Assembly: GCA_964629785.1 (NCBI GenBank) | Contig: CAZVRU010000001.1 | Span: 34,018 to 98,017 of the forward strand | Source of the DNA: an uncultured Planctomycetia bacterium | Lineage (GTDB): Bacteria; Omnitrophota; Gorgyraeia; Duberdicusellales; 4484-171 | DNA: 64,000 bases | Reading direction: 5' to 3' | In this document: piece by piece, positions 1 to 64,000 of the stretch | How positions within the stretch are numbered: the stretch's first letter is position 1 | Layout of the letters: each line of letters begins with the position of its first letter | Made by a program: the position numbers and the translations under genes | The notes under the pieces: model-generated | What the model was told of the DNA's origin: nothing | The model's input: only the letters and a program-made list of their open reading frames with translations | The model's database searches: none

Positions 1-2902
1 GAGAAGAGGCATAATTATCGCTGAGAGTGTTTTTTTCTTTCTCCAGTACTTTTATCTTTTCTCCAGCCAGAGATATTTCTTTTTCCGACTGATCATGATA
101 TTGTCTGATCTCATCATTAAGAGCCTCGATTACCCGGGCCTGGTCGTCGCGCAGAGAAGAGAGCTTCTCGTTCTCGCCGGAAAGCGAATCAGCCCGGGAC
201 TGAAGACCGGACAGCTGTCGGTCCATGTCTTTTACCTGCTGTTCCAGCCTGCGGTTGGCATCATCAAGATTTTTTACCCGCTGTTCAGACTGAACGGCTT
301 TGCCCTGAGTAGCAGCCAGTGCCTCAGTAAGCTCGTTGTTCCTGGCATTCTGTTCGGCAATAAGTTTTTCTGCCTCAGCCAGGTCCTTTCCCGACTTATC
401 TGCAACCGTTTGAATCTCCTGGTTTTCCTGTTGCAAATCATTATACGAAGCAGCCAGAGCAGTATTCTGCTCAGTCAGCGATCGGATTTCTTTTTGCAGC
501 CCGGCAGACTGCTGCCCGGCTGCCTGGGCCGCATCGCGGGCCTGGGCCAGTCCATTCTCCAGATCCTCTATCTTTTCCCTATACTCCCGAAGGGAATCGT
601 TGAGAGCTTCTATTTCCCGGGTAAATTTTTCTTCTGTCCTGGTATCACGGCGGGCCAGACGATTTCTGAAAGTTTCGACTTCTTTTTCCAGTTTGCTCAA
701 TTCCCGATCCTTACGGATAATTTCTTTTTCATAGGCCTCTTTTTCATCAGCCGCGGCTCTGGCTGTTTTATGGCTGCTTTCAGTTGCATCACTGATTTCC
801 TGGGCCAGACGATCCCTTTCCTGCGCCAGGGCGCTGTTTTCGGTACGCAAAGAATCTCTTTCTTTGACCAGCCCGTCTGCTTCATCTTTAAAATTTTCAT
901 TCCGCGATACGATTTCTCTATTGGTCTGCAAGGCTTCTTCCAGTGAAGTCTGATAGCCCTCCAGGGAAGAGGCCATTTCTTTGATCTTTTGCTGGAACTG
1001 AAGATTATCGTTCGTCAGCTTTTGATTATCTTTTTCCAGAGAAGCCAAACGTAAATTCATCTCCCTGACTGTTTTTTGATCTACGGTGTTCTTCTCGACC
1101 TCGGACTGCAGGACATCTCTCTGCTTTACGACCTCATCCCTGGCCTTCTGAACATCCCGGATCTGCTGCAGACCTTCTTTCTGCTGGGTCACCAGAAGGA
1201 ATTTTTCTCCCTGCAAAGCTTTTATCTGTTCTTTCAGGCTGTCGACCTCTGTCTTAAGCACAGCATTATTTTCATTGCTTTCCTGCAAAGCGTTATCGCT
1301 GCTGCTGAAACGTTTCTCGTTAGAAGCGAGCGTAGAGACCAACTTGTTTTTTTCCCTGTTCAAAGATTCTGCTTCCCGCAATAATTCTTCTTTTTCATTC
1401 TGCAGAAAATCGACTGTTTTTTCCAGAAATTCCACGGTCTCTCTCTGTTCCTGCAACTCACCGGAGAGATTATTTCTTTCTTTAACCAGCTGCGCGCTCC
1501 TGGCATCACTTTCATCACAGGCTTTTTGCAGACGGACGATCTCTTCGCCGGTCTGATCCTGCACTGCAGCCAGTTTTTGTTCATACTCCTGCAGGCGGGT
1601 CAGCAGGGACTGCCGCTCTTCTTCATACCGGGCCGTATCTCCTGCCTGGGAAACGGCTTCTTTATATTCGGCTACAGTATCCTGCAATTCAGCATTAGCC
1701 TTCTGCTGCCGGCTGAGCTGTTTTTCCAGTTCGGCAACGCGTCCGGCCATATCCTGTTCGGTTCGCCGGGCAGCAGCCCGCTCCTCTTTTGCTGTCGTGA
1801 GCGAATGTTCATACTCTGAGATATCCTCTTTTAATTCACTAATTTCTTTTTCCAGAACTTTTTTACCGGCAAAGTCGGCCCCGGAGGGAGCGATTTTATA
1901 AGCGGCTATTTCCCGGTCCTGCTCGCTGACCCGGCGACGCAACGAATCGTTCTCGACACGCAGCTGTCGCAGAGCTTCGGAAAGACGGTTGATCTCGTCA
2001 ACGGCCTGGGTCGAAGAAACACTTTCTGTCTCACCCAGAATATCGATAGCTTTCTGCAAAGACCCGATCTTTTGTTCGAAATCGCTTATGGTACGTTCAT
2101 ACCCTTCATTGTCCTGCCGTAACCGGGAAACATCTTCCCGGGCCTGTTGCCAGGACTGTTTATATTTCTCTGCTTCGGCCTGAATTTTTTTTCTTTCCTC
2201 ATCGAATTGGCTGCGCAATGCCGATTCGGATTCAATAGCCTGGCGGGAGACCCGCTGTTTAAGGGTCCGGACCTGCGACTCATAGGCTCTTTCTTTTTCC
2301 TTGGCATCCATGATATTCTTCTGAATGCGGCTGTCTTTTTCCAGAAGATAATCTTTAAGGCGGGCTATTTCCTGATTAAGGAATTCCAGCTGACGTATGT
2401 ATTTCGCTTCCTGGCTCTGAGCATCACCGGCTTTCTGGGTCAGCGACCTCTGTTCGGTCTGAAGAGCAGCCAGAGCATCACGAAGCTCGTTTATGGTGTT
2501 CTGGTATTTTTCTTCACGCCGGGCGGCCTGATCGAACTCTTCGTTCAATTCATCCAGATTCTTTTTATACTGATCGAGAGTTCCCTGGAGAATCGATTTT
2601 TCTCTTTCCAAAGCACTTTTTTCCAGAGAATATTTTTCTTCAAGCACATTTTTATACTCATTGAGCTGCTTCTGAAGCGACCTGTTCTCGGCTTTGGCTT
2701 TAGCCAGGTCATTGAGGGCGCGGTCAAGCGATTTCTGGACCAACCCTTCCAGAACAGTGGTCAAGGAATCGGATGTCTCGGCTGACGGCTCCTGAGCCGA
2801 CAGACAAGCCGGATATAAAAAAACAGCCGTAACCAGAACAGCAACGACTCCGATAATACCCAATACCTGCGATACTTTTTGTGACAAGTAATACTGTTTC
2901 AT
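1..2902 (-). CDS. Very large coiled-coil protein with an N-terminal signal peptide or membrane anchor. The C-terminus runs off the window (more than 967 codons visible).
   Basis: Absent from the ORF track because no stop codon lies inside the window. ATG at 2902-2900 is preceded by GAAAGGGG (rc of 2909-2916). Hand translation gives MKQYYLSQKVSQVLGIIGVVAVLVTAVFLYPACLSAQEPS, followed by E/K/Q/L/R-rich sequence. I checked segments TVLEGLVQKSLDRALNDLA (2758-2702) and KIKVLEKEKNTLSDNYASS (58-2). No stop-bounded minus ORF in this frame is listed for 1-2902. The plus-strand ORFs here are L/F/S/Q-rich mirror images. Confidence 0.8.
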   Translation of the reverse strand, partial: MKQYYLSQKVSQVLGIIGVVAVLVTAVFLYPACLSAQEPSAETSDSLTTVLEGLVQKSLDRALNDLAKAKAENRSLQKQLNEYKNVLEEKYSLEKSALEREKSILQGTLDQYKKNLDELNEEFDQAARREEKYQNTINELRDALAALQTEQRSLTQKAGDAQSQEAKYIRQLEFLNQEIARLKDYLLEKDSRIQKNIMDAKEKERAYESQVRTLKQRVSRQAIESESALRSQFDEERKKIQAEAEKYKQSWQQAREDVSRLRQDNEGYERTISDFEQKIGSLQKAIDILGETESVSSTQAVDEINRLSEALRQLRVENDSLRRRVSEQDREIAAYKIAPSGADFAGKKVLEKEISELKEDISEYEHSLTTAKEERAAARRTEQDMAGRVAELEKQLSRQQKANAELQDTVAEYKEAVSQAGDTARYEEERQSLLTRLQEYEQKLAAVQDQTGEEIVRLQKACDESDARSAQLVKERNNLSGELQEQRETVEFLEKTVDFLQNEKEELLREAESLNREKNKLVSTLASNEKRFSSSDNALQESNENNAVLKTEVDSLKEQIKALQGEKFLLVTQQKEGLQQIRDVQKARDEVVKQRDVLQSEVEKNTVDQKTVREMNLRLASLEKDNQKLTNDNLQFQQKIKEMASSLEGYQTSLEEALQTNREIVSRNENFKDEADGLVKERDSLRTENSALAQERDRLAQEISDATESSHKTARAAADEKEAYEKEIIRKDRELSKLEKEVETFRNRLARRDTRTEEKFTREIEALNDSLREYREKIEDLENGLAQARDAAQAAGQQSAGLQKEIRSLTEQNTALAASYNDLQQENQEIQTVADKSGKDLAEAEKLIAEQNARNNELTEALAATQGKAVQSEQRVKNLDDANRRLEQQVKDMDRQLSGLQSRADSLSGENEKLSSLRDDQARVIEALNDEIRQYHDQSEKEISLAGEKIKVLEKEKNTLSDNYASS

Positions 2903-3064
2903 CAGCGACCCCTTTCATTCATAGAATATAATGCCTGAATCCGGTCATGATTTTGTGTCGGGACTCCCAAAAGAAAGGATAAAAACAGTGTGCTCTTTAT
3001 TTTTTCATTCATGGCGGACAGCTCTGTGCCGAATTAACCGGCACCGTAAATCATCCTTGGAAGT

Positions 3065-3092
3065 ATTGTATCGGGCATACAGATGTTGTCAA
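3065..3092 (-). promoter_or_regulatory. sigma70-like promoter upstream of the coiled-coil gene
   Basis: On the minus strand: TTGACA (3092-3087), 16 nt spacer, TACAAT (3070-3065). This is about 165 nt upstream of the ATG at 2902. Confidence 0.5.
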
Positions 3093-3133
3093 GCACGCTA
3101 ATATATAGTATTTATAGAGCAAATCCCGTATTA

Positions 3134-5305
3134 TCATTTACAGCCGGATGTCACGAACCGGTACAGCTCGAGATCAGTGGCCGCTGACAGTATCTGCTGT
3201 CTGATCCCGCTGTCAATAAGTAATTTCGATATCTCGGCCATGAACTGCAGATGCGGCTCGCTGGCAGTGCGCGGTGAAAGAATGATCACAAAAATATGGG
3301 CCGGATTGCCGTCAAGTGACTGGAAGTCAAGGCCTTCCTTTTTAACTCCTATACCCCACACCAGGCGGTTCACGGCAGCGCTTTTGGCATGCGGCAACGC
3401 CACACCGTCCTGCATGCCGGTAGACACGCTTGCCTCTCTCTCCAGCAGATCGATAAGCGCCTGCTGACGGGCATCGTCTTTGAGCTGGCCTGATCTGACC
3501 AGCAGATCCACCAGTTCTTCGATAACTTCCTGTTTACTGTTACCTTTCAGGCTCACAGTCACGGCATTGGCATTAAGAGGAGCTAAAAAGAACGGATTAG
3601 GTCTTGTTTTCCGCTCGCCGGGGGAAAATATCTTTTTACCGACTTTTTCCTTGTCAGTAAAGGTCTGCAGATGTTTTATCACCCTTTCCAGTTCGGCGAT
3701 TACTTCATAAAATACCGTATGGACAAAAGGCACGTCTTTTTCCAGACAGTCGAAGACCAGACGTTTGGGAGTATAATTAAGGGTTATAAAGGTCTGCCCC
3801 TTACGTATCTGATAAAGGGTCTGGGGAAGGTTGATACGGTGCACATAGAACTGCTCTTCTTCAAAAGCTTCGACGACTTTGGTCAAAATAAGTTCGGCGG
3901 TTTCCGGATTGGGTGTAGGGTAGACCACCAGTTTGTGTTCGCTTTTCAAAGCCATGGTCTTGCGCATCGCCGGTTTTTTCGAACTGATCAGACGGGCCAG
4001 TATGGGCGGCGTCATCAGAGTGGTGACAAAGGCCATGATCACCACTATGCCGAAAGTATCATGCTGAATAAAACCCGAAGAAAGCCCCATAGCGGCAATG
4101 ATCAGGGCCACCTCGCCGCGCGGCACCATGCCCACGCCGATACGCAGAGCGCCGTGCGGGGTAAAGTTCAAAAACAATGCCGGTACACTGCAGCCCAGGA
4201 GCTTACCGAGAATAGCGGCAACGATATAGATCATGGCGAAAAGAACTATCGGTCCCGAAACTACCTCGTGAAAATCCACCATCATGCCCATCACGCAGAA
4301 AAACACCGGTACAAAAAACCTGTACAGCGGCGCGATATTTTCCTGGATAGTAAATGAAAGGTCGGTCTTGGACAAAGACAGGCCCATGATATAGGCACCG
4401 ATGACCAGGGCCAGGCCTGATTTCTCGAATATGCCGGCCAGAAAAAGAGCACAGGCAAAGCTCATTACGGCTATCGAAGTGCTGTCTTTGGCCTTTTTCA
4501 GCAATTCGCTTATCCGGGGAGAAAAAACAAGGCCGATAGCAGTAAAACCCAGCCATATGGCTATCGCTTTTAAAGAAATAACGCCTACCTGTCGCCAGGC
4601 CACATGACCGCTTTTGATGATCCCCACTACTATGGCCAGAACGATTATTCCCAGCACATCGTCGATGACTGCCGCGGAAAGGATAGTAACTCCTTCGGGA
4701 GAGTTCATCTTGCGTTTTTCCGACAGTATCCGGGCTGAAATACTGACCGAAGTGGCCACTGATATGACACCCAGGAACATAGCCACCGGGTGGGAAAACC
4801 CGTAGCGAACTCCGAAAAATAAAGGCGAAAAAAGTACTACTGCGCCGGCGCCGAGAATAAAACTGACCAGCAGTCCTCCCATCCCGACCAGAAAACCGGT
4901 AAAGGAAAGGCTCAAAAACATCTCGATATCGGTTTCCAGTCCCACCAGAAAAAGAAGGATTATTGAAGCGATGGTAGTAAAACTGTAAAGCTCGAAAGAG
5001 ACCGGCAACAGGGGATGAACCGGGAACAACCCCTCAGGGAACCCGGGCAAAGCCAGAGTGCCGAGTACTGACGGACCGATGATCACGCCGGTGATTATCT
5101 CCCCCAGTAATGCCGGGAATCCCATTTTCTCCGAAGCCAGACCGCCCAGACGGGCAGTAAATAAAATAATGCTCAGTTGGAAAACAAAAATCGCCATTTT
5201 GGCGGGTATATCCTCGGCCAGGGATTGTTCCTGGGCTTGCGCCGAAAATATCCAGAAAGCAACTACCAGAAAAAAAATTAATCCAACAGCGGTCTTTTTT
5301 GTCAT
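3134..5305 (-). CDS. Cation:proton antiporter (CPA2/Kef-like membrane domain) fused to a C-terminal PTS EIIA type-2 (PtsN/EIIA-Ntr-like) domain
   Basis: 723 aa. The N-terminus is signal-like (MTKKTAVGLIFFLVVAFWIFSAQAQE) and is followed by a polytopic Na_H_exchanger-like region of about 400 aa. The C-terminal ~150 aa carry the EIIA-2 signature GMQDGVALPHAKS (His639 codon at 3389-3391) and HIFVIILSP. Confidence 0.8.
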   Translation of the reverse strand: MTKKTAVGLIFFLVVAFWIFSAQAQEQSLAEDIPAKMAIFVFQLSIILFTARLGGLASEKMGFPALLGEIITGVIIGPSVLGTLALPGFPEGLFPVHPLLPVSFELYSFTTIASIILLFLVGLETDIEMFLSLSFTGFLVGMGGLLVSFILGAGAVVLFSPLFFGVRYGFSHPVAMFLGVISVATSVSISARILSEKRKMNSPEGVTILSAAVIDDVLGIIVLAIVVGIIKSGHVAWRQVGVISLKAIAIWLGFTAIGLVFSPRISELLKKAKDSTSIAVMSFACALFLAGIFEKSGLALVIGAYIMGLSLSKTDLSFTIQENIAPLYRFFVPVFFCVMGMMVDFHEVVSGPIVLFAMIYIVAAILGKLLGCSVPALFLNFTPHGALRIGVGMVPRGEVALIIAAMGLSSGFIQHDTFGIVVIMAFVTTLMTPPILARLISSKKPAMRKTMALKSEHKLVVYPTPNPETAELILTKVVEAFEEEQFYVHRINLPQTLYQIRKGQTFITLNYTPKRLVFDCLEKDVPFVHTVFYEVIAELERVIKHLQTFTDKEKVGKKIFSPGERKTRPNPFFLAPLNANAVTVSLKGNSKQEVIEELVDLLVRSGQLKDDARQQALIDLLEREASVSTGMQDGVALPHAKSAAVNRLVWGIGVKKEGLDFQSLDGNPAHIFVIILSPRTASEPHLQFMAEISKLLIDSGIRQQILSAATDLELYRFVTSGCK

Positions 5306-5399
5306 GGCAAACCTTATCCTGATTTAGGATAATTATTATACTATCTTTCGCCCGCTACAAAAACAAAAAAAAAGAGGCAGATCATCTGACTACGAAGTT

Positions 5400-6176
5400 T
5401 TACAATCTTACCGTCATCCCGACCGGACAGTGATCCGAACCATACACATCAGCGGCAATGAAAGCATCCTCTACCCGGGAAAGAAAAGTCCGGCTGATGA
5501 AAAAATAATCGATACGCCAGCCTACGTTACGCCGGCGGGCAGCGGATTTAAGGTCCCACCAGGTATATTCGGCGATTTGGGGATGAAGAAAGCGAAAAGT
5601 ATCGGCCAGGCCGGCATCGATAAAGCGGTCGATCCAGATTCGCTCTTCCGGAAGAAACCCGGACAGGTTACTGTTTTCCCGGGGACGGGCCAGGTCTATC
5701 TCCTGATGCGCGGTATTCAGATCGCCGCAGAGAATAAAAACCTTTTTTTTATCTGTTCTGCTGTAACGTTTATACAACTCGAAAAACTCCTGATAAAAAC
5801 CCATCTTATAGCGGAGACGTTCGGGGCTTAGTTTACCGTTGGGAAAATATACTGCGGCAAAAACAAAAGAAGGATATTCAAGTATCAGGGTCCTGCCTTC
5901 CCGGTCATAAAGCGGATTACCCAGTCCGGAAATCACCGAGACCGGTTTTTTCCGGGAAAACACGGCTACCCCGCTGTATCCTTTACGTTCGGCACTGACC
6001 CAGTACCCATGATATCCCGGCGGCTGACGCAGAAAATCCGAAACCTGTTCCGGCGAGGCTTTTGTCTCCTGGACTGCCAGGATATCCGGCTGCTGACGGA
6101 AAAACCAGTCCCGGAACCCCTTTTTTTCGATGGCCCGGATACCGTTCACATTCCAGGAGAAAAAGCGGTAAAGCAT
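5400..6176 (-). CDS. xth: Exodeoxyribonuclease III (AP endonuclease, EEP family)
   Basis: 258 aa. Motifs include SWNVNGIRA near the N-terminus, QETK, LCGDLNTAH, and a C-terminal SDHCPV. Confidence 0.9.
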   Translation of the reverse strand: MLYRFFSWNVNGIRAIEKKGFRDWFFRQQPDILAVQETKASPEQVSDFLRQPPGYHGYWVSAERKGYSGVAVFSRKKPVSVISGLGNPLYDREGRTLILEYPSFVFAAVYFPNGKLSPERLRYKMGFYQEFFELYKRYSRTDKKKVFILCGDLNTAHQEIDLARPRENSNLSGFLPEERIWIDRFIDAGLADTFRFLHPQIAEYTWWDLKSAARRRNVGWRIDYFFISRTFLSRVEDAFIAADVYGSDHCPVGMTVRL

Positions 6177-6213
6177 GGTTGATAAGCGGAAATAACCTGC
6201 GCCGGCCGTTTTT

Positions 6214-7599
6214 TCAGCGGCCCGCCGAATCGGTTTTTATCTTGAATTTGCTGACCATTGCCTCTAATTCCAGGGCAAGGTTGGTAAGTTCCTGTGCTGA
6301 AGCAGCCATCTCCTGCATCGAAGCCATCTGCTCCTGGGTAGTAGAGGAAACCTGCTGAGCCTCGGCCGCTGAGCTATGCGCTGTTTTGGTGATCTCATCA
6401 ATAGACTGAACCACCCTTTCCACCTCGCTGATCCGGGCATTGCCGGTCTGCGAAATATTAGCCGAAAAAGTGGATACTGCGGCGACATTGGAATTGATAT
6501 CGTTCAAAGCCTGGGCAATACGCAAAACCGATGATTTACCTTCTTCGACTTCCCGGGAACTTTCCTCGATCGCATTTACTGCCCGGTGACTTTCGTTCTG
6601 GATGGATTTTATCAATCCGGCTACTTTGCGCACTGAGTCAGCCGAGCTCTCGGATAATTTACGCACTTCTTCGGCCACTACTGAAAAGCCCCGCCCGGCC
6701 TCTCCGGCCCGGGCTGCTTCGATAGCCGCGTTAAGGGCCAGGAGATTGGTCTGTTCGGCAATTATATTTATGGTCTCGATGATCTCGCCGATCTGAAGAG
6801 AAAACTGGCCCAGTTCCTGGATGACCGAACTGGTTTCGGCAACAGTATGAGTAAGTTTGGCTATTTTATCCACGGCCTGAGCTGCGGTGTTTTTGCCCGA
6901 ATAGGCATTTTTACTGGTAAGACCGACTGCCTCGCTCGTCGATTGTGCGTCTTTGACCACCTGCTTAAAACTTTCGGCGGTCTTTTCCATGACTGAGAAG
7001 GTATCGTTGATCTTTTCGGCCTGGATCACAGCCCCCTGGCTGACCTTTACCAGAGCCCGGGAAATTTCCTGGGTAGAAGAGCTCAACTCCTGGGTATTGG
7101 AAAACAAGCCCTGAACCTGACGCACTACCTGATCAGAAGTAAGCCGGACCTGCAGTATCATATCGCGCAGACTGCGGGTCATACGGTTGAAGGCCCGGCC
7201 CAGCTCGCCTATTTCATCGCTGCTGAACTCGTCGATACTGTGTTCGATATCTCCCTGAGCTACTTTTTCCATACTGCGGCTTACCCTTAGCACAGCCCGG
7301 CTCAAACTTCGTCCCACAGTAAGGGCTGTCAGGACTACCGCCGGGATTATGATAATTCCGGCAACGGCTAAATCCCTCTGTAATCTGGAAAAAACCTTTT
7401 TGGCCCCGTATATTTGCTCATCGGATTTGTCTTCGCCAGGAGAAACCGTTTTGCTGAAATAACTGGAAGAAGAAATCGCTTCCTGATGCTGCGCAGTGCC
7501 GGCCATCTGGATATGAACGGCGACGATAATAAAAAAGGTGGCCAGAGGCAAAAGCGCCGCAGCAGTACTGACCATCAATATCTTCGGGGTTATCCGCAT
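6214..7599 (-). CDS. Methyl-accepting chemotaxis protein (two TM segments, short outer loop, HAMP, MCP signalling domain)
   Basis: 461 aa. Carries the highly conserved hairpin-tip motif [32 protein letters not shown], a HAMP-like segment around [25 protein letters not shown], and an AAAGGAA Shine-Dalgarno sequence before the ATG. Confidence 0.9.
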
Positions 7600-7645
7600 C
7601 TAAAATTCCTTTTCTGAAAAAACGCAGACTATAGCCAGTCCCGGT

Positions 7646-8017
7646 TCAGGCCGGCTGAAGGTCATATTCACGAACCAGAAAACCGGATCTTAACCGTATC
7701 TTTTTAGCGCTGAGCCGGCCGGCGATCTCTTGCAGCACATTGCTTTTGTTGTAGTCGCAGATGATCACGGCAAAAGCCTCAGACAGGCAGCGGGAAGGGA
7801 TTCTGTCCAGAAAACGGGACACAATCGAAGGAAGCCCCCAGTAATAAGCCGGCGATATAATACCGACCTGTTCGACCTCATATTCAGGAAAAGCTTCGAT
7901 GGCTATCTGGATGGAAACCGCCCGGACGTCTTTTATCTCTGCGGCAAGCTTTGCCGCAGCAGAAACAGAACGCTGGTCACGGGAATAATAGCACAATAAC
8001 GTGGCCATTCGCAACAT
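7646..8017 (-). CDS. Small flavodoxin-fold-like protein with a divergent FMN loop
   Basis: 123 aa. LLCYYSRDQRS and GIISPAYYWGLPSIVSRFLDRI resemble the flavodoxin-family patterns (YYSxTGNT and SPvYwgglp..vk.Fldr). A GAGAGGAA Shine-Dalgarno sequence is present. Confidence 0.45.
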   Translation of the reverse strand: MLRMATLLCYYSRDQRSVSAAAKLAAEIKDVRAVSIQIAIEAFPEYEVEQVGIISPAYYWGLPSIVSRFLDRIPSRCLSEAFAVIICDYNKSNVLQEIAGRLSAKKIRLRSGFLVREYDLQPA

Positions 8018-8077
8018 TTCCTCTCTTTATCGACAATATTACCCCCCGCCGGAGCACCTTAAATTAAAGATAGTGTT

Positions 8078-8106
8078 ATTGTAACTGTTTTAAAGACCAA
8101 GGTCAA
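8078..8106 (-). promoter_or_regulatory. sigma70-like promoter for the flavodoxin-like/MCP/xth unit
   Basis: On the minus strand: TTGACC (8106-8101), 17 nt spacer, TACAAT (8083-8078). Confidence 0.45.
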
Positions 8107-8174
8107 GTATATGTGCTGTCGGGATTTAAAAAAAAGGTTCATCAGGGAAAAAAGCAAAGGGTGGGCAAAGAATA

Positions 8175-9860
8175 TCAGGAAAAGACCTCTTCCCGGCGGT
8201 CTTTCTCTTTTTTATGCGTCGTCCAGCGCATTTCGCTGAGCACGCCCTGGGCAATATTGGTAAGATGATCGCCGATCTTCTCGAAATTATCGACCAGATC
8301 AAGAAAGACGATCCCTGACTTCAGGTTGCACTGTCCGTTATTCAAACGGTTGACATGAGCTTTTTTCAGGTCGGTCTGAAGACGGTTGATGCGTTCTTCG
8401 CGCTGCAGGACGCTCTGGGCCAGGTCAAGATCGTTCTGCTGGAACGACTGCCTGGTTTCAATCATCATCCGGTGCAATTCGTCCCACATCCCGCTCAGCT
8501 CACCGCAGGCCTCGTCAGTAAAAGGGAGGTTCTCATCGACCCGGCGTTCCAGGGATTCGACGATATTTTCGGCGTGATCGCCGATCCGCTCGATATCGTT
8601 TACGCTGTGCAATAATACCGGCAATGACTCAGACTGTTCTTCGGAAAGGTTGCGCTGGGACAGTTCGATCAGATAATGGGTTATTTCCGACTGAAGATTG
8701 TCCACGGCATCTTCGATCTCATTGACCCGCCGGATCACTTTTATATTTTTTTCCAGAAAAGCTTTTACGGCCAGGGATACGGAACGCGAGGCCAGCTCCA
8801 GCATGCGGACCGACTCACGGCGGGCCTGTTCCAGAGCGATAGGCGGAGTATCGAGAAGATGTCTTTCCAGATACTGAGCGCCGGGCTCGATCGCTCCTTT
8901 GCGGGTCGGCACCAGCATCACCGACATCTTTTCCAGAAAAGACAAAAAAGGAAGAAAAATAACCGCATTGGCTACTTTAAATACGCTGTTAGCCACGGCA
9001 ATATAGAACATGATGTTCTTCAGAGTGACCGAACCGGGAATAATAAAATCGATGAACCGGACAAACCATCCGGTATAAACAAAAATAAGCATATAGGCAA
9101 CGCCGACTACATTGAACAGGGTATGGGACATCGCGGCCCGCCGGGCATTGCGGTTGGTGCCGATGGCTGCCAGCTGGGCAGTGATCGTGGTACCGATATC
9201 GCCTCCCAGTATCAATGGTATGGCCGCCGGAAAAGATATCAGTCCGTTAAAGGCCATAACCTGGATAACGGCGATAGTCGCGCTGGAGCTCTGTAAAAGC
9301 ATGGTAAAGGCCATGCCCACCACCACCCCCAGAAGCGGATCGCTGCCGAAAGAAAGAAAAAGCTGTTTTATATGCTGGCTCTGCTGCAGGGGGGCAAAAG
9401 CGTCCTTCATAAACCCCAGGCCTATGAACAACATGCCGAAACCCATAATTATCTGGCCCAATGATTTGGAATTACGGGTCTTGCCCAGAGCATTGACAAT
9501 GACCCCGATACCCACTGCCGGAAGGGCGTACTGAGTAATATTGAATACCGACATCGAAGAAACAAGCCAGGCCGTAAAGGTGGTACCGATGTTGGCACCG
9601 ATAATGACGCTGATAGCCTGGCGCAGGGCCAGAAGTCCGGCATTGACAAAACCGATGACCATTACGCTGGTAGCGCTGGAAGACTGGATAAAACAGGTGA
9701 CTGCCGCGCCGACCATAATGCCCATGAGCGGTATACGGGTCATCATATGCAGGATGTTCTTGAGACGGGTGCCGGCGATTTTTTTAAGACCGTCGGACAT
9801 TACCTGCATGCCGAAGAAAAAAAATCCCAGACCGCCGATCAGATAAAAAATCAATTGCAT
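8175..9860 (-). CDS. Na/Pi cotransporter family protein with C-terminal PhoU-like repeats (paralog 2)
   Basis: MQLIFYLIGGLGFFFFGMQVMSDGLKKIAGTRLKNIL..., two SSSAT-containing Na_Pi_cotrans repeats, and C-terminal NDIERIGDH / NFEKIGDH PhoU motifs. The ORF track starts at GTG 9869. I prefer ATG 9860 because both paralogs then begin MQLIF. Confidence 0.85.
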   Translation of the reverse strand: MQLIFYLIGGLGFFFFGMQVMSDGLKKIAGTRLKNILHMMTRIPLMGIMVGAAVTCFIQSSSATSVMVIGFVNAGLLALRQAISVIIGANIGTTFTAWLVSSMSVFNITQYALPAVGIGVIVNALGKTRNSKSLGQIIMGFGMLFIGLGFMKDAFAPLQQSQHIKQLFLSFGSDPLLGVVVGMAFTMLLQSSSATIAVIQVMAFNGLISFPAAIPLILGGDIGTTITAQLAAIGTNRNARRAAMSHTLFNVVGVAYMLIFVYTGWFVRFIDFIIPGSVTLKNIMFYIAVANSVFKVANAVIFLPFLSFLEKMSVMLVPTRKGAIEPGAQYLERHLLDTPPIALEQARRESVRMLELASRSVSLAVKAFLEKNIKVIRRVNEIEDAVDNLQSEITHYLIELSQRNLSEEQSESLPVLLHSVNDIERIGDHAENIVESLERRVDENLPFTDEACGELSGMWDELHRMMIETRQSFQQNDLDLAQSVLQREERINRLQTDLKKAHVNRLNNGQCNLKSGIVFLDLVDNFEKIGDHLTNIAQGVLSEMRWTTHKKEKDRREEVFS

Positions 9861-9953
9861 GGAAGACACCTGTGTTCAAACATTACCGGGGAAAAGAAGG
9901 CAGGAATTAACCATATTGGAAAAATATTTGAATATCCGCAATTCATTCGGGAT

Positions 9954-9982
9954 ACCTTACCACGGAGCAAAAATGATGTCAA
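9954..9982 (-). promoter_or_regulatory. sigma70-like promoter (extended -10) for Na/Pi paralog 2
   Basis: On the minus strand: TTGACA (9982-9977), 17 nt spacer, TGgTAAGGT (-10 at 9959-9954). Confidence 0.4.
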
Positions 9983-10021
9983 GATATAAATAGCCGGAAC
10001 CGGGCGCCCGGGCAAAGGTAA

Positions 10022-11686
10022 TCAGCTCAGATCATGTTTATGAAGTTTCCAGCGCATTTTGCCGATCACGCCTTCGGCAATATTGGTAAGATGATCGCCG
10101 ATCTTCTCGAGATTATCGATAAAATCTATGAATACCACTCCGGCCCTGAGATCGCAGCACGCTTTGCCCAGGCGATCGACATGGGCTTTTTTCAGTTCTT
10201 TCTGAAGCAGGTTGATCTTCTTTTCCCGGGACAAAACGCTCTGAGCTGCCCGGATATCGTTCTTTTTCAAGGCGATCCGGGTCTCGATACACATGCTGTG
10301 CAGTTCGTTCCACATCAAAGTCGCTTCCTGAAGCGCTTCATCGCTGAACTGAAGCTTCTCATCGATGGCCCGCTCGGCAAGTTCGACTATATTTTCCGAA
10401 TGATCGCCGATCCGCTCGATATCGTTTACGCTGTGCAAAAGTACCGGTAATGATTCGGAATATTCCGGAGAAAGATTATTCTGAGACAGTTCGACCAGAT
10501 AACAGGTGATCTCAGACTGAAGGCTGTCCACTGCTTCCTCCAGTTCCGGGATCTGCTTGAACAATCCCGACTGCCTTTCCAGAAAACTTTTTACCGCAGT
10601 GGACACCGAGGTAGTGGCTAAACCGAGCATCCTCACCATTTCTTTAACTGCCTGTTCCAGAGCTATCGCCGGCGTATTCAAAAGATGGCGTTCCAGGAAC
10701 TGAGGTTTAAGTTCCACTGCCCCTTTCTTTTTCGGGACCAGAATAACAGTCGCTTTTTCGATAAATCCAAGAAAAGGCAGAAACACCAGCGTGTTGGTCA
10801 CATTAAAAACGCTATGGGCCACGGCAATATAAAACATAACATTTTTCAGTGTGATACTGCCGGGAATAAGCATATCCACTGCCTTGACAAACCAGCCGCT
10901 ATAAACAAAACCCAGCATATACGCAGTACCGATCACATTGAACAGAGTATGGGACATGGCCACCCGCCGGGCATTGGTATTGGCACCGGCTGCGGCGATC
11001 TGGGCAGTTATAGTGGTACCGATATTATCTCCCAGTATCAGCGGGATGGCTGCCGGGAAAGAGATCAATCCGTTAAAAGCCAGTACCTGGACAATAGCAA
11101 TGGTAGCGCTGGAACTCTGCAGAAGCATGGTGGCGACGGTTCCCACCAGCACTCCCAGAAGCGGATTGCGGGCAAAACTGACAAAAAGCTCCTGGAGATG
11201 GGGGCTGTCACGCAGCGGTTCAAAAGCGTCTTTCATCATGCTCAGGCCCAGAAACAGCATTCCGAAGCCCATCAGCACCTGGCCCCAGAAACGTACGCTC
11301 TTCCTCCTGGCGAAGGTCAAAGTAAAAAACCCGATACCGATAGCCGGCAAAGCATAATGCGTAATCTTGAACACCGACATCGAGGAGACAAGCCAGGCCG
11401 TAAAGGTGGTACCGATATTGGCGCCCATGATCACGCTGATAGCCTGGCGCAGAGAAACAAGGCCGGCATTGACAAAACCGATGACCATGATGCTGGTAGC
11501 GCTGGAAGACTGGATAAAACAGGTGACTGCCGCGCCGACCAGTACGGCTATCAGCGGGACTCTGGTCATCATATGCAGGATATTCTTCAGGCGGGTGCCG
11601 GCGATCTTTTTAAGACCGTCGGACATTGTCTGCATACCGTAAAAGAAAAGGCCTAATCCTCCGATAAGAAAAAATATAAGCTGCAT
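10022..11686 (-). CDS. Na/Pi cotransporter family protein with C-terminal PhoU-like repeats (paralog 1)
   Basis: MQLIFFLIGGLGLFFYGMQTMSDGLKKIAGTRLKNIL... It has the same architecture as 8175-9860. The ORF-track start at 11713 is a TTG codon, and ATG 11686 aligns with the paralog. Confidence 0.85.
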   Translation of the reverse strand: MQLIFFLIGGLGLFFYGMQTMSDGLKKIAGTRLKNILHMMTRVPLIAVLVGAAVTCFIQSSSATSIMVIGFVNAGLVSLRQAISVIMGANIGTTFTAWLVSSMSVFKITHYALPAIGIGFFTLTFARRKSVRFWGQVLMGFGMLFLGLSMMKDAFEPLRDSPHLQELFVSFARNPLLGVLVGTVATMLLQSSSATIAIVQVLAFNGLISFPAAIPLILGDNIGTTITAQIAAAGANTNARRVAMSHTLFNVIGTAYMLGFVYSGWFVKAVDMLIPGSITLKNVMFYIAVAHSVFNVTNTLVFLPFLGFIEKATVILVPKKKGAVELKPQFLERHLLNTPAIALEQAVKEMVRMLGLATTSVSTAVKSFLERQSGLFKQIPELEEAVDSLQSEITCYLVELSQNNLSPEYSESLPVLLHSVNDIERIGDHSENIVELAERAIDEKLQFSDEALQEATLMWNELHSMCIETRIALKKNDIRAAQSVLSREKKINLLQKELKKAHVDRLGKACCDLRAGVVFIDFIDNLEKIGDHLTNIAEGVIGKMRWKLHKHDLS

Positions 11687-11730
11687 GGTATCGCTGCTCT
11701 TTCCGGTCGGCAACTCAAGGCAGACCAGCT

Positions 11731-11759
11731 ACATTATCAAAAAGAAAAAACACTGTCAA
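11731..11759 (-). promoter_or_regulatory. sigma70-like promoter (extended -10) for Na/Pi paralog 1
   Basis: On the minus strand: TTGACA (11759-11754), 17 nt spacer, TGaTAATGT (-10 at 11736-11731). Confidence 0.5.
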
Positions 11760-11774
11760 CAGAAACTTTTCCCC

Positions 11775-12836
11775 TTATTCCGGAATAAACGCGGTCTTTT
11801 CGTCAAGGAGAAGTACAAATGCCGCCAGAAGCCGGGAAGCGTCTTCCAGATCCTGGAAACTGACCACTTCCACCGGTGTGTGCATATAGCGGTTGGGTAT
11901 GCTTACCAGACCGGTAGCCACTCCGGAACGGGTAAGCTGCATCACATTGGCGTCAGTACCGGTCGCCCGGGAAATAGCTTCGACCTGATAAGAAATCTTG
12001 TTCTCTTCGGCAGCCTTTATCAGAAGTTCGAATACCCTGGGATTGATGTTGGGGCCGCGGGCAATTACCGGTCCTTTACCCAGGCTGATATCACCGAACT
12101 TACGTTTGTTCATGCCGGGAAAATCAGTGGCAAAAGTGACGTCCACGGCTATACCTACTTCCGGCGCCAGGCCATAAGCGCTGGTCTTAGCGCCGCGCAG
12201 ACCGATCTCTTCCTGAACAGTGGCGACTCCGAACAGGGAAAACACCGGATTTTGACCGGAAAGCAGACGCAAAGTCTCGCTGACCACAAAAGCTCCGGCT
12301 TTATCATCAAATCCCCGCCCCACTGCTTTGCCGTCCTCAAGACTCTGAAAACCCACTGCCGGTACCGCGCAATCGCCCACACTGACCAGGGTCCTGGCCT
12401 GCTCCTCGTCTCTGGCCCCGATATCGATCCAGAGGTGATCAATATCCACTACTTTCTTCCTCTCTTCACTTTCCATGAGATGGACGGGCTTTTTACCCAC
12501 TACACCAAGAACTTTTCCTTTTCGGCCGTATACCCAGACTCTCTGACCGGGCACCAGATGAAGATCGATACAGCCGATGGTCGAGACAAAAAGATAACCT
12601 TTTTTATCGATATACTTGACCATATAGCCGACCTCGTCGATATGGCCGGCCAGCATTATCCGGCGCTGCCCTTTTTTATTGAGAACGGCTATACTGTTGC
12701 CGTGCGTGTCGGCATAGACCTCGTCGCAGAAAGTACGGTTTTTTTCTTTCCAGAGAGCGGCGGCCTCGGTTTCGAATCCGGAAGGGCTGGGAGTTTCAAT
12801 GAGTTTTTTTAAAAATTCCTGTGACTGTTCGTTCAT
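11775..12836 (-). CDS. M42 family metallopeptidase (FrvX / glutamyl-aminopeptidase-like)
   Basis: MNEQSQEFLKKLIETPSPSGFE..., LAGHIDEVGYMV, GRGFDDKAG, QEEIGLRGA. The start is moved from 12908 to ATG 12836, which has an AAGGAG sequence 5 nt upstream and leaves the upstream gene unoverlapped. Confidence 0.85.
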   Translation of the reverse strand: MNEQSQEFLKKLIETPSPSGFETEAAALWKEKNRTFCDEVYADTHGNSIAVLNKKGQRRIMLAGHIDEVGYMVKYIDKKGYLFVSTIGCIDLHLVPGQRVWVYGRKGKVLGVVGKKPVHLMESEERKKVVDIDHLWIDIGARDEEQARTLVSVGDCAVPAVGFQSLEDGKAVGRGFDDKAGAFVVSETLRLLSGQNPVFSLFGVATVQEEIGLRGAKTSAYGLAPEVGIAVDVTFATDFPGMNKRKFGDISLGKGPVIARGPNINPRVFELLIKAAEENKISYQVEAISRATGTDANVMQLTRSGVATGLVSIPNRYMHTPVEVVSFQDLEDASRLLAAFVLLLDEKTAFIPE

Positions 12837-12888
12837 ACTTACTCCTTTTTGACTGTTTGCAGGACAGGCGGTCCCGCATCTTTTTTCT

Positions 12889-13728
12889 TCACCCCTCCAT
12901 GGCCGCAATATGCTGGCTGACTGCCTGGCGAAGGCCGTGATCGACCGAACCGGCTATTCTGCAGCGGGAGAGGACATGACCTGCGATGGCATCGACATCC
13001 CTGGTCTGCCGGTATTTTTCCTTTACTGCTTTATCGATCTTATCCAGGACAGACAGGGCTTCTTTGACCAAATCACGATCAGTCTTTTTGATCAGGCCCG
13101 AATAGGAAGAAAAATAATAATCGCATTGAAATTCAGTCAACTGTCTAAGTGTATGTTTCAGACCGGCCAGATCAGTATAATCGGGTTTTTGTCCCTTTTC
13201 GATAAGGGCCCCGCCGGTAACCAGCATTTTATTCTTCTCCAGAAAAAGGGAAATCGCATCAGCCGATCTTCCCGGAGTATACAATACCATCGCCGTCTCT
13301 CCTCCCAGAAGCAATTTCTGTCTGTCCTGGAGTCCCAGGGCTCCGCGGATATCTCCGGAAACCAGTTTCAGATGTCCGATACGATAATTATGCCTGGTCT
13401 GAACAGCGATATCTTCGATAGCCGGGATCGCTTCGGGATGAGCGTAAAAAGTGAGGTTGCGGTTCTTTTCCTGAAGGCTGAAATTATTGCCGATATGGCA
13501 GGGATGACTGTCGGTGTTGAGTACGCAATCAAGTGTCGAACAGATGATCCCGGCTTCCGACAAAAGAGCATTCAGATCTTTCCCGGCCGGAGCCACACCG
13601 GTATTTACAAGTATTTTTTTCGCATAAGCGAGCAGAAGACAATAGCAATGGCCGGGCAGAGAACGACCCTGCAGCAAAGGGATCGAATATTCCATGCGGG
13701 AATAAAATATTTTTTCTTTGAACTTCAT
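12889..13728 (-). CDS. MBL-fold (metallo-beta-lactamase-like) protein with substituted metal-ligand motifs
   Basis: 279 aa. MBL-like landmarks are present but degenerate: VNTG, TDSHPCH in place of THxHxDH, YTPGRS in place of TPGH, and VTGGAL in place of GD. Confidence 0.5.
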   Translation of the reverse strand: MKFKEKIFYSRMEYSIPLLQGRSLPGHCYCLLLAYAKKILVNTGVAPAGKDLNALLSEAGIICSTLDCVLNTDSHPCHIGNNFSLQEKNRNLTFYAHPEAIPAIEDIAVQTRHNYRIGHLKLVSGDIRGALGLQDRQKLLLGGETAMVLYTPGRSADAISLFLEKNKMLVTGGALIEKGQKPDYTDLAGLKHTLRQLTEFQCDYYFSSYSGLIKKTDRDLVKEALSVLDKIDKAVKEKYRQTRDVDAIAGHVLSRCRIAGSVDHGLRQAVSQHIAAMEG

Positions 13729-13754
13729 TATGCCGTTTTCCGATAACCGGTCAC

Positions 13755-14858
13755 TCAGCGAACATCCTTCTTTCTAAAGATCCTGCTCAGGGGATCCACG
13801 GCAGTGAACACGCTCTTGGCTTCCGGCGGCATCGTCTCTGATTTACCGATGATCAGATATCCGTCCTGGTTCAAAGCATTATAAAATTTATCCAGGATCT
13901 GTTCCTGAAGAGGTTTGGTGAAATAGATAAATACATTGCGGCAAAGGATCAGATCCGCATTACTGATATAAGGAGAGGAGGTCAGGTCCAGATACTGGAA
14001 TTTTACCATGGACTTTAAGCGGTCACTGACGCAGTAACAATCGCCTTTCAGGGAAAACCAGTCAAGAACACTGGTCAGACTATTACTGCCTTCGGCATGT
14101 TCGATTGCTTTGTCGATGATCGTCCCGTTGTACTCTCCTTTCCGGGCTATCTCCAGGCATCCCCGGTCCACGTCAGTGGCATGGATAGTACAGGGCTGGG
14201 TCAATTCCGGACAACCTCTGACCAGCATGGCCAGAGAATAAGGTTCCTGCCCCCGGGCGCAGCCTGCGCTCCAGATGGTCAGCGGCCGGGAAACCCGGTT
14301 GGAAAGAGAAACAAGTTCTTTAATGATCTTTTCAATCACTTTCCAGACTTCGGGATCCCGGAAAAAATCAGAGACATTTATGGTCAGCACATTGAACAAT
14401 TTTTCATACTCGCCCGGATCGGCATGAAGTATCCGCAGATAATCGACATAGGATCGCGCGCCGCTGGCTACCAGGCGCAAAGCGAAACGGCGTTTAAGGA
14501 TATTCCTGAAATACTGGCTGAAATCCACGCCTCTGTCCCTGCGTATCTGCTCGAGCAGATGGTCGAAGGCATTTTCCTGATCTTCTTCCAGAGGATGGGG
14601 AGGATTGGTACTTACATATTCGATCGTTTTTTTGATCGCCGCGTATATAGCCCCGGAATGCTCTTTGACCAGACAGGACTGGATCGACAGCAACCGAGGA
14701 GAATCGCTGTCGGCATAACAGGGCGGGAAAGCCGTCACCAGTCGCACCAGCATAGTCTGACGGCACTGCTGGCAGGTACAGATATCGAACTTCAAAGCCA
14801 GACTTCTTTCCAGAAAATCAGCCAGAACCAGCTCCATTACATTTATCTGTCTGCCCAT
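13755..14858 (-). CDS. cheR: CheR-type protein-glutamate O-methyltransferase with an extra N-terminal ComFB-like domain
   Basis: 367 aa. Residues ~1-90 (nt ~14583-14858) carry the ComFB pattern DICTCQQCRQTMLVRLVTAFPPCY. Then follow a CheR N-domain (FSQYFRNILKRRFALRL...YLRIL) and a SAM-methyltransferase domain (FFRDPEVW, IWSAGCARGQEPYSLAM, ILCRNVFIYF). Confidence 0.8.
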   Translation of the reverse strand: MGRQINVMELVLADFLERSLALKFDICTCQQCRQTMLVRLVTAFPPCYADSDSPRLLSIQSCLVKEHSGAIYAAIKKTIEYVSTNPPHPLEEDQENAFDHLLEQIRRDRGVDFSQYFRNILKRRFALRLVASGARSYVDYLRILHADPGEYEKLFNVLTINVSDFFRDPEVWKVIEKIIKELVSLSNRVSRPLTIWSAGCARGQEPYSLAMLVRGCPELTQPCTIHATDVDRGCLEIARKGEYNGTIIDKAIEHAEGSNSLTSVLDWFSLKGDCYCVSDRLKSMVKFQYLDLTSSPYISNADLILCRNVFIYFTKPLQEQILDKFYNALNQDGYLIIGKSETMPPEAKSVFTAVDPLSRIFRKKDVR

Positions 14859-14906
14859 CGAAATCCTGCCTCTCTCGACTACGACCGTTCAAATATTATT
14901 TTTATT

Positions 14907-14935
14907 ATTATACCGTTTCGGCTCAAAACACCCAA
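14907..14935 (-). promoter_or_regulatory. Possible sigma70-like promoter for the cheR-MBL-M42 unit
   Basis: On the minus strand: TTGGGT (14935-14930), 17 nt spacer, TATAAT (14912-14907). Confidence 0.35.
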
Positions 14936-14973
14936 CAAAAATATCCTGCGGCAGACAGTTTTTCCGGACAAAG

Positions 14974-14998
14974 AAAAAGCCGGTCTTATCTGACAGGC
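14974..14998 (-). terminator. Probable intrinsic terminator after the glnA / GAF-ANTAR unit
   Basis: On the minus strand: GCCTGTC-agataa-GACCGGC (7-bp stem with one mismatch), followed by TTTTTCTTT. Confidence 0.5.
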
Positions 14999-15034
14999 TT
15001 CATTTGATAAAAAGAAACGGGAAAAATAAAGAAA

Positions 15035-15730
15035 TTATCTGATATCCGAGGAAAGGATTATCGCTTCAGCGACTTCTTTCATGGGCAGGCGCTTGTTCAT
15101 ACTGGTCTTACGGATAAGGGTATAGGCTTCGTCTTCGGAAAGACCCCGCTGTTTCATCAGAATACCTTTGGCCTTTTCTGTTTTTTTGCGGGCCTCCAGC
15201 TCTTCCTGGACGATCTGCGACTGGACCATCAGCTCGGTATTCTCTATGGCCACGGCAGCCTGATTGGCAACCATACTGAGCAGATCTTTGTCGTTCCTGG
15301 TGAATTTATACGGCTCGGTAGTATAGCAGTTGATCACTCCCACTACCTTTTTTTTCACCATCATCGGAACACTGAGCATCGAAGCCAGACCTAATTTTTT
15401 AGCCAGTTCTTTTTCCTTGTAATCGTCTTCGGCCAGAACGTCCTGAATGGCCATTACCTTCTTTTTTTTGGCAACCTTGCCGACGACCCCTTCTCCCACT
15501 TTCAATATCCGCTCTTTCAGATATTCTTTGTCCATGGCCTGAGTGGCACGGATGCGCAGGCTTTGAGTCTGCTCATCCACCAGCCAGAGAGAACATATCT
15601 CGGCCTTCATCACATTGGCAGTAAGCGTGACGACCAGTTTCAGCACATCTTCCAGATAAAGGTCGCTGGTGATCGCTTTACTGATCTTGCCCAGGGTATC
15701 GATATAAGCCTTGTAAGAAGAGATCCTCAT
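15035..15730 (-). CDS. GAF plus ANTAR domain RNA-binding antitermination-type regulator
   Basis: 231 aa. The N-terminal half is GAF-like. The C-terminus has an ANTAR pattern: ELEARKKTEKAKGILMKQRGLSEDEAYTLIRKTSMNKRLPMKEVAEAII. Confidence 0.8.
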   Translation of the reverse strand: MRISSYKAYIDTLGKISKAITSDLYLEDVLKLVVTLTANVMKAEICSLWLVDEQTQSLRIRATQAMDKEYLKERILKVGEGVVGKVAKKKKVMAIQDVLAEDDYKEKELAKKLGLASMLSVPMMVKKKVVGVINCYTTEPYKFTRNDKDLLSMVANQAAVAIENTELMVQSQIVQEELEARKKTEKAKGILMKQRGLSEDEAYTLIRKTSMNKRLPMKEVAEAIILSSDIR

Positions 15731-15754
15731 CGTGTCGAAAAGTGAAACGTTTGC

Positions 15755-17089
15755 TTAAAGTATCGGTAAATAGGTACTGATCTCGTATTCATGTACCCGT
15801 TTACGGTATTCGTCCCATTCTATTTTTTTGCTGGCGATAAGATTGGAAAAGGTATGTTCCCCCAGGGTCGTTTTCAGCAGATCGCTTTTCTCGGCTATCT
15901 CGATCGACTCGATCAAACTGCCGGGAAGCAGATCTATCCCCATATCGATCATTTCCTGATAGCTGAGGTGATAAACGTCCCGTTCAGTGGCTTCGGGAAG
16001 CATTTCTTTATCGTCAATGCCTTTCAGGCCGGCGGCAAGCATACTGGCAAAAGCCAGATAAGGGTTGCAGGCCGGATCAGGCGAACGGAATTCGATACGG
16101 GTAGCATTTTCTTTTCCCGGTTTATAAATCGGTACCCTGACCAGAGTGCTGCGGTTACGCCGGCCCCAGCAGACATATACCGGCGCTTCGTAACCGGGAA
16201 CCAGACGCTTATAGGAATTAACCCACTGGTTGCAGACCAGAGTTATTTCCCGGGAATATTTAAGCAGACCGGCGACATAAGCTTTTGCTTCCGGAGAAAG
16301 GAAGGCCTGATCCTCGGGATCGAAAAAGGCATTGCTGTTGCCCCGGAACAAAGACTGATGAACATGCATACCGCTGCCGCACACTCCATATACCGGTTTG
16401 GGCATGAAAGTGGCATAAAACCCGTGCTTCTGGGCTATCTCTTTTACCACCATCCGGTAGACCATGACTATATCGGCCATGTTCAAAGCTTCTGTATAGC
16501 GCAGATCTATCTCATGCTGAGAAGGCGCGACCTCGTGATGCGAATATTCCACATGAATACCCATCTGTTCCAGAGTAAGGATTATCTCCCGGCGCACTTC
16601 GTTCCCGGCATCAAGGGTCGTAATATCGAAATATCCTCCCTCATCCAGCATCTGGGTCGATTTTTCGTCTTTGAAAATAAAAAATTCCAATTCCGGACCG
16701 ATATAATAATCATAACCTTTATCCTTGGCCTGCTGCAGTATCTTTTTAAAAATAAACCGCGAGTCTCCCTGATAGGGGGTGCGATCGACATTAAGAATAT
16801 CGCAAAGCATTCCGGCCACGGCTTTTTCTCTGGGACGATAAGGTAGCAGGGTAAACGTCGAAGGATCAGGCATGGCGATCATGTCTGATTCGTCGATGCG
16901 GGCAAACCCCCTTATCGATGAACCGTCGAATCCCATTCCTTCTTCCAGGGCCGATTCCAGTTCTTCTTTGGTGATCGTAAACCCCTTCATCTGGCCGGTG
17001 ATGTCGGCAAACCAGAGGCGGATGAATTTTACGTCATTTTCCTTTACCAGACGCAGGATATCTTTTTTGGAATAATTTTTTCCGTTCAT
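15755..17089 (-). CDS. glnA: Glutamine synthetase, type I (short, 444 aa)
   Basis: FIRLWFADITGQMKGF, GFDGSSIRGF, YYIGPELEFF, HHEVAPSQHEID, GSGMHVHQSL. An AAGGAG Shine-Dalgarno sequence is present. Confidence 0.95.
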   Translation of the reverse strand: MNGKNYSKKDILRLVKENDVKFIRLWFADITGQMKGFTITKEELESALEEGMGFDGSSIRGFARIDESDMIAMPDPSTFTLLPYRPREKAVAGMLCDILNVDRTPYQGDSRFIFKKILQQAKDKGYDYYIGPELEFFIFKDEKSTQMLDEGGYFDITTLDAGNEVRREIILTLEQMGIHVEYSHHEVAPSQHEIDLRYTEALNMADIVMVYRMVVKEIAQKHGFYATFMPKPVYGVCGSGMHVHQSLFRGNSNAFFDPEDQAFLSPEAKAYVAGLLKYSREITLVCNQWVNSYKRLVPGYEAPVYVCWGRRNRSTLVRVPIYKPGKENATRIEFRSPDPACNPYLAFASMLAAGLKGIDDKEMLPEATERDVYHLSYQEMIDMGIDLLPGSLIESIEIAEKSDLLKTTLGEHTFSNLIASKKIEWDEYRKRVHEYEISTYLPIL

Positions 17090-17149
17090 ATTAACTCCTT
17101 GTTACACGGCGGTCAATGAAACGCTCTATTTATTTTATCAGAAAATAAT

Positions 17150-17158
17150 ATTTTAGCA
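17150..17158 (-). promoter_or_regulatory. Possible extended -10 promoter for glnA
   Basis: On the minus strand: TGcTAAAAT (17158-17150). No good -35 element was found. Confidence 0.3.
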
Positions 17159-17219
17159 ACTATATGCCTAACCTGCTGCAAGACAAAATGTTACACAAAA
17201 AACAATGCAGGCGTAATAC

Positions 17220-17798
17220 TCAGGGATGGGCCTGGCCGGTTACTTTCTGCACATGAAAATGAACATAACCGCAAAGTGCCTGCCGGACCGTGGAAGGCGG
17301 CGGCACAGTGAAATAATTGGCGATCAAGGCCTGGGAAAGCTGATCAGTCAGTGTCCAGAGAGACAGCTGATCTTCAGCCAGATAAATAGTATTGGTCTGA
17401 GCCACATAAAGAGATGCTTCCCGGCAGGGACGGTCATAATAGGACCGGCTGAGTCCGTCGATATCCTCCTGGCCGGAGACAATGGTAATCGTCCCCTTAT
17501 ATTCGTACTCATGAATATCGAGAAGATCGGCTACTTCGAGCAGGATAGAATCGAGAGTCCTGCCCAGCAAAGTATGAATGTCCCGGCTGCCGGCCTGAAA
17601 AATATCGTCGGGCCTCAGAAAATGTTCATAATGAAGTTTTTCCAGGAAAAGATCAAGATTCATTCCGGCAGGGGCATTGATAGTAAAGTATTTCGACTGG
17701 ACGACCAGGGGCAAAGAAGTCCCCTCGGCTGCTGCCGGAGGCAGGAAAATATTCGCTGCCAGGATCATGCTTAACAAAACGACAACTGTTCTGTTCAT
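17220..17798 (-). CDS. Secreted or periplasmic protein of unknown function
   Basis: 192 aa with a signal peptide (MNRTVVVLLSMILAANIFLPPAAAEG). Its ATG overlaps the upstream stop (ATGA at 17795-17798). I recognise no family. Confidence 0.6.
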   Translation of the reverse strand: MNRTVVVLLSMILAANIFLPPAAAEGTSLPLVVQSKYFTINAPAGMNLDLFLEKLHYEHFLRPDDIFQAGSRDIHTLLGRTLDSILLEVADLLDIHEYEYKGTITIVSGQEDIDGLSRSYYDRPCREASLYVAQTNTIYLAEDQLSLWTLTDQLSQALIANYFTVPPPSTVRQALCGYVHFHVQKVTGQAHP

Positions 17799-18364
17799 AC
17801 CTTGAAAAAATCCAGTGAAGTATTTATCTGTTCAGCCAGGGACGATGCTTCGCTTTTACGTTCTTCCCGCAGGGAAAGATTATCCTCTTTCAGATAAGCA
17901 TAAAGACGGCCCCATTTTTCTTTGGTCTCGCTTTGCGTATTACGGACCGCCGAAGCCATTTCTTCCAGACTCCGGGCGATGTTCTGAAGCTGGTCATCGC
18001 CGCGGATATGAAAATCGGCAGCCAGATCACCCCGGGCCATTTTATCCACTTCTCTTTTCAGCCGGAACAAAGGCCCGGAAATCTTGTGCGAGGAAAAAAG
18101 AGTCAGAAAAAGGACTGCCGCCGCCGAAAAGACCGATACGATTATCAGGACCATGATCATTGCCGGCATGATAAAATCGGCCGTACGTTTGACCACCACC
18201 TGGGTATTTTCTATGGCCACGGTAGTGGAACCGCGGGAAAATAAAAACAGCCCTCCGCCTATCAACAGAGAAGAAACAATTACCAGCAGGCCGAATTTAA
18301 GTATAAAACCTGTCTGAAAATGGCGGTCGATAAAATAAGTTTTCCGTGCGTATTTCTTTTCCAT
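17795..18364 (-). CDS. Membrane protein with two TM segments and a HAMP domain but no recognisable output domain
   Basis: 189 aa. TM1 is LLVIVSSLLIGGGLFLF and TM2 is IMVLIIVSVFSAAAVLFLTLF. The HAMP-like segment is ISGPLFRLKREVDKMARGDLAADFHIRGDDQLQNIARSLEEM, followed by a short helical tail. Confidence 0.65.
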   Translation of the reverse strand: MEKKYARKTYFIDRHFQTGFILKFGLLVIVSSLLIGGGLFLFSRGSTTVAIENTQVVVKRTADFIMPAMIMVLIIVSVFSAAAVLFLTLFSSHKISGPLFRLKREVDKMARGDLAADFHIRGDDQLQNIARSLEEMASAVRNTQSETKEKWGRLYAYLKEDNLSLREERKSEASSLAEQINTSLDFFKV

Positions 18365-18378
18365 GTCTGCCTCCGCTT

Positions 18379-18921
18379 TTACTGGGCATCAAGGCCCAAT
18401 TGTTCGAAATCGATATGGACGGAAGCGCCTTCCCGCAATGAAGAGCTCCATTGCTCGATAGCCTGGCGCTGTTTTTCCTTGAACAGGATCAATTTTATTT
18501 CGCCGCGCGACTCGGATAAAGACCGTTCGCTGAAGAAAGCTTTATTCTTGACATAATATTCGCTGATCTCGTTAGCGCTGACCTTCAATCCTCCGGTGAT
18601 CTCGTCCATTTTTTTCGCGATCACCAGTTTGAGCAGGGATTGTTCCCAGAATAACTGAAGAGAGCTTAAAAAATCCGGGTCCTTGTCCAGGCCCATCTTT
18701 TCCGCTTCCAGCAACATCAATTTCCGGGCGATAAAAGCATCGAGGAATTCTTTTTTCTTAAGCGGATCGTTTTGAGGAATCTGAGCCCGGGCCAGAGCTG
18801 TCTCGAATTCTTCGGCCGAAACTCTGACCGGACCTATCTCTATAGCCGCCTGGCGCGGCGAAAACCAGGTCCAACCGGCACAAAAGATCACTGCGGCCAG
18901 AATAAAAGCTGTATTACGCAT
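18379..18921 (-). CDS. SurA/PpiD N-terminal-domain-like periplasmic chaperone (no PPIase domain)
   Basis: 180 aa with an N-terminal signal or anchor (MRNTAFILAAVIFCAGW). Helical chaperone-like pattern: EEFETAL...KKEFLDAFIARKLMLLEAEKMGLDKDPDF. A GGAGG Shine-Dalgarno sequence is present. Confidence 0.55.
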   Translation of the reverse strand: MRNTAFILAAVIFCAGWTWFSPRQAAIEIGPVRVSAEEFETALARAQIPQNDPLKKKEFLDAFIARKLMLLEAEKMGLDKDPDFLSSLQLFWEQSLLKLVIAKKMDEITGGLKVSANEISEYYVKNKAFFSERSLSESRGEIKLILFKEKQRQAIEQWSSSLREGASVHIDFEQLGLDAQ

Positions 18922-18998
18922 ATAAATACCTCCGTTTTAATTGAACAATCACGACTATCAGAGGGGATCATATGCGGCCATACCCCTCAATGAATTTT

Positions 18999-19027
18999 AT
19001 TATACTATCAACCCCGCCTCTCTCCAA
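18999..19027 (-). promoter_or_regulatory. sigma70-like promoter for the three-gene envelope module
   Basis: On the minus strand: TTGGAG (19027-19022), 17 nt spacer, TATAAT (19004-18999). The leader contains the hairpin GAGGGG-16 nt-CCCCTC (18961-18988). Confidence 0.45.
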
Positions 19028-19028
19028 A

Positions 19029-19060
19029 CAAAAAAAACCGTCTGCCGGAAAGGCAGACGG
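19029..19060 (-). terminator. Intrinsic terminator after gdhA
   Basis: Perfect 9-bp stem CCGTCTGCC / GGCAGACGG (19038-19046 / 19052-19060) with a 5-nt loop. It is followed on the minus strand by eight T residues (19030-19037). Confidence 0.85.
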
Positions 19061-19094
19061 TCATTTTTGCTGAAGATGCAGGTTTAAATTATAC

Positions 19095-20435
<1,341 letters not shown>

Positions 20436-20524
20436 CTACCCTCCTGTTACTTCCTGTCACACATCGTTACGATAATACCGGATAATGCTTTTGCCGCACC
20501 TGTTATACGAGCTGACACTGATCC

Positions 20525-21916
20525 TTATTTTTTCTCGCCGTTGAGAAAATCTACCATACACTGAGCAGCTTTGCGTGCCTGGCATATCGCGCTGATAACC
20601 GTAGCCGAACCGCTGACGATATCTCCGCCGGCAAAAATATCGGCCACCGAACTTTGACAACATTCATTTACTTTTATATATCCCCGGGAACTTGTTTCCA
20701 GGCCATTCATGGTCGAAGTAAGCAAAGGGTTGGCTCTTGTGCCTACGGCTACGATCACCGTATCCACATCCATGGTGAACTCCGAACCTTTTATCGGTAC
20801 CGGCCGGCGTCTTCCCGAAGCATCCGGTTCGCCCAGTTCGTTCTTGATGCATTTCAGACCGGCCACATTGCCTTTGCCGTCGGAAAGTATTTCCAGCGGT
20901 GCGGTCAAAAGGTGAAAAGCGATGTCTTCTTCCCGGGCATTCTCTATTTCTTCGTTACGGGCCGGCATCTCTTTTTCGCTGCGGCGGTAGACTATCGCGG
21001 CCTCTTTCGCTCCCAGACGCAAAGCGCAGCGGGCGCAGTCAAAAGACACATTACCGGCGCCGATGACCGCTACTTTTTCGCCTATGCTGACCGGCGTATC
21101 GTACTCGGGAAAACGGTAACTCTTCATAAGATTGACCCTGGTAAGAAATTCATTGGCCGAATATACGCCGTTAAAATTTTCGCCGGGAATATCGAGAAAG
21201 ACCGGCAGACCGGCTCCGACCCCGACAAAAAAAGCTTTGAATCCTTTTTCCCGCAACTCATCAACGGTATGGGTCCGGCCCATCACCGCATCAGTATGCA
21301 CCACTACTCCCAGACTTCGGATATATTCCACTTCCTGGCCCACGATATTTTTGGGCAGTCTGAACTCGGGAATACCATACATCAGGACACCGCCTGCTTT
21401 ATGCAAAGCTTCGAACAAATGGACTTCGTAACCGGCTTTGACCAGATCAGCAGCACAGGTAAGTCCTGCCGGCCCTGAACCGATGACTGCCACTTTGATC
21501 TTTCCGGTCTTATCGGCGGCCGGAGCGGATCGGTCCGCGGCTGCGGCATTTTTCAATTCCCAGTCGGCTACGAACCGTTCCAGATATCCTATCTGGATCG
21601 GATCGCCTTTACGGTTCAATACACAAGCCAGCTGGCACTGCTCTTCCTGCGGACATACCCGGCCGCATACCCCGGGCAGACTGTTGCTTTCCTTTATCGT
21701 CCGGATGGCCCCGGCATAATCCTTTTCCCGTATCAGGGCAATAAATTTTTTCACGTCTATTCCGGCCGGACAGCCCTGGATACAGGGAGCGGTCTTGCAC
21801 TGCAGACAGCGCCGGGCTTCTTTAAGACATTCGGCTTCATCGAACCCCTGCGATACTTCCTTAAATGAGGTTTTCCGCTGATCGATAGCAAGCTTGGTTA
21901 TATTTCCTTTTTCCAT
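20525..21916 (-). CDS. NADPH-dependent oxidoreductase, large subunit of the GltD / NfnB / SudA family (annotated as glutamate synthase small-chain-like)
   Basis: Fe-S Cys clusters CLQCKTAPCIQGCPAG and CGRVCPQEEQCQLAC. Two Rossmann motifs: VAVIGSGPAGLTCA and VAVIGAGNVSFDCA. The start is moved from 21997 to ATG 21916, 1 nt after the upstream stop. This gives 463 aa, typical for the family. Confidence 0.85.
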   Translation of the reverse strand: MEKGNITKLAIDQRKTSFKEVSQGFDEAECLKEARRCLQCKTAPCIQGCPAGIDVKKFIALIREKDYAGAIRTIKESNSLPGVCGRVCPQEEQCQLACVLNRKGDPIQIGYLERFVADWELKNAAAADRSAPAADKTGKIKVAVIGSGPAGLTCAADLVKAGYEVHLFEALHKAGGVLMYGIPEFRLPKNIVGQEVEYIRSLGVVVHTDAVMGRTHTVDELREKGFKAFFVGVGAGLPVFLDIPGENFNGVYSANEFLTRVNLMKSYRFPEYDTPVSIGEKVAVIGAGNVSFDCARCALRLGAKEAAIVYRRSEKEMPARNEEIENAREEDIAFHLLTAPLEILSDGKGNVAGLKCIKNELGEPDASGRRRPVPIKGSEFTMDVDTVIVAVGTRANPLLTSTMNGLETSSRGYIKVNECCQSSVADIFAGGDIVSGSATVISAICQARKAAQCMVDFLNGEKK

Positions 21917-21917
21917 C

Positions 21918-22784
21918 CTAATTCCCCTGTTTGTTAAGACATCTGCAATTTTTATCCGGGCGGATCTTCTCCAGGGCCTGTTTTTCCTGGGGGACAAAAC
22001 GTTTCTGACGCGACAATAGTTCTTCGAAATCTACCAGATGACCGTCAAAATCAGGACCGTCCACACAGCAGAATCTGACCTTACCGCCTTCTGTGAGACG
22101 GCATCCGCCGCACATACCTGTACCGTCGATCATTATCGTGCAGAGACAGACGATCGTCTTTATCCCGTAAGGACGGGTTAATTCCGACACTGCTTTCATC
22201 ATCGGCAGGGGGCCGACACAATAGACCAGTTTAAAATCACCGTCTTTTTCCAGTATCCGCTGCAGAGGTCCGGTAACAAAACCTTTTTCGCCGAAACTTC
22301 CGTCATCGGTCACCGGATAAAACGAATCGGAAAACGATTTTATCTCGTCTTTCAAAACCAGAAGATCGCGGGACCGGGCTCCCAGGATGGTATGCAATGA
22401 GCAGCCTGCTTTTTTCAAAGCCTTTACTACCGGATAGACCTCGGCAATTCCCACTCCGCCTCCCACAATAAGTACCTTGCCGTAATTTTCGATAGGAGTG
22501 GGATTTCCCAGAGGGCCGACAAAGGAATAAAGACTTTGTCCGACCTCTAATGTCCCCAGTCTTTTTGTAGTATACCCCACTTCCTGAAACATTATGGTCA
22601 CTGTCCCTTTTCGGGCATCGGTATCGACAATGGTCAAAGGGATGCGTTCACCCTGCTCACTGACCATAAGGATCACGAACTGACCGGGCTGCGCTTTAGC
22701 GGCGACCTCCGGAGAAGCGATGACCATAGAGGTTATCCGCGGCTCCTGATCTCCGCTTACGATTTTCTTCTCGATGATTTTCAT
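21918..22784 (-). CDS. FAD/NAD-binding ferredoxin-reductase-like small subunit (NfnA / SudB / PyrK-like) with a C-terminal 2Fe-2S Cys motif
   Basis: 288 aa. PGQFVILMV, GPLGNP, VGGGVGIAEVYP, C-terminal GTGMCGGCR...FCCVDGP. A GAGGAGGG Shine-Dalgarno sequence is present. Confidence 0.8.
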   Translation of the reverse strand: MKIIEKKIVSGDQEPRITSMVIASPEVAAKAQPGQFVILMVSEQGERIPLTIVDTDARKGTVTIMFQEVGYTTKRLGTLEVGQSLYSFVGPLGNPTPIENYGKVLIVGGGVGIAEVYPVVKALKKAGCSLHTILGARSRDLLVLKDEIKSFSDSFYPVTDDGSFGEKGFVTGPLQRILEKDGDFKLVYCVGPLPMMKAVSELTRPYGIKTIVCLCTIMIDGTGMCGGCRLTEGGKVRFCCVDGPDFDGHLVDFEELLSRQKRFVPQEKQALEKIRPDKNCRCLNKQGN

Positions 22785-22840
22785 GAACCCTCCTCAGATT
22801 ATCCTGATTATCCGGCCAAAAGCCGCCCGGACAGGCCTCT

Positions 22841-22883
22841 AAAAACAAAAAAGGCGCCCTTTCTTATGTGAAAAGACGCCTTT
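22841..22883 (-). terminator. Intrinsic terminator-type hairpin about 55 nt upstream of the NfnA-like start codon. It is either the terminator of the upstream module or a leader attenuator.
   Basis: On the minus strand: AAAGGCGTCTTT-tcacataag-AAAGG(G)CGCCTTT, a stem of about 12 bp with one bulge and one G-U pair. It is followed by TTTGTTTTT. Confidence 0.7.
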
Positions 22884-22896
22884 GTCTTGAAAATAT

Positions 22897-22924
22897 ATAG
22901 TACCACATCAGTAAAACGTGTCAA
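22897..22924 (-). promoter_or_regulatory. sigma70-like promoter (extended -10) upstream of the terminator hairpin and the NfnAB-like operon
   Basis: On the minus strand: TTGACA (22924-22919), 16 nt spacer, TGgTACTAT (-10 at 22902-22897). Confidence 0.45.
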
Positions 22925-22963
22925 CTTTCTTTTAAGCCGCATTAAACGACCACAGACTACAGT

Positions 22964-22998
22964 CGATAATCTATGGTTTATGGTCTATGGTCGATAGT
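22964..22998. repeat. Degenerate 7-bp tandem repeat array (5 units)
   Basis: cgataat|ctatggt|ttatggt|ctatggt|cgatagt, read directly from the sequence. It directly abuts the 48-nt core repeat. Confidence 0.75.
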
Positions 22999-23001
22999 CA
23001 A

Positions 23002-23049
23002 ATTTTGCAATGCTAAATCCCGCCTTGCCGTCGAGGCAGGTTGCAATTT
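23002..23049. repeat. 48-nt conserved core repeat, copy A
   Basis: attttgcaatgctaaatcccgccttgccgtcgaggcaggttGcaattt. It matches 24287-24334 at 47/48 positions in the same orientation and contains the bulged hairpin CCT(T)GCC-gtcga-GGCAGG (23023-23040). Confidence 0.9.
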
Positions 23050-23060
23050 ACAATTTGCAT

Positions 23061-23095
23061 TTTCTCTCGCCTATCGCCTCTCGCCTATTGCCTAT
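23061..23095. repeat. Degenerate 7-bp tandem repeat array (5 units)
   Basis: tttctct|cgcctat|cgcctct|cgcctat|tgcctat. Confidence 0.75.
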
Positions 23096-23127
23096 ATCCC
23101 ATGAATTTTAGCATCGAGTATACTTCC

Positions 23128-23655
23128 TCAGTATTCGATGCCTTCCCGGGCCCGGACGCCTCGGTCAAAAGGATGTTTTTCTTTGACAATGACGCTCAGA
23201 TAATCAGCCAGATGGCACAGCTCAGGCGGGGCAGTTCTGCCGGTCATTATTATTTCGGTCCGGGAAGCTTTTTTAATAAGCTTTTTCAGACGAGCCAGAC
23301 TGCAGAATCCCTGGTCCAGGCTGTTCAGTATCTCGTCGAGAACAATCACCTCATATCTATTTTTTTCCAGAAATTTTTCGATCTTATCCAGGGCCGCGGC
23401 AGTGGAAGCGCGTATTTCTTTCTTTTTAAACGGCAGTTTCCCCTGCTGAAAAAGAGGATGTATCTGATGAGAAAATCTTTCGATTTTCAGGGGAAGACGG
23501 CAACTGGCCAGGGCTTTGATAAAACCGCTGGGAATATTCCGGCCCTTTAAGAACTGGGCTACATATACTTTTTTGCCGAATCCCGCAGCCCGCAAGGCCA
23601 GGCCCAGGGCAGCAGTGGTCTTCCCCTTGCCGTCTCCTATATAAAAATGGACCAT
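23128..23655 (-). CDS. cobO: ATP:cob(I)alamin / cob(I)yrinic acid a,c-diamide adenosyltransferase (CobO/CobA/BtuR family)
   Basis: 175 aa. P-loop YIGDGKGKTTAALGLALRAAG, then VAQFLKG, LDEILN, and C-terminal HPFDRGVRAREGIEY. Its 5' end overlaps the upstream gene by 19 nt. Confidence 0.85.
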   Translation of the reverse strand: MVHFYIGDGKGKTTAALGLALRAAGFGKKVYVAQFLKGRNIPSGFIKALASCRLPLKIERFSHQIHPLFQQGKLPFKKKEIRASTAAALDKIEKFLEKNRYEVIVLDEILNSLDQGFCSLARLKKLIKKASRTEIIMTGRTAPPELCHLADYLSVIVKEKHPFDRGVRAREGIEY

Positions 23656-24143
23656 TGTCTCACTATCTCCGGAATAACCATGCTCAACACCGTCACTATC
23701 CCTCCGGCGATCATCACGCCCAGGAAAATAGCCGTAAACGCTTTTTTGGTATCAAGTTCGACCAGAGTCGCAGCCACGCTTCCGGTCCATGCTCCAGTGA
23801 CCGGCAACGGTATGGCTACGAACATGACCAGGCCCCAGAACCCCCAGGTCCGTACTGCTGTTGAACGTCTTTCCACTGCCGAAAACCACCAGCGGAAAAA
23901 AGACCCGACGAATCTGATCCCGGTGAGCCGGTGGAAAAAATATCGGAAAAAAAGAAGCAGCGGTATCACCGGAGCCAGGTTGCCCAGTAAAGCCAGAAAA
24001 TATGTCCTGAGCGGCGGCAGATGGAATGACACTATGCCCACCGGTATTGCCAGTCGTAATTCGAATACCGGCAGCATTCCCATCAATGACACTGCCAGAT
24101 CTTTAGGCAGTCCGTTTATCCAGTTATAAAGCTCTGCGATCAT
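23637..24143 (-). CDS. Small polytopic membrane protein (COG2426-like putative small multidrug export protein family)
   Basis: Four or five hydrophobic segments. LPVFELRLAIPVG resembles the family motif. The start is uncertain: the ORF track uses TTG 24167, which lies inside the heptamer array. I prefer ATG 24143. Neither has a clear Shine-Dalgarno sequence. Confidence 0.55.
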   Translation of the reverse strand: MIAELYNWINGLPKDLAVSLMGMLPVFELRLAIPVGIVSFHLPPLRTYFLALLGNLAPVIPLLLFFRYFFHRLTGIRFVGSFFRWWFSAVERRSTAVRTWGFWGLVMFVAIPLPVTGAWTGSVAATLVELDTKKAFTAIFLGVMIAGGIVTVLSMVIPEIVRQWSIFI

Positions 24144-24150
24144 AAACAGT

Positions 24151-24213
24151 CGATAGCCAATGGTCAATAGTCACAAATAGCGTTTAGCGGATAGCGGTTA
24201 GGGTCTAGGGCGC
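24151..24213. repeat. Degenerate 7-bp tandem repeat array (about 9 units)
   Basis: cgatagc|caatggt|caatagt|cacaaat|agcgttt|agcggat|agcggtt|agggtct|agggcgc. The first units resemble the array at 22964-22998. Confidence 0.7.
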
Positions 24214-24233
24214 GCTTCGCGCTATTCCATTGA

Positions 24234-24268
24234 AAAATTTAAAACGTAAATTTTAAAATGCAAAATGC
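24234..24268. repeat. 7-bp-periodic A-tract array (5 units)
   Basis: aaaattt|aaaacgt|aaatttt|aaaatgc|aaaatgc. Confidence 0.7.
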
Positions 24269-24286
24269 AATCCTATCCCACGTCCT

Positions 24287-24334
24287 ATTTTGCAATGCTA
24301 AATCCCGCCTTGCCGTCGAGGCAGGTTACAATTT
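24287..24334. repeat. 48-nt conserved core repeat, copy B
   Basis: attttgcaatgctaaatcccgccttgccgtcgaggcaggttAcaattt. It lies 1285 bp from copy A in direct orientation, with the single difference at 24328. Confidence 0.9.
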
Positions 24335-24354
24335 CCGCATCCTTCCGTACTTTT

Positions 24355-24392
24355 GAAATTCGAACGATTAGAATAATAGGACTTCGAATTTC
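24355..24392. promoter_or_regulatory. Perfect 10-bp inverted repeat (candidate operator or AT-rich hairpin)
   Basis: GAAATTCGAA (24355-24364), 18 nt spacer, TTCGAATTTC (24383-24392). Confidence 0.5.
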
Positions 24393-24430
24393 ATCTCCCG
24401 ATGAATTGTGTACAATTTTCGGGACTTAAA

Positions 24431-24458
24431 CCCCGAGAATCTGAAAGATTCCTCGGGG
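24431..24458. other. Long stem-loop in the pcm-downstream gap
   Basis: CCCCGAGAATC-tgaaa-GATT(C)CTCGGGG, 11 bp with one bulge. The 5' arm can alternatively pair with TCGGG at 24419-24423. There is no clear T-run on either strand. Confidence 0.55.
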
Positions 24459-24557
24459 CCGATAAGCTGCGGAAAAATATCGTATATATTGTTTCCGCTA
24501 TTCAGGCGCATCGGGGTTCCTTTTGCCTTTTTCCTTTTTACTTGCCGAGACAGGCGG

Positions 24558-25208
24558 CTATGTTTCGAACCCGTATTTACCGAGAAGCGGCACGAATACG
24601 CACCAGCCCAGAGAGCTCTGCGTGTATTCATCGGCAGTGATCCTGTCCAGGCAGATCAGCTGCTGTTCTACCCTGTCACCTATCGGAATGATCATCCGGC
24701 CCGGACAGCCTAACTGCTTTTTCAAAGGTGCCGGAACTTCAGGCGCCGCAGCACTGACAATTATCTTATCAAAAGGAGCTTTTTCTTCCCAGCCCTGGCT
24801 GCCGTCGCCCTGAATGAGCGACGCTTTAAGCCGCAATTCGTCTAAAACCTCCCGGGCCCGGGAAACAAGACCGGAAACAAGCTCGACACTGAATAGCGAG
24901 GCCTGCATAAAAGCCAGCAAAGCGGTCTGATAACCGCTGCCGGCGCCCACTTCCAGGACTTTATCCCCCGGCTTTATTTCCAGGACTTCCAGCATCAAGG
25001 CCACTATGTACGGCTGGGAGATGGTCTGTCCCCAGCCAATGGGCAAAGGGCAATCGTCATAGGCCCGGCTCTGATCCTGAGGCAGGACAAACTTTTCGCG
25101 GGGTATTCCGCTGAAAGCCTCGAGCACCGACCGGTCGGTTATACCCCGGCCCCTGAGCTGATGCGCCACCATCTGCCGGCGATGCACAGCGAAATCATTT
25201 TTTATCAT
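24558..25208 (-). CDS. pcm: Protein-L-isoaspartate O-methyltransferase
   Basis: 216 aa. GQTISQPYIVALMLE, VLEVGAGSGYQTALLA, and C-terminal FVPLLG. Confidence 0.9.
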   Translation of the reverse strand: MIKNDFAVHRRQMVAHQLRGRGITDRSVLEAFSGIPREKFVLPQDQSRAYDDCPLPIGWGQTISQPYIVALMLEVLEIKPGDKVLEVGAGSGYQTALLAFMQASLFSVELVSGLVSRAREVLDELRLKASLIQGDGSQGWEEKAPFDKIIVSAAAPEVPAPLKKQLGCPGRMIIPIGDRVEQQLICLDRITADEYTQSSLGWCVFVPLLGKYGFET

Positions 25209-25863
25209 GTAGAAATAAAATAAATTTTATGAACCGCAGCGTATCGATTATAGGATTGATCTTGCTCTTTATGTCCTTGCGATAAATGCTGGCAACCGGA
25301 ACTGAGGTGATGGGTATTTTTTTTTCAGCAACCTTTATCAGGATTTCCGATTCTATCTGATAATTGTCGGTCTCGATGGACAGATCTTTCAAAATATCTT
25401 TTTTTATCAGCCGGAACCCGCACTGACTGTCGGGAATATACTGGCCGGTGATCCGGGAAATAAGCCAGGACATGAACCGATTAGTAACAATCCTGAGAAA
25501 CGGCATGCCGGAAGGATACTTCATGCGGTTGCCCACTACACAGGCCTCTCCCCGCCCGGCAGCATCCAGAAAAAGGTCGATGTCGGAAGGCGCATGCTGC
25601 AGGTCGCCGTCCATGATCAGGATAAAAAAACAATCTTCCCGGCCGAGTAAATAATCAATCCCCCGTTTTACGGAAAGGCCTTTGCCGCAGTTCTTCTCGT
25701 TGCGAAGCAGCACGGCATGGCTGTCCCTGGCAATACGGGCCGTGGCATCGGTAGACCCGTCATCTACCACTACCGCCGACAATCCTTTATCGCTGAGTTT
25801 GCATAAAAGTTCTCCCAGGGTTTTTTCTTCATTATACGCAGGTATAAGTACGCATACGTTCAT
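25195..25863 (-). CDS. Family 2 glycosyltransferase (polyprenyl-phosphate / dolichyl-phosphate sugar synthase-like)
   Basis: MNVCVLIPAYNEEKTLGELL..., VVDDGSTD, MDGDLQH. The start is moved from 25899 to ATG 25863, 2 nt after the upstream stop. Confidence 0.8.
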   Translation of the reverse strand: MNVCVLIPAYNEEKTLGELLCKLSDKGLSAVVVDDGSTDATARIARDSHAVLLRNEKNCGKGLSVKRGIDYLLGREDCFFILIMDGDLQHAPSDIDLFLDAAGRGEACVVGNRMKYPSGMPFLRIVTNRFMSWLISRITGQYIPDSQCGFRLIKKDILKDLSIETDNYQIESEILIKVAEKKIPITSVPVASIYRKDIKSKINPIIDTLRFIKFILFLHDKK

Positions 25864-25865
25864 GA

Positions 25866-26708
25866 TCAATCGATCCAGTATTTTTCGAATAGATACCACT
25901 GTTCAGGATAACGGGAAATCGCCTGGCCCAGGATCTCCGCGCATTCTTTTAAAAGCTGATTTTCACTTTTCTTTTTTCCCTCCTGGAAAGGTGAAGCAGG
26001 TTCACCGATGATCAGTCTGTAGAACATCCTGTCCTCGCGCACCATAAACACGGGAACGATCCAGGCGCCGGTCCGCGAGGCGATAGCAGCCGGCCCCCTG
26101 GGCATTACACAGGTCCTGCCCAACATATTGACTTTCCGGCCCCGGCCGAAAAAATCACGGTCACCGACAAAAGCCGTCAGTTTGCCGTCCTTCAGGGCCC
26201 GCAGACAATTTTTCAATCCGGCCCCGGTCTGGGCGACTTCCACGCCGCAGATATTGCGCTGATGATTAAAGAAATCGTTAAGTCTGCGGTCCCTGTGCGG
26301 CAAAGCCAGGGCACAGACATCATATCCCAGCACGCTTAAGACCACTGCTCCCAGCTCATAGTTGCCCAGGTGCGCCGAGAGCATGATTATCTTTTCCTTC
26401 CTGGCCAGTAGATCGTCCAGATGATTCAGACCGGTGGCAGTGACATAGCGGTCGATAAAAGATTTATCGATCCCGCTGAAACCGCAGAAATCGACCAGAT
26501 AATAGGCAAAATTATGGATCACCCGGCAGGCCGTCTGTTTCGACTTTTCCCTGTCGTTGATGAGCGGCATTAGATTGGCAGCGACGATATTCACATCTTT
26601 CCGGGCAAAGGTGGTTTTTATCCAGGAAAAAAAATCAGCAACCCGGTAACAAAAGGTCCGTGAGAAACTTTCGGCCAGCCATCTTGCAAACAGGAAAAGA
26701 TAATACAT
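25866..26708 (-). CDS. Lysophospholipid / lipid A-type acyltransferase (LpxL/HtrB/PatA family)
   Basis: 280 aa. SAHLGNYELG catalytic-region pattern (HxxxxE-like), FVGDRDF, and general similarity to lauroyl/myristoyl acyltransferases. Confidence 0.7.
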   Translation of the reverse strand: MYYLFLFARWLAESFSRTFCYRVADFFSWIKTTFARKDVNIVAANLMPLINDREKSKQTACRVIHNFAYYLVDFCGFSGIDKSFIDRYVTATGLNHLDDLLARKEKIIMLSAHLGNYELGAVVLSVLGYDVCALALPHRDRRLNDFFNHQRNICGVEVAQTGAGLKNCLRALKDGKLTAFVGDRDFFGRGRKVNMLGRTCVMPRGPAAIASRTGAWIVPVFMVREDRMFYRLIIGEPASPFQEGKKKSENQLLKECAEILGQAISRYPEQWYLFEKYWID

Positions 26709-26709
26709 T

Positions 26710-27825
26710 TTACTGTAAAAACTTTAGCACTACATTGGCAATACGTAAAGAAGAATCAACTATCGCCTGACGGGTGGCATTTTCTTTCTGGCAAACAAGT
26801 TCTTTCCGGTAGAGAAGGAGTTCGTCCAGGCATCGGGCGACATCACCTGTCTGACGGGCCCTGACCACGGCTTTCTTTTTTTCCAGATACGAGGCATTGA
26901 GCTCTTCCTGCCCGGGAATAGGGTTGACCACTATTGTGGCCATGCCCTTGGCCAGAGCTTCGGACACTGTCAGCCCGCCGCTTTTGGTCACGATAATGTC
27001 GGCAAAATCCATAAGTTTATTGACAAAATCTATATAGCCGAAGATAAAAAACTTTTTCCGGAAAGAATCCTGTTCTTTTTCCAGCCATTTGCGCAGTGCC
27101 GTATTTCTGCCGCAGACCACAATGACCTGAAAAAAACCGTCCAGCCTGTCCAGGACCCTGGCTATTTCCTCTATCGGTCCGATACCCAATCCTCCGCCCA
27201 TAAGCAGGACCGTGGGTATATCGCTGCGGAAAGCAAGCTCGGCAGCGATAATTTCCCGGCTGTGAGCAGTAAGGAATTTAACCGATATGGGAATACCCAG
27301 GACTTTGATCTTTTCTTCCGGTACCCCTTCCTTTATCAGCTTGCTGCGGGCTTCTTCACAGGCGACGATATAAATATCGACTGCGGGATGTATCCAGAAG
27401 CGATGCGGGTAATAATCAGTGACCACGGCGATCAAAGGGATGGTCACGTTATGATACTTTTTAAAATCGGCGATAATACCGCAGGGAAATGCCTGAGTGG
27501 CAACGATCACCTCCGGTTTATATTCGAAAAGCAGACGGGATATCCTGAACATGCCGACCCGGTTGGCAAAACGGTGCAGCGGATTAAGACCTCTGACAAC
27601 GCCTTTGCGGTCGTATAATGATCCCCAGAGAGCGGGGAAATGCTTGATTGTCTGGGTATAAAAGAAATTTACTACTTTTTCGGTGCGGGGGGTGATATAA
27701 CCGAACCCGTTGACCTCACGCACTTTTATATCGGCAGCGCGGTAGCGCAGGGCCTCGGCAATATTTTCACTGGCCTTTTTGTGGCCGCCGAATTGAGAAA
27801 TATGAAGGATAAGGACCCTGCTCAT
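26710..27825 (-). CDS. MGDG-synthase / UgtP-like diacylglycerol glycosyltransferase (GT28-type)
   Basis: 371 aa. N-terminal ILHISQFGGHKKASENIAEAL resembles the MGDG_synth N-domain. C-terminal TKSGGLTVSEALAKGMA matches the GT-B C-domain. Confidence 0.75.
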   Translation of the reverse strand: MSRVLILHISQFGGHKKASENIAEALRYRAADIKVREVNGFGYITPRTEKVVNFFYTQTIKHFPALWGSLYDRKGVVRGLNPLHRFANRVGMFRISRLLFEYKPEVIVATQAFPCGIIADFKKYHNVTIPLIAVVTDYYPHRFWIHPAVDIYIVACEEARSKLIKEGVPEEKIKVLGIPISVKFLTAHSREIIAAELAFRSDIPTVLLMGGGLGIGPIEEIARVLDRLDGFFQVIVVCGRNTALRKWLEKEQDSFRKKFFIFGYIDFVNKLMDFADIIVTKSGGLTVSEALAKGMATIVVNPIPGQEELNASYLEKKKAVVRARQTGDVARCLDELLLYRKELVCQKENATRQAIVDSSLRIANVVLKFLQ

Positions 27826-29003
27826 ACGTCTTTCAAGATCAAGCCGGCTTTGCAGAGTGTGAGGAATCCTTTTACCACTGTCGCGTCAAACTGTCTGCCG
27901 CTGTTCGATTTGATTATCTGTACTGCTTTTTGAACCGGAAATGCTTTGCGGTAGGAACGGTCGCTGGTCATGGCGTCAAAAGCGTCAGCCACGGCGATTA
28001 CCGAGGCAATAAGCGGTATCTGTCTGCCTTTAAGTCCTTCCGGATATCCTGTTCCGTCAGGCCGTTCATGATGACAGCGGACTGCCTTGATCACTTCTTT
28101 TAATTCTTTGATCGGCGCGAGGATATCTTCGCCGATAATCGGGTGTTTTTTTATCAGCTCATAATCCCGGTCATTAAGGGGGCTCTTTTTATTGAGTACG
28201 GCTTCCGGCACACCGATCTTACCGATATCATGAAGCAATGCCGCGATCTTAAGATTTTTCACGAACAATTCCCAGTTGGTCACCTTCCTCATTTTGCGCA
28301 ACTGTTCGGCGATCCGCAGCGAATATTCGGAAACACGCTGGGTATGCCCCATGGTATAAGTATCCTTGGCTTCGATCGCCTGGGCCAGGGCCGTAATAGT
28401 CTGAAGAAACAGCTCCTGATTGCGTTCCAGTTGTACACGCAGGTCTTCGAACAATGAGGCATTACGGATAGCCATGGCCACATCAGAAGAAAGGATGGAA
28501 AGAAAAGCCAGTTCTTCGGCACCTAAAGAACCGCCTTTTATCTTTTTGCCCAGAAATACCATTCCCAGGAGTTCATCGCGGAAAAAAATCGGCAGGGCCA
28601 CCCTGGCCTTATACATGATCAACTGATAAAGCAGGCTTTCCAGAAATGTCTTAAGTTCGGCATCGCCCTGTATTTTTTTGGTACGCAATATTTTCTGTAT
28701 CCGTTCGGCAATAAGAAAATTATCTTTCCATAAACGGCGGGCCTGGGTAGTGAAATACCTTACCAGCGGCGAAGAATCGGTGAGTTTGACCAGACCGGTA
28801 GGGATCTTCAGGCCGGCCTCGCCCCGTGAAACAGTAAGCACGTACGACTTACGTTCACGGTCATAAAGAAAAATACCGACATGGGAAACCTTGAGATTTC
28901 TGATGACAGTGCGGATAATAAGTTTTATCAGGGTATCGGTACGATGGATAAGAATCATCCGATGGGCCGCTTTTTCCAGCTCTTTACGGTATGATATTTT
29001 CAT
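27822..29003 (-). CDS. GAF domain plus HD-GYP domain protein (putative c-di-GMP phosphodiesterase)
   Basis: 393 aa. HD-GYP motifs GHTQRV, LLHDIGKIGVP, and HHERPDGTGYP. The N-terminal ~190 aa are GAF-like. Confidence 0.85.
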   Translation of the reverse strand: MKISYRKELEKAAHRMILIHRTDTLIKLIIRTVIRNLKVSHVGIFLYDRERKSYVLTVSRGEAGLKIPTGLVKLTDSSPLVRYFTTQARRLWKDNFLIAERIQKILRTKKIQGDAELKTFLESLLYQLIMYKARVALPIFFRDELLGMVFLGKKIKGGSLGAEELAFLSILSSDVAMAIRNASLFEDLRVQLERNQELFLQTITALAQAIEAKDTYTMGHTQRVSEYSLRIAEQLRKMRKVTNWELFVKNLKIAALLHDIGKIGVPEAVLNKKSPLNDRDYELIKKHPIIGEDILAPIKELKEVIKAVRCHHERPDGTGYPEGLKGRQIPLIASVIAVADAFDAMTSDRSYRKAFPVQKAVQIIKSNSGRQFDATVVKGFLTLCKAGLILKDV

Positions 29004-29015
29004 CTGGTTAAGGGA

Positions 29016-29381
29016 TTACTGGCCGGGCTGCAGATACTGACTGATAATCGAATCCAGCATTTCCAGTTCGATCGGTTTGACTAGATAATCATCAGCTCCC
29101 AGTTTCTTGGCCCGCATGATCGCCGGCTTATCTTCCCGGGCAGTGATCATTATCACCTTGGCGTCACTGTCGTTTTCACGGATCTTTTCCAGGACAAAAA
29201 ATCCGTCCTCACCGGGCATTCGCACATCGAGAAGCACAAGATGCGGACGTTCTTTTCCGAACATCTCCAGGGCCTGACGGGCATTGGTTGCCGTAAACAC
29301 TTCCGCGCCTTTGCGCCTGAGAAAATTCTTTAAAAAAGCAACGACCTCTACTTCATCGTCGACAGCAAGAACTTTTACCAT
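29016..29381 (-). CDS. Stand-alone response-regulator receiver domain (CheY-like)
   Basis: 121 aa. VLAVDDE, LVLLDVRMPGEDG, MITA, and K in DDYLVKP. A GGGAGG Shine-Dalgarno sequence is present. Confidence 0.9.
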   Translation of the reverse strand: MVKVLAVDDEVEVVAFLKNFLRRKGAEVFTATNARQALEMFGKERPHLVLLDVRMPGEDGFFVLEKIRENDSDAKVIMITAREDKPAIMRAKKLGADDYLVKPIELEMLDSIISQYLQPGQ

Positions 29382-29406
29382 TTTGTCCTCCCTTGTTGCA
29401 AAATTT

Positions 29407-29415
29407 ATTATAGCA
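29407..29415 (-). promoter_or_regulatory. Extended -10 promoter for the receiver-to-pcm operon
   Basis: On the minus strand: TGcTATAAT (29415-29407), about 25 nt upstream of the ATG at 29381. No clear -35 element. Confidence 0.4.
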
Positions 29416-29435
29416 TATTTTCGATGTTTTTGTGA

Positions 29436-30680
29436 TTAACTTCTTAAAAAAGAAGGCATTATTTCCGAAAGCGAAGGATGAAGAAAAACCGCCTCCTGCA
29501 GATCGGCAGAAGAGATATTCTGCCGTATGGCCAGGGAAAAAAGGCTTATTAACTCAGCGGCCCGGCGGGAAAGGATTGTCGCCCCCCGCAGTGCCCCTTT
29601 CTCGTCGATAAGGACTTTGACAAACCCCTGAACATCGCCATAAACATGGGCCGAAGAGAACCGGGCAAAGGATGATTGCTTTACCGTGACTTTTATCCCC
29701 TGCTGAGCGGCCTGAGATTCATCCAGCCCCACTCTGGCCAACTGCGGCAGGGTATAGACGCATTCCGGGATACCGCGATACTCGCAGGCTGATTCCCGGC
29801 CGGCAATAGTATTCACGCAGCAGCGGGCCTGATATTCGGCAAGATAAGCATACATCTTTTCGGATGCGACATCGCCGCAGGCAAATATATGGGGAACCTC
29901 GCTGCGCATCAACCTGTCCACTTTTATCCGGCCGGCGGCATCGGGAGTTATACCGGCTGCGGAAAGTTTAAGGTCCTTTACCACCGATTTTCTGCCGGCA
30001 GCCAAAAGAACTATGTCATAGTCGTCCGTCTCTCCCGGCGAGAAACAGGCCGATGTTTTTATCCGGATACCGTCTTTTTCCAGAAGTTGGCGCAGCCGCT
30101 GCACGAGCCGCTGGTCGAATCCGGAAAGGATACGATCTTCTTTTTCCATCACCGTTACTGCACGGCCCAATCGCTTTAAAAGGCAGGCTATCTCCATACC
30201 GATGGCCCCGCCCCCGACGATACCCACCCGCTGAGGGATATCCGGCAGGGAAAATATTTCTTCGGCAAAAAATATCTTTTTCCTGTCCGGAAGACAGGGA
30301 GCCACAGGCAGCGAACCTGTAGCTATAAGGATATTGGTTGCCTCGATCTTTTTTGAATCGACGACAAGGGAACGGGGGCCGCTGAATTCGGCCTGTCCCC
30401 AGACTATATCCAGACCCGCTTGTTTCAGATAAGACAGTACCGCCTTTTTGAACCCGGTTACCAGATCGTCTTTTGCTTTTTTCAGTTCGGAAATCGGAGA
30501 AAGCGCCGCCTGGCTTCTTTCCAGATAGAATTTGGTGGGAATGCACCCTTGGTTAAGGCATACCCCGCCGAAAGAAGGTTTCCCCCTTTCGATCAGGATC
30601 GTTTTAAGTTTTCGGGCCCGAGCCTGTTTTGCGGCTTCGATCCCGGCCGCACCGGCACCGATTATAGCGAGGTCATACAT
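29436..30680 (-). CDS. Class I pyridine nucleotide-disulfide oxidoreductase (dihydrolipoyl dehydrogenase / glutathione reductase-like, short form)
   Basis: 414 aa. IIGAGAAGIEAA, redox-active GGVCLNQGCIPTK, second Rossmann motif VGIVGGGAIGMEIA, and C-terminal HPSLSE. Confidence 0.75.
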   Translation of the reverse strand: MYDLAIIGAGAAGIEAAKQARARKLKTILIERGKPSFGGVCLNQGCIPTKFYLERSQAALSPISELKKAKDDLVTGFKKAVLSYLKQAGLDIVWGQAEFSGPRSLVVDSKKIEATNILIATGSLPVAPCLPDRKKIFFAEEIFSLPDIPQRVGIVGGGAIGMEIACLLKRLGRAVTVMEKEDRILSGFDQRLVQRLRQLLEKDGIRIKTSACFSPGETDDYDIVLLAAGRKSVVKDLKLSAAGITPDAAGRIKVDRLMRSEVPHIFACGDVASEKMYAYLAEYQARCCVNTIAGRESACEYRGIPECVYTLPQLARVGLDESQAAQQGIKVTVKQSSFARFSSAHVYGDVQGFVKVLIDEKGALRGATILSRRAAELISLFSLAIRQNISSADLQEAVFLHPSLSEIMPSFLRS

Positions 30681-31585
30681 TCTTTGAAAAAATTCCTGGC
30701 TTTCAAAAACTCTTTCTTTTCCGCCGGCGACAAGGGCACCTCGATAACCTCGACGATCCCCTGCCGTCCGATCAGACAGGGTACGCCGGCACAGATATCT
30801 TTCACCCCGTATTCGCCTTTGAGCAGAACCGACGCGCAGATGAGATCGTGTCTGTCATGAATTATCGCATCAAGGATGCGCCAGCAGGAAAGGGCCGGAG
30901 CGAAAAAAGCGCTTCCCTTTTTCAAATACCCCACTATCTCCTTGCCCCGCATCTTCACCCGGTCTTTAACCTCTTTTACTTTCTCTTCCGGCAGCAGCTT
31001 TTTCAAAGAGACAGGTCCCACTCCGCTGTGAGCGGCAAGAGGGACCATATCCTTACTGTGCAGGCCCATGACCATGGAATTTATAGCCGAAGGATTAACC
31101 CGGGTCACATTGAAGATCTGATTATCGAAACGGGCCGCATCAAGTGAAGAGCCCATGCCGATAACCCTTTCCCGGGGGAAAGCGGTCTTTTTTCTCACTA
31201 CGTAAGTAATAAAATCCAGGGGGTTGGTGATCACTATGACGATAGCTGCCGGAGCATACTTTCTGATCCAGGCGCTGAGTTCGGATGCTATCCCGGCATT
31301 GGTCCTGGCCAGATCATAACGGGTCATGCCTTCTTTACGGGGCAATCCGGCAGTTATGACCACTATATCGGAATTCTTTATTTTTTGCAGATTTTGCGTA
31401 CCGCTGACCTTAGTGGAAAACCCCAGAAAAGAACGGGTATCTTCCAGATCAAAAGCGATTCCCCGGGCCAGATCACCGGCGATATCCACAAGCACCAGTT
31501 GTTCCAGGTTGAAATGAGCCAGAGCCTGATAGGCCACATGACTGCCCACTGCCCCGGCGCCGATCACTGATATCTTTTTCACCAT
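30662..31585 (-). CDS. mdh: Malate dehydrogenase (LDH-like family)
   Basis: MVKKISVIGAGAVGSHVAY... GLPRKEGMTRYDL carries the Arg typical of malate specificity. The start is moved from 31636 to ATG 31585, which has a GAGGGG Shine-Dalgarno sequence. Confidence 0.8.
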   Translation of the reverse strand: MVKKISVIGAGAVGSHVAYQALAHFNLEQLVLVDIAGDLARGIAFDLEDTRSFLGFSTKVSGTQNLQKIKNSDIVVITAGLPRKEGMTRYDLARTNAGIASELSAWIRKYAPAAIVIVITNPLDFITYVVRKKTAFPRERVIGMGSSLDAARFDNQIFNVTRVNPSAINSMVMGLHSKDMVPLAAHSGVGPVSLKKLLPEEKVKEVKDRVKMRGKEIVGYLKKGSAFFAPALSCWRILDAIIHDRHDLICASVLLKGEYGVKDICAGVPCLIGRQGIVEVIEVPLSPAEKKEFLKARNFFKECMTSL

Positions 31586-31628
31586 TCTTTTTCCCCTCTG
31601 CGCACTTCCCTGCGCAGTATCCTTTATT

Positions 31629-31648
31629 CCCCACACGGAAGTGTGGGG
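31629..31648 (-). other. GC-rich stem-loop just downstream of icd
   Basis: CCCCACAC-ggaa-GTGTGGGG: a perfect 8-bp stem with a tetraloop. A second 6-bp hairpin CTGCGC...GCGCAG lies at 31598-31617. There is no T-run. Confidence 0.5.
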
Positions 31649-31671
31649 TGTCTCTCTACTCGCTACTGATC

Positions 31672-32760
31672 CTAACGTTTCGCGTTTATTTTTTCGATGA
31701 TCGCGTCGGTCATCTGAGAAGTGCCCACTGCAGTTGGATCATTACGGTCGGGTTTGAGATCGTAAGTCACTGAAACCCCTTCTTTGATCACTTCATGCAC
31801 AGCCTTTTCCAGAACAGCAGCTTTTTCCATCTCTCCCAGGTAGCGCAGCATCATCACCCCGGAAAGGATCGTCGCTGTAGGGTTGACCTTGTTCATTCCG
31901 GCATATTTAGGCGCCGAACCGTGCACCGGCTCGAAAACCGCGACGTTGTCACCGATATTGGCGCCGGGAGCGACACCCAGTCCGCCTACCAGTCCGGCAC
32001 AGAGATCGGATATAATATCGCCATAAAGATTGGGCAAAACCAGCACGTCGAACAGACCGGGATTCTTCACTGCCTGCATACAGAAATTATCGACGATAAG
32101 ATCGCCTGACTCCAGACCACCATAGTTCCTGGCCACATCCTGAAAAGTATGAAGGAACAGGCCGTCAGTGGCCTTCTGGATATTGGCTTTGTGGATACAG
32201 GTGACTTTTCCGCGTTTCTCGCGTGCTGCCAGATCAAAGGCAAAACGGGCAATATTACGGGACGCGGTCAGCGATATAGGTTTGATGGTGATAGCGCTGT
32301 CTCTGAGGATCTTATTCCCGCTGTATTTTTCGATCATCTCGATCAAGGCCAGAGTATCGGGATGTCCCTGTTCGAACTCAACGCCTTTGTAAAGGTCCTC
32401 GGTATTTTCCCTGACCACAATAATATCGACATTTTCATAACGGGTATTAAGACCGGGAATGCTTTTTGCCGGCCGCAAACAGGCATAGAGATGAAGAGCC
32501 TGACGTATAGCCACATTGATCGAGCGGAAACCGCTGCCCACGGGAGTGGTTATCGGTCCTTTGATCGCGACCTTATTGGCCCGAATCGCCTCCAGGGTCT
32601 CTTCGGGAAGCAATGATTTATGTTTGTTCAGGGCCGGTTCTCCGGCCAGGGCAGTATCCCAGGTAATATCAAGGCCCAGGGCTTCCAGACAACGCTGCAT
32701 GGCCCTGACTATTTCCGGTCCGATACCGTCTCCCGGTATCACTGTTATTCTGTACCCCAT
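31672..32760 (-). CDS. icd: Isocitrate / isopropylmalate dehydrogenase family enzyme (most like NAD-dependent isocitrate dehydrogenase)
   Basis: 362 aa. ITVIPGDGIGPEI, IKGPITTPVG, VRENTEDLY, NLYGDIISDL. Confidence 0.75.
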   Translation of the reverse strand: MGYRITVIPGDGIGPEIVRAMQRCLEALGLDITWDTALAGEPALNKHKSLLPEETLEAIRANKVAIKGPITTPVGSGFRSINVAIRQALHLYACLRPAKSIPGLNTRYENVDIIVVRENTEDLYKGVEFEQGHPDTLALIEMIEKYSGNKILRDSAITIKPISLTASRNIARFAFDLAAREKRGKVTCIHKANIQKATDGLFLHTFQDVARNYGGLESGDLIVDNFCMQAVKNPGLFDVLVLPNLYGDIISDLCAGLVGGLGVAPGANIGDNVAVFEPVHGSAPKYAGMNKVNPTATILSGVMMLRYLGEMEKAAVLEKAVHEVIKEGVSVTYDLKPDRNDPTAVGTSQMTDAIIEKINAKR

Positions 32761-32850
32761 TGATCTCTCCTTTTCTCTAAAGACGACAAGTCAAAAGTAA
32801 ATATCCATGTAATCTATATTTAATCCCTGTAATCAGACTTTCACAGAAAG

Positions 32851-33897
32851 TCAGAGATTCTCGAATTCCACTACATTCTTGACTTTGCTGATCGCCACTT
32901 CACGGGAAATGATCCCCTGTTTATACAGTTCCTTCAGGGATTTATCCATGGTATGCATGCCGTGCTGAGCCCCCATCTGGATCAGTGACGGTATCTGGGC
33001 AACCTCTCCTTCCCGGACCAGATTGCGGATACCGGAAGTGGCCACTAATACTTCGGTGGCCAAAATCCGACCGCTGCCGTCGGCCCGGGGCAGCAGTAAC
33101 TGAGATACTACTCCCTGCAAACAGTCGGCAAGCTGTACTCTTACCTGCTTCTGCTGATGCGGCGGAAATACGTCGATAATACGCTGTACTGTCTGCGGCG
33201 CATCAGGAGTATGCAGAGTGGCCAGTACCAGGTGTCCGGTTTCCGCGGCAGTAAGCGTGGTCTGGATAGTATCCAGATCGCGCATTTCCCCTACCACGAT
33301 CACGTCCGGGTCCTGACGCAGGGCCCGGCGCAGAGCTTCGGGAAAAGAATGCGTATCAGAATAGACCTCTCTCTGTTTGACGATGCTTTTCTTATTGGTA
33401 TGATAAAATTCTATAGGATCTTCTATGCAGATGATCAGTTCCTCTCTCTCGGAATTGATGATATCCAGAAGAGCGGCCAGGGTGGTACTTTTACCCGTGC
33501 CGGTAGGACCGGTCACCAGTACCAGACCATTGGGTTTGCGGATCAGATCATAGACCACGGGCGGGATCCCCAGAGTGTCCAGGCCGGGGATGCTTTGAGG
33601 AATACGGCGCAGCGCCGCTTCCACATTGCCTTTCTGATAATGGATATTGACACGAAAACGGTCCATGCCGGTCACTGAAAAAGAAAAGTCAAGTTCTTTA
33701 TCTTTTTCAAAAATAGCTTTCTGATCGTCGGTCAATATACTGTAAATGAGAGTCTTGGTATCTTCGCTGTCCAGAGGTTCTTCCTCGATCAGTTTCAATT
33801 TGCCGTGGATGCGGAGTACCGGCGGACTGTCGACGGTAATATGCAGGTCACTGGCACCGTCGTCCATGGTCTTTTTCAGCAATGATATCATATCCAT
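32851..33897 (-). CDS. pilT: Type IV pilus retraction ATPase PilT
   Basis: 348 aa. ASDLHITVDSPPVLRIHG, Walker A GPTGTGKSTT, and the PilT signature EDPIEF...HTNKKSIVKQREV, VGEMRD. Confidence 0.9.
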   Translation of the reverse strand: MDMISLLKKTMDDGASDLHITVDSPPVLRIHGKLKLIEEEPLDSEDTKTLIYSILTDDQKAIFEKDKELDFSFSVTGMDRFRVNIHYQKGNVEAALRRIPQSIPGLDTLGIPPVVYDLIRKPNGLVLVTGPTGTGKSTTLAALLDIINSEREELIICIEDPIEFYHTNKKSIVKQREVYSDTHSFPEALRRALRQDPDVIVVGEMRDLDTIQTTLTAAETGHLVLATLHTPDAPQTVQRIIDVFPPHQQKQVRVQLADCLQGVVSQLLLPRADGSGRILATEVLVATSGIRNLVREGEVAQIPSLIQMGAQHGMHTMDKSLKELYKQGIISREVAISKVKNVVEFENL

Positions 33898-33961
33898 GTC
33901 GTTTCCCCCCTTGTATTATATGATTTATGACGATTTATTGTGCACCTCAACCAATTGTACT

Positions 33962-33990
33962 ATCATACCTTTTCACAGGGTTTTATGCAA
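33962..33990 (-). promoter_or_regulatory. sigma70-like promoter for pilT
   Basis: On the minus strand: TTGCAT (33990-33985), 17 nt spacer, TATGAT (33967-33962). Confidence 0.5.
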
Positions 33991-34041
33991 GACAGAAGGA
34001 ACGCCGCTTTGTATAAAAGTTCGATACGGCACTGCCGGAAA

Positions 34042-35220
34042 TCAAAGCGATCGCGTAAATTCACTTATCCGGCGAATGCCGCGCTGGATCGTGTCTCTGT
34101 CCGTGGCAAAACTGATGCGGATATACCCCTGGATACCGAAGCTTTCCGAAGGTATTACAGCCACCTTTTTTTCTTCCAGCAGGCGGGAGGCGAAATCAAC
34201 GGCCGAAAGGCCGGTTTGAGAAATATCGCAAAACACATAAAAAGTGCCTTCCGGGGCTATTGCTTCGACGCGGTCGACCAGGGAAAGCTCTTTGCATGCC
34301 AGGTCGCGGCGGGCCGCGAATTCATTCCTGGCCTGTTCAGTCCATTCAGATCCCTGTTGCAAAGCAGCCAAAGCTCCTTTCTGAGCGAAAGAGACCGTGC
34401 AGGAAGTTGTGTGGTCGAGCATTTTCGAAACCTGTCCGACAACCGCTTCCGGACCGGCCAGATATCCCAGGCGCCAGCCGGTCATGGAATAACTTTTGGA
34501 AAAACCATTGACCGTGACTGTCCTGTCCAGAGCATCTTTATCCAGAGACGCGAAACTGACATGTCGGCGACCGTCAAAAAGTATTTTTTCATAGATCTCA
34601 TCGGCTATTACATAAAGCGAATATTTTTTTATTATTTTCCAGAAGGCAGCCAGCTCTTTACCGGAATAGGTGGCGCCGGTAGGGTTGCAGGGATAATTAA
34701 GGATAAGCACCTTGGATTTAGGAGAAAGTGTTTTTTCCAGAAGCCCGGGAGTCAGCTTAAACCCGTTCTTTTTTTCGCTGACCACGGTTTTCAGCTTTGC
34801 TCCGGCAAGAGTGACCATCGCCGGATAACTGACCCAGTAAGGAGCCGGAAGGATTACTTCGTCATCGTCTGAATCGATCAGGGAAAAAAGGGCCAGAAAA
34901 AGAGCGTACTTGGCACCGGCCGTAACCAGGATCTGTTCGGCAGGATAAGCGATACTGTTTTCTTCTTTTAATTTTCTGGCCAGAGCCTGTCTCAGCTCGA
35001 AAAGTCCGGCAGAGGGAGTATATTTGGTGATGCCCTGTTCCAGCGCATCTATGGCAGCTTTTTTTACAAAAGACGGAGTATCGAAATCAGGTTCGCCGGC
35101 GGCAAAAATGATGACATCCTGGCCTTCATTTTTCATCTTTTTTGCCAGGGCAGTGATCTTTAAAGTAGCGGATTTATGTAAAGCAGTGACTTTCTGATTA
35201 AGAGCCGGATGATGATCCAT
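34042..35220 (-). CDS. PLP-dependent aminotransferase, class I (aspartate aminotransferase-like)
   Basis: 392 aa. GEPDFDTP, YTPSAGL, NYPCNPTG, and SKSYSMTGWRLGY with the PLP-binding Lys. Confidence 0.85.
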   Translation of the reverse strand: MDHHPALNQKVTALHKSATLKITALAKKMKNEGQDVIIFAAGEPDFDTPSFVKKAAIDALEQGITKYTPSAGLFELRQALARKLKEENSIAYPAEQILVTAGAKYALFLALFSLIDSDDDEVILPAPYWVSYPAMVTLAGAKLKTVVSEKKNGFKLTPGLLEKTLSPKSKVLILNYPCNPTGATYSGKELAAFWKIIKKYSLYVIADEIYEKILFDGRRHVSFASLDKDALDRTVTVNGFSKSYSMTGWRLGYLAGPEAVVGQVSKMLDHTTSCTVSFAQKGALAALQQGSEWTEQARNEFAARRDLACKELSLVDRVEAIAPEGTFYVFCDISQTGLSAVDFASRLLEEKKVAVIPSESFGIQGYIRISFATDRDTIQRGIRRISEFTRSL

Positions 35221-35257
35221 TAGTCTCTAAGGATGCCCCTGACTGATAAAAACTTTC

Positions 35258-35767
35258 TTACTTGGAACCTTTTTCCCTTTTGAAAATACCTTTCACTCCT
35301 TTGCCGAAAGTTTTTCCGGTCTTCGCCGGTTTTTCCGAAGCAGGTTTATCGGCCTCTTCCCGGCTAACGGCCTTTTTTTCCTTTTTAACTTTCCTGGTTG
35401 TTTCTTTTTCCGGCAGACGGGTAAACTCTATCTGGGACATACGAGCCCCGTCGCCCAGCCGGGTACTGATCCCGAAAATACGGGTATACCCGCCCTGAAT
35501 ATTGGCGAAACGCGGAGCTATCTCATCGCATAACCGTTTGACCAGAGTATGATTATTAAGCAGTTTATAAGCCTGGCGCTTGGAATGCAGGGTGTTGTCC
35601 TTGCCCCATTCTACCAGTTTATCCACCCAGGGGCGGATACCTTTGGCTTTCGATTCAGTGGTCTTTATCGATTCATTAATCACCATCGCCCGCAAAAGGC
35701 TTTTTATCAACGCTTTGCGCTGGGCCCGCGGACGCGAGAATTTTTCGCTTTTCTTTCTGTGCCTCAT
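35258..35767 (-). CDS. rplQ: 50S ribosomal protein L17 with a K/E-rich C-terminal extension
   Basis: MRHRKKSEKFSRPRAQRKAL... The ATGA overlaps the rpoA stop. It is 169 aa against about 125 aa for typical L17. Confidence 0.95.
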   Translation of the reverse strand: MRHRKKSEKFSRPRAQRKALIKSLLRAMVINESIKTTESKAKGIRPWVDKLVEWGKDNTLHSKRQAYKLLNNHTLVKRLCDEIAPRFANIQGGYTRIFGISTRLGDGARMSQIEFTRLPEKETTRKVKKEKKAVSREEADKPASEKPAKTGKTFGKGVKGIFKREKGSK

Positions 35768-36750
35768 AGCATCTCCAGTTTTTTCAAATCGATGTTCATT
35801 CCCAGCGACAATCCCATGGTCTTCAGGAGATTAGCGATCTCGGTCAACGATTTCTTTCCGAAATTCCGGTAGGAAAGCATTTCGGCTTCTGACTTGGTGA
35901 CCAGATCGGCCAGTATCTTGATGTCGGCTTCCCGCAGACAGTTGGCGCTGCGCACCGAAAGTTCCAGTTCGGAAATAGGTATTTTAAGTTTTTCAAAAAG
36001 AGATACTTCTTCCGGAGTCAGCTCTTCGATCTCCTCTTCCGGTATCTCTCCCAGAGTAAAGAAAAGTTCCAGATGTTTACTTAAGACTTTGGACGCATAG
36101 ATCAGGGCTTCTTTGGGCTCGATGCTTCCGTTGGTTTTGATCTCTATGATCAGTTTGTCATAATCGGTGCGTTTGCCCACCCGGGTATTTTCCACCTCGA
36201 AATTAACTCGCTTTACCGGTGTAAATATCGAATCTATGGGAATGACCCCTACCGGCATATCTTCGGACTTATTCATCTCGGCAGTCACAAATCCCCGCCC
36301 CTTACCTACTTCCATCTCCACAAAAAACTTGGCATCCGGGGAAGTGAGGGTGGCGATGTGCAGGTCCGGATTGACCACTTCCACGGTCTCGTTAGTGATT
36401 ATATCGCCGGCCGTGATCTTGCCTTCTCCTTCGGCTTTTATAAATATCTTTTTGGGTGCCTTGGAATAGGCACGCAGAACCAGGTTCTTGATGTTAAGAA
36501 TGATCTCGGGAAGATCTTCCTTGACCCCGGGCAAAGTAGAAAACTCATGCGAGGCATTTTCCACGCTGATCGCAGTGACAGCCACGCCTTCGATCGATGA
36601 AAGCAATACACGGCGCAAAGCGTTTCCCAGTGTCACACCGTATCCTCTTTCCAGAGGATCAGCGACAAATTTACCGTAAAAGGGAGAATATGTATCTTCT
36701 TCGATCGTAATCCGCTTGGGAAATTGAAAATCGCGCCACGTAATACCCAT
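35764..36750 (-). CDS. rpoA: DNA-directed RNA polymerase subunit alpha
   Basis: 328 aa. GYGVTLGNALRRVLLSSIEG, and a C-terminal domain with LELSVRSANCL. Confidence 0.97.
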   Translation of the reverse strand: MGITWRDFQFPKRITIEEDTYSPFYGKFVADPLERGYGVTLGNALRRVLLSSIEGVAVTAISVENASHEFSTLPGVKEDLPEIILNIKNLVLRAYSKAPKKIFIKAEGEGKITAGDIITNETVEVVNPDLHIATLTSPDAKFFVEMEVGKGRGFVTAEMNKSEDMPVGVIPIDSIFTPVKRVNFEVENTRVGKRTDYDKLIIEIKTNGSIEPKEALIYASKVLSKHLELFFTLGEIPEEEIEELTPEEVSLFEKLKIPISELELSVRSANCLREADIKILADLVTKSEAEMLSYRNFGKKSLTEIANLLKTMGLSLGMNIDLKKLEML

Positions 36751-36814
36751 CGTATTTCCTCCTTAAATCTGCGAGATAATTACTCCTGGCCCGCGCCAAA
36801 AGACGCGCCAAAGT

Positions 36815-37447
36815 TTATTTTGAATACAATTCCACGATATACTGCTCGTTCACCGGAAGGATAAGATCTTCTTTTTCCGGCAGACGGGTCAAGGTTATCT
36901 TCAGTTGGTCATTATCCACGGACATCCATTTAGGAACACTGCGCTCCTTGGAGTTTATCAGGATATTTTCTTTTAATTTTTTGGCCAGTTTTTCTTTGGC
37001 CGTGACAATAATGACATCCCCCTCTTTCACCAGAAAAGAAGGGATATCGACACGCCGGTCGTTGACCCGGACAAAGCCGTGTCTGACCACCTGCCGGGCT
37101 TCGTTACGGGACAAAGAAAACAGGGCGCGGAAAACTACATTGTCCAGCCTGAGTTCAAGAAGTTCTATAAGCTTGCGGCCGGTAGCGCCTTTAGACTTAG
37201 CGGCTATCGAAAAGAAGCGGCGAAATTGTTTTTCCAGAATGCCGTACATCCTTTTGACCTTCTGTTTTTCCCGCAGCTGCATGGCATAGTACGACTGTTT
37301 TCTCTGGCGTCTCCCCACATTTGATCCGGGAGGATAAGGCCGTTTGGTAAAAGGGCATTTTTCGGTCCGGCATTTAGGCCCTTTTAAAAAAAGCTTCATA
37401 CCTTCTCTTCTACATAACCTGCATTGTGCTTCTAAATATCGTCCCAT
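36815..37447 (-). CDS. rpsD: 30S ribosomal protein S4
   Basis: MGRYLEAQCRLCRREGMKLFLKG..., with an S4 domain (RLDNVVFR). Confidence 0.97.
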   Translation of the reverse strand: MGRYLEAQCRLCRREGMKLFLKGPKCRTEKCPFTKRPYPPGSNVGRRQRKQSYYAMQLREKQKVKRMYGILEKQFRRFFSIAAKSKGATGRKLIELLELRLDNVVFRALFSLSRNEARQVVRHGFVRVNDRRVDIPSFLVKEGDVIIVTAKEKLAKKLKENILINSKERSVPKWMSVDNDQLKITLTRLPEKEDLILPVNEQYIVELYSK

Positions 37448-37471
37448 TGTAGTTCGCTCTCCTTGTTCGAC

Positions 37472-37864
37472 TTATACTCTTCGTTTCTTACGCGGCCGGC
37501 ACCCGTTATGAGGGGTCGGGGTAACGTCCTTGACCCGGCGGACATTCAGTCCCGAATTCTGCAAAGACCTGATTGCCGCCTCCCGGCCCGGGCCGGGGCC
37601 TTTAACAAAAACTTCGATCTCGGTAAGCCCCAGGTCTCTCACCCTTTTGGCGGCTTCTGATGCCGCGATCTGGGCCGCATAAGGAGTGGATTTTTTTGCC
37701 CCCTTAAATCCGATCCCGCCGCCTGACGCCTGAGCAATCGCCTTACCTTCCAGATCAGTAATAGTCACTATGGTATTGTTAAACGTCGCGTTGATATGGG
37801 CCTGGCCCACATTGGACGTCAGATGTATCTTTTTTTTCTTCTCTCTTCTTCTCTTTTTTGCCAT
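37472..37864 (-). CDS. rpsK: 30S ribosomal protein S11
   Basis: [18 protein letters not shown]...[14 protein letters not shown]. Confidence 0.97.
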
Positions 37865-37892
37865 GTCTTCTCCTTTTTGAAAATAAGCCGGA

Positions 37893-38264
37893 TTACTTCC
37901 GTTTTATGCCGCCGACTCTGGGCCGGGGCCCTTTACGGGTACGGGCATTACATTTTGTTCTCTGGCCCCGTACCGGAAGTCCTTTCTTATGGCGCGACCC
38001 CTTATAGGAACCGATCTCGATCAAACGTCGAACATTCTGGGCAATGACACGGCGCAGTTCGCCTTCGACGCGAATATGATTCTGAACATAAGTCGCGATC
38101 TTGAAAACTTCTTCATCGGTCAGTTCTCCGGCCCTTTTATCGGGATCGATGCCGGTACTTTTTAGTATCTGCAATGAGTTGACCGGACCGACACCGTAAA
38201 GATACCGTAAGGAAATCTGGATCTTCTTATTTTTAGGGATATCGACACCTAATATTCTCGGCAT
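37893..38264 (-). CDS. rpsM: 30S ribosomal protein S13
   Basis: [26 protein letters not shown]. Confidence 0.97.
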
Positions 38265-38300
38265 ATCATTCTCCTTTTACTAAAAATACGGTGCCCACGC

Positions 38301-38414
38301 TTACCCCTGCCTTTGTTTATGCTTGGGATTTTTACAGATAACGCGTACCACACCCTTGCGTTTTATTATCCTGCACTTATCACAAATTTTTTTTACTGAA
38401 GCTTTTACTTTCAT
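38301..38414 (-). CDS. rpmJ: 50S ribosomal protein L36 (zinc-binding form)
   Basis: Not in the ORF track because it is too short. Hand translation of the reverse complement gives [37 protein letters not shown] followed by a stop (37 aa). Confidence 0.95.
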
Positions 38415-38457
38415 CTTAGCACCTTTTCGTCATAGACCGCATAAAACAAACAATTTT

Positions 38458-39207
38458 TCAAGTGATCACCAGTGGACCGCGGGCCGTGATCGCCACCGTA
38501 TGTTCATAATGACAGCTTAACTCTTTGTCCCTGGTCCGGGCAGTCCAGCCATCGGCCATTATTTCTACTTCACTGCCTCCGGCACAAAGCATCGGTTCGA
38601 TGGCGATGATCATTCCTTCTTCCAGGACCATTCCGGTTCCGGCCTTACCGTAATTCGGCACTTCCGGTTCCATATGCAGGTCCCTGCCTATCCCGTGTCC
38701 GACAAAATTGCGTACCACGGAAAAACCGCGCGATTCGGCCAGAGACTGAACCGCCTCGCCGATGTCCCCGATACGCGCCCCGGGCCGGGCAGCATTGATA
38801 GCCCGCTTCAGGCACTCCTGTCCGGTAAGGCACAGAAGTCTTGCCTGCGGCGAAACTTTTGCCACCTGATAGGTATAGGCTGTATCGACATATACGCCGT
38901 TATAGAGTACTCCCAGATCGACACTCACCAGATCGCCGGCCTTGATCACCCGGTCATCGGAAGGAATACCGTGAATAATCTCTTCGTTCACGGCCACGCA
39001 TAACGATGCCGGATAACCGGAATATCCTTTGAACGCCGCTTCCATTCCGGGATTTTTTTTCAGCCAGTCTACAAAGAACTTTTCGATAGCCCGGGTAGTT
39101 ATCCCCGGCCTGATGAATTTTTTCAGCCGACTCAGGGTTTGGCCTGCGACTTTTCCTGCTTTCCTCATATCACCGAGTTCAGCGGGGGAAAGTCTATTTT
39201 CCATCAT
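38458..39207 (-). CDS. map: Type I methionine aminopeptidase
   Basis: 249 aa. GYPASLCVAVNEEIIHGIP, DLGVLYNGVYVD, FVGHGIG, IEPM, YEHTV. Confidence 0.95.
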   Translation of the reverse strand: MMENRLSPAELGDMRKAGKVAGQTLSRLKKFIRPGITTRAIEKFFVDWLKKNPGMEAAFKGYSGYPASLCVAVNEEIIHGIPSDDRVIKAGDLVSVDLGVLYNGVYVDTAYTYQVAKVSPQARLLCLTGQECLKRAINAARPGARIGDIGEAVQSLAESRGFSVVRNFVGHGIGRDLHMEPEVPNYGKAGTGMVLEEGMIIAIEPMLCAGGSEVEIMADGWTARTRDKELSCHYEHTVAITARGPLVIT

Positions 39208-39832
39208 CTACTTTTTTAACTATCTCCCTGAACAGATCCTGCGCATTACCGTCGGCATCACAGGACATCAAAATACCTTTTTCTTTATAGTAATCCATCA
39301 ACGGTTTACTTTCTTTCATAAATACCTCCCAGCGTCGCCCGATGACTTCCGGGGTGTCGTCCTTGCGCACGATCAACCCGCTGCCGCAGGCATCGCAGAT
39401 ACCCTCTTTACGGGGAGGTATGTTCTTTACGTGATAATTGGCTCCGCACTTCGGGCAGACCCGGCGGCCGGTAAGCCGGCTCAGGACAGTCTCCTGACTG
39501 ACATCGAAATAGATCACGTAATCGATCTTCGAACCTCTTTTATCAAGGATCTTATCCAGTATCCCGGCCTGGCCGATGGTCCGGGGAAAACCGTCCAGGA
39601 TGAATCCTTTTGGGTCCAGGTTCTCTTCGATCACCCGGGACACCACTGCATCCGAGACCAACTCCCCTTTTTCCATGATGCTTTTTATCTGCCGGCCCAG
39701 GTCGCTGTCTTTTTTCACTTCATCACGAAGCATGTCCCCCAGAGACAGCCACTGAACTTTAAAATGATCTTGCAGTATTTTGGCCTGCGTCCCCTTACCT
39801 GAACCGGGAGCGCCGAGCAGAACGAATCTCAT
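39194..39832 (-). CDS. adk: Adenylate kinase (Zn-binding lid type)
   Basis: MRFVLLGAPGSGKGTQA. The lid carries CPKCGANYH...CDACGSGL. Confidence 0.95.
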   Translation of the reverse strand: MRFVLLGAPGSGKGTQAKILQDHFKVQWLSLGDMLRDEVKKDSDLGRQIKSIMEKGELVSDAVVSRVIEENLDPKGFILDGFPRTIGQAGILDKILDKRGSKIDYVIYFDVSQETVLSRLTGRRVCPKCGANYHVKNIPPRKEGICDACGSGLIVRKDDTPEVIGRRWEVFMKESKPLMDYYKEKGILMSCDADGNAQDLFREIVKKVDDGK

Positions 39833-41169
39833 CGTCTTCCCCTCATCTCTTTGCCTTTGATGAATCCGTCATAGTGACGGATAACCAGTTGTCCTTCTAT
39901 CTGACGCATGGTATCCAGTACTACCCCGACCATGATCAGAATCGTGGTACCGCCGAAAAAGGAGGTAACCGAATAAGGGACATTAAGTACTTTCATCACC
40001 AGGCTGGGAAAGATCGCGATGACCGAGATATATACGGCACCGACGAATACGATCCTGGTAGCCACGTAATTCAAATACTCGGCAGTAGGCCGGCCCGGAC
40101 GTATGCCGGGAATAAACCCGCCGTATTTTTTCAGATTATTGGATATTTCCATAGGATTGAACACGATAGCCGTATAAAAATACATAAAAAACATGATCAA
40201 CCCCACATAGACCAGGTTATACCAAAGACCCTGCTGTTTGAAAATATTCTGAAGGAAAGTGGCTTTAGGAAAAAAAGTGCCCAGAGTAGCAGGAAAAAGA
40301 ATAACTGCCTGAGCAAAAATAATAGCAATAACTCCTGACATATCGACCCGTATGGGAAGATAAGTGCTCTGTCCGCCATAGACCCGGCGGCCGACCACAC
40401 GTTTTCCGTACTGGATAGGGATACGACGCTGAGCCTGAGTAAACAGGACCACGGCAGCGATCACCGCAACCCATATGACCAGAAGGCTGAGCACGGTAAC
40501 CGTGCTGATCTGCCTCCGGGCAGGATCAAAGGGAGAATAAAGTACCCAGAGCTGATAAAGCGAACTGGGAAGGCGGGCAATAATACTGGTAGTGATTATC
40601 AGCGAAATGCCATTACCAATCCCCCGTTCCTGGATCTGTTCTCCCAGCCACATGATGAACACAGTACCGCAGGTCAGGGTCATTACCGTGACAAACCTGA
40701 ACAAAGCCCCCGGTTCAGGAACTATGGTCATTCCCCGGAAACTCTGGGGATTTTCCAGCCAAAGAGCAAGCATAAACCCCTGTATCAGACAGATAAACAG
40801 GGTAAGATACCGGGTATACTGATTTATTTTTTCGTATCCGGCTTTTCCTTCTCTGGCCAGATTTTCCAGAGCAGGTATAACACCGGTCAAAAGCTGCATA
40901 ATGATCGAGGCCGAGATATAAGGCATTACCCCCAGAGCGAATATGCTCAACCTCTGCAAGGCACCGCCGGTAAACAGGTTAAATACGCCTAACAGCGTCT
41001 CTCCCTGAGTTTTGGCCAGCTGATCGAAAAAAGCAGCCAGTGCTCCGCTGTCGACCCCGGGCGTGGGCAGAAAACAACCCACCCGGTAAACAATAAGCAG
41101 AGAAAGGGTGACGATTATTTTCTTTCGCAGTTCTTCGACCCGGAAAATATTGCTTATTGCGTCAAGCAT
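39829..41169 (-). CDS. secY: Preprotein translocase subunit SecY
   Basis: 446 aa, polytopic. FALGVMPYISASIIMQLL, GGQSTYLPIRV. Confidence 0.97.
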   Translation of the reverse strand: MLDAISNIFRVEELRKKIIVTLSLLIVYRVGCFLPTPGVDSGALAAFFDQLAKTQGETLLGVFNLFTGGALQRLSIFALGVMPYISASIIMQLLTGVIPALENLAREGKAGYEKINQYTRYLTLFICLIQGFMLALWLENPQSFRGMTIVPEPGALFRFVTVMTLTCGTVFIMWLGEQIQERGIGNGISLIITTSIIARLPSSLYQLWVLYSPFDPARRQISTVTVLSLLVIWVAVIAAVVLFTQAQRRIPIQYGKRVVGRRVYGGQSTYLPIRVDMSGVIAIIFAQAVILFPATLGTFFPKATFLQNIFKQQGLWYNLVYVGLIMFFMYFYTAIVFNPMEISNNLKKYGGFIPGIRPGRPTAEYLNYVATRIVFVGAVYISVIAIFPSLVMKVLNVPYSVTSFFGGTTILIMVGVVLDTMRQIEGQLVIRHYDGFIKGKEMRGRR

Positions 41170-41606
41170 TCCGCAGTGCCTCCTGCTTTTTCAATGAGCT
41201 CTCTGGCCTTTTGGGAAAATTTATGGGCTTTGATAATACCTGAAAGCCTGACCTCTTTTTTGCTGCGGGCAAGGATCTTTACCCTTTTATGCAGACTGCG
41301 GATCAAATGTGCATCTTTAAGTTCCTGAGGAGTTATCTCTTTCTTGCCTTTCAACCTTGCCTCTATATCGTCGAGATTGACGATCTGATAAAAATTATCG
41401 GTTACCGAAGTAAAACCTCTTTTGGGTATCTTACGGAAGAGAGGCACATTATCGCCCAGATGCCCGATGTAATGGACCGTGCCTTTACGCTGTCCGGCTC
41501 CTTTATGGCCGCGGCCGCTGGTCTTGCCCCGTCCGCTGCCGGTGCCCCGGCCCAGCCGTTTGGAGATCTTTTTCTTTACGCTGTTTTTTAATCCCGTCAA
41601 ACTCAT
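41154..41606 (-). CDS. rplO: 50S ribosomal protein L15
   Basis: [20 protein letters not shown]. The start overlaps the rpsE stop by 4 nt. Confidence 0.95.
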
Positions 41607-42073
41607 TGCTGATCCCCCTTGATCCTGCTCAAACCTTCGAATGTCGCTTTAACCACATTTATCGGGTTATTAGACCTTTTTAATATCTTGGTCAGTACGT
41701 CGTGTATGCCGGCGCACTCGCATATGGCCCGCACCACTGCCCCGGCAATGACGCCGGTACCGCGGGATGCCGGCTTAAGCAGCACCTGGGTCGCGCCGAA
41801 CTCGCCGATTATATCATGGGAAATGGTCGAACCTCTTTTATGCACGTCGATCATTTTGGTCCTGGCCCGTTTGATGCCTTTGCGTATGGCATCGGCCACT
41901 TCATTGGCCTTACCCAGGGCATAGCCGACTTTACCTTCACCGTCGCCGACCACGACCAGTGCCGAAAAACCGAGGTTTTTACCGCCCTTGGTGACCTTGG
42001 TGACCCGGTTGATGAAAATCACCCGTTCTATGAAAACATTCTGATCTGCCGTTGCCGGTATTTTTTGTCCCAT
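41603..42073 (-). CDS. rpsE: 30S ribosomal protein S5
   Basis: [36 protein letters not shown]. Confidence 0.97.
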
Positions 42074-42426
42074 CAGAACTTCAATCCTCCTTCTCGCGCG
42101 CCTTCGGCTAATGCTTTGATCCGTCCGTGATATTTATATCCGGCCCGGTCAAAACATACTTTCTTTATACCGATAGCCTTTCCTTTCTCAGCCAGCATTT
42201 TGCCCACTTCTTTGGCAGCGCCAATATCCGTGGACTTTATCTTCTTCGATTTGAACTCTTTACTTAAACTGGAACATCCGCTCAAAACCTTCTGCGATCC
42301 GTCGTCGATCAGCTGAGCGTAAATATGCTTTTTGCTGCGGAAAATGATCAGACGAGGCTGTTCGTCGCTGCCTTTCATTTTTTTGGTGATTCGTTTATGT
42401 CGGCGTAATCTCTCTATCTTTTTCAT
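42073..42426 (-). CDS. rplR: 50S ribosomal protein L18
   Basis: [19 protein letters not shown]...[26 protein letters not shown]. Confidence 0.97.
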
Positions 42427-42962
42427 TTCGCCATCGCCTTTCCTAATTTCTTGCGCACTTCTTCGCCGCTGTAGCGGATACCTTTTCCTTTATACGGCTC
42501 AGGCGGATAATAAGCTCTCAAACCGGCGCAGAATTTACCCACCAGATATTTATCGATGCCTTCCACGGTTATCTTTGTCGGCATAGGGGTGGCCACTTTC
42601 AGTTCTTTGGGCACTTCTACTTCCAGAGGATGGGAACGGCCTATCTGGAGAGCCAGATTCGAACCTTTCATCTGGACCTTATACCCCATACCGATGACCT
42701 CGAGCTCTTTTTTAAAGCCCTGGCTGACGCCGATTACCATATTACGCAACAGGGCGCGGGTAGTGCCGTGCATGCTGCGGACCTGTTTTTCTTCCGAGGT
42801 GCGGCTTACCAGGACAGTTCCATCCTCTACCTTTACCTCGATATTACGGTAAAGAGACAAAGACAGTTTGCCCTTAGGGCCTTCGACCAGGACCTCCCGG
42901 CCCTGCACAGTGATTTTCACTTTATCCGGTAATTTTAAAGGCGACTTTCCTATTCGCGACAT
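42423..42962 (-). CDS. rplF: 50S ribosomal protein L6
   Basis: MSRIGKSPLKLPDKVKITVQG...PEPYKGKGIRY. Confidence 0.97.
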   Translation of the reverse strand: MSRIGKSPLKLPDKVKITVQGREVLVEGPKGKLSLSLYRNIEVKVEDGTVLVSRTSEEKQVRSMHGTTRALLRNMVIGVSQGFKKELEVIGMGYKVQMKGSNLALQIGRSHPLEVEVPKELKVATPMPTKITVEGIDKYLVGKFCAGLRAYYPPEPYKGKGIRYSGEEVRKKLGKAMAK

Positions 42963-42978
42963 GACAGCACCGATTCCT

Positions 42979-43374
42979 TTACCACACGCAGCCGATAACT
43001 TCTCCGCCCAGCCCCAGGTTACGGGCCTCTTTGTCGGTAACGATACCCTGGGAGGTGGAGATTATCGCCACGCCGTAACCGCGGTAGACGCGGGGGAGAT
43101 TGTCCTTCCCCACATAATGTCTGCGGCCCGGACGGGAGATTTTTTTCAATCCGCTGATCGCGTTCTTCTTTTTATTGTATTTTAAATAGACCTTTATCGT
43201 CTTATAATTCGGGTTATCCAGTTCCTTGACATTTTCGATATACCCTTCTTCCTTGATGATCGACATGATCTTCATCAAAGGTTTGGAATAAGGAATGACC
43301 ACCTCTTCCCGGTGAGTCAGGATAGCATTCCTCACGATCGTGAATGCATCGGCTATTAAATCGGTTCTGCTCAT
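42979..43374 (-). CDS. rpsH: 30S ribosomal protein S8
   Basis: DLIADAFTIVRNAI...GGEVIGCVW. Confidence 0.97.
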   Translation of the reverse strand: MSRTDLIADAFTIVRNAILTHREEVVIPYSKPLMKIMSIIKEEGYIENVKELDNPNYKTIKVYLKYNKKKNAISGLKKISRPGRRHYVGKDNLPRVYRGYGVAIISTSQGIVTDKEARNLGLGGEVIGCVW

Positions 43375-43428
43375 TATACTCCTCGCATTGATTTTTAGCG
43401 CAGCGCGATCAGCGCCGCTTAAATCTTT

Positions 43429-43623
43429 TTACCAGCTGGCTTTTTTCACGCCGGGTATCAGCCCCCGCCAGGCCAGCTGACGGAAACAGATACGGCACAG
43501 TTCGAAATCCCTGATATAGGCACGCGGCCGGCCGCATAAACGGCAACGATTTTTTTGCCGCGTGGAAAATTTCGCTTTCCGCCGCTCCCGTCTCCATTTC
43601 TCGATCTTTGCTGTAGTCGCCAT
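43429..43623 (-). CDS. rpsN: 30S ribosomal protein S14, short zinc-binding type Z
   Basis: 64 aa. [38 protein letters not shown]. Confidence 0.95.
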
Positions 43624-43635
43624 AATTACCCTCGA

Positions 43636-44205
43636 TTATTTCTTAAAAGGAAAACCTAATTCTTTCAATAAGGCCAGAGCCCCTTCGTCATCAGGACTGG
43701 TAGTACATATAGTTATGTTCATTCCCAGCGTCTTTTCGACTTTATCTATATCGATCTCGGGAAAGATAGTCTGGTCGACTATACCGAAAGTATAATTGCC
43801 GGCACCGTCAAAAGAACGCGAAGAAAAACCGCGAAAATCGCGTATCCGGGGCACGGCTACAGTAATAAACCGGTCTAAAAATTCATACATGCGCGCCTTG
43901 CGTAAAGTCACACAGCAGCCGATAGCCATCTTTTCCCTGATCTTGAAGTTGGAAATAGCTTTCCGGGCCCTGGTCACTTTTACCTTCTGTCCGGTGATCG
44001 TAGCCAGGTCCTTGGCGGCTTTTTCGATTATCTTGGCGTCGCTGGTCGCCTGGCCCAGGCCCATGTTGATCACGATCTTGGTAAGACAGGGAATTTCCAT
44101 GACATTATCAAAAGAAAGTTTTTCTTTCAAATGACCTATGCCTGTCTCCCGGTACTGTTTAAAAAGACGCGGTATATATTTTTCCTTTACAGGTCCTTCT
44201 GACAT
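43636..44205 (-). CDS. rplE: 50S ribosomal protein L5
   Basis: NVMEIPCLTKIVINMGLG...FRGFSSRSFDGAGNYTFG. The ORF-track start at 44214 is a GTG codon. ATG 44205 with an AAGGG sequence upstream is preferred. Confidence 0.95.
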   Translation of the reverse strand: MSEGPVKEKYIPRLFKQYRETGIGHLKEKLSFDNVMEIPCLTKIVINMGLGQATSDAKIIEKAAKDLATITGQKVKVTRARKAISNFKIREKMAIGCCVTLRKARMYEFLDRFITVAVPRIRDFRGFSSRSFDGAGNYTFGIVDQTIFPEIDIDKVEKTLGMNITICTTSPDDEGALALLKELGFPFKK

Positions 44206-44501
44206 TTTGAACACACCCTTGCTTTTGTCTTATCCTTCATAACTTTCATCGAAAACCTTACCCCTCTATTGCAATGCGGGCAGTAAAGAGCAACATTGGA
44301 ACAGTTCAGCGGAGCCGGGATTTCCTTGATCCCGCCGCTTTCGGCTTCAGAACGGCGGCGCATATGTTTTTTGACCAGATTCACGCCTTCCACGATCACC
44401 ATATTGCTTTCCGGAGTAAAACGCAGGATCCGGCCTGATTTGCCTTTATCCTTACCGGCCAGAACCACCACTTTATCACCTTTTTTAAGACCGCGGCTCA
44501 T
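44187..44501 (-). CDS. rplX: 50S ribosomal protein L24 (with a CxxC...CxxC C-terminal region)
   Basis: LKKGDKVVVLAGKDKGKSGRIL (KOW domain). The C-terminal region reads CPHCNRGVRFSMKVMKDKTKARVCSKC. Confidence 0.95.
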   Translation of the reverse strand: MSRGLKKGDKVVVLAGKDKGKSGRILRFTPESNMVIVEGVNLVKKHMRRRSEAESGGIKEIPAPLNCSNVALYCPHCNRGVRFSMKVMKDKTKARVCSKCQKDL

Positions 44502-44502
44502 A

Positions 44503-44868
44503 TCAGATCACCTCAGGGGCGAGAGAAAGTATCTTGGCGAACTTATCCCTCAATTCACGGGCAATCGGCCCGAATACACGTGTACCGCGGGGGTTACCCT
44601 GTTTGTCGATGATCACCGCGGCATTATTATCGAACTTTATCATCATCCCGTCCTTACGTTTTATAGGAGTACAGGTACGCACGATCACGGCGCGGACCAC
44701 CTCCCCTTTTTTAACCTGCCCGTTAGGGATCGACTCCTTAACGCTGGCAGTAATGATATCTCCGATCTCGGCAAAATTCTTGTTCTTCTTACCGATCGTA
44801 CCGATATAGGAAATCGTTTTAGCTCCGGTATTGTCTGCTACATCCAGCCGGGTACGGACTATGATCAT
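44503..44868 (-). CDS. rplN: 50S ribosomal protein L14
   Basis: [17 protein letters not shown]...[11 protein letters not shown]-like pattern. Confidence 0.97.
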
Positions 44869-45110
44869 TTCACCACCTCAAGCAATCTGAATCTTTTTTC
44901 CTTGGAATAAGGCCGTGCCTCGATTATCCGCACTTTGTCGCCGGCTTTTGCTTTATCTTCCGGATCATGGACTTTGAACTTATTTCTGCTCTTGACAAAT
45001 TTTTTATACATGGAATGAGATATCTTTTCCTCGATCTGGACCACGCAGGTCTTTTTCATCTTATCGGATATCACCACACCCTCGAATATCTTTTTACGGG
45101 TATTTTTCAT
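44865..45110 (-). CDS. rpsQ: 30S ribosomal protein S17
   Basis: [17 protein letters not shown]...[28 protein letters not shown]. Confidence 0.95.
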
Positions 45111-45295
45111 CTTTTTTTCTCCTGTAATACAGTAAGGATCCTGGCGATATCTTTCCTGATCTGTTTGAAAAAATGAGGCTTTTCCACCTGAGCCGTGCTC
45201 TTTTTAAAACTCAGCTCCATCAGCTGTTTACGCAGATCCTTTACTTTGTCTTCCAGTTCCTGCGGCGTTAAATTGGTATAATCGTTCTTTTTCAT
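45107..45295 (-). CDS. rpmC: 50S ribosomal protein L29
   Basis: 62 aa. [23 protein letters not shown]. It sits between rplP and rpsQ. Confidence 0.9.
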
Positions 45296-45702
45296 CGTTT
45301 TCTGGTCACAAACCTTGTCCGGAAAGGAAGCTTATAGGCTATCAATTTAAACGCTTCCCGGGCGTATTCTTCGGGGACACCGCCGATCTCGAACAAGACT
45401 CTTCCTTTCCTTATTACTGCTACCCAGCCTTCTACTTCACCTTTCCCCTTGCCCATACGCGATTCCGAAGACTTCTTGGTATAAGACTTATCGGGAAAAA
45501 TACGGATCCATAATTTACCTCCCCGGCGCAGTCTTCTGGTAAGAACGATCCGCGAAGCCTCGATCTGGGTATTTTTAAGCCAGCCGTGCTCCAGGGCTTT
45601 GATACCGTATTCGCCGAAGGCAACGGTCGCTCCTGCCGTAGCAGGGCCTTTCTTTTTGCCCCGCTGAGTTTTTCTGTATTTTACTCTTTTCGGTAATAAC
45701 AT
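45292..45702 (-). CDS. rplP: 50S ribosomal protein L16
   Basis: [19 protein letters not shown]...RMGKGKG. Confidence 0.97.
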
Positions 45703-46391
45703 TATTGCTCTTTTCGTTGACGGGCATTATTCGGCGCTTCGCCGATCATGTAATAGCCAGGCTGTTTCGTACCCTTGTATATCCAGACTTTGACCCCGAT
45801 GGTACCGTAAGTGGTCTGGGCCAGACCGAATCCGTAATCGATATCGGCGCGAAACGTCTGCAAAGGGATCTTGCCGAATTTGTATATCTCGGCCCGGGCG
45901 ATCTCAGCCCCGTCCAGGCGTCCTTTACAGCGCACTTTCATGCCCTCACACCCCATATTACCGGCCTGCTGCAAAGCCTTTTTCATGGCCCGGCGGAAAT
46001 TGATCCTTTTTTTCAGCTGAAAAGCGATCATTTCCGCGACCAGCTGGGCATCCAGCTGCGGATCGGACACTTCCAGCACATCGATCATTATTTCTTTTTT
46101 AGTCAGCCGGCTGATATCGGCTTTGTTCCGTTCGATATCCTGGCCCCGCCGCCCGATGATCACTCCCGGTCGCGAGGTTTTGATCTTTATCCTGATCAAA
46201 GTCGGCGATACCCTTTCGATGATTATCTGCGAAATAGAGCCAAAAGGATAACTTGCCTTTATCTTTTTCCTGATCTTTATATCTTCTTCCAGGAAATCGG
46301 CATATTCGCTCTTGCGGGAAGTAAACCATTTGGATAGCCAGTCTTTTCCAAATCCTATCCTCAATACATAGGGATGAACTTTCTGTCCCAT
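45702..46391 (-). CDS. rpsC: 30S ribosomal protein S3
   Basis: [13 protein letters not shown]...[10 protein letters not shown]. Confidence 0.97.
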
Positions 46392-46396
46392 AGCAC

Positions 46397-46756
46397 CTAC
46401 CTTACTTTCACCTCGGCACGGATATTTTCCGGAGTATCCAGCTCTACTTTTATGTGCGAGGTCCTTTTTCTGATTATCGTCGCTCTACCAAAGCTGGCAG
46501 CCCGATAGCGGGACAGCGTCGGCCCCTCATCGGCGATCAGCCGGGCAATAAAAAGCTGTCCTTCCTCATATCCTTTGTTTTTGGCATTGGCCACTGCGCT
46601 CTTCAGCACTTTTTCCAGTATGCGCGCTCCGCGCTTATTGGTAAGATGAAGAATATTGGCCGCATCCAAAACCGATTTACCCCGGACCAGAGGAAGTACT
46701 GTCCTCATTTTTCGGGGAGAAATCCTGATATATTTTGCTTCTGCTCTGGCTACCAT
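46397..46756 (-). CDS. rplV: 50S ribosomal protein L22
   Basis: YIRISPRKMRTVLPLVRGKSV...GPTLSRYRAASFGRATIIRKRTSHI. Confidence 0.97.
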   Translation of the reverse strand: MVARAEAKYIRISPRKMRTVLPLVRGKSVLDAANILHLTNKRGARILEKVLKSAVANAKNKGYEEGQLFIARLIADEGPTLSRYRAASFGRATIIRKRTSHIKVELDTPENIRAEVKVR

Positions 46757-46768
46757 CTCTAAACACCT

Positions 46769-47056
46769 TTATTTCTTCTGCAAGGCCTTCTTGGCCTTGA
46801 TACCGCCGTGTGATCTAAAAGTACGCGTGGGAGCAAATTCTCCCAGGCGATGACCGACCATCGATTCAGTGATAAATACCGGTATATGTTTTTTTCCGTT
46901 ATGCACGGCAAAAGTGAACCCGACAAACTCAGGCGTGATCATACTGGCCCGCGACCAGGTCTTGATCGGTTTGCGATCGCCGGTTTCCTTGGCTTTCTGT
47001 ATCTTTTTCTGCAACTTGTGATATACAAACGGTCCTTTTTTTAATGAACGTGACAT
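46769..47056 (-). CDS. rpsS: 30S ribosomal protein S19
   Basis: [11 protein letters not shown]...[27 protein letters not shown]. Confidence 0.97.
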
Positions 47057-47064
47057 AATACCCT

Positions 47065-47904
47065 CTATCTCTTTTTCTTTTTGCTAAGAATGAACTTATT
47101 ACTTGCCTTTTTGGGTTTGCGGGTCTTGCCGCCTTTAGCGCATTTCCCCCAGGGAGACACCGGATGCGGATTACCCTGACCGGCTTTTCCTTCACCGCCA
47201 CCGTGCGGATGATCGACCGGATTCATAGCTACACCTCTGACCGTGGGACGTACCCCCAGCCAGCGGACCCTTCCTGCCTTTCCATGTACCTGGGAAGCAT
47301 GCTCGATATTTCCCAGTTGCCCGACTGTAGCCCGGCACTCGGCTTTTACCAGACGGGTCTCACCCGAAGGCATCCTCAGCTGGGCATAACCTTTTTCCTT
47401 GGCCATCAGCTGAGCCGATGAACCGGCGCTTCTTACCATAGCCCCGCCTTTACCGGGATTGATCTCGATATTATGGACTATGGTACCCAGCGGTATATGG
47501 GTAAGTTTCATGGCATTGCCCGGTTTTATCTCTACCCGGGAATCCGATGCACTGACTACTTTATCATTCACAGCCAGCCCGCTGGGCCAGAGAATATAAC
47601 GTTTCTCATTATCGGGATACTGGACCAGAGCGATCCGGGCACTGCGGTTAGGATCATACTCGATCGCCGCCACTGATCCCTCGATATCGAATTTATCCCG
47701 TTTGAAATCAATAATACGGTATTTGCGCTTATGTCCGCCGCCGCGATGCCGTAAAGTTATACGGCCCCGGTTATTCCTGCCCCCGCTCTTCTTAATGGGA
47801 ACAGTAAGCGATTTTTCCGGTTTAGCTTTGGTTACCTCGGAAAAATCGGTAGTTACTTTAAAACGTAATCCCGGCGTAATAGGTTTGAATTTCTTAACAC
47901 CCAT
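47065..47904 (-). CDS. rplB: 50S ribosomal protein L2
   Basis: [20 protein letters not shown]...[15 protein letters not shown]. Confidence 0.97.
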
Positions 47905-47914
47905 ATTTAACCTT

Positions 47915-48205
47915 CTATACTGTCTTTATTTCGTATCCTTTTTGCAGCCTGACTATGGCCTTTTTCCAGGTCGGGGTCTTGCCTTCCTGGCCCCAGCGCA
48001 GACGCTTTGTCTTGCCTTTTACGGTCAGAGTCTGAACATCTTCGACCTTTACCTTATATATCTTCTCAACCGCGTTCCTGATCTGGATCTTATTGGCCTT
48101 GCGGGAAACCAGAAAGACGTACTGATTTTCGCTGATCCGGGTCGAACTTTTTTCCGTCAGGATCAAAGATTTGATTATATTATAAACATCGCTTACTTCA
48201 ACCAT
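47915..48205 (-). CDS. rplW: 50S ribosomal protein L23
   Basis: LILTEKS...[26 protein letters not shown]. Confidence 0.95.
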
Positions 48206-48837
48206 TTTTTTATTTTTTCCTCTACTTTCGAAAGACTTTGTTTAGTAAACACCAGTTTCTGACAATCGAGCGCCGTATAAGTATTCAGGTCATCGGCTTT
48301 TTCCAGGGACAGGTTCCCGATATTGCGCGCCGCGCGCTTAAGATCGATCCCTATCTGCTCGGATACAAAACGCACTTTCTGCTTATCGAGTTTAAGGCCC
48401 TTGGCCAGCTTAAGCATTTCTTTTGTCTTGGCCTCTTTTATGTTCAATTCATCGATGATCATCAGGGCATTATCCTGTAACTGCGCGTTAAGGGCGCTTT
48501 TCAAAGCCATCGCCTTCATCCGTTTGGGGAATTTCTTGTTGAAATCCCGCGGTTGCGGTCCGAAAACTATGCCGCCGCCCTTCCACAAAGGAGAACGTAT
48601 CGAACCGTGCCGGGAACGGCCGGTACCTTTCTGGCGCCAGGGCTTTTTTCCGCCGCCCCTTACTTCGCCGCGGGTTTTTGCCGATGACGTACCCTGGCGG
48701 CGATTGGCCAGATAAGTGACCACTGCCTGATGCATAAGCGCAGGACTTATTTTTCCATCGAATACTTTATCGTCCAGCGATAACTTTTCGACAGCCTTGC
48801 CTTTTTGATTTATAATATCGATTTCTGCCATGATCAA
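48193..48837 (-). CDS. rplD: 50S ribosomal protein L4
   Basis: TRGEVRGGGKKPWRQKGTGRSRHGSIRSPLWKGGG. Confidence 0.97.
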   Translation of the reverse strand: MIMAEIDIINQKGKAVEKLSLDDKVFDGKISPALMHQAVVTYLANRRQGTSSAKTRGEVRGGGKKPWRQKGTGRSRHGSIRSPLWKGGGIVFGPQPRDFNKKFPKRMKAMALKSALNAQLQDNALMIIDELNIKEAKTKEMLKLAKGLKLDKQKVRFVSEQIGIDLKRAARNIGNLSLEKADDLNTYTALDCQKLVFTKQSLSKVEEKIKKWLK

Positions 48838-49457
48838 TGTTTCTTGATAGTAACGATAGCCCGCGGAGCGCCGGGTATCGACCCCTTTATAAAAAGCACT
48901 TTCTTTTCCTTATCGATCTTGACTATCTGCATGTTTTTTGCCGTACGCGGCACATTGCCCATATGACCGGGCATACACACACCTTTGAACACCCGGGAGG
49001 GAGTAGAGCAGGGACCATTGGAACCGATGCGGCGATGGGTAGTCGAACCATGGGTTTTGGGCTGGCCTTTCCAGTTATGACGGCGCATGCCTCCCTGAAA
49101 ACCGCGGCCTTTTACCAGACCGGATATATCGACCTTCTCGCCTTCGCTGAAAATATCGACTCCCACTTCCTGCAGCGGCTGCCATTCTTTGTCAGCTTCG
49201 GGAATGACTTCTTTTATCATTTTGAATACCGGAGAACTCAATTTCTTGAAATATCCCTTCTGGGGATTATTGATACGATAATATTTATCCTCAGGTACCT
49301 TGAAACAGCCGATCCTCACTTTTTCTTTGGAAGGATAAGAAACTTTTTCCAGCAGACACACCGGCTCTATCTCGATTACGGTAACACCGGTACAGGAGCC
49401 GTCTTCGGAAAACAGCTGGGTCATACCAATTTTTCTGCCTACTATCTCTTTAATCAT
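48834..49457 (-). CDS. rplC: 50S ribosomal protein L3
   Basis: GRKIGMTQLF...KGRGFQGGMRRHNW. Confidence 0.97.
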   Translation of the reverse strand: MIKEIVGRKIGMTQLFSEDGSCTGVTVIEIEPVCLLEKVSYPSKEKVRIGCFKVPEDKYYRINNPQKGYFKKLSSPVFKMIKEVIPEADKEWQPLQEVGVDIFSEGEKVDISGLVKGRGFQGGMRRHNWKGQPKTHGSTTHRRIGSNGPCSTPSRVFKGVCMPGHMGNVPRTAKNMQIVKIDKEKKVLFIKGSIPGAPRAIVTIKKH

Positions 49458-49521
49458 ACAATCCCCACATTTCAGCTCGTATCCCGGATATTTCTTTTGT
49501 CAGGATACTTCCTAAAACCCC

Positions 49522-49830
49522 TTAGACTTCCTGCTTGATTTCAACATTTACACCGCTGGGCAAATTGAGCTTGCGTAAAGCGTCAATCGTTTTCGGCGTA
49601 GGATTATCGAGGTCGATGATCCTTTTGTGGACGGCAAGCATAAACTGTTCCCGGGATTTCTTATCAATATTCGTGGACCGGTTCACGGTGTACACCTTTT
49701 TCAGGGTCGGCAAAGGTATCGGTCCGTTCACCTTGGCCCCGGTACGTAACGCGACCTCGACGATCTCGCCAGTTGACTGGTCGAGCAGACGATGATCGAA
49801 CGCTTTTAATTTTATCCTTATCTTAAGCAT
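49522..49830 (-). CDS. rpsJ: 30S ribosomal protein S10
   Basis: [16 protein letters not shown]...GPIPLPT. Confidence 0.97.
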
Positions 49831-49858
49831 AGCTTCTCTACTGACTCCCTACGCAGCA

Positions 49859-49886
49859 AGGGAGAAGGGGTTTCCCCCTTCTCCCT
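49859..49886 (-). other. Perfect 12-bp GC-rich stem-loop in the tuf-rpsJ spacer
   Basis: AGGGAGAAGGGG-tttc-CCCCTTCTCCCT on the plus strand, giving the same helix in the minus-strand transcript. Its 3' arm (CTCCCT) can alternatively pair with the AGGGAG at 49845-49850 near the rpsJ start. Confidence 0.7.
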
Positions 49887-49895
49887 GACGTTTTC

Positions 49896-51098
<1,203 letters not shown>

Positions 51099-51139
51099 TC
51101 GTCACCTCCTTATTAAAGACATATTTTTTACCTATATAA

Positions 51140-53206
51140 TTACAGCCCGATTATTTTAACCATCAATTCTGATGGAACTTTTTCGTAATATAAAGGCTCT
51201 ATTGTATAAGAAGCTCGCCCCTGTGTCAAGTTTCTTAATGCATCAGCGTAGTTAAAAACTTCAGCCAGAGGCACTTCAGCCCGCACCACTTTCACATTTT
51301 TGCGCTCCGAAATATTGCTTATCCTGGCCCGCTTGGTATTCAGGTCGGCAATGGTCTGGCTCAGATAGACCTCGGGAGTTATCACCTCCAGGCCCATGAT
51401 CGGTTCAAGTAATACCGAACCGCCCTTGCGCAATCCTTCTTTGACCGCCATTTCCGCCGCGATTTTGAACGACAATTCGCTGGAATCCACATCATGATAG
51501 GAACCGTCGGTCAATATCAGTTTTACGTCGGTCAGCTGATATCCGGCAAGAACCCCGCTTTCGGCTGCTTCCAGCACGCCTTCCTTGACTGACGGCAGAA
51601 ATTCTTTGGGAATCACCCCGCCTTTTATCCTGGTATCATAAACAATTCCCGAACCTTTTTCGCCCGGTGAGACAAGCAGGACCACATGTCCGTACTGGCC
51701 TTTCCCCCCGCTCTGCTGGATAAACTTGCCCACAGCCTCGACATTGCGGGTAATGGTCTCTTTATAAGCAACACAGGGTTTACCGACTTTGGCTATTACG
51801 TTAAAATCGTTTACCAGCCGGTCCACCACCACTTCCAGATGAAGCTGGCCCATACCGGAAATGATATTCTGGCCGGTATCTTTGTTGTATACTACCTTAA
51901 AAGAAGGATCTTCGTCAGACAATTTCTGCAGGGCCGTTACCAGTTTATCCTGATCCTGCTGGGTCTTGGGCTCGATAGCCAGAGATACTACCGGTTCAGG
52001 AAAACGCATCTCTTCCAGAAGCATCGGTTTCTTGAAATCACAGAGGGTGTCGCCGGTGGTGGTTTCTTTAAAACCTACCAGACAGACGATATCACCGGCC
52101 CGGGCCTCGTTGACTATCTCCTGTTTATTGGCATGCATGCGCACTATCTTGCTCACCCGCTCTTTGATCTTCTTTGCCGCGTTATAGACATCCTGACCGG
52201 GCACGATCTTGCCGCAATAAATACGGGTATAAAAAAGTTTGCCCACGAAAGGATCGGTAAAAACCTTGAAACATAATCCGCAAAAAGGGCTTTTATAAGA
52301 TACATCCCTTTCCTCGAATTCTTTTCCGTCGACAGTAAGGCCTTTGACCAGTTTCAGATCGCGCGGCGACGGCAGCCAGTCGCATACGGCATCCAGCAAA
52401 GGCTGAATACCCTTGTTCTTCAGGGAAGAACCGCAAAGCACCGGGGTCAGCTTATTTCCGAGAACGTATTTGCGTATCAGAGATACGATCTCCGTCCGGC
52501 TGACTTCCTGGCCGTCTATATACTTATTCATGAATTCGTCATCAAGTTCGGACAACTTATCGATAATGCGGTTATAATACTGTTCGGCCCGCTCTTTCAT
52601 GTTTTCGGGAATATCCCGGCAGACCACGTCTACGCCGCCTTCTTTTTCGAAATAAAGCGCCTTCTGGGCAAGTACGTCGATAACCCCGATAAAAACGTCG
52701 TTTTCGTCGTAAAGCGGCAATTGCACGGCAACGGGATTAGCTGCCAGTTTTTCGTCCATCTCCTGGATTACATGATAAAAATCAGCGCCCACCCTGTCCA
52801 TTTTATTGACAAAGGCAATGCGGGCCACTTTATATTTATCGGCCTGACGCCAGACCGTCTCGCTCTGAGGCTCAACTCCGCCCACGCCGCAGAAGATCAC
52901 CACTGTCCCGTCAAGTACTTTCAGGGAACGCTCGACTTCCGCCGTGAAATCGATATGTCCCGGCGTATCGATGATGTTGATCATGCAGTCTTTCCATTTA
53001 CAGTGAGTGGCGGCGCTGGTTATGGTGATGCCGCGCTGTCGTTCCTGCTGCATCCAGTCAGTGGTCGCCGTGCCCGAATCCACTTCGCCGATCCGGTAGA
53101 CCACCCCGCTGTAAAAAAGTACCCGCTCCGTAGTAGTGGTCTTTCCCGCGTCGATGTGAGCGACAAAACCGATATTACGGATAAGGTCAAGTTCTTCTTT
53201 TTTCAT
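51140..53206 (-). CDS. fusA: Elongation factor G
   Basis: [31 protein letters not shown]. The ORF-track start at 53251 is a TTG codon. ATG 53206 ([13 protein letters not shown]) matches the usual EF-G N-terminus. The start remains somewhat uncertain. Confidence 0.95.
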
Positions 53207-53269
53207 AGTCTGTACTGTGCAACCCACGGTAATTCCGAACTCCTCTGACAAACCTTTACGGTCTTCATA

Positions 53270-53737
53270 TCACATCTTGAAATGGGCAAAAGCCCGGTTG
53301 GACTCAGCCATCTTATGTGTATCGTCTTTCTTTTTGATCACGCCGCCTTCGTTCTTATAGGCAGCCATTATCTCTTCGGCCAGTTTTGCGCTCATCTGCT
53401 TGCCTTTTTTAACCCGGGCAAAATCCCGTATCCAGCGCAGCGCTATGAAAAATCCCCTGTCTTTCGGTACTTCCACCGGAACCTGATAGGTGGCACCGCC
53501 GATACGACGGGGTTTTACTGCCAGACGGGGCCGGGCGTTTTCCAGAGCATCAAAGAACACCTTTACCGGATCCTGCTTAACCCTTTCTTCGATCATATCG
53601 AAAGCATCATAAATGATCTTCTGGGCCAGGTTTTTCTTTCCGTCGTACATCATGATATTGATAAACCTGCCGATGACCGGTGAATTATATTTCGGGTCAG
53701 CTAACGGTTCCCGCTTAGGCGCTCTTCTCCTTCTCAT
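53270..53737 (-). CDS. rpsG: 30S ribosomal protein S7
   Basis: MRRRRAPKREPLADPKYNS... The start is moved from 53839 to ATG 53737, which has an AGGAGG sequence 7 nt upstream and lies 16 nt after the rpsL stop. Confidence 0.97.
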   Translation of the reverse strand: MRRRRAPKREPLADPKYNSPVIGRFINIMMYDGKKNLAQKIIYDAFDMIEERVKQDPVKVFFDALENARPRLAVKPRRIGGATYQVPVEVPKDRGFFIALRWIRDFARVKKGKQMSAKLAEEIMAAYKNEGGVIKKKDDTHKMAESNRAFAHFKM

Positions 53738-53753
53738 TAAAATTCCTCCTGCA

Positions 53754-54128
53754 TTATTTTTTAGGTCTTTTCGCTCCGTATTTGGAACGTGATTTTTTCC
53801 TGTTCTGCACGCCCTGCGTATCGAGCGTACCCCGCACAATATGATACCGTACGCCGGGAAGGTCCTTTACCCTGCCGCCGCGCACCAGAACTATCGAGTG
53901 TTCCTGGAGATTATGTCCTTCTCCCGGAATATAGGCAGTGACCTCTTCCCGGTTGGAAAGACGGACCCTGGCGACCTTACGCAAGGCTGAGTTCGGTTTC
54001 TTGGGGGTCATGGTCTTTACCTGGATACAGACCCCTCTTTTCTGCGGACATTTTTTCAATGCCGGAGATTTTGTCTTCCTTTTCTTCGGCTCTCTCGATT
54101 TACGGATCAATTGCGCTATTGTTGGCAT
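53754..54128 (-). CDS. rpsL: 30S ribosomal protein S12
   Basis: [12 protein letters not shown]...[16 protein letters not shown]. The start overlaps the rpoC 3' end by 13 nt. Confidence 0.97.
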
Positions 54129-57100
54129 TTTTCCACCTCTACCTCTCGATATTTTCTCAATCCTGTACCGGCAGGAACAAGATGTCCCACAATGACGTTC
54201 TCCTTTAAGCCTTTAAGGTAATCGGCTTTACCGCCCACGCTGGCATCGGCCAGTACGCGGGTTGTCTCCTGAAAGCTTGCCGCGGAAATAAAGCTGCTGG
54301 TACTGAGACTGGCCTTGGTTATTCCCAGAAGAAGCGGCTGGGCCGTTGCCGGCTTGCCGTTTTTCTTGCTCACCTTTTCATTGGCCTTTTTGAAATCCCA
54401 TTTATCAACTGCTTCACCGGGCAGAAGATCAGTATCTCCGCCGTCGACGATCTTGACCTTTTTCAGCATTTCCCGGATGATCAACTCGATATGCTTATCA
54501 TTGATGGTCACGCCCTGCAGACGGTATACTTCCTGCACCTCGTTGACCAGATATTCCTGAAGCACCTTATCGCCGCAGACACGCAGAATATCCTGCAGGA
54601 CGATCGGACCTTCGGTCAGCTGCTGGCCGGCATGGACCTGATCCCCCTTATATACGATAGGATGGGTACCGGTGGGAATGGTATATTCCCGTTTCATGCC
54701 GGTAGTACTGCGGACGATTATCTTGCGTTCGCCTTTTTCCTCGGTAAATTCGACGAACCCGTCTATTTCGGAAATGATCGCCGGATTCTTGGGCCGGCGC
54801 GCTTCGAACAATTCGGCTACTCTGGGCAGACCGCCGGTAATATCCTTGGTCTTGGCCACCAGCCGCGGGGTCTTGGCCACGATGTCGCCGGCTTCGACCT
54901 TATTCGCTTCGTCGACCATGATATGGGCTCCGGTAGGCAGAGGATAAATACCCAGAACTTCCTTGTCATCTTCGGAAAAAATCAGGATCTGGGGATGATA
55001 GTCACCTTTGAATTCCACTACTACCCGTTCTTTTCTTCCCGTAGCCACATTCATTTCTTCCTGGATAGTAACCCCGTCGATGATATCCTCATAACGGACT
55101 TTTCCGGCAACTTCGGTAAGTACCGGTGACGAATAGGGATCCCAGCGCACGAAGATCTTATCCTTAGTGGATTTACCGCCGTCTTCCACATAGATATACG
55201 ATCCCTGAGGCACGGGGTTTCTCTGCAATTCGATCCCCCGGTCATCATTGATGCTGATCATACCGTTGCGGTTCAAAACGACGAACATTTTATCCTTAGC
55301 AGCGACTTTCAGATTATGATAGCGAACTTCGCCGCTGTCTTTGGCTTTGATAAAGGAACGCTCGGCGACCCTTGAAGCAGTACCGCCGATATGAAAGGTT
55401 CTCATGGTCAGCTGAGTACCCGGCTCACCGATAGACTGGGCAGCGATAACCCCTACTGCTTCTCCCAATTCCACCAGTTTGCCGCGGGCCAGATTTCGTC
55501 CGTAACATTTAGCGCAGACGCCGCGCTCCGACTCGCAGGTAAGTACGCTGCGGATGCGGATCGTCTCCAGGCCGAGTCTTTCTATCTTTTCCGCTTTTTC
55601 TTCGGTGATCTCTTCCCCGGTCTTGACGATCAGTTCGTCGGAAACGATATCGACGATATTGTCCAGAGCGAACCTTCCGATAATACGCTCTCTAAGCGAT
55701 ACCACCACTTCATCGCCTTCCACGATCTCCGATACGGTAATACCGTTGACCGTACCGCAGTCATCTTCCACGATGATGACTTCCTGGGTCACATCGACCA
55801 GACGGCGGGTGAGATATCCGGCATCAGCGGTTTTCAGCGCAGTATCGGCAAGACCTTTCCGGGCGCCGTGCGTGGAGATGAAAAATTCCAGCACCGAAAG
55901 ACCTTCCCGGAAATTAGACGTGATCGGATTTTCGATGATCTCGCCCGAAGGCTTGGCCATCAGTCCTCTCATGCCGGCCAGCTGGCGCATCTGCAGTTTC
56001 GATCCGCGGGCGCCGGAGTCGGCCATCATGAACAGAGGATTGAAACTATCGAGATTCTTGAATACCAGTTCCGAAACCTTATCGGTTGTCCTGGTCCAGA
56101 TATCGATGATCTTATTGTGACGTTCCCGTTCGGTAATGATGCCTTTTTTATACTGATCTTCGACCTTGGCGATCTCGGCATTGGACTCCCGGATACAATC
56201 GTTCTTCTGTTCCGGTATCTTCAGGTCGTCGATACCGATGCTTACACCGCCCTGGGTCGCGTATTCAAAACCGATCTCTTTCAGCTTATCAAGAAGCAAA
56301 ATTGCTTCGTAATGGCCGAAACGCTTATAGCATTCGCCGACAAGATTGGAGACCTTCTTTTTATCCATGATATCGTTGACATAGCCGAACTCGGGCGGAA
56401 GCACTTCATTGAAAAGGATCCGGCCCACGGTCGTTTCCACCAGCTGAGTAGTACCGTCAGGCTGCGGCAGACGGACTTTCACGATGGCGTGAAGATCGAC
56501 TTCTTCATCCTGGTAGGCAGTGATCGATTCTTCGGGAGAGGAAAAGATCAGCCCTGCTCCCCGGGCATTTTTATTCTGCAAAGTAAGGTAGCGGCAGCCC
56601 AGAATCATATCCTGGCTGGGAGTAATGATCGGCCTTCCGTCAGCCGGAGAAAAAATGTTGTTGATGGAAAGCATCAGCACCTTTGCTTCGGACTGCGCTT
56701 CCAGAGACAGGGGCACATGCACTGCCATCTGGTCTCCGTCAAAATCGGCATTGAACGCGGCACAGGCCAGCGGGTGAAGCTGAATAGCTTTACCTTCGAT
56801 AAGGCGGGGATAAAAGGACTGAATACTCAAGCGGTGCAGGGTCGGCGCGCGGTTAAGCATCACCGGGTGCCCCTGAATCACTTCTTCCAGAATATCCCAG
56901 ACCTCTACCCTGGCCCGTTCGACCATGCGCCGGGCGCCTTTGATGGTATGAACAAAACCTTTTTCTCTCAATTTTTTGATTATAAACGGTTCGAACAGCT
57001 CCAGCGCCATCTGCTTGGGGATGCCGCATTCATATAATTTCAGTTTAGGTCCGACCACGATTACGCTGCGGCCCGAATAATCGACGCGTTTACCCAGAAG

Positions 57101-58096
57101 ATTCTGGCGGAAACGCCCCTGTTTTCCCTTAAGCATATCGGAAAGGCTCTTTAAAGGCCTGCTCTGATGGCCCATGACCGGACGGCCGTGTCTGCCGTTC
57201 TCGATCAATGCATCTACTGCTTCCTGAAGCATCCGTTTTTCATTGCGGATGATTATTTCCGGAGCACCGAGCGACATTAATTTCTTAAGACGGTTATTTC
57301 TATTGATCACCCGGCGGTAAAGATCATTGAGATCGGAAGAAGCGAACCGTCCTCCTTCCAGAGGTACCAGCGGTCTGAGATCAGGGGGGATCACCGGCAC
57401 TGCTTCCAGGATCATCCATTCGGCATGGTTACCGGAACGGCGCAGATCCTCGATTATCTTGAGGCGGCGCAGGACCTTTTTATTCTGAGCCGCGGCCTTG
57501 CTGGAAGCGATTTCTTCCCGGATCTCCTGGCTCAATTTCGCAAAATCTATATTCTGCAGTAATTCTTTTATGGCTCCGGCACCGATACCGATCTTGATCC
57601 GGCCCTTATATTCTTCCATGGCCTTGCGGTACTCTTCTTCATTAAGCAACTGCATCTTTTTATAGGGAGTGTCACCCGGATCAATAACCACATGTTCTTC
57701 GTAATAAACGACCTTTTCCAGGGACTTGACCCCCAGATCGAGAATAGCGCCGATACGGGAAGGGATCACTTTAAAAAACCAGATATGGGTACAGGGAGCG
57801 GCCAGGTCGATGTGCCCCATTCTCTGACGGCGCACCGAAGAATGCAGCACTTCCACGCCGCAACGGTCGCATTTCATACCTTTGAACTTGATCCCTTTAA
57901 GTTTACCGCAGTGACATTCCCAGTCTTTGACCGGACCGAAAATACGTTCGCAGAAAAGGCCGTCTTTTTCCGGTTTCAAAGTACGGTAGTTCAGAGTCTC
58001 GGCCTTTCTTACTTCTCCGCTGGACCAGCTTTTGATTATCTGGGGAGAAGCAAGTTTTATCGTGATCTTATCGAAAAAGGTGGCCTCTTCTATCAT
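54116..58096 (-). CDS. rpoC: DNA-directed RNA polymerase subunit beta'
   Basis: Zn-finger [23 protein letters not shown] and catalytic NADFDGDQM. The start is set at ATG 58096, which forms an ATGA overlap with the rpoB stop. The ORF-track start at 58132 lies inside rpoB. Confidence 0.97.
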
Positions 58097-61000
58097 ATCT
58101 TTATCTCCTTTTCGGCGCGCACGTCCAGACACAATCCCTGCAGCTCCTTCATCAATACATTGAACGATTCCGGCACCGAAGGTTTGAATTTCTGTTCACC
58201 GCGAACGATCGCCTCATAGATCCTGGTCCTTCCTTCCACGTCATCGCTCTTTACGGTAAGCATTTCCTGAAGAGTAAAGGCAGCACCGTAAGCTTCCAAA
58301 GCCCATACTTCCATTTCCCCGAAACGCTGTCCGCCGAACTGGGCTTTTCCTCCCAGCGGCTGCTGGGTTATCAGCGAATAGGGACCGATAGCCCGGGCAT
58401 GGATCTTGTCGTCCACCATATGCACCAGCTTAAGAACATACATATATCCTACGGCTACTTTCTGGGCAAAAGGTTTACCGCTGAACCCGTCATGAAGAGT
58501 CACTTTGCCGTCCTCCGGTAAATCAGCCTTTCTAAGAAGCTCCCGCATCTTTTCTTCAGTCACTCCTTCGAATACCGGAGTGGCGACCTTGATCCCCAGA
58601 CGTTTTGCCGCCCAGCCCAGATGAGTCTCCAGGAGCTGTCCGACATTCATACGGGAAGGAACGCCGAGAGGATTAAGTACTACGTCTACCGGCGTACCGT
58701 CGGCAAGAAAAGGCATATCCTCTTCAGGCAGAATACGGGCGATAACACCCTTGTTCCCGTGGCGGCCGGAAAGTTTGTCTCCGACCGAGATCTTTCTTTT
58801 CATGGCCACATAAACGACCACCCGCTTTAAAACACCGGCAGGAAGCTCGTCGCCTTTTTTGATCTTGGCGGTTTCCAGCTCCATCTCCATATCCAGTTCC
58901 TGAAGACGCTCTTCATAAATAGCGTTCAGGGCCCTGGCTTCCTCATCCTCTTCGATATCGCGATCGGTTATCTTTGCTTCGGACTTGTTCAGGATGCCGG
59001 ACAATCTCTGAAGACGCTCTTTTTCCACCAGCTCTTTTTCCTCGGTGTAATATTTATCTATCTGACGCAATTTCCGCAGCTCTTCGGTCTTTTCCTTTTT
59101 AGACTTGCGGCCGCGCTCTTTGCGCTGAAACACTTCTACGTTGATGATCACACCATTGATCCCGGGCGGAACCCGCAGAGAAGAATCTTTTACGTCAGCC
59201 GCTTTTTCGCCGAAAATCGCGCGCAGCAGGCGCTCTTCAGGCGAAAGCTCTTTTTCGGTCTTGGGCGTAACCCTGCCTACCAGGATATCATCAGGCATTA
59301 CTTCAGCGCCGACCCTGATAATACCCTTATCATCGAGATTCTTCAAAGCCTCTTCGCTGACATTGGGGATATCCCTGGTTATTTCTTCATTACCCAGGCG
59401 GGTTTCCCTGGCTTCCATCTCGAATTTTTCGACATGTACCGAGGTCAAAGCGTCTTCTTTGACCAGACGCTCATTAATCACGATAGCATCTTCGAAGTTA
59501 TATCCCCGCCAGGACATAAAAGCAACAAGAAGATTGCGGCCCAGGGCCAGTTCACCGTTATGAGTCGCCATACCGTCGGCAATTACATCACCTTTGCGCA
59601 CTGTATCGCCTCTATTGACCAGAGGACGCTGATTGATGGCGGTATCGGCATTGGAACGGTGGAATTTTTTCATATTATATATGAATTTACCTACTTTAAT
59701 ATGCGACGCATCGACCTCGTCCACTGTGCCCGATTCTTTTGCCGATACCAGAGCGCCGCTCTCTTTAGCTACCTTTAATTCAGCGCCGGTGGCGACATAG
59801 GGTTCTTCGGGAAATAAAAGAGGTACTGACTGGCGCTGCATGTTGGAACCCATAAGAGCGCGGTTAGCATCATCATGCTCCAGAAAAGGTATGCAGGCCG
59901 CAGCCACGGAAACGATCTGTTTGGTGGAAATATCCATATATTCCACCTGCTTGGGGTCTACCTTGGGGAATTTGCCCTTGTAGCGGCAATAGATCTTTTT
60001 ATCGAGTATAGTGCCGTCTTCGCTTATATTAGAAGATACCTGGGCGATCATTCTCACTTCTTCTTCGTCGGAAGTAAGATATTCTATCTTATCCAGAACC
60101 TTGCCGTCTTCGACTTTACGGTAGGGCGTAATAAGAAATCCCAGCGGGTTGATGCGGACATAGGAAGTAAGCGAAGTGAGAAGACCGATATTAGGGCCTT
60201 CCGGTGTTTCGATCGGACATATTCTTCCATAATGCGAAGGGTGCACGTCGCGCACTTCGAACCCGGCCCTTTCCCGGGAAAGACCGCCCGGCCCCATAGC
60301 CGAAAGACGTCGTTTATGCGTTATCTCGGCCAGAGGATTGGTCTGGTCCATAAACTGCGACAAAGGACTGCGGGCGAAGAAATCGTGCAACTGCACGGAA
60401 AAAGCCCGTGAATTTATCAAATGCTGAATGGAAAAATCAGTATTCGATACCAGAGAACAACGTTCGGCAAAAGTACGTTCGACCCGCAAAAGTCCGATAC
60501 GCACCTGGTGCTGAAGCAGTTCACCGATAAGCTTGGTCCTGCGGTTTGACAGATGATCGATATCGTCTATCTCTCTTTCCCCGCCTTTAACTTTAAGCAG
60601 GGTCTTAATGATCTCGACCACTGTTTCCTGGTCTATGATCCGTTTGCTCAAAGAAACATTGGCATTTAATTTTTTGTTAAGGAGGTACCGACCGATCCGG
60701 GCCAGATCATAGCGCCGGGGATCGAGGAACATGCGTTTAAACACTTCCTTGGCCGCTTCCAGGGTTATCGGTTCGGTAGGTCTCATCTTTTTATAAAAAT
60801 CAAGATAAGCCTCTTCTTTGTTTTTGGTGGAATCTTTTTTTACGGTATTGACTATTTCCGGATAGGGTTTATCGGAAAATATTTTATATATGTCTTCGTT
60901 GGTGGAAAGGCCCAGAATACGCAGAACCTGAGTGGCAGGAAACGACTTGCGGCGGTCGATGATCGCAGTGATCGTATCAGTGACGTCACAGCGGAATTCC

Positions 61001-61512
61001 AGCCAATACCCGCGGTAAGGGATGATCCGCGCATAGTAAAGACGCTTACCCGTGGGATGCAGTTCTTCTTCAAAAAATACGCCGGGCGAACGCTGCAGCT
61101 GGCTGACAATAGCCCGTTCATCTCCGTTGATGATGAACGAACCTATATCGGTCATCAAAGGGATGTCTCCCAGATAGATCTCCTGTTCTTTGACTATATT
61201 GTCCTGGCCGACGAGCCGCAGACGGACCCGCAGGGCAGAAGCAAAAGTCTGAGAACGGCGCTTGCATTCTTCGGCATTATAGCGGGGTCTGCTCAGCGCG
61301 TAGGAAACGAATTCCAGCTGATACTGTTTATCAGGAGATTCCATGGGGAATACTTCATTGAATATCTCCTGCAAACCGACGTTCTTCCTCTTTTCAGGGA
61401 CTACATCCATCTGCAAGAACTGCTTAAACGAACTAAGCTGATGCTCAAGCAGATGAGGCATCGGGTGATCTTTCTTTGTTCTGGAAAAGACCTCTCTTTT
61501 CACCCACTTCAT
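58093..61512 (-). CDS. rpoB: DNA-directed RNA polymerase subunit beta
   Basis: 1139 aa. [67 protein letters not shown]. Confidence 0.98.
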
Positions 61513-61536
61513 AATTTATTTCTCCTGGTTAAAACC

Positions 61537-61923
61537 TTACTTTAATTCGACAGTCGCTCCGGCAGCTTCCAGCTTTTTCTTGATCTCTTCGGCTTCTTCT
61601 TTGGAAATGTTCTCTTTCACTTCTTTGGGAGAGGAATCAACCAGTTCCTTGGCTTCCTTCAAACCAAGTTCGGTAATGGCGCGGATCTCTTTGATCACGG
61701 CGATCTTGTTGCCGCCCGCTTCCTTCAGCACGACTGTGAACGAGGTCTTTTCTTCGGCTTCTTCAGCAGCTGCTCCGGCACCGGCCATTGGCATCATTCC
61801 CGCAGCCATAACCGGGGCGCTTGCCGATACGCCGAATTTCTCTTCGCATTGTTTGACCAGATCTGATAATTCAAGGACTGTCATTTCTTCCAATGCTTTC
61901 AAGACTTCTTCCACCTTTGACAT
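61537..61923 (-). CDS. rplL: 50S ribosomal protein L7/L12
   Basis: 128 aa. Ala/Gly-rich hinge and C-terminal [10 protein letters not shown]...[20 protein letters not shown]. Confidence 0.97.
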
Positions 61924-61943
61924 GATAACCTCCTTTTTCCTGA

Positions 61944-62477
61944 TTAAGCTGATTTTTTCTTTTTAATTTCTTCCAGGGCCCAGACAAATTTCTGGGGTAT
62001 CTGATTCAACGCGGCCAAAAATCCCGTCAAGGGAGAGGCGATAGCCGATACGGCCATCCCCAAAAGGATATTTTTGGGAGGAAGCGAGGCAAGATTGGTA
62101 ATATCATTCTCATCCAGCTTTCTTTCCTGTATATAGCCGCCCCGCACTACCACGGCGTTCTCTTTTTCTTTGGAAAAATCGACCAGAGCCTTGCAGGTCA
62201 GGGCTATATCCTCGCCCTGGACGAAAACGACACCGGTGGAATCATGTAAAAAAGTATCCACATCTTCCCGTCCCAATTTCTGAAAGGCTCTTTTGATAAG
62301 TGTGTTCTTAGACAAAAGGATCCGCGTATCGGATTTGTGAAGGTCATTGCGCAGCATATTGAAATCGAACGCGGTCAGATTATTTACTCCCAGGAACAAA
62401 CAGGCAGTAGAATTAGAAAAGCCCTGTTCGATCTCCTCGACGATCTTTTCACGACAGATTAAACCAAGTTTCTTCAT
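61944..62477 (-). CDS. rplJ: 50S ribosomal protein L10
   Basis: 177 aa. It sits between rplA and rplL. Motifs: [13 protein letters not shown] and the helical C-terminal L12-binding region. Confidence 0.9.
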
Positions 62478-63160
62478 ACTACACCTTCGATCTTTAAACT
62501 GGGGCTCATGGTCAATGAGATATAAGACGCCTTTATGAAATCGCCTTTTACCGTAGCCGGGCGCGCCGTATTCAGGGCCGTGAGAAAAGCACTGACATTA
62601 TCGACAAGCGCTTCCTGGGAAAAAGATATTTTGCCTACCCCGGCCTGAATGGCACCGGTCTTATCCATACGGAAATCTATTTTCCCTTTTTTGGCTTCAT
62701 TTACGGCAAAACCCAGGTTCTCAGTCACGCTGCCGGTCTTAGGCGAAGGCATAAGGCCACGCGGCCCCAGCACTTTACCCAGACGGCTGACCACCTTCAT
62801 CATCTGAGGAGTGGAAATGCAATAATCAAAATCAAGCCAGTTCTGCTTGCTTATTTTTTCCACCATATCTTCGCCGCCCACATAATCGGCCCCGGCATCT
62901 TTGGCATCCTTCTCCTTTTCCGGTTCACAAAACACAAGTACCCGGACTTTTTTTCCGGTACCATGGGGAAGAACCGTGGATCCTCTGACCATCTGATCCG
63001 ATTTCTTGGGATCGACATTAAGATTACAGGCGATCTCCACGGTCTGGTCGAACTTGGTCTGCGGCAGCTTTTTCAGCAGATCTATCGCTTCCGCGACCGC
63101 ATATACTTTGTTCCTGTCAACCAACCCTTCTGCTGCCTTGTAATTCTTTCCGCGCTTCAT
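62474..63160 (-). CDS. rplA: 50S ribosomal protein L1
   Basis: [34 protein letters not shown]. Confidence 0.97.
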
Positions 63161-63162
63161 CT

Positions 63163-63597
63163 TTATTCCTTTACTTTGATACCGCAGCTGCGTGCGGTCC
63201 CTTTGATTATCTTTATGGCCTGTTCTATGTCCACGCTATTCAAATCCTTCATCTTCAGCTCGGCTATCTCCCTTACCTGATCGATAGTCACCTCGCCGAT
63301 AATATCTTTACCGGGGTTGTTGCTGGCTTTGGCCAGATTGGCCGCCCGTTTCAGCAGAATCGAAGCAGGAGGGCTCTTGATGATAAAATCGAAAGACTTG
63401 TCTTCATAGACATTGATGACCACGGGCAGGATCAATCCTTCTTTGCCCCTGGTCGCGTCATTATAGGCTTTGCAGAACTGCATGATATTGACGCCATGCT
63501 GACCCAGGGCCGGACCTACCGGAGGAGCGGGATTTGCCGCACCGGCCGGTATCTGCAACTTGATCAATGAAACCGGGGTTTTCTTTTTCTTTGCCAT
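63163..63597 (-). CDS. rplK: 50S ribosomal protein L11
   Basis: [35 protein letters not shown]. Confidence 0.97.
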
Positions 63598-63598
63598 G

Positions 63599-64000
63599 TT
63601 AAATTTTCTCCACTTGCCAGAATTCCAATTCTACCGGGGTCGTTCTTCCGAAAATCGACACGCTGACCTTCAGCTTGCCTTTTTCCATATTCACCTCATC
63701 GACCACTCCGGTAAAATTGACAAAAGGTCCTTCTACGACTCGCACGCTCTCACCCTTCTCAAAAGAGACTTTGGGAGCGGGCTTTGACTTGCTTTCCTCT
63801 GCTTTTTTCAATATCTTGCAGACTTCATCCTCAGAGATCGGCGCCGGTTTGCGGCCGGGACCGATAAAATTAGCCACACCGGGAGTCTTTTTGATAAAAA
63901 CACAGGTCTCATCATTCAAATCCATGTGGACCAGAAGATAGCCGGGAAGGAACTTGCGTTCCAGCACACGTTTTTTCCCCAAACGGACCTCGGTCACCTG
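63599..64000 (-). CDS. nusG: Transcription termination/antitermination factor NusG (N-terminus lies beyond the window)
   Basis: [14 protein letters not shown]... and the KOW region [51 protein letters not shown]. The reading frame is open to the window edge. Confidence 0.9.

Follow-up and report, generated by a model that had tools for sequence, protein, structure and literature searches.

The first 2.9 kb of the analysed DNA (the window, a stretch of 64,000 nt) constitute a real but cut-off gene on the minus strand, preceded by a leader with a putative promoter. The features at this locus, following the direction of the gene, are the following (window coordinates):

3065-3092, minus strand: predicted sigma-70-type promoter, TTGACA-16-TACAAT, matching at 11 of 12 positions
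3026-3044, minus strand: stem-loop near the predicted mRNA 5' end, with a 7-bp stem and a 5-nt loop (-11.6 kcal/mol, z = -3.05)
2902-3012, minus strand: 36-codon ORF, whose TGA (2904-2902) overlaps the main ATG (2902-2900) as TGATG; probably not a functional gene
2909-2915, minus strand: Shine-Dalgarno-like AAAGGGG, 6 nt ahead of the ATG at 2902, read from the sequence
1-2902, minus strand: coding sequence of a coiled-coil protein, first 967 codons by stop-free translation; the gene runs past window position 1
2795-2902, minus strand: residues 1-36, the only hydrophobic segment, a predicted Sec-type signal peptide or uncleaved N-in anchor
2555-2764, minus strand: residues 47-116, putative conserved N-terminal head of the family (approximately 70 residues), from invariant alignment columns
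2-2773, minus strand: residues 44-967, predicted continuous alpha-helical heptad rod, from periodicity, register map and AlphaFold2 (AF2)

Translation from the ATG at 2902 to the window edge (2-2902) yielded 967 codons with no stop, an outcome expected by chance, according to our own arithmetic, with a probability of approximately (61/64)^967, or roughly 1e-20. The original prediction had described these 2.9 kb as one long minus-strand gene leaving the window, which this translation bears out, and the possibility of a missed in-frame stop was discarded across all 967 codons. The ATG at 2902 is the earliest possible start because the closest in-frame stop upstream is located at 2917, and related genes (described below) carry GAGGGAAGGAAAG or AAAGGGAA at the Shine-Dalgarno position, in the same place as AAAGGGG here. 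As had been pointed out, the gene is missing from the ORF list of the window, because its reading frame runs off the edge; listed there instead are two F/L/I-rich antisense shadow ORFs on the plus strand (95-946 and 2147-2785). ORF tracks thus drop reading frames that run off a window, and long antisense shadow ORFs can appear in their place.

Beyond its N-terminal segment, the protein displays heptad-like sequence throughout, in agreement with what had been noticed before. The hydrophobic power spectrum presents a single sharp peak at a period of 3.5 (3.0, with no other tested period above 0.17), BLOSUM autocorrelation has its maxima at lags of 7, 14 and 21 residues (z = 8.8, 7.7 and 5.2, respectively), and 53% of the 28-residue windows lie above the 95th percentile of shuffles. 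Internal protein repeats were only marginal, and no DNA tandem repeats were detected in the gene. In an AF2 model of residues 1-291, residues 44-290 form a single helix with pLDDT mostly above 90. The rod comprises at least 920 heptad-repeat residues with no globular domain and would measure approximately 137 nm if extended, with register shifts and one clear break near residues 339-346 (IAPSGADFAG). With Leu occupying the d and Ile/Val/Asn the a positions of the heptads, the rod would correspond to a parallel two-stranded coiled coil.

An exhaustive phmmer scan of 1.84 billion protein representatives returned exactly three relatives, all of them weak (E-values of 8.6e-9, 7.9e-8 and 1.9e-5 against this number of proteins) and aligned in register from the N-terminus; BLASTP against a database of the three sequences gave 30-33% identity, with E-values of 1e-11 to 8e-15, although coiled-coil composition inflates alignment scores of this kind. 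The family set includes P0001 (MBN2484037.1, partial, annotated as Candidatus Omnitrophica), P0002 (781 aa), P0003 (893 aa) and the metagenome fragment L086. Homology of the window protein to its relatives is confined to about the first 150-250 residues and is carried by some 150 N-terminal residues at approximately 30% identity; the N-terminal head is the only region with significant matches, both among the representatives and in the BLASTP comparison. This head directly follows the signal peptide, from which a short acidic linker separates it, and displays the motif L-x4-E-x4-KSLD-x4-DL-x3-K-x-EN-x2-L-x3-L-x2-Y, onward to YK-x2-L, where the x2 of L-x2-Y is x-(E/K); the motif is in register in the relatives, with 30 invariant columns (alignment A2). 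The likeness to P0001-P0003 and L086 thus comprises a signal peptide ending in L[SY]A/Q (the slash marks the predicted cleavage point), the acidic linker, the KSLD...DL...K-x-EN...L...Y head, all-helical heptad sequence with no Pfam domain, an own promoter and a GGGAAGG-type Shine-Dalgarno site; they differ in the leader, which is approximately 155 nt in the window gene versus 32-41 nt in the relatives. P0002 and P0003 are complete, helical throughout, and have no Pfam family above the cut-off. Their termini are 60-84% identical, whereas the middle is 30-36% identical and contains an indel of approximately 100 residues. In the complete relatives, the C-terminal region is helical, comprises approximately 190 residues and ends in ...LQSTTW; when its conserved 186 residues were compared with the visible window protein, a marginal score of 105 was obtained (shuffles, 81 +/- 8.5; 2 of 200 as good). 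The window gene product probably belongs to a tiny, uncharacterised and apparently Omnitrophota-restricted family of exported fibres.

Searches of the visible 967 residues against Pfam and NCBIfam, and of the coiled-coil protein against PHROGs, the PDB by sequence, and Foldseek, retrieved no family or match above the cut-off, so that the earlier statement that no enzymatic domain is recognisable holds for the visible part, and the family is invisible to domain databases. The SMC/Rad50 matches in NCBIfam reached at most 81.5 bits against cut-offs of 300-1087 bits, the best being TIGR02168 (cut-off 567), and covered arm positions only. SMC/Rad50 proteins do share long, antiparallel-capable heptad arms with the window protein, but its scores are far below their cut-offs (567-1087 bits), it is predicted to be extracytoplasmic, and the hydrophobic signal segment (residues 1-36) stands where the N-terminal Walker-A head would be expected; an SMC-like identity, which had been considered at the outset together with a TolA-like one, is thereby excluded for the N-terminal half. 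TolA was also rejected, as no TolA model was found among the NCBIfam or Pfam matches at E <= 0.1 for the visible 967 residues (the C-terminal domain III lies outside them), and no tolQ or tolR gene is adjacent; instead of a tolQ-tolR-tolA-tolB-pal context, the neighbours are an antiporter gene, xthA and an MCP gene.

A combination of signal, coiled coil and C-terminal hydrolase is recurrent in bacteria, as exemplified by EnvC, PcsB, CwlO and RipC, and the coiled coils of the EnvC, PcsB and CwlO types span approximately 200-250 residues. Given that the window edge cuts the gene, the visible region might represent the signal and stalk of such a modular envelope protein, with a functional domain in the unseen C-terminus, a reading to which we assign a low, though appreciable, likelihood. 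Examples would be hydrolases or activators of the EnvC/PcsB/CwlO type (LytM, CHAP or NlpC/P60), OmpA-like or peptidoglycan-binding tethers, and TolA-like proteins. This reading gains from the length of the window protein, whose 967 codons already exceed the 781 and 893 aa of the complete relatives with no convincing counterpart of their C-terminal 186 residues in the visible part. TolA and the EnvC/PcsB/CwlO types are also envelope proteins in which an N-terminal anchor or signal comes before an extended helical stretch. However, with more than 900 residues, the helical region of the window protein is 4-5 times longer than those known, neither TolA nor LytM/CHAP/NlpC-P60 models match the visible part, the gene context includes neither tolQR nor ftsEX, and the complete homologues have no C-terminal Pfam domain above the cut-off, their last 186 residues (P0002/P0003 alignment) being modelled as helix only.

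The location of the rod depends on the N-terminal segment, MKQYYLSQKVSQ-VLGIIGVVAVLVTAVFLYPACLSA, which is followed by QE after the predicted cleavage point. Kyte-Doolittle hydropathy (19-residue window) reaches its maximum of 2.53 at residues 16-34 and never exceeds 0.48 beyond residue 50, and AF2 models a helix at residues 6-28 followed by a disordered, low-confidence stretch (29-43). K-rich residues come before a hydrophobic core 17-20 residues in length, positions -6 and -3 to -1 are occupied by Pro and L-S-A, respectively, and the segments of the relatives end in LYA/Q, LSA/A and SAGA/Q, with K/R-rich N-termini and acidic residues afterwards; the cleavage at LSA/QE proposed earlier is therefore plausible, the same feature being present in all three relatives. 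A bacterial lipoprotein was discarded, because in L-Y-P-A-C33 the residues at -3 and -2, Y and P, do not fit the lipobox [LVI][ASTVI][GAS]C, and C33 is not conserved among the relatives. In four of the four homologues, K/R/H-rich residues lie ahead of the hydrophobic segment and acidic residues behind it. From these positive charges ahead of the segment, the rod is expected on the outer side of the cytoplasmic membrane, as the original prediction had it; the signal would take the chain across this membrane and would then either be removed by cleavage behind A36 or stay in place as an N-in anchor.

This charge distribution also bears on a cytoplasmic alternative. In EzrA, a long coiled coil likewise comes after one hydrophobic segment at the N-terminus, and a membrane-tethered cytoskeletal protein of this type, or one like crescentin/FilP, would be oriented N-out with the rod inside the cell; the window protein has the same layout, and its hydrophobic core is long enough to serve as a membrane anchor. 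We regard this as improbable, since the positive-inside rule points the opposite way in the four homologues, with basic residues before and acidic residues after the anchor, the end of the segment, with a Pro or Gly that breaks the helix and a small-x-small motif, resembles that of cleaved signal peptides, and no EzrA or other cytoskeletal model was matched in Pfam or NCBIfam.

Regarding expression, the promoter and the hairpin both look real from their sequences. The promoter, previously placed about 165 nt upstream, has its -10 hexamer ending 163 nt before the ATG, which predicts a 5' UTR of approximately 155 nt; counting both strands, the entire window has no more than 3 sites of this kind, and shuffling produced one in 27 of 5000 leaders (0.5%). 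The hairpin, first described as a 6-bp GC stem, is present with six Watson-Crick pairs plus one G-U; it was not called in a terminator scan, and an intrinsic terminator was ruled out because no U-tract follows. Transcription would thus start from a near-consensus sigma-70 promoter, and the stem-loop may help to stabilise the 5' end of the mRNA. Overlapping stop and start codons are a known arrangement for translational coupling, and the mini-ORF with the translation quoted, the TGATG overlap and the hairpin do exist, and the final codons of the mini-ORF contain the main Shine-Dalgarno site; the leader could accordingly be imagined as a regulatory device, in which termination-reinitiation at TGATG couples translation of the mini-ORF to the main gene and the hairpin modulates access. 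We consider this very improbable, and the functional weight given to the mini-ORF does not stand: its ATG has no purine-rich Shine-Dalgarno site ahead of it, whereas the main ATG has a good one, comparable ORFs arise in 773 of 20000 shuffled leaders (3.9%), no such ORF exists in the short leaders of the relatives, no Rfam family matches the leader, and the fold of the whole leader is not significant (z = -1.39). The mini-ORF is most likely fortuitous.

The source organism is, on the basis of its RpoB matches, a member of Omnitrophota. Identity of RpoB amounts to 83-89% with the closest matches that are not identical to it and to 73-89% across the matches listed, and the named ones (at most 83% identical) all correspond to Candidatus Omnitrophica or Omnitrophota. 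In the protein library, the closer Omnitrophota, of which genomes exist and whose RpoB is 83-89% identical, yielded no orthologue of the coiled-coil gene, and the gene therefore appears to be either fast-evolving or sporadic. Its surroundings differ as well: the relatives share the order HPP, coiled-coil gene, TPR, TPR, PAS and response regulator, in which both TPR proteins have signal-peptide-like N-termini, whereas the upstream neighbour of the window gene, in the place of HPP, encodes a protein with Na_H_Exchanger and PTS_EIIA_2 (Na+/H+ antiporter-EIIA), its downstream side lies beyond the window edge, and none of the genes in this order was found elsewhere in the window except for a generic response-regulator match at 29031-29375.

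Omnitrophota have been reported to be rich in giant proteins (bioRxiv 10.1101/2023.11.21.568195; 10.64898/2026.06.07.730766), most of which contain a signal peptide or transmembrane helices and have N-terminal regions with no identifiable domains (10.1101/2023.11.21.568195; 10.64898/2026.06.07.730766). That the coiled coil is only the N-terminal stalk of one such membrane-associated protein of several thousand residues agrees with the phylum, with the signal-bearing, domainless and predicted extracytoplasmic N-terminal region, and with the lack of the gene product in the protein library, which does contain RpoB, EF-Tu and XthA from the same 208,005-bp contig, but it is very improbable: a contig end cutting the gene would equally explain that absence, the homologues are complete below 900 aa, and the first 967 residues show one hydrophobic segment and no domain, in contrast to the many transmembrane helices and SecA-DEAD, carbohydrate-active or other domains of the giants (archaeovorin and dockerin types, >10,000 aa).

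We consider it, on balance, probable that the region represents the 5' portion of a genuine Omnitrophota gene with a promoter of its own, coding for an exported fibrous protein that acts as an envelope or surface scaffold; the product would most likely be a parallel two-stranded fibre, at least 137 nm long and exported via Sec. Omnitrophota cells have a reported size of about 0.2 um (~200 nm; PMC10066038), to which the rod is comparable. Since at least 137 nm could not span the periplasm end-on, the rod would either follow the envelope or extend outwards from it, and would serve as structural scaffold, spacer or fibre. Its ends may be interaction sites, because in P0002 and P0003, the pair for which this is shown, both ends have kept their sequence, whereas the middle differs in sequence as well as length and would be free to evolve; the two TPR proteins encoded directly downstream would be the likely partners in the relatives. 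Among the functions first put forward, a periplasmic or surface scaffold fits best, and the other two fared worse: the cytoplasmic version of a cytoskeleton-like element is disfavoured by the charge distribution, and an adhesin stalk finds no support in the complete relatives, whose C-termini, modelled as helix only, reach the threshold of no Pfam anchor family. Trimeric autotransporter adhesins and Gram-positive M proteins carry a C-terminal YadA beta-barrel anchor or an LPXTG sortase signal, and neither YadA_anchor nor Gram_pos_anchor was matched in P0002 or P0003.

CrvA, an extracytoplasmic coiled-coil protein, is much shorter than the window protein. CrvA and CrvB of Vibrio cholerae are presented as periskeletal polymers in the citing text of PMC8938487 (Bartlett et al., 2017; Martin et al., 2021), and the likeness, which is one of concept, lies in a signal-peptide-bearing coiled-coil protein that does its structural work as a polymer in the periplasm instead of the cytoplasm; in the window protein, both signal peptide and coiled coil are predictions. 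More speculatively, and with a rather small probability, the extracytoplasmic fibre, whose length of at least 137 nm, perhaps far greater should the unseen part go on likewise, would be close to the ~200-nm cell width, would represent an Omnitrophota-specific "periskeleton" or a tether for host or prey contact, with periplasmic TPR partners. Conserved ends and a freely length-variable rod would then set an envelope or contact distance.

The interest of the finding is moderate, given that all evidence comes from computation, that only part of the protein is available, and that long coiled-coil proteins annotated as hypothetical are frequent. To our knowledge, extracytoplasmic coiled-coil polymers occur in few bacteria only (e.g., CrvA). 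If the proposed export and fibre structure hold, a second family of such polymers, unrelated to the CrvA kind, would broaden this class, and ultra-small uncultured Omnitrophota would export a non-enzymatic rod rivalling their own cell dimensions, a candidate envelope skeleton, spacer or fibre for attachment; members of the phylum are suspected to live as predators or in dependence on hosts.

Translation of the minus strand from position 2902 to position 2 yielded 967 sense codons without a stop, bearing out the original prediction of a single long ORF leaving the window; the in-frame stop that might have been overlooked is not present. The closest upstream in-frame stop of this coiled-coil gene is a TGA at 2917, so the ATG at 2902 is the earliest possible start. 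As had also been pointed out, the gene is missing from the ORF listing, because ORFs leaving the source sequence were omitted; over this region the listing shows only short ORFs and two long antisense ORFs, which look like shadows cast by the GAA/CAG/CTG-rich codon usage of the coiled-coil gene. An ORF track would display these shadows instead of the true gene, which runs off the window.

6 nt upstream of ATG 2902, minus strand: Shine-Dalgarno-like AAAGGGG, read from the sequence
95-946, plus strand: antisense ORF of 283 aa, F/L/I-rich, inside the coiled-coil gene
2147-2785, plus strand: antisense ORF of 212 aa, F/L/I-rich, inside the coiled-coil gene

The G+C content is about 0.49 both in the gene and over the whole window, and the minus strand carries nearly all long gene-like ORFs of the window; thus, the gene is not compositionally foreign. 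No DNA tandem repeats were found within it.

The best-supported reading is that the encoded protein would be a Sec-exported, two-stranded coiled-coil fibre of a small family restricted to Omnitrophota. When 1.84 billion cluster representatives were scanned exhaustively with phmmer, exactly three relatives were recovered, namely the partial P0001 (MBN2484037.1, annotated "hypothetical protein [Candidatus Omnitrophica bacterium]") and the complete P0002 (781 aa) and P0003 (893 aa), with alignments that start at the relatives' own N-termini (query 34-200/28-194, 25-256/20-251 and 27-256/35-268). All four proteins share one layout: the N-terminus is basic and leads into a hydrophobic core, L[SY]A|Q or SAGA|Q comes next, and an acidic linker precedes a head that shows strong conservation (window protein, SLTTVLEGLVQKSLDRALNDLAKAKAENRSLQKQLNEYK; relatives, SLFEACEAIIDKSLDNVLEDLVRIKAENRELKSELEKYR). 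A metagenome scan with the family profile added one match, L086, a fragment of 1.1 kb that closely resembles P0003; nothing was found when the window protein was used against the metagenomes, or in a viral-contig scan. With the 967-aa fragment as query, a word-indexed protein search had no match at E <= 1e-5 among the 8000 candidates it considered, and with the N-terminal profile A2 it had no match at all, not even A2's three member relatives; the family thus seems invisible to this index.

Profile, structure and internal-repeat searches of the kind proposed in the original prediction were run, and the expected lack of a recognisable enzymatic domain held over the 967 residues. Pfam returned sub-threshold coiled-coil noise only; NCBIfam, matches to the arms of SMC, Rad50 and ASRP (16-82 bits vs. 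cut-offs of 300-1087 bits); and PHROGs, one weak tape-measure match (E = 2e-4), which we regard as coiled-coil noise. Sequence searches of the PDB, using either the protein alone or the profile, gave nothing or generic coiled coils only, and Foldseek of the AlphaFold2 model against the PDB had no match below E = 8. An SMC identity, raised earlier as a possible refutation, and likewise a Rad50 identity are ruled out for the visible half, whose N-terminus is a hydrophobic segment without an ATPase head.

A functional domain might nonetheless lie in the C-terminus beyond the visible part, which we consider unlikely. Both ends of P0002 and P0003 are 60-84% identical, with a middle that is 30-36% identical and carries an indel of about 100 residues; neither protein has a Pfam family above cut-off, and the last 186 residues common to both are modelled as helices only. 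Conserved ends around a divergent middle are the pattern expected of a fibre binding through its ends. A putative counterpart of the relatives' C-terminal domain at residues 207-379 of the window protein was rejected, the match being marginal. Separately, P0003 (gene at L082 4057-6738) carries an internal duplication of about 100 residues at approximately residues 270-470 (AAAADQNRRII..LKGELLR.KERLSEKE..LLAQSQQKL..), absent from P0002, which shows that rod length in this family changes by segment duplication.

The signal or anchor segment followed by heptad-like sequence, as first described, was confirmed. The only hydrophobic segment reaches a Kyte-Doolittle 19-residue maximum of 2.53 at residues 16-34, all windows past residue 50 being <=0.48, and the rest of the protein is E/L/A/Q/K/S/R-rich and contains just 3 Pro and 2 Cys. 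The power spectrum of the hydrophobic residues has one sharp maximum, at period 3.5, and the autocorrelation of substitution scores has maxima at lags 7, 14 and 21; of the 28-residue windows, 53% score above the 95th percentile of shuffled sequences. A stringent per-residue map shows in-register runs of up to about 90 residues (96-190 and 753-843), and one register persists from about 750 to 930 in the coarser 28-residue scan. Core positions are occupied by L/I/N/V at a and L/A/Y at d, as is classically seen in parallel two-stranded coiled coils, and the rod is accordingly predicted to be of this type. AlphaFold2 (residues 1-291, four-sequence alignment) placed a helix at 6-28, a low-confidence linker at 29-43 and a single unbroken helix at 44-290 (pLDDT ~90-96). 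Internal protein similarity is marginal (best off-diagonal 28.5 bits vs. <=22.7 bits in heptad-preserving shuffles), and therefore the rod does not represent a recent repeat array. In extended form, residues 46-967 would span about 137 nm.

In 4/4 homologues, Lys/Arg/His precede the hydrophobic segment and Asp/Glu follow it. According to the positive-inside rule, the basic side of such a segment stays cytoplasmic, so the N-terminus would be cytoplasmic and the rod translocated, and the earlier placement of the rod outside the cytoplasmic membrane holds as a predicted topology. For a protein with one hydrophobic segment, a cytoplasmic rod would be the opposite arrangement, and with these flanking charges we judge it improbable; an exported rod is favoured. 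Cleavage by signal peptidase I would fit the signal segment, with its small residues at -3 and -1 and a Pro or Gly close to -6. Two candidate readings were rejected: a lipoprotein, since the lipobox rule identifies no lipobox at this segment, and an EzrA-like topology, given that basic residues come before the segment and acidic ones after it.

Upstream of the start, the promoter and the GC hairpin reported previously both stood up to testing.

3092-3065, minus strand: promoter TTGACA-16-TACAAT, matching at 11/12 positions
3044-3026, minus strand: stem-loop, -11.6 kcal/mol, z = -3.05
L081 296-420, L082 3976-4075, L083 9900-10020, L086 680-790: leaders at the relatives' loci

Such a promoter occurs in 0.5% of shuffled leaders and, across both strands of the window (128 kb), at three sites including this one. 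The coiled-coil gene has its own strong predicted promoter. The other two 11/12 matches to TTGACA-N16-18-TATAAT in the window are at 48788 (+) and 51229 (-); the latter, at the 3' end of the EF-G gene and a short distance ahead of the EF-Tu gene (49896-51098), is a candidate internal tuf promoter. No terminator-like site was found between the upstream antiporter gene and the coiled-coil gene, and read-through transcription from the former is possible. The stem-loop, stable, locally unusual and without a U-tract, would occupy approximately nt 14-32 of the predicted transcript, a position from which it could protect the mRNA 5' end. Rfam had no match on the leader, and the whole-leader fold is not significant.

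The leader also contains a mini-ORF of 36 codons (3012-2902, minus strand), real as a sequence feature, whose TGA overlaps the main ATG as TGATG and which had been proposed to be stop/start-coupled. However, no Shine-Dalgarno site precedes it, a comparable mini-ORF arises in 3.9% of shuffled leaders, and no counterpart exists in the relatives' leaders, which are about 32-41 nt long and follow a conserved TGATATAAT extended -10 element. The mini-ORF is probably fortuitous, and a regulatory upstream ORF is very improbable. Overall, the topology and architecture first described hold, but the mini-ORF coupling does not. The relatives' short leaders are nearly identical, with the extended -10 CCGNTTAAAATNCTGATATAAT and the Shine-Dalgarno GGGAAGGAAAG, and the coiled-coil gene starts with GTG in L081, L082 and L083.

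At the relatives' loci, an HPP membrane protein gene comes first, followed by the coiled-coil gene, two TPR genes (both products with signal-peptide-like N-terminal segments), a PAS gene and a response-regulator gene; in L082 a PilZ gene is next, on the opposite strand. The window gene has a different upstream neighbour.

3134-5305, minus strand: antiporter, Na+/H+ exchanger with a C-terminal PTS EIIA-2 domain (Pfam) and a signal-like N-terminus

The antiporter has 272 relatives (35-56% identity), mainly in MAGs of Omnitrophota, Spirochaetes, Kiritimatiellia and Lentisphaerae. Downstream of 80 antiporter loci, the best from 50-56% identical Omnitrophota or Auribacterota MAGs, neither a coiled-coil homologue nor any long E/K/Q/R-rich ORF was found (0/80). 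Exact look-up of the antiporter in assembled contigs, with two alternative starts, gave no match; for XthA, a 123-aa protein and an MCP, the sole exact match was a 3-kb Logan contig (run SRR2187629) that stops short of the antiporter, and EF-Tu was matched by a 30-kb Logan contig and a 208-kb contig. Although the 1.84-billion-protein library includes RpoB, EF-Tu and XthA of this genome, it contains neither the coiled-coil protein nor the antiporter, which suggests that the public contig may end inside the coiled-coil gene.

Farther along the minus strand, two adjacent paralogous genes (8175-9869 and 10022-11713) each encode a fusion of a Na+/Pi cotransporter domain with PhoU domains. A GAF-ANTAR regulator gene (15035-15730, minus strand; Pfam) lies directly downstream, on the same strand, of an ORF (15755-17089, minus strand; 444 aa) that looks like glutamine synthetase, judged from sequence only; this arrangement suggests a possible RNA-antitermination link to nitrogen control.

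RpoB (58093-61512) is 100% identical to a protein encoded both on an NCBI contig of 208,005 bp and in the Logan assembly of SRR2187629, a run for which no paper was found. Among the matches listed, its closest non-identical ones are 83-89% identical, ranging down to 73%, and those with an organism name (<=83% identical) are all Candidatus Omnitrophica or Omnitrophota. Most members of this phylum are reported to have cells of about 0.2 um (PMC10066038), and very long membrane-associated proteins are reportedly abundant in it (bioRxiv 10.1101/2023.11.21.568195; 10.64898/2026.06.07.730766). That the visible coiled coil is the start of a giant protein is, beside complete relatives of under 900 residues, the least probable alternative.

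As an exported coiled-coil fibre, the protein would have a structural role, either in the periplasm or on the cell surface, with its conserved ends serving as interaction sites; it would join the bacterial coiled-coil proteins known from outside the cytoplasm.

Follow-up and report, generated by a model that had tools for sequence, protein, structure and literature searches.

STRR elements are tandem intergenic heptamers in which several unit families adjoin one another and some arrays reach a start codon. Their consensus units are CCCCAGT (STRR1), TTGGTCA (STRR2) and CAACAGT (STRR3), and their hosts are heterocystous cyanobacteria, which carry about 100 or more copies genome-wide. In Nostoc PCC 7120, a (GACYAAT)x8 array of STRR type overlaps the ATG of recO. 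The SDR elements of Nostoc, which Elhai et al. 2008 reportedly described, are said to be 21-27 nt long and nested in tandem heptamers. To our knowledge, studies of heptanucleotide arrays have been almost confined to cyanobacteria and giant sulfur bacteria. Heptanucleotides are the commonest class of LSSRs with 5-11-nt units in many bacteria (Mrazek 2007, as relayed in PMC4679880); in that relayed account LSSRs are non-coding and sporadic across phyla, slippage is proposed as their origin, and heptamers are kept out of coding DNA by a length that is not divisible by 3. TAACTGA arrays, which are intergenic heptamers with stop triplets, occur in marine Beggiatoaceae, some Cyanobacteria and Bacteroidetes (MacGregor 2015, PMC4679880).

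In the window analysed here, a 64-kb stretch of DNA, all period-7 tandem repeats were confined to 22962-24543, where they lie in 2 of the 24 spacers, far above chance. Tandem Repeats Finder (TRF) returned 17 rows for the whole window; six had period 7 and one had period 14, and all seven were inside 22970-24543. A self-match scan (threshold at lag 7 of at least 16/21) found four lag-7 clusters, none outside this region, against 0.04 expected from 100 Markov-1 simulations, and lags 4 to 12 other than 7 gave 0-1 clusters window-wide. Furthermore, when the 24 intergenic stretches of 40 nt or longer were compared, the only ones above 15/21 at lag 7 were the two that carry the core repeat described below, and the rest reached at most 11/21. 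The first-pass annotation had reported four strict 7-bp stretches with no counterpart elsewhere in the 64 kb. Both TRF and the lag-7 scan confirmed the period, and these two analyses together with the spacer comparison bore out its absence elsewhere, but the arrays proved degenerate (73-100% matches) rather than strict, with 2.3-4.1 copies and TRF scores of 31-53. The excess over simulated sequence that had been named as the test was found, and the restriction to two spacers agreed with the view that the arrays are not general intergenic low-complexity DNA. The earlier list had left out 23041-23063 (TTGCAAT type) and 24517-24543 (TTCCTTT), its other stretches being recovered; what it had called an AAAATGC-type array at 24234-24268 is perfect in 24255-24270 and weakly periodic in 24234-24254. 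The features of the region are collected in Table 1.

Table 1. Arrays, palindrome copies and neighbouring genes in the studied part of the window
Feature	Position	Strand	Basis
Heptamer array, GTCNATR/CTATGGT type, 6 units; sense strand GACCATA type	22962..23003	.	TRF
Palindrome copy 1, left flank, units TTGCAAT GCTAAAT, inside the "48-nt core"	23005..23018	.	
22-bp imperfect palindrome, copy 1, CCCGCCTTGCC GTCGA GGCAGG	23019..23040	+	Exact match
Heptamer units TTGCAAT TTACAAT TTGCATT, amplified right end of core	23041..23063	.	Lag-7 cluster 23036-23063
Heptamer array, CTMTCGC x5, with 14-nt higher-order repeat; sense strand TAGGCGA/GAGGCGA	23064..23098	.	TRF
CobO/BtuR ATP:corrinoid adenosyltransferase gene	23128..23655	-	Pfam PF02572, E = 1.3e-46
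Sm_multidrug_ex membrane protein gene	23637..24143	-	Pfam PF06695, homologue alignment A1, 168-aa independent gene call
Heptamer array, GTCNATR x4; sense strand GACTATT GACCATT GGCTATC GACTGTT	24149..24176	.	
Heptamer array, ATAGCGT TTAGCGG ATAGCGG TTAGGGT CTAGGGC; + strand TAG each 7 nt	24177..24211	.	TRF
Small GC palindrome GCGCG-CTT-CGCGC between two arrays; pairs in predicted fold	24210..24222	.	Read from sequence
AT-rich heptamer array, AAAATKN type, perfect in 24255-24270 only	24233..24270	.	TRF and sequence
Palindrome copy 2, left flank, TTGCAAT GCTAAAT	24290..24303	.	
22-bp imperfect palindrome, copy 2, same as copy 1	24304..24325	+	Exact match
Palindrome copy 2, right flank TTACAATTT, single heptamer unit (three listed in copy 1)	24326..24334	.	
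Terminator-like hairpin CCCCGAG...CTCGGGG then UUU, downstream of PCMT	24431..24458	-	Read from sequence
Heptamer array, TTCCTTT x3.9; sense strand AAAGGAA/AAAGGCA	24517..24543	.	TRF 85%, lag-7 cluster

At least six different unit families coexist within 1.6 kb, and all arrays lie outside Pfam-supported ORFs. The array at 22962-23003 (TRF row 22970-22992, TCTATGG x3.3, 87% matches) is homologous to that at 24149-24176 (TRF row 24148-24173, AGTCAAT x3.7, 73%) and 14 nt longer; the colinear anchors ACAGTCGATA and ATGGTCRATAGTCA enclose 28 nt in the former copy and 14 nt in the latter. The 24149-24176 array stops 3 nt short of the Sm_multidrug_ex ATG at 24143, a start without a Shine-Dalgarno sequence. 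The five other arrays are mid-spacer or 3' of stop codons: the 23064-23098 array (TRF row 23067-23095, TCGCCTA x4.1, 86% as a 7-mer and 93% as a 14-mer) begins 30 nt past the CobO stop codon, and the 24517-24543 array lies 14 nt beyond the PCMT stop codon. TRF rows were also obtained at 24178-24201 (TAGCGGT x3.4, 82%) and 24255-24270 (AAAATGC x2.3, 100%). On the sense strand, 18 of 24 array units contain a stop triplet, compared with an expected 31-51%. Each spacer holds about 16-23 old, decayed units arranged as a patchwork.

These features are those of cyanobacterial-STRR-like repeat DNA in a new lineage, Omnitrophota, and not of a new machine. As in STRRs, 7-nt tandem units in non-coding DNA were detected by TRF and lag-7 autocorrelation, several families adjoin, and some arrays reach a start codon. 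The sense-strand units GACCATA, GACTATT and GACCATT resemble the Nostoc recO units, and window units are 5-6/7 identical to STRR2 (TGACCAA). The earlier comparison with STRRs was apt, although LSSRs and TAACTGA arrays are parallels as well. The units of the window (GTCNATR, CTMTCGC, TAGCGGN, AAAATGC, TTGCAAT and TTCCTTT) are not canonical STRR1-3 units, the nearest being ATGGTCA and CAATAGT at 6/7 against the consensus. The window also differs from STRRs in phylum, in its short degenerate arrays and in their restriction to 2 of the 24 spacers of the 64 kb. The named CobO homologues closest to the window are from Candidatus Omnitrophota/Omnitrophica, in agreement with the first impression that the host is not cyanobacterial.

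The arrays likewise share with LSSRs a tandem unit of 5-11 nt and a length above chance (the four lag-7 clusters), together with the preference for heptamers, the non-coding location, the proposed slippage and the sporadic occurrence across phyla (PMC4679880, relaying Mrazek 2007); LSSRs are, however, usually defined as long near-perfect runs, whereas the runs in the window are old and decayed. TRF found no TAACTGA array in the window. TAACTGA repeats are often a few nucleotides upstream of starts without a canonical ribosome-binding site (PMC4679880), a placement seen in the window for 24149-24176, one array of six, and the relative L017 has TAACTTA x4.7 upstream of CobO, ending 8 nt before the ATG. 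In BOGUAY one unit dominates genome-wide and related heptamers are seldom repeated, whereas many units coexist in the window; moreover, TAACTGA repeats lie in forward orientation (PMC4679880), and the orientation of the window arrays relative to genes is inconsistent.

The core occurs twice in the window (22997-23049 and 24282-24334; 94% identity, with an exact 41-mer in common), and its two units of about 48 nt match at 47/48 positions. The heptamer arrays had been described as flanking this core. They are present on either side of it, but the core itself is composite, consisting of a 22-bp imperfect palindrome set between TTGCAAT-type heptamer units. The palindrome, CCCGCCTTGCC / GTCGAGGCAGG, has 11-nt arms that are 8/11 complementary counting G-T, with 3 strict Watson-Crick mismatches. 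When it was excised in silico, the 7-nt register was restored, with a lag-7 identity of 0.64 over 108 positions of 22964-23100; in a preliminary run with the excision offset by 1 nt, lags 5, 6, 8 and 9 gave 0.26-0.31. With the palindrome in place the TTGCAAT units on either side are spaced by 36 nt, and without it by 14 nt; period-7 matches straddling the junction peaked when 22 nt were deleted (24/42, vs 2-7/42 for 18-20 and 25-26). The TTGCAAT-type units at 23041-23063 extend this register out of the core, whose right flank is one 7-nt unit longer in copy 1 by paralogue comparison. The near-identity of the cores beside far more diverged arrays suggests that the core was copied recently or is under constraint.

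No GTAG motif lies next to the palindrome, of which the 64 kb hold two copies, and no RAYT or other mobilising gene for it was identified here. Rfam covariance models gave no credible match in 22700-24700 at E ≤ 5, or in L002/L003 at E ≤ 1. A sigma-70 promoter in the core was rejected (TTGCCG-18-TACAAT is present in copy 1 only, the spacing not being conserved in copy 2), as was a sigma-54 site, which fits weakly by eye (GG and TTGCA present, GGCA missing). A tRNA 3'-end remnant or att site was also discarded, for which the sequence offers no T-stem partner.

The arrays are probably non-coding heptamer repeats of the STRR/LSSR type that grew by slipped-strand duplication and loss and then decayed; slippage as the generating process, and the order of events, are what we infer from the following comparisons. 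Unit identity in spacer 1 falls over lags 1-6 (0.65, 0.62, 0.44, 0.42, 0.30 and 0.27), and in spacer 2 it falls from 0.53 to 0.15 with distance, a decay that is predicted by local duplication and drift and not by a common binding motif. In addition, the paralogous arrays differ by 6 vs 4 units, exactly 14 nt, and the right flanks by exactly 7 nt. Together with the identity decay and the 14-nt higher-order repeat, these differences favour stepwise slipped-strand duplication over a fixed binding motif. A hint of length variants, as ongoing slippage would produce, comes from the break of a Logan contig at 24196. Units of 7 nt, and sometimes 14 nt, would have been gained and lost repeatedly by slipped-strand events, and point mutations would later have eroded them. 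This growth would have taken place in two spacers expanded in this Candidatus Omnitrophota genome, the same two that hold the units centred on the 22-bp palindrome, which would belong to a small dispersed family. An ancestral segment, a GTCNATR array followed by TTGCAAT units and palindrome, may have been copied between the spacers, and the two copies would since have diverged by whole heptamers. The arrays would require no sequence-specific function and would persist only between genes, since 7 is not divisible by 3 and a stop triplet is found in most units.

Slippage alone leaves unexplained why the arrays sit only in the two palindrome-bearing spacers of 24. A causal link may run in either direction: the palindrome may promote slippage, or the arrays may be its preferred target.

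Relatives carry arrays in the same spacers. After CobO, at the same syntenic position as the 23064-23098 array, L015 has TAGCGTT x4.4; this array and the TAACTTA array of L017 are non-homologous to those of the window. The occupation of conserved spacers by unrelated unit sequences favours a mutational origin by 7-nt slippage over the horizontal spread of one motif. In L019, a PF05635 gene cassette lies between inverted (GAGTAGN)n arrays with a pairing energy of -41.5 kcal/mol (z = -5). Among the Omnitrophota and Shapirobacteria loci examined, TRF reported period 7 most often, which agrees with the heptamer dominance among bacterial LSSRs as PMC4679880 relays it.

Chance low-complexity sequence or an assembly artefact, to which the shortness of the arrays and their modest TRF scores might point, is effectively refuted by the excess over simulation, by the analogous arrays in independent assemblies of relatives, and by the Logan data: L001 and L016, independent Logan assemblies of SRR2187629, span 23030-24196 and the region downstream of 23031, and L001 agrees with the window at 100% identity, also within the arrays. 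It is quite unlikely that arrays and core form one composite MITE-like mobile element, with the arrays as functional ends, that inserted independently in both spacers. Such an element would account for the GTCNATR array being followed by the core in the same order and orientation in both spacers, and it has analogues in the strongly pairing inverted arrays around the L019 cassette, in the location of the palindrome inside a MITE with terminal inverted repeats in a Bacteroidota MAG, and in a 56-nt CPR indel that spans flanks homologous to the core left flank. The window segments, however, have neither terminal inverted repeats nor target-site duplications, array and core are separated by 2 nt in one copy but by 113 nt in the other, and the arrays around Sm-CobO do not pair mutually (z about 0). 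Moreover, the CTMTCGC, TAGCGGN, AAAATGC and AAAGGAA arrays are not common to both spacers, no further copy was found in the window, and 185,579 species-representative genomes searched for this loop sequence gave one MAG.

We also consider it unlikely that the arrays are cis-regulatory mRNA sites, either phased UAG/GAG (NAG-N4) triplets through which an oligomeric RNA-binding protein controls the GC hairpin, as with HutP, or a leader that has neither structure nor SD sequence and adjusts translation initiation, as proposed for TAACTGA. We know of no cognate protein of the HutP/TRAP type in Omnitrophota. The sense strand downstream of CobO reads UAG-N4-UAG-N4-GAG-N4-UAG-N4-GAG, then the GC hairpin, then UAG-N4-UAA-N4-UAG, so that the CobO-NfnA spacer shares NAG triplets, 4-nt spacers and a position on both sides of a GC-rich hairpin with HutP/TRAP operators. 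The binding sites of HutP are two sets of three XAG triplets around a GC-rich terminator stem, where the mapped cleavages at U498, U505 and U512 have a 7-nt period (PMC2425495). In favour of a regulatory role, the 24149-24176 array next to the SD-less ATG, the L017 array before CobO, the stop triplets of 18/24 units and the published parallels in Nostoc recO and BOGUAY can be cited, and the stop-triplet enrichment and the abutting of start codons could reflect selection for function. Only part of a HutP operator (two sites of at least three NAG triplets with 4-nt spacers, a terminator and a 12-17-nt linker) is present in the CobO-NfnA spacer, however. About 23 nt separate array from hairpin, against the linker of 12-17 nt in such an operator, and the GC hairpin is an unconvincing terminator, with no U-tract after it and a fold no better than shuffled (z -0.7 to -1.8). 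On the sense strand of the PCMT-Sm spacer the pattern is missing, since upstream of Sm_multidrug_ex the phased TAG is antisense and the sense strand reads CUA-N4. Units are not uniform but vary between arrays and decay with distance, which is unexpected for sites of a single protein.

The palindrome is also present in L002, L003, L012, L013 and L014 and was intergenic in 9/9 occurrences found. In a Shapirobacteria promoter, an exact 22-nt palindrome indel separates L013 from L022/L025 (alignment A3), and a single 56-nt palindrome-containing indel, which takes in flanks homologous to the core left flank, distinguishes the CPR strain L026 from L027; over 2.5 kb the two share 97.6% identity, and their TspO protein is the same. 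The left flank of the L014 CPR element, TTGTCATGCTGAAT, equals the core left flank at 11/14 bases. In lineages outside Omnitrophota the palindrome is thus a discrete presence/absence unit, gained or lost as a block, and its presence or absence at orthologous sites marks it as a putative small dispersed or mobile repeat unit. Whether arrays always accompany the core had been raised as a check; they do not, since the palindrome spacers in L014, L026, L002 and L003 are free of heptamer arrays. In the Bacteroidota MAG the palindrome lies within a MITE having terminal inverted repeats, and the search of the 185,579 genomes returned this loop from one MAG. Viral contigs gave 8 matches to the palindrome stem, without flank similarity and about the chance number for 17 specified bases, and the plasmid search yielded nothing relevant.

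REP families are normally species-specific. The palindrome resembles REP/REPIN and Nostoc SDR elements in being small (within the 20-40-nt class), imperfect and extragenic, in being gained or lost whole, with no target-site duplication (L013 vs L022/L025, L026 vs L027), and in being nested, here in heptamers and in the Bacteroidota MAG in a MITE. It lacks the GTAG-type signature of REP/REPIN, and its stem is almost the same across phyla, unlike that of REP families. A bolder reading, possible but doubtful, is that the palindrome with its flanks of about 14 nt is an active ultra-small mobile element whose stem is near-unchanged across Omnitrophota, two CPR/Patescibacteria lineages and Bacteroidota, moved by a putative and possibly horizontally shared enzyme. 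It would target heptamer arrays or TTGCAAT-like promoter words, or provoke 7-nt slippage through replication stalling, and with the arrays it would form a trans-phylum counterpart of cyanobacterial STRR and SDR. Being present or absent between 97.6%-identical strains and having near-identical stems in several phyla, the palindrome offers a clean datable marker, which may be used to seek the putative enzyme that moves such tiny elements. The occurrence of arrays in Candidatus Omnitrophota and Shapirobacteria makes the phenomenon broader than cyanobacteria and sulfur bacteria.

The gene order MGDG synthase-LpxL-GT2-PCMT-Sm-CobO-NfnAB is kept in relatives. In some of them these genes overlap and the spacers are absent, indicating that the spacers are lineage-specific expansions here. 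Sm-CobO as an inserted cassette between direct repeats was ruled out, the pair being syntenic in five relatives, and a long-range RNA stem between inverted arrays around Sm-CobO (IVS/RNase III-like) was rejected at -20.1 kcal/mol and z = -0.07. The hairpin at 24431-24458 is missing from the sites that a scan of the region reported; its loop exceeds the limit of that scan. As had been proposed from the array running into the annotated 5' end, the true start of Sm_multidrug_ex is ATG 24143 and not TTG 24167: homologues align with the N-terminus MIAELYNWINGLPK and offer nothing comparable to the 8-residue TTG extension, and an independent gene call of 168 aa begins at this ATG. Fixing this start codon is a gain for annotation. 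Heptamer arrays also break short-read assemblies, which should be borne in mind as a warning, and one Logan contig stops within the TAGCGG array, at 24196.

Using Tandem Repeats Finder (TRF), we obtained 17 rows over the whole 64-kb window, and all six period-7 rows and one period-14 row lay within 22970-24543. A lag-7 self-match scan, with clusters scored at ≥16 of 21 positions, returned four clusters, all in the array region, compared with a mean of 0.04 in 100 first-order Markov simulations; at any other lag within 4-12, the whole window yielded no more than 0-1 clusters. Of the window's 24 intergenic stretches that are ≥40 nt long, only two exceeded 15/21, namely the CobO–NfnA spacer (spacer 1) and the PCMT–Sm spacer (spacer 2; Sm, Sm_multidrug_ex membrane protein gene), which carry the two copies of a 48-nt core (22997-23049 and 24282-24334); the other 22 reached at most 11/21. 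Given this excess and its restriction to the two core-bearing spacers, the period-7 signal is real, far over chance and no general trait of this genome's spacers. The first-pass annotation had placed period-7 arrays in this region and nowhere else in the 64 kb, and both methods agree with it; the excess over simulation and the restriction to two of 24 spacers also speak against ordinary low-complexity sequence. Its "strict" period did not hold, as the arrays are degenerate (TRF matches down to 73%), and its list of arrays, although real, overlooked the TTCCTTT array and another at 23041-23063.

Coordinates of repeats and genes in the window
Feature	Coordinates	Strand	Remarks
TCTATGG x3.3	22970-22992		87% matches (TRF)
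TCGCCTA x4.1	23067-23095		86% matches; as 14-mer, 93% (TRF)
AGTCAAT x3.7	24148-24173		73% matches (TRF)
TAGCGGT x3.4	24178-24201		82% matches (TRF)
AAAATGC x2.3	24255-24270		100% matches (TRF)
TTCCTTT x3.9	24517-24543		85% matches (TRF)
Palindrome, core copy 1	23019-23040		22 bp, imperfect
Palindrome, core copy 2	24304-24325		22 bp, imperfect
PCMT	25208-24558	-	first in gene order
Sm_multidrug_ex	24143-23637	-	after PCMT
CobO	23655-23128	-	after Sm_multidrug_ex
NfnA	22784-21918	-	after CobO
NfnB, then glutamate dehydrogenase		-	after NfnA

All genes of this region lie on the minus strand. The nearest named CobO homologues belong to Candidatus Omnitrophota/Omnitrophica (closest non-identical relative, 65% identical), in line with the earlier view that the host is not cyanobacterial. 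The order MGDG synthase–LpxL–GT2–PCMT–Sm–CobO(–NfnA–NfnB) is kept in five related contigs, and two of these have overlapping genes without spacers; therefore, the two cores do not delimit an Sm–CobO cassette, and the lineage-specific feature is the long spacers. The proposed start of Sm at ATG 24143 was confirmed, since homologues align from that residue, nothing in them corresponds to the extension to TTG 24167, and a separate, independent gene call begins at the same ATG.

The core copies have 48 nt in common with one mismatch, and their centre is the palindrome CCCGCCTTGCC/GTCGAGGCAGG. Heptamer units flank it, TTGCAAT GCTAAAT before and TTGCAAT TTACAAT TTGCATT after the palindrome site. While the palindrome is present, the flanking TTGCAAT units are spaced by 36 nt, out of register; once it is taken out, their spacing is 14 nt, in register. 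Moreover, period-7 matches straddling the junction peaked at 24/42 for a deletion of 22 nt (2-7/42 at 18-20 and 25-26), and removing the palindrome in silico raised the lag-7 identity of 22964-23100 from 0.56 to 0.64. With the palindrome excised, spacer 1 reads as one patchwork of ~16 heptamer units and spacer 2 of ~23. Thus, arrays do adjoin both core copies as first described, but the core itself consists of heptamer units interrupted by a 22-bp palindrome. Independent Logan contigs of SRR2187629 break within the palindrome (L001/L016 junction, 23030/23031), as expected of a repeat; L001 ends at 24196 within the TAGCGG array, which could reflect array-length heterogeneity in the sequenced population.

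The 22-bp palindrome spans phyla and is a more interesting thread than the arrays. One Bacteroidota MAG (JBCCZF01) has two exact copies of a 27-mer that includes the palindrome, there within a 280-330-nt element ending in terminal inverted repeats AGAGCCTGTTTA. One of these two MITE copies (L002 6265-6315, compared with L003) has a ~45-nt extra nested block, CCTGCC..GGCGGG..GGCAGG, a further small palindromic indel from the same words. A search in which the loop could take any sequence found the same stems with different loops in three metagenome contigs, in spacers every time. L013, a Candidatus Shapirobacteria contig by its RpoA, shares the rpsD–rpoA spacer sequence GGTTGCAAATTATTCAT/TTTCTGRTAAAAT with relatives whose RpoA is 84% identical, and differs there from L022 and L025 by exactly the 22 nt of the palindrome; the palindrome-free spacers carry one or two copies of a ~180-nt repeat (gccgtcattctgacc...; L022 3650-3960, L025 2650-2760). 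L014 is Gottesmanbacteria-like. In the Patescibacteria (CPR), L026 and L027 represent two Gottesmanbacteria-like strains that encode an identical TspO protein and share 97.6% identity over 2.5 kb. L026 (1136-1200) contains a perfect 20-bp palindrome, CCTGCCTGCCGGCAGGCAGG, and the two are distinguished by a single 56-nt indel, comprising palindrome and flanks, present in L026 and absent from L027 (818-826). The 9-nt spacer of L027 carries a GGAGG Shine-Dalgarno (SD) sequence. The palindrome's left flank in the window, TTGCAATGCTAAAT, agrees with that of the CPR element, TTGTCATGCTGAAT, at 11/14 positions. Because of these indels and the flank match, the core is the Omnitrophota version of a tiny palindromic unit that in other phyla is gained or lost as a block. 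No mobilising gene for the palindrome was found, an Rfam search gave no match, and viral matches to the stem were dismissed as chance. In its behaviour the palindrome resembles small dispersed repeats of the REP or SDR type, but it lacks a GTAG signature or known transposase and is unusual in keeping nearly the same stems across phyla.

The most likely origin of the heptamer patchwork is 7-nt slippage within the two expanded spacers. Units would be duplicated and lost stepwise and then drift, because unit identity decays with distance (0.65, 0.62, 0.44, 0.42, 0.30 and 0.27 at lags 1-6 in spacer 1; 0.53 falling to 0.15 in spacer 2), differences amount to whole units, 14-mer structure is present, and at least six unrelated unit families occur inside 1.6 kb. 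The anchors ACAGTCGATA and ATGGTCRATAGTCA, common to the homologous GTCNATR arrays of both spacers, are separated by 28 nt in one and by 14 nt in the other, so these arrays differ by two whole units; on the right flank of the core, copy 1 has three heptamer units where copy 2 has only one; and the CTMTCGC array repeats better as a 14-mer than as a 7-mer in TRF, which indicates two-unit steps. One protein's site set would stay similar at all distances, so this decay also argues against a HutP-type operator. The CobO–NfnA spacer resembles such an operator in its phased sense-strand NAG-N4 triplets, which flank a GC hairpin on either side; however, the phased TAG lies on the antisense strand in the PCMT–Sm spacer, and the hairpin has no U-tract and folds no better than shuffled sequence. 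A regulatory role of the arrays is a less likely possibility. In its favour, 18 of 24 units carry a sense-strand stop triplet (31-51% expected from composition), three stop-bearing units placing a stop in every reading frame, and some arrays adjoin SD-less start codons (24149-24176; L017 array). Arrays abutting start codons have been described for Nostoc recO, and Beggiatoaceae TAACTGA repeats likewise often lie close to SD-less start codons (PMC4679880).

Relatives show the same process in the same places with other unit sequences: TAGCGTT x4.4 immediately 3' of CobO (L015), TAACTTA x4.7 immediately 5' of the CobO ATG and an AATTAGC array 5' of Sm (L017), and (GAGTAGN)n arrays (L019). L013 has TTAGAAA x4.3 (100% matches) upstream of rpsM. 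Period 7 was the most frequent TRF period in all these Omnitrophota/Shapirobacteria loci and was absent from TRF of the Bacteroidota loci. The window arrays form a genuine STRR/LSSR-like patchwork of heptamers, concentrated locally and accompanied by a small palindromic repeat unit. They behave like cyanobacterial STRRs, differing in host and in unit sequence, and like prokaryotic heptanucleotide LSSRs, agreeing with that definition in its points of unit size and statistical excess. A full-text literature search found no earlier report of such a patchwork in Omnitrophota.

In the L022 ribosomal-protein cluster, AT-rich period-7 arrays fill many spacers (715-817, 1879-1952, 2076-2184). An (ACGAAGG)x6.6 array (L017 12058-12103) lies inside the NfnB coding region and encodes GGRNEGRRTKDEERRMKDDKEN in the variable linker between Fe-S and FAD domains; a coding frame can thus accommodate a 7-nt repeat. 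In L019 (7755-8205; JGI 3300009320), a 121-aa PF05635 (23S_rRNA_IVP/Avd-like four-helix) gene inserted between LpxL and GT2 is bounded exactly by inverted (GAGTAGN)n and (CTNNCTA)n arrays. These arrays form a strong duplex with each other (RNAduplex -41.5 kcal/mol, z = -5), and the gene with its arrays resembles an IVS-type cassette with a stem made of heptamer repeats. In contrast, the inverted TAG-type arrays on the two sides of Sm–CobO gave no support for a long-range stem (z about 0).

At 22850-22924 (minus strand), a promoter-like TTGACA-16-TACTAT with TG precedes a 14-bp terminator-like hairpin and U-run, some 65 nt before NfnA begins, and together these could form an attenuator; the same NfnAB–GDH–GlnA cluster contains a GAF-ANTAR regulator gene. 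Finally, tandem paralogous Na/Pi-cotransporter–PhoU genes (8175-9869 and 10022-11713, minus strand; 564 and 563 aa) lie 1826 nt apart with a DNA identity of 70-86%.

Follow-up and report, generated by a model that had tools for sequence, protein, structure and literature searches.

Two almost identical 48-nt direct repeats bracket exactly two genes, a membrane gene and cobO, in the genome of an uncultured Omnitrophota bacterium. This raises the question of whether they act as a shared cis-regulatory site or a small RNA, mark the boundaries of an inserted cassette or belong to a dispersed family, four possibilities put forward when the window (the whole stretch of 64,000 nucleotides that was analysed) was first read from its letters. 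The 22-base hairpin that they contain is intergenic in many unrelated uncultured bacteria, and in other genomes it is coupled to the gene of a very small nuclease, so the repeats are most likely a selfish dispersed repeat and neither a switch nor a boundary for the genes that they flank.

The repeat pair and its surroundings

The basic description given by the sequence-only reading holds. The two repeats lie on the same strand with a spacing of 1285 nt, are 47/48 identical, with G (23043) versus A (24328) as their sole mismatch, and both contain the hairpin CCTTGCC-GTCGA-GGCAGG. The gene calls (PCMT, Sm_multidrug_ex, CobO and an NfnA/B-like pair, all on the - strand) also agree with it. Its statement that the repeats occupy the two longest non-coding gaps is roughly right, these gaps ranking second and fourth when ORFs of 90 aa or more are crudely mapped. 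Other large gaps in this map resemble unannotated small genes and are without the features of the repeat gaps. The features of the locus are the following (a strand is given where one was assigned).

20525-22784, - strand: NfnA/B-like pair
22850..22883, - strand: intrinsic-terminator-like hairpin with U-run, -22.1 kcal/mol, downstream of cobO and copy 1
22959..23098: heptanucleotide-periodic tract around copy 1, lag-7 autocorrelation up to 0.71
23002..23049: repeat copy 1, TT TTGCAAT GCTAAAT + 22-nt core + TTGCAAT TT (core plus local heptamer units)
23019..23040: 22-nt quasi-palindromic hairpin core of copy 1, reading CCCGCCTTGCCGTCGAGGCAGG on the + strand and CCTGCCTCGACGGCAAGGCGGG on the - strand
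23128-23655, - strand: CobO, bracketed by the repeats
23637-24143, - strand: Sm_multidrug_ex (membrane gene), bracketed by the repeats
24146..24286: heptanucleotide-periodic tract by copy 2 (family D2), CGATAGC CAATGGT CAATAGT ... AGCGTTT AGCGGAT AGCGGTT AGGGTCT ... ATGCAAA ATGCAAT
24210..24222: second small GC hairpin, GCGCG-CTT-CGCGC, within the preceding tract
24287..24334: repeat copy 2, its lone difference (A at 24328) falling in the flanking heptamer TTACAAT, outside the core
24304..24325: 22-nt hairpin core of copy 2, same sequence as that of copy 1
24431..24458, - strand: strong hairpin CCCCGAGGAATC...GATTCTCGGGG, -24 kcal/mol, with a weak U-run, downstream of pcm; copy 2 comes after it
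24558-25208, - strand: PCMT (pcm)

When the two intergenic regions are aligned, the 48-mer block is their sole common part, with weak similarity extending beyond it up to 53 nt (from 22997/24282; 94%); the ends of the 48-mer share only TTGCAA, which is self-complementary. The window contains two copies, with no further 48-mer at up to 3 mismatches and no further core at up to 5 edits, and a shuffle control gave 0 matches in 100 shuffles. An independent assembly, Logan SRR2187629, matches window positions 23030-24196 with 0 mismatches; it is the one other assembly available for comparison, and no strain polymorphism was seen in it at this locus. Two of its contigs end exactly at the hairpin centre, and assemblies are prone to break at core hairpins.

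A 22-nt core within heptamer tracts

The 48-mer combines a 22-nt GC-rich quasi-palindrome with roughly three units of the surrounding intergenic tract, whose period is 7 nt. Around copy 1, the units read TATGGTT TATGGTC TATGGTC GATAGTC AAATTTT GCAATGC TAAAT on the 5' side of the core and TT GCAATTT ACAATTT GCATTTT CTCTCGC CTATCGC CTCTCGC CTATTGC on its 3' side, and deleting the core in silico leaves the heptamer register of this tract unbroken. Across the family, a heptamer context is found for 19/129 core copies versus 66/1290 random positions, and the heptamer phase is best at offset 0. These values are suggestive of in-phase insertion into heptamers as a rule for the whole family, the signal being weak outside a few genomes.

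A hairpin dispersed across phyla

The proposal of a dispersed family is borne out, the family element being the central 22 nt only; these are common to several phyla, and the remaining 26 nt consist of heptamers of the local tract. The core sequence of copy 1 occurs identically at more than 180 foreign loci. A first scan found at least 67 genome loci, where about 4 are expected by chance (our own arithmetic, for 19 specified bases), and at least 120 loci were found in metagenomes. The core is present in Patescibacteria, Bacteroidota, Ratteibacteria and some Proteobacteria, several genomes carrying multiple copies, and its loop is conserved as G-N-CGA. It is unusual for a non-coding sequence of 22 nt to be identical in MAGs of Patescibacteria, Bacteroidota, Proteobacteria and Omnitrophota-like bacteria, and this one is undescribed: the core was found neither in Rfam nor in phage and plasmid collections, nor in the searchable literature, including by a search with the sequence itself. 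The eight viral matches, which lie in GC-rich, apparently coding DNA and have random loops, serve as a negative control; being chance-like, they led to the rejection of a phage vector.

Most copies are intergenic (52/60, 87%), and the genes beside them are unrelated to each other across the family, with neither an orientation bias nor a convergent-versus-divergent bias. Scattering in unrelated intergenic contexts, which the sequence-only reading had named as evidence against a link with the flanked genes, is therefore what other genomes display. Around the core, k-mer enrichment revealed no conserved immediate flank and an outer stem directly abutting the core is not enriched; a nearby helix is enriched (18.5% vs 4.1%). 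Solitary cores show no enrichment in the vicinity of tRNA genes (7 vs 4.4 +/- 2.0). The covariation test was uninformative because the core is nearly invariant, its sole variants restoring the mismatched C.A pair. A tRNA-derived origin of the core was rejected, loci L008 and L049 showing merely a partial tRNA-Gly 3' fragment beside it.

Precise insertion into a tRNA gene and into repeats

The 22-mer is a discrete unit, inserted precisely, in either orientation and with no target duplication. Its insertion sites are a tRNA D-loop, a fixed junction of Ssn-related (SRM) hairpins, the loops of hairpins, and heptamer arrays. An intact tRNA-Arg reads GGCCGCATAGTTCAA^CTGGATAG, and exactly the 22-mer stands at ^ in 5 junctions. 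Likewise, the empty SRM hairpins (n=21) read ...GGAA^TCCAG, and filled ones are known in both orientations. MITEs have terminal inverted repeats and a target-site duplication and typically exceed 50-100 nt. This class was rejected here, the shared unit being 22 nt long and the filled/empty comparisons showing no target duplication.

A small GIY-YIG nuclease gene beside the hairpin

Clustering of neighbouring ORFs of at least 50 aa at 187 loci gave a GIY-YIG protein as the sole recurrent neighbour of the core; at a threshold of 70 aa and with 67 loci, the list included the L008/L047 GIY-YIG pair. The small ORFs adjoining the core carry the GIY-YIG domain PF01541 (E 1e-13 to 5e-17), which is the only domain given by Pfam, and encode single-domain proteins of 77-85 aa. 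At a distance of 11-40 nt, the GIY-YIG start is preceded by a hairpin that is either the 22-mer or a symmetric sister of 20 nt, CCTGCCTGCCGGCAGGCAGG; the two hairpins are 19/20 identical besides two 1-nt insertions. The asymmetric 22-nt allele stands beside the nuclease gene in one lineage only (the L047 group), the other lineages carrying the symmetric sister.

Hairpin and gene form 295-nt units that abut tRNA genes and whose tandem copy number differs among samples, 2-5 being observed; in the L047 group, the units of core and gene are repeated 2-5 times. When homologs of the nuclease were retrieved by protein alone, every one of them, whether from Bacteroidales, Ignavibacteriota or L008, proved to be closely preceded by the hairpin and to adjoin a tRNA. 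The linkage extends to four diverged lineages at the same position, the tRNA D-loop. Furthermore, the nuclease family comprises 5,527 cluster representatives at E <= 1e-10, and read-through extensions encode the hairpin in 15/150 mutually distant representatives of the family, versus 0/150 and 0/120 in controls. At L091 and L137, the GIY-YIG genes found nearby are flanked by other sequences. The nearest PDB relatives of the nuclease are the UPF0213 proteins 1ywl and 1zg2, and it has weak similarity to TIGR01453 (group I intron endonuclease family). Its matches to plasmid and phage proteins were set aside as ordinary Listeria UPF0213 genes.

Comparison with known systems

A close parallel is provided by SRM/NTS hairpins, which the small GIY-YIG nuclease SsnA targets in ssDNA (Chenal et al., Nat Commun 2025, PMC11893778). 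SRMs are 20-50 nt hairpin-forming inverted repeats, rarely located in genes, with the consensus HGTCWYN(0-2)YYVSBRHN(0-5)WNVSBRGN(0-2)RNCYNB, and their Ssn partner protein, cd10448 (GIY-YIG_unchar_3), cleaves ssDNA near the motif (PMC11893778). Like the core, they are short imperfect-palindrome hairpins, mostly intergenic and present in many copies in distant phyla. In an IS-like layout, they are also tied, like the core family elsewhere than in this window, to the gene of a small GIY-YIG nuclease with a single domain, and the hairpin-gene-hairpin arrangement of the window is known for them in Neisseria. However, the SRM consensus does not fit the window element or the hairpins linked to the nuclease: its regular expression gave 0 matches in the 64-kb window, the window repeats and the nuclease-linked hairpins, and 41 elsewhere in the family loci, so the expression itself works. 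The hairpin studied here is CCTGCC...GGCAGG, lying in a tRNA D-loop copy upstream of the gene within 295-nt tandem units, the nuclease is nearest UPF0213 among solved structures, and the 22-mer itself is found inserted into SRM hairpins.

The spread of REPs has been attributed to a domesticated nuclease or transposase recognising ssDNA hairpins (PMC3116915; PMC11893778). REP/BIME-RAYT systems and REPINs share with the core family intergenic GC-rich imperfect palindromes, independence of orientation and mosaics with other short motifs. REP/RAYT systems have a Y1 (IS200/IS605-like) RAYT gene and a conserved 5' tetranucleotide by the palindrome. In contrast, ORF clustering around the 187 core loci gave no Y1 transposase neighbour and the core has no conserved 5' tetranucleotide flank; moreover, REP families are lineage-specific, whereas the 22-mer is identical across phyla.

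The SDRs (21-27 nt) and STRR heptamer repeats of Nostocaceae, reportedly described by Elhai et al. in 2008, are another parallel. SDRs are described as being, like the core, modules of about 22 nt set precisely into host repeats, heptamer tracts included, but are reported in Nostocaceae only; the exact core pattern matched no cyanobacterial genome among its 67 genome loci. A 50-kb Nostoc plasmid sample has heptamer tracts with no interrupting module, and we know of no partner gene for SDRs. Finally, free-standing GIY-YIG homing endonuclease genes resemble the 295-nt unit in that a small GIY-YIG gene lies in a conserved gene (here a tRNA gene), with duplicated target segments keeping one copy intact. 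They differ from it in that there is here no intron and no DNA-binding extension, the proteins being 77-85 aa long, and in that the unit has a conserved hairpin with hundreds of solitary copies.

Proposed origin of the window copies

The window 48-mers are thus best read, with a probability of roughly 0.6, as solitary copies, within a heptamer tract, of a cross-phylum intergenic hairpin family coupled to a GIY-YIG gene of 77-85 aa. By analogy with NTS/SRM-SsnA and REP-RAYT, the GIY-YIG nuclease would recognise the hairpin in single-stranded DNA, CCTGCCTCGCCGGCAAGGCGGG and its sister CCTGCCTGCCGGCAGGCAGG being the candidate substrates, and nicking followed by repair, or recombination with a hairpin-bearing template, would seed solitary copies. 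The source genome would, on the same analogy, carry such a nuclease. Solitary copies could then spread locally via short-patch conversion between similar flanks, for which heptamer arrays would supply in-register microhomology. In the window, one copy has probably been duplicated recently with about three flanking heptamers into the neighbouring intergenic tract, as the 47/48 identity suggests. The bracketing of cobO and the membrane gene would be incidental, and any effect on these genes would be generic, of the kind that any stable stem-loop has in ssDNA or in a transcript.

The link gives tiny "hypothetical" GIY-YIG proteins a candidate DNA partner. With this pairing, the recently discovered principle of Ssn/SRM, in which an ssDNA nuclease of defined sequence specificity is matched by hairpin repeats in the genome, would hold for a second motif and clade, and a new ssDNA-cutting specificity is its possible value. 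Counting against the pairing are the absence of a GIY-YIG gene from the 64-kb window, the restriction of the asymmetric allele beside the gene to the L047 group, the different flanks at L091 and L137, the lack of enrichment of solitary cores near tRNAs and the weak heptamer phase outside a few genomes; the hairpin could also be a passenger favouring tRNA-like or hairpin targets.

A bolder version, which we regard as tentative, holds that the CCTGCC...GGCAGG hairpin and the 77-85-aa GIY-YIG gene form a 295-nt autonomous selfish element. It would home into tRNA D-loops, multiply there as tandem copies and release its hairpin of 20-22 nt as a mobile module that settles in SRM hairpins and heptanucleotide arrays across phyla, the nuclease/hairpin pair being distinct from Ssn/SRM. 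If so, the window copies would be traces left by it in the genome of an Omnitrophota bacterium, and hairpin-gene-hairpin brackets could mark DNA for ssDNA cleavage in uptake or recombination, like NTS in Neisseria.

Alternative explanations

The most resilient rival, although rather unlikely, is that a selfish or neutral miniature hairpin repeat of the REP/SDR kind has spread without GIY-YIG, by template switching at quasi-palindromes, gene conversion or some transposase, its position by the GIY-YIG gene being a nested insertion into a tRNA-like target. Such a spread would suit the variety of hosts in which the core nests (SRM hairpins, hairpin loops, heptamer arrays) and the lack of a nearby nuclease gene for more than 95% of core copies and of any GIY-YIG gene in the 64-kb window. 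The SDRs, described as precisely placed in host repeats and with no known enzyme, offer a precedent. However, in the nuclease units of four diverged lineages the hairpin keeps one position, in the tRNA D-loop and 11-40 nt ahead of the start codon, and the extensions of 15/150 distant representatives contain it; repeated independent passenger insertions are therefore hard to invoke. Moreover, no other protein recurs beside the core.

It is quite improbable that the hairpin serves the flanking genes, whether by stabilising mRNA 3' ends like a REP, by terminating transcription in part, as a shared operator or promoter, or as an sRNA that coordinates the membrane/cobO operon with nfnAB. In favour of such a role, REPs of E. 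coli are known to make the mRNA upstream of them more stable, both window copies are oriented like the genes in transcribed-looking intergenic regions, and the - strand RNA of the repeat folds at -13.6 to -15.8 kcal/mol, an alternative register (CCTGCCU/AGGCGGG) giving a 7-bp stem. As the terminator-like hairpin 22850..22883 lies downstream of copy 1, this copy is probably within the cobO 3' UTR, ahead of the cobO terminator. However, copy 2 comes after the pcm hairpin, so the copies are placed differently with respect to terminators, and the single-sequence fold z-scores are modest (-0.5 to -2.0). The hairpin lacks a U-run, which, together with its random orientation across the family, also disqualifies it as an intrinsic terminator. 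A sigma-54 promoter (GG-N10-GC in GGGATTTAGCATTGCA) was rejected, with 4 mismatches to the consensus; when up to 3 mismatches to the -24/-12 consensus TGGCAC-N5-TTGCW are allowed, no match falls on the repeat, and the 179 observed in the window are fewer than the 226 expected by chance. Rfam gave no match at the gathering threshold in the window, chance-level matches only in 22700-24700, none of them on the repeats, and only tRNAs in 20 family loci. With, in addition, unrelated neighbours across the family and no element at orthologous loci, the sequence-only reading having also listed repeat-free orthologous loci among the observations that would speak against a link, the gene-specific cis-regulator or sRNA first envisaged finds no support.

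The idea that a membrane + cobO module (island, integron-like cassette or composite transposon) was inserted here and left the repeats behind as its att-like or cassette boundaries is refuted, with almost no probability left to it: near-identical direct repeats and roughly inverted heptamer arrays (23064-23098, 24177-24207) do flank exactly these two genes, and a PF05635 gene in a relative resembles a cassette between heptamer arrays, but no integrase or transposase is found near the window repeats, the repeat core occurs singly elsewhere in unrelated contexts, and the gene order is conserved in repeat-free relatives. Near-identical intergenic repeats around genes of uncultured genomes can be nested mini-repeats rather than regulatory sites or cassette ends. 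The bracketed genes (23128..24143) are ancestral residents and no part of the element: distant Omnitrophota relatives (L069-L073), with a CobO identity of 57-65%, keep the order GT2-PCMT-Sm_multidrug_ex-CobO-(NfnA-NfnB) and carry both genes without the repeat, and in one of them (L072) pcm and the membrane gene overlap.

The repeat pair and its setting

The pair of 48-nt direct repeats is real, and most likely represents a nuclease-associated mini-hairpin, in two solitary copies of recent duplication that sit within heptamer tracts, i.e. in 7-nt-periodic intergenic DNA. The sequence-only reading was borne out on the position, strand and near-identity of the copies (ATTTTGCAATGCTAAATCCCGCCTTGCCGTCGAGGCAGGTT[G/A]CAATTT, one strand for both), which differ by a lone mismatch (G/A, 23043 versus 24328), and on the genes around them.

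Features of the region (window positions; the genes, all on the - strand, are PCMT, Sm_multidrug_ex, CobO, an NfnA/NfnB-like pair, then glutamate dehydrogenase)
22850-22883: strong terminator
23002-23049: copy 1 (hairpin core 23019-23040), after the cobO stop and before the terminator
23128-23655, - strand: CobO
23637-24143, - strand: Sm_multidrug_ex, a membrane protein
24287-24334: copy 2 (core 24304-24325), downstream of the strong hairpin that comes after pcm, the PCMT gene
22940-23112 and 24145-24277: essentially the only strong lag-7 periodicity within the window

Alignment of the two intergenic regions gives one sharply bounded common block, the rest being unrelated; beyond the 48-mer, similarity is weak, out to 53 nt. 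Allowing up to 3 mismatches, or up to 5 edits in the core, yields no third copy of the 48-mer or core in the window, and shuffled control sequences gave zero matches to the repeat. An independent Logan assembly of SRR2187629 matches 23030-24196 with 0 mismatches. Two Logan contigs (L001, L203) terminate exactly at the hairpin centre, 23030/23031, in what looks like an assembly-graph break at the quasi-palindrome; hairpins of the core type apparently break up de Bruijn assemblies.

Another small GC hairpin (GCGCGCTTCGCGC) lies at 24210-24222, within the heptamer tract between pcm and the membrane gene. The long 'gaps' of a crude ORF map at 38265-38673, 43375-43635 and 44911-45291 look like short unannotated genes or alternative starts rather than non-coding DNA, and display neither heptamer periodicity nor hairpin modules.

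A dispersed 22-nt core

The flanks of copy 1 can be read in 7-mers, on the left as TATGGTT TATGGTC TATGGTC GATAGTC AAATTTT GCAATGC TAAAT up to the core, and on the right, after the core, as TT GCAATTT ACAATTT GCATTTT CTCTCGC CTATCGC CTCTCGC CTATTGC. The 48-mer is therefore made up of the core and roughly three local heptamers, in one of which the G/A mismatch falls. The true family element comprises only 22 nt of the 48. The proposal of a dispersed REP/MITE-like family was right in spirit.

In a scan of one genome per species with the pattern CCCGCCTTGCC-N5-GGCAGGTT, 67 loci match (chance expectation about 4, by our own arithmetic on 19 fixed bases), in Patescibacteria, including one Nomurabacteria MAG with about a dozen copies, many Bacteroidota, Ratteibacteria and some proteobacterial MAGs. 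The free 5-nt loop is almost invariably GGCGA or GTCGA, and matches in cultured organisms are all in-gene and due to chance. A relaxed metagenome scan gave at least 120 core loci; among the matches listed, 83 of 127 have the canonical C...A form, and a few variants, CCTGCC...GGCAGG and CCCGCC...GGCGGG, repair the single mismatched pair. Viral contigs served as a negative control (8 matches, their loops random, in GC-rich DNA that appears to be coding), 72,556 plasmids gave 0 core matches, and the motif was found neither in Rfam nor, by sequence, in the literature searched. CCTGCCTGCCGGCAGGCAGG, CCTGCCTACCGGCAGGCAGG and further sister palindromes are found alone as well, sometimes directly beside the 22-nt core (L008 5589; L011; L102; L110 7233; the left flank of the L041 core), which suggests a wider CCTGCC...GGCAGG superfamily.

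A second hairpin family in the core loci, GTCAT|YCC...GGR|A^TCCAG, has covarying stems and matches the published Ssn-related motif (SRM/NTS; Chenal et al. 2025, PMC11893778). Twenty-one 'empty' copies run on as ^TCCAG; several others carry the exact 22-mer at ^, in either orientation, followed again by TCCAGG-like sequence, and still others bear it in the hairpin loop. Comparison of filled and empty copies revealed no target duplication at these insertions. The 22-mer thus inserts as a discrete module.

In the genome set of the core family, lag-7 autocorrelation is raised, at 0.32-0.34 versus about 0.26-0.30. Over the family, the flank is strongly 7-periodic in 19/129 core copies versus 66/1290 random positions, and once exactly 22 nt are deleted, offset 0 gives the best join of the flanks. 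In the metagenome set the effect is weak, strict cases are few, and in-phase insertion into heptamers is suggestive only. Hairpin-free relatives have similar tracts at the same places; the tracts belong to the lineage, and the hairpin has been added to them. Nostoc DNA, too, typically has heptamer tracts, which invites comparison with the 'small dispersed repeats' of Elhai.

The CTATCGC-type array at 23064-23098 and the AGCGGAT-type array at 24177-24207 are roughly mutually inverted and flank the membrane-cobO pair; a similar TAGCGNT array follows cobO in a relative (L069 6521-6582). Small PF05635 / 'four helix bundle' (23S rRNA IVS protein-like) genes also lie between inverted heptanucleotide arrays in an Omnitrophota relative (L072 3756-3805 and 4152-4194; also L073) and in Nostoc punctiforme pNPUN01 (L202 1543-1617 and 1952-2012). 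As the genes neighbouring it elsewhere, lipid A acyltransferase and GT2, are directly adjacent in L069, the PF05635 gene has the look of an inserted cassette whose ends are heptamer arrays.

Association with a GIY-YIG gene

When ORFs >=50 aa near the core were re-clustered over 187 loci, a search prompted by the SRM-Ssn precedent, small GIY-YIG proteins (PF01541) were found in L047, L008, L091 and L137. In the L047 organism, a heptamer array is followed by a tRNA 5' part, the core, 20 nt and the GIY-YIG gene, making a 295-nt unit. Independent samples of this locus carry 2 to 5 tandem units, from yqeY to the peptidase (M90) gene, with an intact tRNA-Arg at the end.

Loci with tandem hairpin + GIY-YIG units between yqeY and peptidase M90
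L204: 2001-3441
L205: 385-940
L207: 1231-1828
L206/L047

The intact tRNA-Arg reads GGCCGCATAGTTCAA^CTGGATAG..., and the exact 22-mer lies at ^, in the D-loop, in 5/5 unit junctions. In all Bacteroidales homologs fetched by protein alone (52-57% identity), a partial tRNA-Arg copy bears, at the equivalent place in its D-loop, the symmetric 20-nt sister CCTGCCTGCCGGCAGGCAGG or a near variant of it, 30-40 nt ahead of the start codon, and the 3' end of the GIY-YIG gene adjoins an intact tRNA-Arg. In a complete Ignavibacteriota genome the 295-nt unit occurs twice in tandem, both times as a tRNA-like 5' part, CCTGTCTGCCGACAGGCAGG, 11 nt and ATG, and in L008 the same hairpin precedes the true GIY-YIG start beside a tRNA-Gly. 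Core and sister align as CCTGCCT-GCCGGCA-GGCAGG versus CCTGCCTCGCCGGCAAGGCGGG.

At E <= 1e-10 a profile of the subfamily matches 5,527 cluster representatives, almost all of them 77-130 aa long. Gene callers often over-extend GIY-YIG ORFs through the upstream hairpin; among the top 150 representatives, <50% identical to one another, 15 contain hairpin-encoded hexapeptides (PACRQA, LPAGRQ, CLPAGR, etc.) 10-25 residues ahead of the true start, a lower bound because it depends on ORF over-extension, versus 0/150 reversed sequences and 0/120 CobO proteins. The hairpin-GIY-YIG coupling thus holds on a large scale. Among solved structures, uncharacterised UPF0213 proteins come nearest, and NCBIfam gives a weak similarity to GIY-YIG homing endonucleases.

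The 64-kb window contains no GIY-YIG gene, the asymmetric 22-nt allele stands beside the nuclease gene in one lineage only, and solitary cores show no enrichment around tRNAs. The system is most likely of the same kind as REP-RAYT and SRM-Ssn, with a putative nuclease partner, an unusual 22-nt core shared across phyla and a tRNA-linked master unit of 295 nt. Its hairpin does not match the published SRM consensus (Chenal et al. 2025, PMC11893778).

Several tRNA-related features accompany these loci. L214 2398-2480 is a nearly complete second tRNA-Arg-like copy with the 20-nt hairpin CCTGCCTGCCGGCAGGCAGG in its D-loop, perhaps a pseudo-tRNA, perhaps an interrupted one. In L008 (5511-5550) and L049 (5375-5415) the core runs directly into a partial tRNA-Gly 3' end (GGTTCGATTCCCTCCTACC), with a real tRNA-Gly(tcc) close by on the opposite strand; the GIY-YIG gene of L008 is flanked by a 32-nt duplication. 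Another small palindrome, C(C/T)CGATAGCTATCGGGA, lies in the TTCTAAY heptamer array of L204 and L205, some 60-100 nt upstream of their first core, and is absent in L206 and L207; the number of heptamer units varies too. A similar one, CTCCCGATAGCTATCGGGAG, comes after the core in L003, L005 and L064.

Regulatory and cassette interpretations

A gene-specific regulatory site or sRNA is not supported. Core copies are mostly intergenic (52/60), in convergent, divergent and tandem contexts, they face either way with respect to the genes upstream and downstream in a ratio of about 50:50, and the genes next to them are unrelated to one another, which speaks against any directional role as cis-regulator, sRNA or terminator; the two window copies also differ in terminator context. 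A sigma-54-like reading of the - strand of the repeat was tried and fails.

Nor is the view of the repeats as boundaries of an inserted cassette supported. The best CobO homolog of this Omnitrophota-like MAG is 65% identical, with none closer, and relatives at 57-65% identity keep the order response regulator-HD-MGDG synthase-lipid A acyltransferase-GT2-(PCMT)-Sm_multidrug_ex-CobO-(NfnA-NfnB), with pcm and membrane genes overlapping in L072, and no hairpin at <=5 mismatches in any of the loci compared. Sm_multidrug_ex and CobO therefore form an ancestral module, and the repeats were added later to variable intergenic DNA. In the cobO-nfnA intergenic region of one relative (L070 6600-6740), a long inverted repeat, gtaggggcgtcgcttgtctgcgcccg ... 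cgggcgtagacaagcgacgcccctac, lies where the window has copy 1.

Follow-up and report, generated by a model that had tools for sequence, protein, structure and literature searches.

A receiver and GAF-HD-GYP gene pair joined to an envelope-lipid module in Candidatus Omnitrophota: a possible composite operon

The Firmicutes lipoteichoic acid pathway (UgtP/YpfP-LtaA with CsbB/GtrB) employs a UgtP-type GT28 glycosyltransferase (9wde), a GtrB/CsbB-like polyprenyl-phosphate GT2 and a small or medium-sized membrane protein that is possibly a lipid translocator, and is directed to the envelope. These features are shared by a locus found in an uncultured bacterium of Candidatus Omnitrophota, in a 64,000 nt stretch of DNA (the window). 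However, the host here belongs to a diderm candidate phylum and no LtaS, LtaA (MFS), GtcA or YfhO was seen. The part of translocator would fall to a PF06695 protein of the DedA superfamily, an acyltransferase of PatA/LpxL type is inserted, and HD-GYP signalling genes are in what is probably the same transcript.

In the mycobacterial PIM operon (pgsA1-patA-pimA), too, a GT-B lipid glycosyltransferase is encoded together with an LpxL-family acyltransferase that has no membrane anchor. PatA acylates the sugar of a glycolipid, the role predicted here, and is the best solved match of the acyltransferase. However, the glycosyltransferase is a GT28 with a predicted diacylglycerol acceptor, whereas the mycobacterial PimA is a GT4 enzyme acting on phosphatidylinositol. 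No PI synthase is present here, and the acyltransferase gives 98 bits with the PatA NCBIfam model, for which the cut-off is 209. In the ArnC/ArnT system a polyprenyl-phosphate GT2 is likewise tied to DedA-superfamily proteins, the C55-P flippases PA4029 and DbcA (PMC12893004), but the GT2 of this locus is without the C-terminal TM helices of ArnC, ArnA, ArnB, ArnD and ArnT are absent, and the partner, PF06695, is a remote branch of the superfamily.

With respect to signalling, PmGH of Persephonella marina displays the same GAF-HD-GYP architecture and complete HD-GYP motif set, and RpfG (REC-HD-GYP) has a receiver partner as well, which here is a separate gene. In contrast to both, the best solved match is V-cGAP3, which is 3′3′-cGAMP-specific, and no cognate kinase for the receiver was found within the window. 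The Bcs cellulose, Pel and Pga operons combine glycosyltransferase genes with c-di-GMP signalling genes in one locus, as is the case here. However, their synthases carry a c-di-GMP receptor domain (PilZ or degenerate GGDEF), none of which is detectable on the enzymes of this locus, and their product is a secreted polymer, whereas a lipid is predicted here. No paper describing the present arrangement was found in the literature, in agreement with the preliminary description, made from the sequence alone, which did not recognise it as a described system.

The locus lies on the minus strand and consists of the following, in order of transcription:

29407–29436, minus strand: promoter-like site, weak -35 ATCACA, 18 nt spacer, extended -10 TGCTATAAT
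29016–29381, minus strand: receiver (REC), stand-alone, 121 aa
27822–29003, minus strand: GAF-HD-GYP protein, class II cyclic-dinucleotide phosphodiesterase type, 393 aa
26710–27825, minus strand: GT28 glycosyltransferase, UgtP/MGD (MGDG_synth) type, 371 aa
25866–26708, minus strand: acyltransferase, PatA/LpxL family, 280 aa
25195–25863, minus strand: GT2, polyprenyl-phosphate glycosyltransferase type (DPM1/GtrB/ArnC-like), catalytic domain only, 222 aa
24558–25208, minus strand: pcm, protein-L-isoaspartate O-methyltransferase, 216 aa
24429–24460, minus strand: hairpin about 100 nt past the pcm stop, possible weak intrinsic terminator
23637–24167, minus strand: PF06695 (Sm_multidrug_ex) membrane protein, DedA superfamily, usual fourth member of the lipid module

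The six open reading frames from the receiver to pcm were recovered in the ORF list of the window with the coordinates and junctions given in the preliminary description, i.e. a 12 nt gap, a 4 nt overlap, a 1 nt gap, a 2 nt gap and a 14 nt overlap, and the protein names given there agree with the Pfam and NCBIfam assignments. The mechanical GT2 reading frame opens at GTG 25899, but ATG 25863 is preferred; it is backed by 17 orthologues, which share an invariant M1 and the N-terminal consensus MKxWVLIPAYNE. Three parts make up the unit: a signalling cassette (receiver and GAF-HD-GYP), a lipid module and pcm.

The six genes look like a single transcription unit, as had been proposed. Tight packing alone is weak evidence, since 23 of the 57 other same-strand junctions in the window (~40%) are also 14 nt or less. 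Genes of this genome often overlap at their junctions. The extended -10 (29415–29407) lies upstream of the receiver gene, whose ATG is preceded by a GGGAGG Shine-Dalgarno sequence, and the single promoter expected there has its counterpart at the matching position in the loci of eight relatives: an extended -10 TGGTATAAT in L003 and L005, TGATATAAT in L087, TGTTATAAT in L164, and TTTACC-N17-TGATAATAT in L082, L085, L088 and L091. The element is conserved ahead of the receiver gene. At the other end, the stable hairpin past pcm has a delta G = −25.2 kcal/mol (z = −3.63) and a weak U tract, UUU only; it was not called in a scan for consensus terminators. The PF06695 gene displays a promoter-like site of its own, TTGACC-17-TATGAT, at 24167–24139.

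The receiver (PF00072, 106.6 bits) and its orthologues keep the acidic pocket (DD), the phospho-acceptor D and the T and K positions. The GAF-HD-GYP protein gives 130.6 bits for HD_5 and 26.8 bits for GAF_2, the latter slightly under cut-off, and a profile of its N-terminal 195 aa matches only GAF domains in the PDB. All HD-GYP motifs, both metal-binding and GYP, are intact, and 13 of 13 orthologues show the HD and HHExxDGxGYP motifs unchanged. The nearest solved relatives are V-cGAP3 (1e-40) and PmGH (2e-36). In each of the 20 contigs examined, the receiver gene immediately precedes the GAF-HD-GYP gene, and no fusion of the two was found among 120 close homologues. Neither the window nor the enzymes showed a GGDEF cyclase, PilZ or another receptor domain. 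A ComFB domain, a c-di-NMP receptor (PMC12448109), is encoded in the same window.

The pair is a self-contained cassette. In 4 of 8 contexts seeded with the cassette (L166, L167, L168 and L171) it is found away from the GT28-acyltransferase-GT2 trio; in L166 and L171 its neighbour is a 7TM-GAF histidine kinase, with a PilZ protein also present in L166. An NJ tree does not place all of these separate cassettes in one paralogue clade.

Catalytic motifs are conserved in all components, and the three lipid enzymes all score under the NCBIfam equivalog cut-offs. The GT28 protein contains PF06925 (94.7 bits) and PF04101, and matches UgtP (9wde, 9e-39) and MGD1 (4wyi, 3e-26) among solved structures, with a weak, C-terminal match to MurG; the NCBIfam diglucosyl-DAG synthase model gives 218 bits (cut-off 500). 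The acyltransferase (PF03279, 121.7 bits) carries the motif H113-x4-E118; none of 19 aligned orthologues departs from it, and in a set of 38 at least 85% retain it. A search of its N-terminal end found no hydrophobic segment or membrane anchor. Its family profile is equidistant from PatA (2.6e-24) and LpxM (7e-22), and the sequence does not separate it from the lipid A acyltransferases LpxL/LpxM. The GT2 protein (PF00535, 85.4 bits; NCBIfam AglJ 7.5e-34 and PpgS 1.5e-23) matches, with its family profile, the solved polyprenyl-phosphate glycosyltransferases PfDPMS (8.5e-25), GtrB (1.6e-18) and ArnC (4e-16) across the entire catalytic domain. The motifs DDGS.D, D.D.QH, GNRM and DxQCGF are conserved and no TM segment was found; nor does the block encode a GT-C transferase to use a polyprenyl-phosphate sugar.

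These matches bear on whether the enzymes serve lipopolysaccharide and not a diacylglycerol glycolipid, which we consider improbable. The LpxL-family protein would then be a late acyltransferase of lipid A, the GT28 would attach a sugar that is lipid-linked or part of the core, the ArnC-like GT2 would make a polyprenyl-phosphate sugar for lipid A/core modification, and the DedA-like protein would supply C55-P. The near-equal LpxM match and the several lipid A acyltransferase models among the NCBIfam matches are consistent with this, as are the presence of LPS transport in Omnitrophota (LptD in L081) and the requirement of ArnC/ArnT lipid A modification for DedA flippases (PMC12893004). However, the GT28 is a full-length UgtP/MGD-type enzyme, PF06925 N-domain included, the acyltransferase is without the LpxL/LpxM N-terminal anchor, and other lpx, waa and arn genes are absent from the block. 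To our knowledge, the characterised UgtP/MGD-type members use diacylglycerol, which also speaks against a lipopolysaccharide role.

The preliminary description ended the block at pcm. The six genes stand, but the conserved block usually runs on into the PF06695 gene (126.5 bits), which was overlooked and which usually completes the lipid module as its fourth gene. In the genome of the window 390 nt separate it from pcm upstream, and in 18 relatives it comes directly after pcm or GT2; in the Elusimicrobiota locus L019 it follows the acyltransferase, and in L010 a VTT/DedA PF09335 protein takes its place. DedA-family proteins are translocators of lipids and C55-P (PMC12893004, PMC11474028, PMC10193950), and PF06695 is a remote, uncharacterised branch of the superfamily (bioRxiv 10.1101/2020.12.18.423352). 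Pcm (PF01135, 189 bits) is above the NCBIfam equivalog cut-offs (217 vs 188 and 194.9 vs 159). Some relatives have its gene between GT2 and PF06695; others (L012, L084, L085, L088 and L090–L092) lack it, and in these GT2 is directly followed by the PF06695 gene. We judge pcm to be a facultative passenger, not a member of the pathway.

The same order of genes is seen in many independent contigs. GT28-acyltransferase-GT2 is kept by every Omnitrophota-like locus whose sequence is long enough to tell, in the clades of ~50–57% and of ~40% identity alike, and a GT28-acyltransferase pair is also found in Elusimicrobiota. Of 24 close Omnitrophota loci, 20 have an HD-GYP gene immediately ahead of GT28; in 12 it belongs to the receiver and GAF-HD-GYP pair, and in 8 further ones it encodes a second, different HD-GYP protein. 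The proposed linkage of signalling and lipid genes is thus conserved, though not in all relatives.

It is nevertheless conceivable, if rather unlikely, that cassette and lipid genes are unrelated neighbours. The cassette, a c-di-GMP turnover module controlling something else, would have landed upstream of a housekeeping lipid operon and been inherited in a compact, highly syntenic genome, and co-transcription would have no specific regulatory meaning. The four contexts with the cassette apart from the trio are in line with this. So are the loci in which the trio has no HD-GYP gene at all (L004/L081, L008, L089 and the entire clade of ~40% identity) and a 120–230 nt gap between HD-GYP and GT28 in L082, L085 and L088. 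Conservation and packing may reflect descent and genome compaction, because synteny takes in unrelated downstream genes (CobO, Nfn, GDH and GS) and some 40% of the other same-strand junctions in the window are equally tight. Against this, two different HD-GYP families occupy the position directly upstream of GT28, and the HD-GYP/GT28 ATGA overlap recurs (window, L001, L002, L087, L164, L169 and L170). Moreover, the receiver/HD-GYP/trio block persists across at least three different upstream contexts: next to an E3-like oxidoreductase, next to a TPR/OMP-like protein of 890 aa, or at the dcw cluster end.

The last context could point to a module that is primarily an accessory to cell division or the cell wall, where a UgtP-like protein would couple sugar-nucleotide supply to division, as in Bacillus, with the HD-GYP proteins as division-linked regulators. 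The dcw cluster is immediately upstream in L081, L082, L163, L169, L170, L008 and L089; FtsQ and an FtsA-like gene directly precede the module at the dcw end in many relatives, and a 381-aa upstream protein shows a weak SHS2_FTSA match. But the window and its closest relatives have the block behind TCA-cycle genes and away from dcw, and the strictly conserved catalytic motifs of all three enzymes argue for enzymatic roles. We know of the UgtP moonlighting role only in Bacillus, and regard division as a very improbable main function. In E. coli, lpxC is also at the dcw cluster end, which counts towards the lipopolysaccharide reading.

Our preferred reading, held tentatively, is a composite operon in which one transcript carries the cassette and an envelope-lipid module. 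The layout of the locus, the intact motifs and the repeated occurrence of the arrangement are observations, while substrates, product and regulatory link are deduced. The ComFB domain in the window counts in favour of this reading; the absence of a GGDEF cyclase, of receptor domains on the enzymes and of a GT-C transferase, the scores under the equivalog cut-offs and the likeness of the acyltransferase to LpxL/LpxM count against it. The receiver and phosphodiesterase would stand first in the unit, behind the conserved extended -10. Going by family membership, GT28 would act on the inner side of the cytoplasmic membrane and transfer a hexose from a UDP-sugar to diacylglycerol, and the anchor-less acyltransferase would add an acyl chain to the glycolipid, like PatA on PIM. 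GT2 would load a sugar onto polyprenyl phosphate for decoration at the outer face, and the PF06695 protein would translocate the lipid product or recycle the polyprenyl-phosphate carrier. The acylated glycosyl-diacylglycerol product and the c-di-GMP control are proposed by analogy, the lipid product not being identifiable in silico. That signalling is functionally coupled to glycolipid synthesis is plausible only, because cassette and trio also occur separately, gene order in this phylum is conserved over long range and tight packing is common in this genome. With one shared transcript, the cell would produce the enzymes along with a cyclic-dinucleotide hydrolase controlled by phosphorylation and ligand, and a link at the protein level is possible too. 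Glycolipid output may thereby be tied, at the level of expression, to second-messenger state.

The preliminary description had placed six adjacent minus-strand genes in one operon, and all six open reading frames, their coordinates, strand and junctions are confirmed in the window. Every family name given there also holds in Pfam and NCBIfam searches. The block and its flanking elements are listed here.

Features of the block and its flanks (window coordinates)
29415-29407, promoter-like TGCTATAAT with a poor -35 and a GGGAGG ribosome-binding site
29016-29381, minus strand, open reading frame, receiver (REC)
27822-29003, minus strand, open reading frame, GAF-HD-GYP, 393 aa
26710-27825, minus strand, open reading frame, GT28
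25866-26708, minus strand, open reading frame, acyltransferase
25195-25863, minus strand, open reading frame, GT2, ATG start at 25863
24558-25208, minus strand, open reading frame, pcm
24429-24460, stable hairpin about 100 nt 3′ of pcm, -25 kcal/mol, z = -3.6, weak U tract
23637-24167, PF06695 gene, 390 nt 3′ of pcm, with a promoter-like TTGACC-17-TATGAT of its own

The junctions are, in order, a 12 nt gap, a 4 nt overlap (ATGA), a 1 nt gap, a 2 nt gap and a 14 nt overlap. As mechanically called, the GT2 open reading frame starts at GTG 25899; orthologue alignment favours the ATG at 25863. An extended -10 element precedes the receiver gene across lineages with differing upstream neighbours. 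The block is embedded in a 35-kb minus-strand gene run. Of the 57 other junctions between same-strand genes in the window, 23 do not exceed 14 nt either. Tight packing is a trait of this compact genome and not of the block alone.

The 390-nt spacer between pcm and the PF06695 gene also holds a perfect 11-nt inverted repeat (24354-24364 / 24383-24393). In relatives the PF06695 gene is found directly after pcm, with gaps of 5-45 nt or overlaps. A search with Rfam at gathering thresholds gave zero matches across the whole window, this spacer included.

The closest homologues of the GT28 and the HD-GYP protein are all from Candidatus Omnitrophota MAGs, and the window is core genome. One side of the block carries S4-rpoA-L17, an aminotransferase, a PilT-like ATPase, IDH, MDH and an E3-like oxidoreductase; a ribosomal-protein and rpoBC cluster before S4-rpoA-L17 was assigned by open reading frame sizes only. 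The other side carries the PF06695 gene, CobO, an Nfn-like pair and GDH. Elsewhere the window displays a tandem paralogous pair of Na/Pi-cotransporter-PhoU fusion genes (8175-9869 and 10022-11713) and a 723 aa Na+/H+ exchanger fused to a C-terminal PTS EIIA-2 domain (3134-5305).

Gene contexts were drawn from homologues of the window GT28. These consist of 80 GT28-seeded loci from species-representative genomes and 80 from metagenomes, onto which the window proteins were mapped (L-numbers designate relatives' loci or contigs). The order GT28-acyltransferase-GT2, the trio, is found in every Omnitrophota-like locus with enough downstream sequence, and spans a close clade with GT28 50-57% identical and a distant clade with about 40% identity. 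The GT28-acyltransferase pair is also found in several Elusimicrobiota loci. GT28 homologues from Acidobacteria, Firmicutes and Proteobacteria (31-36% identity) show no adjacent acyltransferase, GT2 or HD-GYP gene. With the order kept in all judgeable Omnitrophota-like loci and the neighbours missing in distant phyla, the trio thus forms a stable core. The downstream order PF06695-CobO-Nfn-GDH-GS is common to the window and CP070797, and these genes are functionally unrelated; since synteny extends to such genes, conservation alone is weak evidence of function in Omnitrophota.

Several loci display additional genes around the trio. In L011 a "23S rRNA-intervening sequence protein" gene (PF05635, 11995-12354) splits the acyltransferase from the GT2 in an otherwise conserved trio. 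The distant Omnitrophota clade (L013 12636-13310; L014, L016, L100) carries after the trio a conserved protein of about 224 aa, followed by DUF1844; the protein has an N-terminal hydrophobic stretch and no Pfam match, and is TonB-C-like by eye. Upstream of the trio this clade has IDH, LplA/B and a lipoyl-carrier-like gene. In L050, L079, L125, L129 and L133, of Acidobacteria or Eisenbacteria type, a CobO/BtuR-like P-loop gene is found 200-500 nt after a distant GT28 and is 26-33% identical to window 23128-23655. The window, too, has CobO downstream of the trio, there at a distance of three genes.

In 18 loci the PF06695 gene comes after pcm or, in those lacking pcm, right after GT2. The profile scores 126.5 bits on window 23637-24167 (cut-off 30.7), and a simple hydropathy scan shows three hydrophobic segments, as in a multi-pass membrane protein. 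In L019, from Elusimicrobiota, the PF06695 gene comes after the acyltransferase. An iterative search for PF06695 beside GT28 outside Omnitrophota found L019 as the sole case, so that the cross-phylum link rests on one locus. In L010 a VTT/DedA (PF09335) protein (13747-14370) occupies the PF06695 slot after pcm, which is a displacement within the same DedA superfamily. PF06695 is a remote DedA-superfamily branch without a characterised member (bioRxiv 10.1101/2020.12.18.423352), and those superfamily members that have been characterised are translocators of undecaprenyl phosphate or phospholipid (PMC11474028, PMC12893004, PMC10193950). By analogy the PF06695 protein is a putative translocator, lipid or polyprenyl-phosphate activity being established for the DedA/VTT branches only.

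Pcm itself scores above equivalog cut-offs (NF001453, 217.2 bits vs 188; TIGR00080, 194.9 vs 159). The gene is present in the window, L001-L003, L005, L006, L008-L011, L082, L089, L101, L163, L164, L169 and L170, and missing from L012, L084, L085, L088, L090-L092 and the distant clade. It is facultative.

The GT28 has the two domains of an MGDG synthase, an N-terminal MGDG_synth domain (PF06925, 94.7 bits, cut-off 25) and a GT28 C-terminal domain (PF04101, 40 bits). Full-length alignments link it to UgtP (9e-39) and plant MGD1 (3e-26), whereas MurG aligns only weakly and C-terminally. Scores against the NCBIfam diglucosyl-diacylglycerol synthase equivalogs are below the cut-offs (217.9 bits vs 500; 168.7 vs 557). 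By its sequence the protein is a distant UgtP/MGD-family member and not an equivalog. The known characterised members of this family glycosylate diacylglycerol, and by analogy the predicted substrates are diacylglycerol and a UDP-hexose.

The acyltransferase gives 121.7 bits with PF03279, and H113 and E118 of its H-x4-E motif are invariant in 19 orthologues. NCBIfam scores are 98 bits vs 209 for the PatA model and 86 vs 248 for the LpxL model. Assignment as PatA-like or LpxL/M-like by family profile failed, the scores being too close to separate (PatA 89.5 bits, LpxM 81.5 bits). A hydropathy scan found no N-terminal hydrophobic segment of the kind that anchors LpxL/LpxM; in lacking this anchor the acyltransferase is PatA-like.

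The GT2 profile aligns over the full GT-A catalytic domain with PfDPMS (8.5e-25, positions 1-192), GtrB (1.6e-18) and ArnC (4e-16), and with other GT2 enzymes over about 110 residues only, in the nucleotide-binding half. The D(A/G)DLQH and downstream DxxxGF motifs of polyprenyl-phosphate glycosyltransferases are conserved. The 222 aa protein shows no hydrophobic segment and is thus without the C-terminal transmembrane helices of GtrB, ArnC and archaeal DPMS. NCBIfam scores are 83 bits vs 370 for PpgS and 117 vs 325 for AglJ. By these alignments the GT2 belongs to the polyprenyl-phosphate glycosyltransferase group and is, like DPM1/PpgS, free of transmembrane segments. There is no GT-C transferase in the block.

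In a second, less probable reading of these genes the module would serve LPS, with the acyltransferase as the late acyltransferase of lipid A and with an Arn-like GT2/DedA pair. Matches to solved structures, by sequence and by profile, establish the folds of the proteins. The most economical model is an acylated glycosyl-diacylglycerol, a polyprenyl-phosphate sugar and a translocator. A glycosyl-diacylglycerol would be made and then acylated, a polyprenyl-phosphate sugar would be supplied for outer-face decoration, and the DedA-superfamily partner would act as translocator for the lipid or its carrier.

The receiver gene is directly upstream of the GAF-HD-GYP gene in 20 of 20 contigs examined. 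The receiver (PF00072, 106.6 bits) retains in its orthologues the acidic-pocket DD, the phospho-acceptor D52 and the T and K residues of two-component receivers. The HD-GYP domain is complete (PF13487, 130.6 bits), with GHTxRV, HDIGK, HPxxG, HHExxDGxGYP and ADxxDAM invariant or almost invariant across 13 orthologues. Among solved structures the protein is closest to V-cGAP3 (cGAMP) and PmGH (c-di-GMP; GAF-HD-GYP), and by family motifs it is a predicted cyclic-dinucleotide phosphodiesterase. The N-terminal domain gives 26.8 bits with GAF_2 (cut-off 28.6). In the PDB a family profile of this domain picks up GAF domains only (best 9e-5), with just the C-terminal half aligned, and many orthologues have precomputed GAF matches. 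Over 120 cluster representatives are 49-70% identical to the 393-aa protein along its whole length, and a receiver (PF00072) is fused to none of the 120 best homologues, which measure 383-419 aa. An RpfG-type REC-HD-GYP identity was rejected, the receiver being a separate 121-aa gene and the NosR-family model giving 139 bits vs a cut-off of 400.

Rosetta-stone fusions (REC/GAF-HD-GYP, HD-GYP/GT28, GT28/acyltransferase) are absent among the 120 best homologues of the GT28 or the HD-GYP. Apparent GT28-acyltransferase "fusions" in L028 and L102 are artefacts of a greedy ORF picker; the genes are in different frames. No cyclic-di-GMP receptor domain was detected on the enzymes or in the window, and a motif search found no GGDEF gene in the window or the Omnitrophota loci; the single motif match, inside an FtsA-like protein, is spurious. 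The window does encode a CheR methyltransferase with an N-terminal ComFB domain (13755-14858). ComFB is a c-di-NMP receptor family, and the ComFB-CheR architecture has been reported for Omnitrophota (PMC12448109). Nearby are an MCP and a small HAMP-domain protein (6214-7599, 17795-18364), and this neighbourhood suggests a cyclic-dinucleotide input into a chemotaxis-like system.

Enough upstream sequence was available for 24 close GT28-seeded loci, and in these the gene before GT28 was counted.

Genes upstream of GT28 in 24 close loci
12 of 24, receiver and GAF-HD-GYP (the cassette), directly upstream
8 of 24, a different 444-aa HD-GYP protein (EHH...GYP kept), directly upstream
4 of 24, HD-GYP gene missing

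Of the 12 loci with the cassette, 7 also carry the 444-aa HD-GYP at a more distant upstream position. Both HD-GYP genes are missing from the distant clade. The block is intact with an E3-like oxidoreductase upstream of the receiver in the window, L003, L005 and L164, and with an 890-aa TPR/OMP-like protein there in L002. It is also intact after the end of the dcw cluster, behind Ddl-FtsQ-FtsA-like genes with or without a 643-aa protein and the 444-aa HD-GYP, in L010, L012, L082, L163, L169 and L170.

The dcw cluster in many Omnitrophota ends with FtsQ, an FtsA-like protein of about 383 aa (weak SHS2_FTSA match), a protein of about 643 aa without a Pfam match, and the 444-aa HD-GYP (L006 360-4781, L082 3705-8136, L169 126-4542, L010 3530-8055). 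The two last-named proteins seem related at their N-termini. FtsZ was not seen at this position in these loci. Enlarged spacers between HD-GYP and GT28 in L085 (4953-5080) and L088 (9771-10000) contain repeated GC-rich elements, e.g. GAACCC.GCCCTTCCAG and GGAGGAAGGGC.GG, suggestive of small inserted repeats.

When contexts were seeded with the HD-GYP, the cassette was found away from any GT28 in four of eight distinct contexts, a sample biased toward non-adjacency because three of the four were picked for sharing no contig with GT28 matches.

Cassette contexts with no GT28
L166, PilZ, 7TM-GAF histidine kinase, REC, HD-GYP, REC
L171, GAF histidine kinase, REC, HD-GYP
L167, PMT_2/TPR GT-C, REC, HD-GYP, MGMT, LplA/B
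L168, REC, HD-GYP, SLT, MGMT, LplA/B

A rough NJ tree sets the kinase-linked pair apart as a separate clade and nests L167 and L168 next to the GT28-adjacent L001 and L002. These contexts and the nesting together indicate that the association of cassette and trio is evolutionarily labile. The second-messenger-controlled glycolipid operon suggested in the preliminary description is supported in part: adjacency of cassette and GT28 recurs in half of the close loci, and the cassettes found elsewhere speak against obligatory coupling.

A histidine kinase of about 730 aa, of the 7TM-GAF type, lies immediately before the cassette in L166 (2767-7591) and L171 (2282-6188). Kinases of this type are candidates for the cognate partner of the window's "orphan" receiver.

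Searches of the literature turned up no account of this gene set or of glycolipid operons linked to HD-GYP; they covered the glycolipids of Omnitrophota, HD-GYP in combination with glycolipids, PF06925 together with PF03279, and c-di-GMP, LPS or diacylglycerol in Omnitrophota. The preliminary description had likewise not recognised the arrangement as a known system. Its parts resemble the UgtP/LtaA and CsbB-type branch of lipoteichoic acid synthesis, the patA-pimA operon, ArnC with DedA flippases, and PmGH and RpfG, but the block is not a full member of any of these systems. It is a conserved, uncharacterised envelope-lipid module that is frequently, not obligatorily, predicted to be co-transcribed with HD-GYP genes. 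The arrangement is real and recurrent; from it we infer the functional link and the lipid product.

The fullest form of the model is a speculative one, which we consider improbable as a whole. Omnitrophota, diderm bacteria with very small cells, would make a new acylated glycosyl-diacylglycerol lipid comparable to LTA anchors and PIMs. They would do so with a UgtP-like GT28, a PatA-like acyltransferase, a DPM1-like GT2 and a PF06695 translocator, encoded ancestrally at the end of the division/cell-wall cluster and gated by HD-GYP proteins. If true, this would be the first c-di-GMP-type control of membrane glycolipid synthesis and the first functional assignment for the PF06695 branch.

More generally, the operon would carry cyclic-dinucleotide control beyond secreted polysaccharides to the glycolipids of the membrane. 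For the uncharacterised PF06695 branch, which has chloroplast members too, it would suggest translocation of a glycolipid or polyprenyl-phosphate carrier as the function. All components can be expressed heterologously, so that the predictions are checkable without cultivation, and the module would offer a first testable handle on the envelope-lipid biology of an uncultured, widespread phylum.
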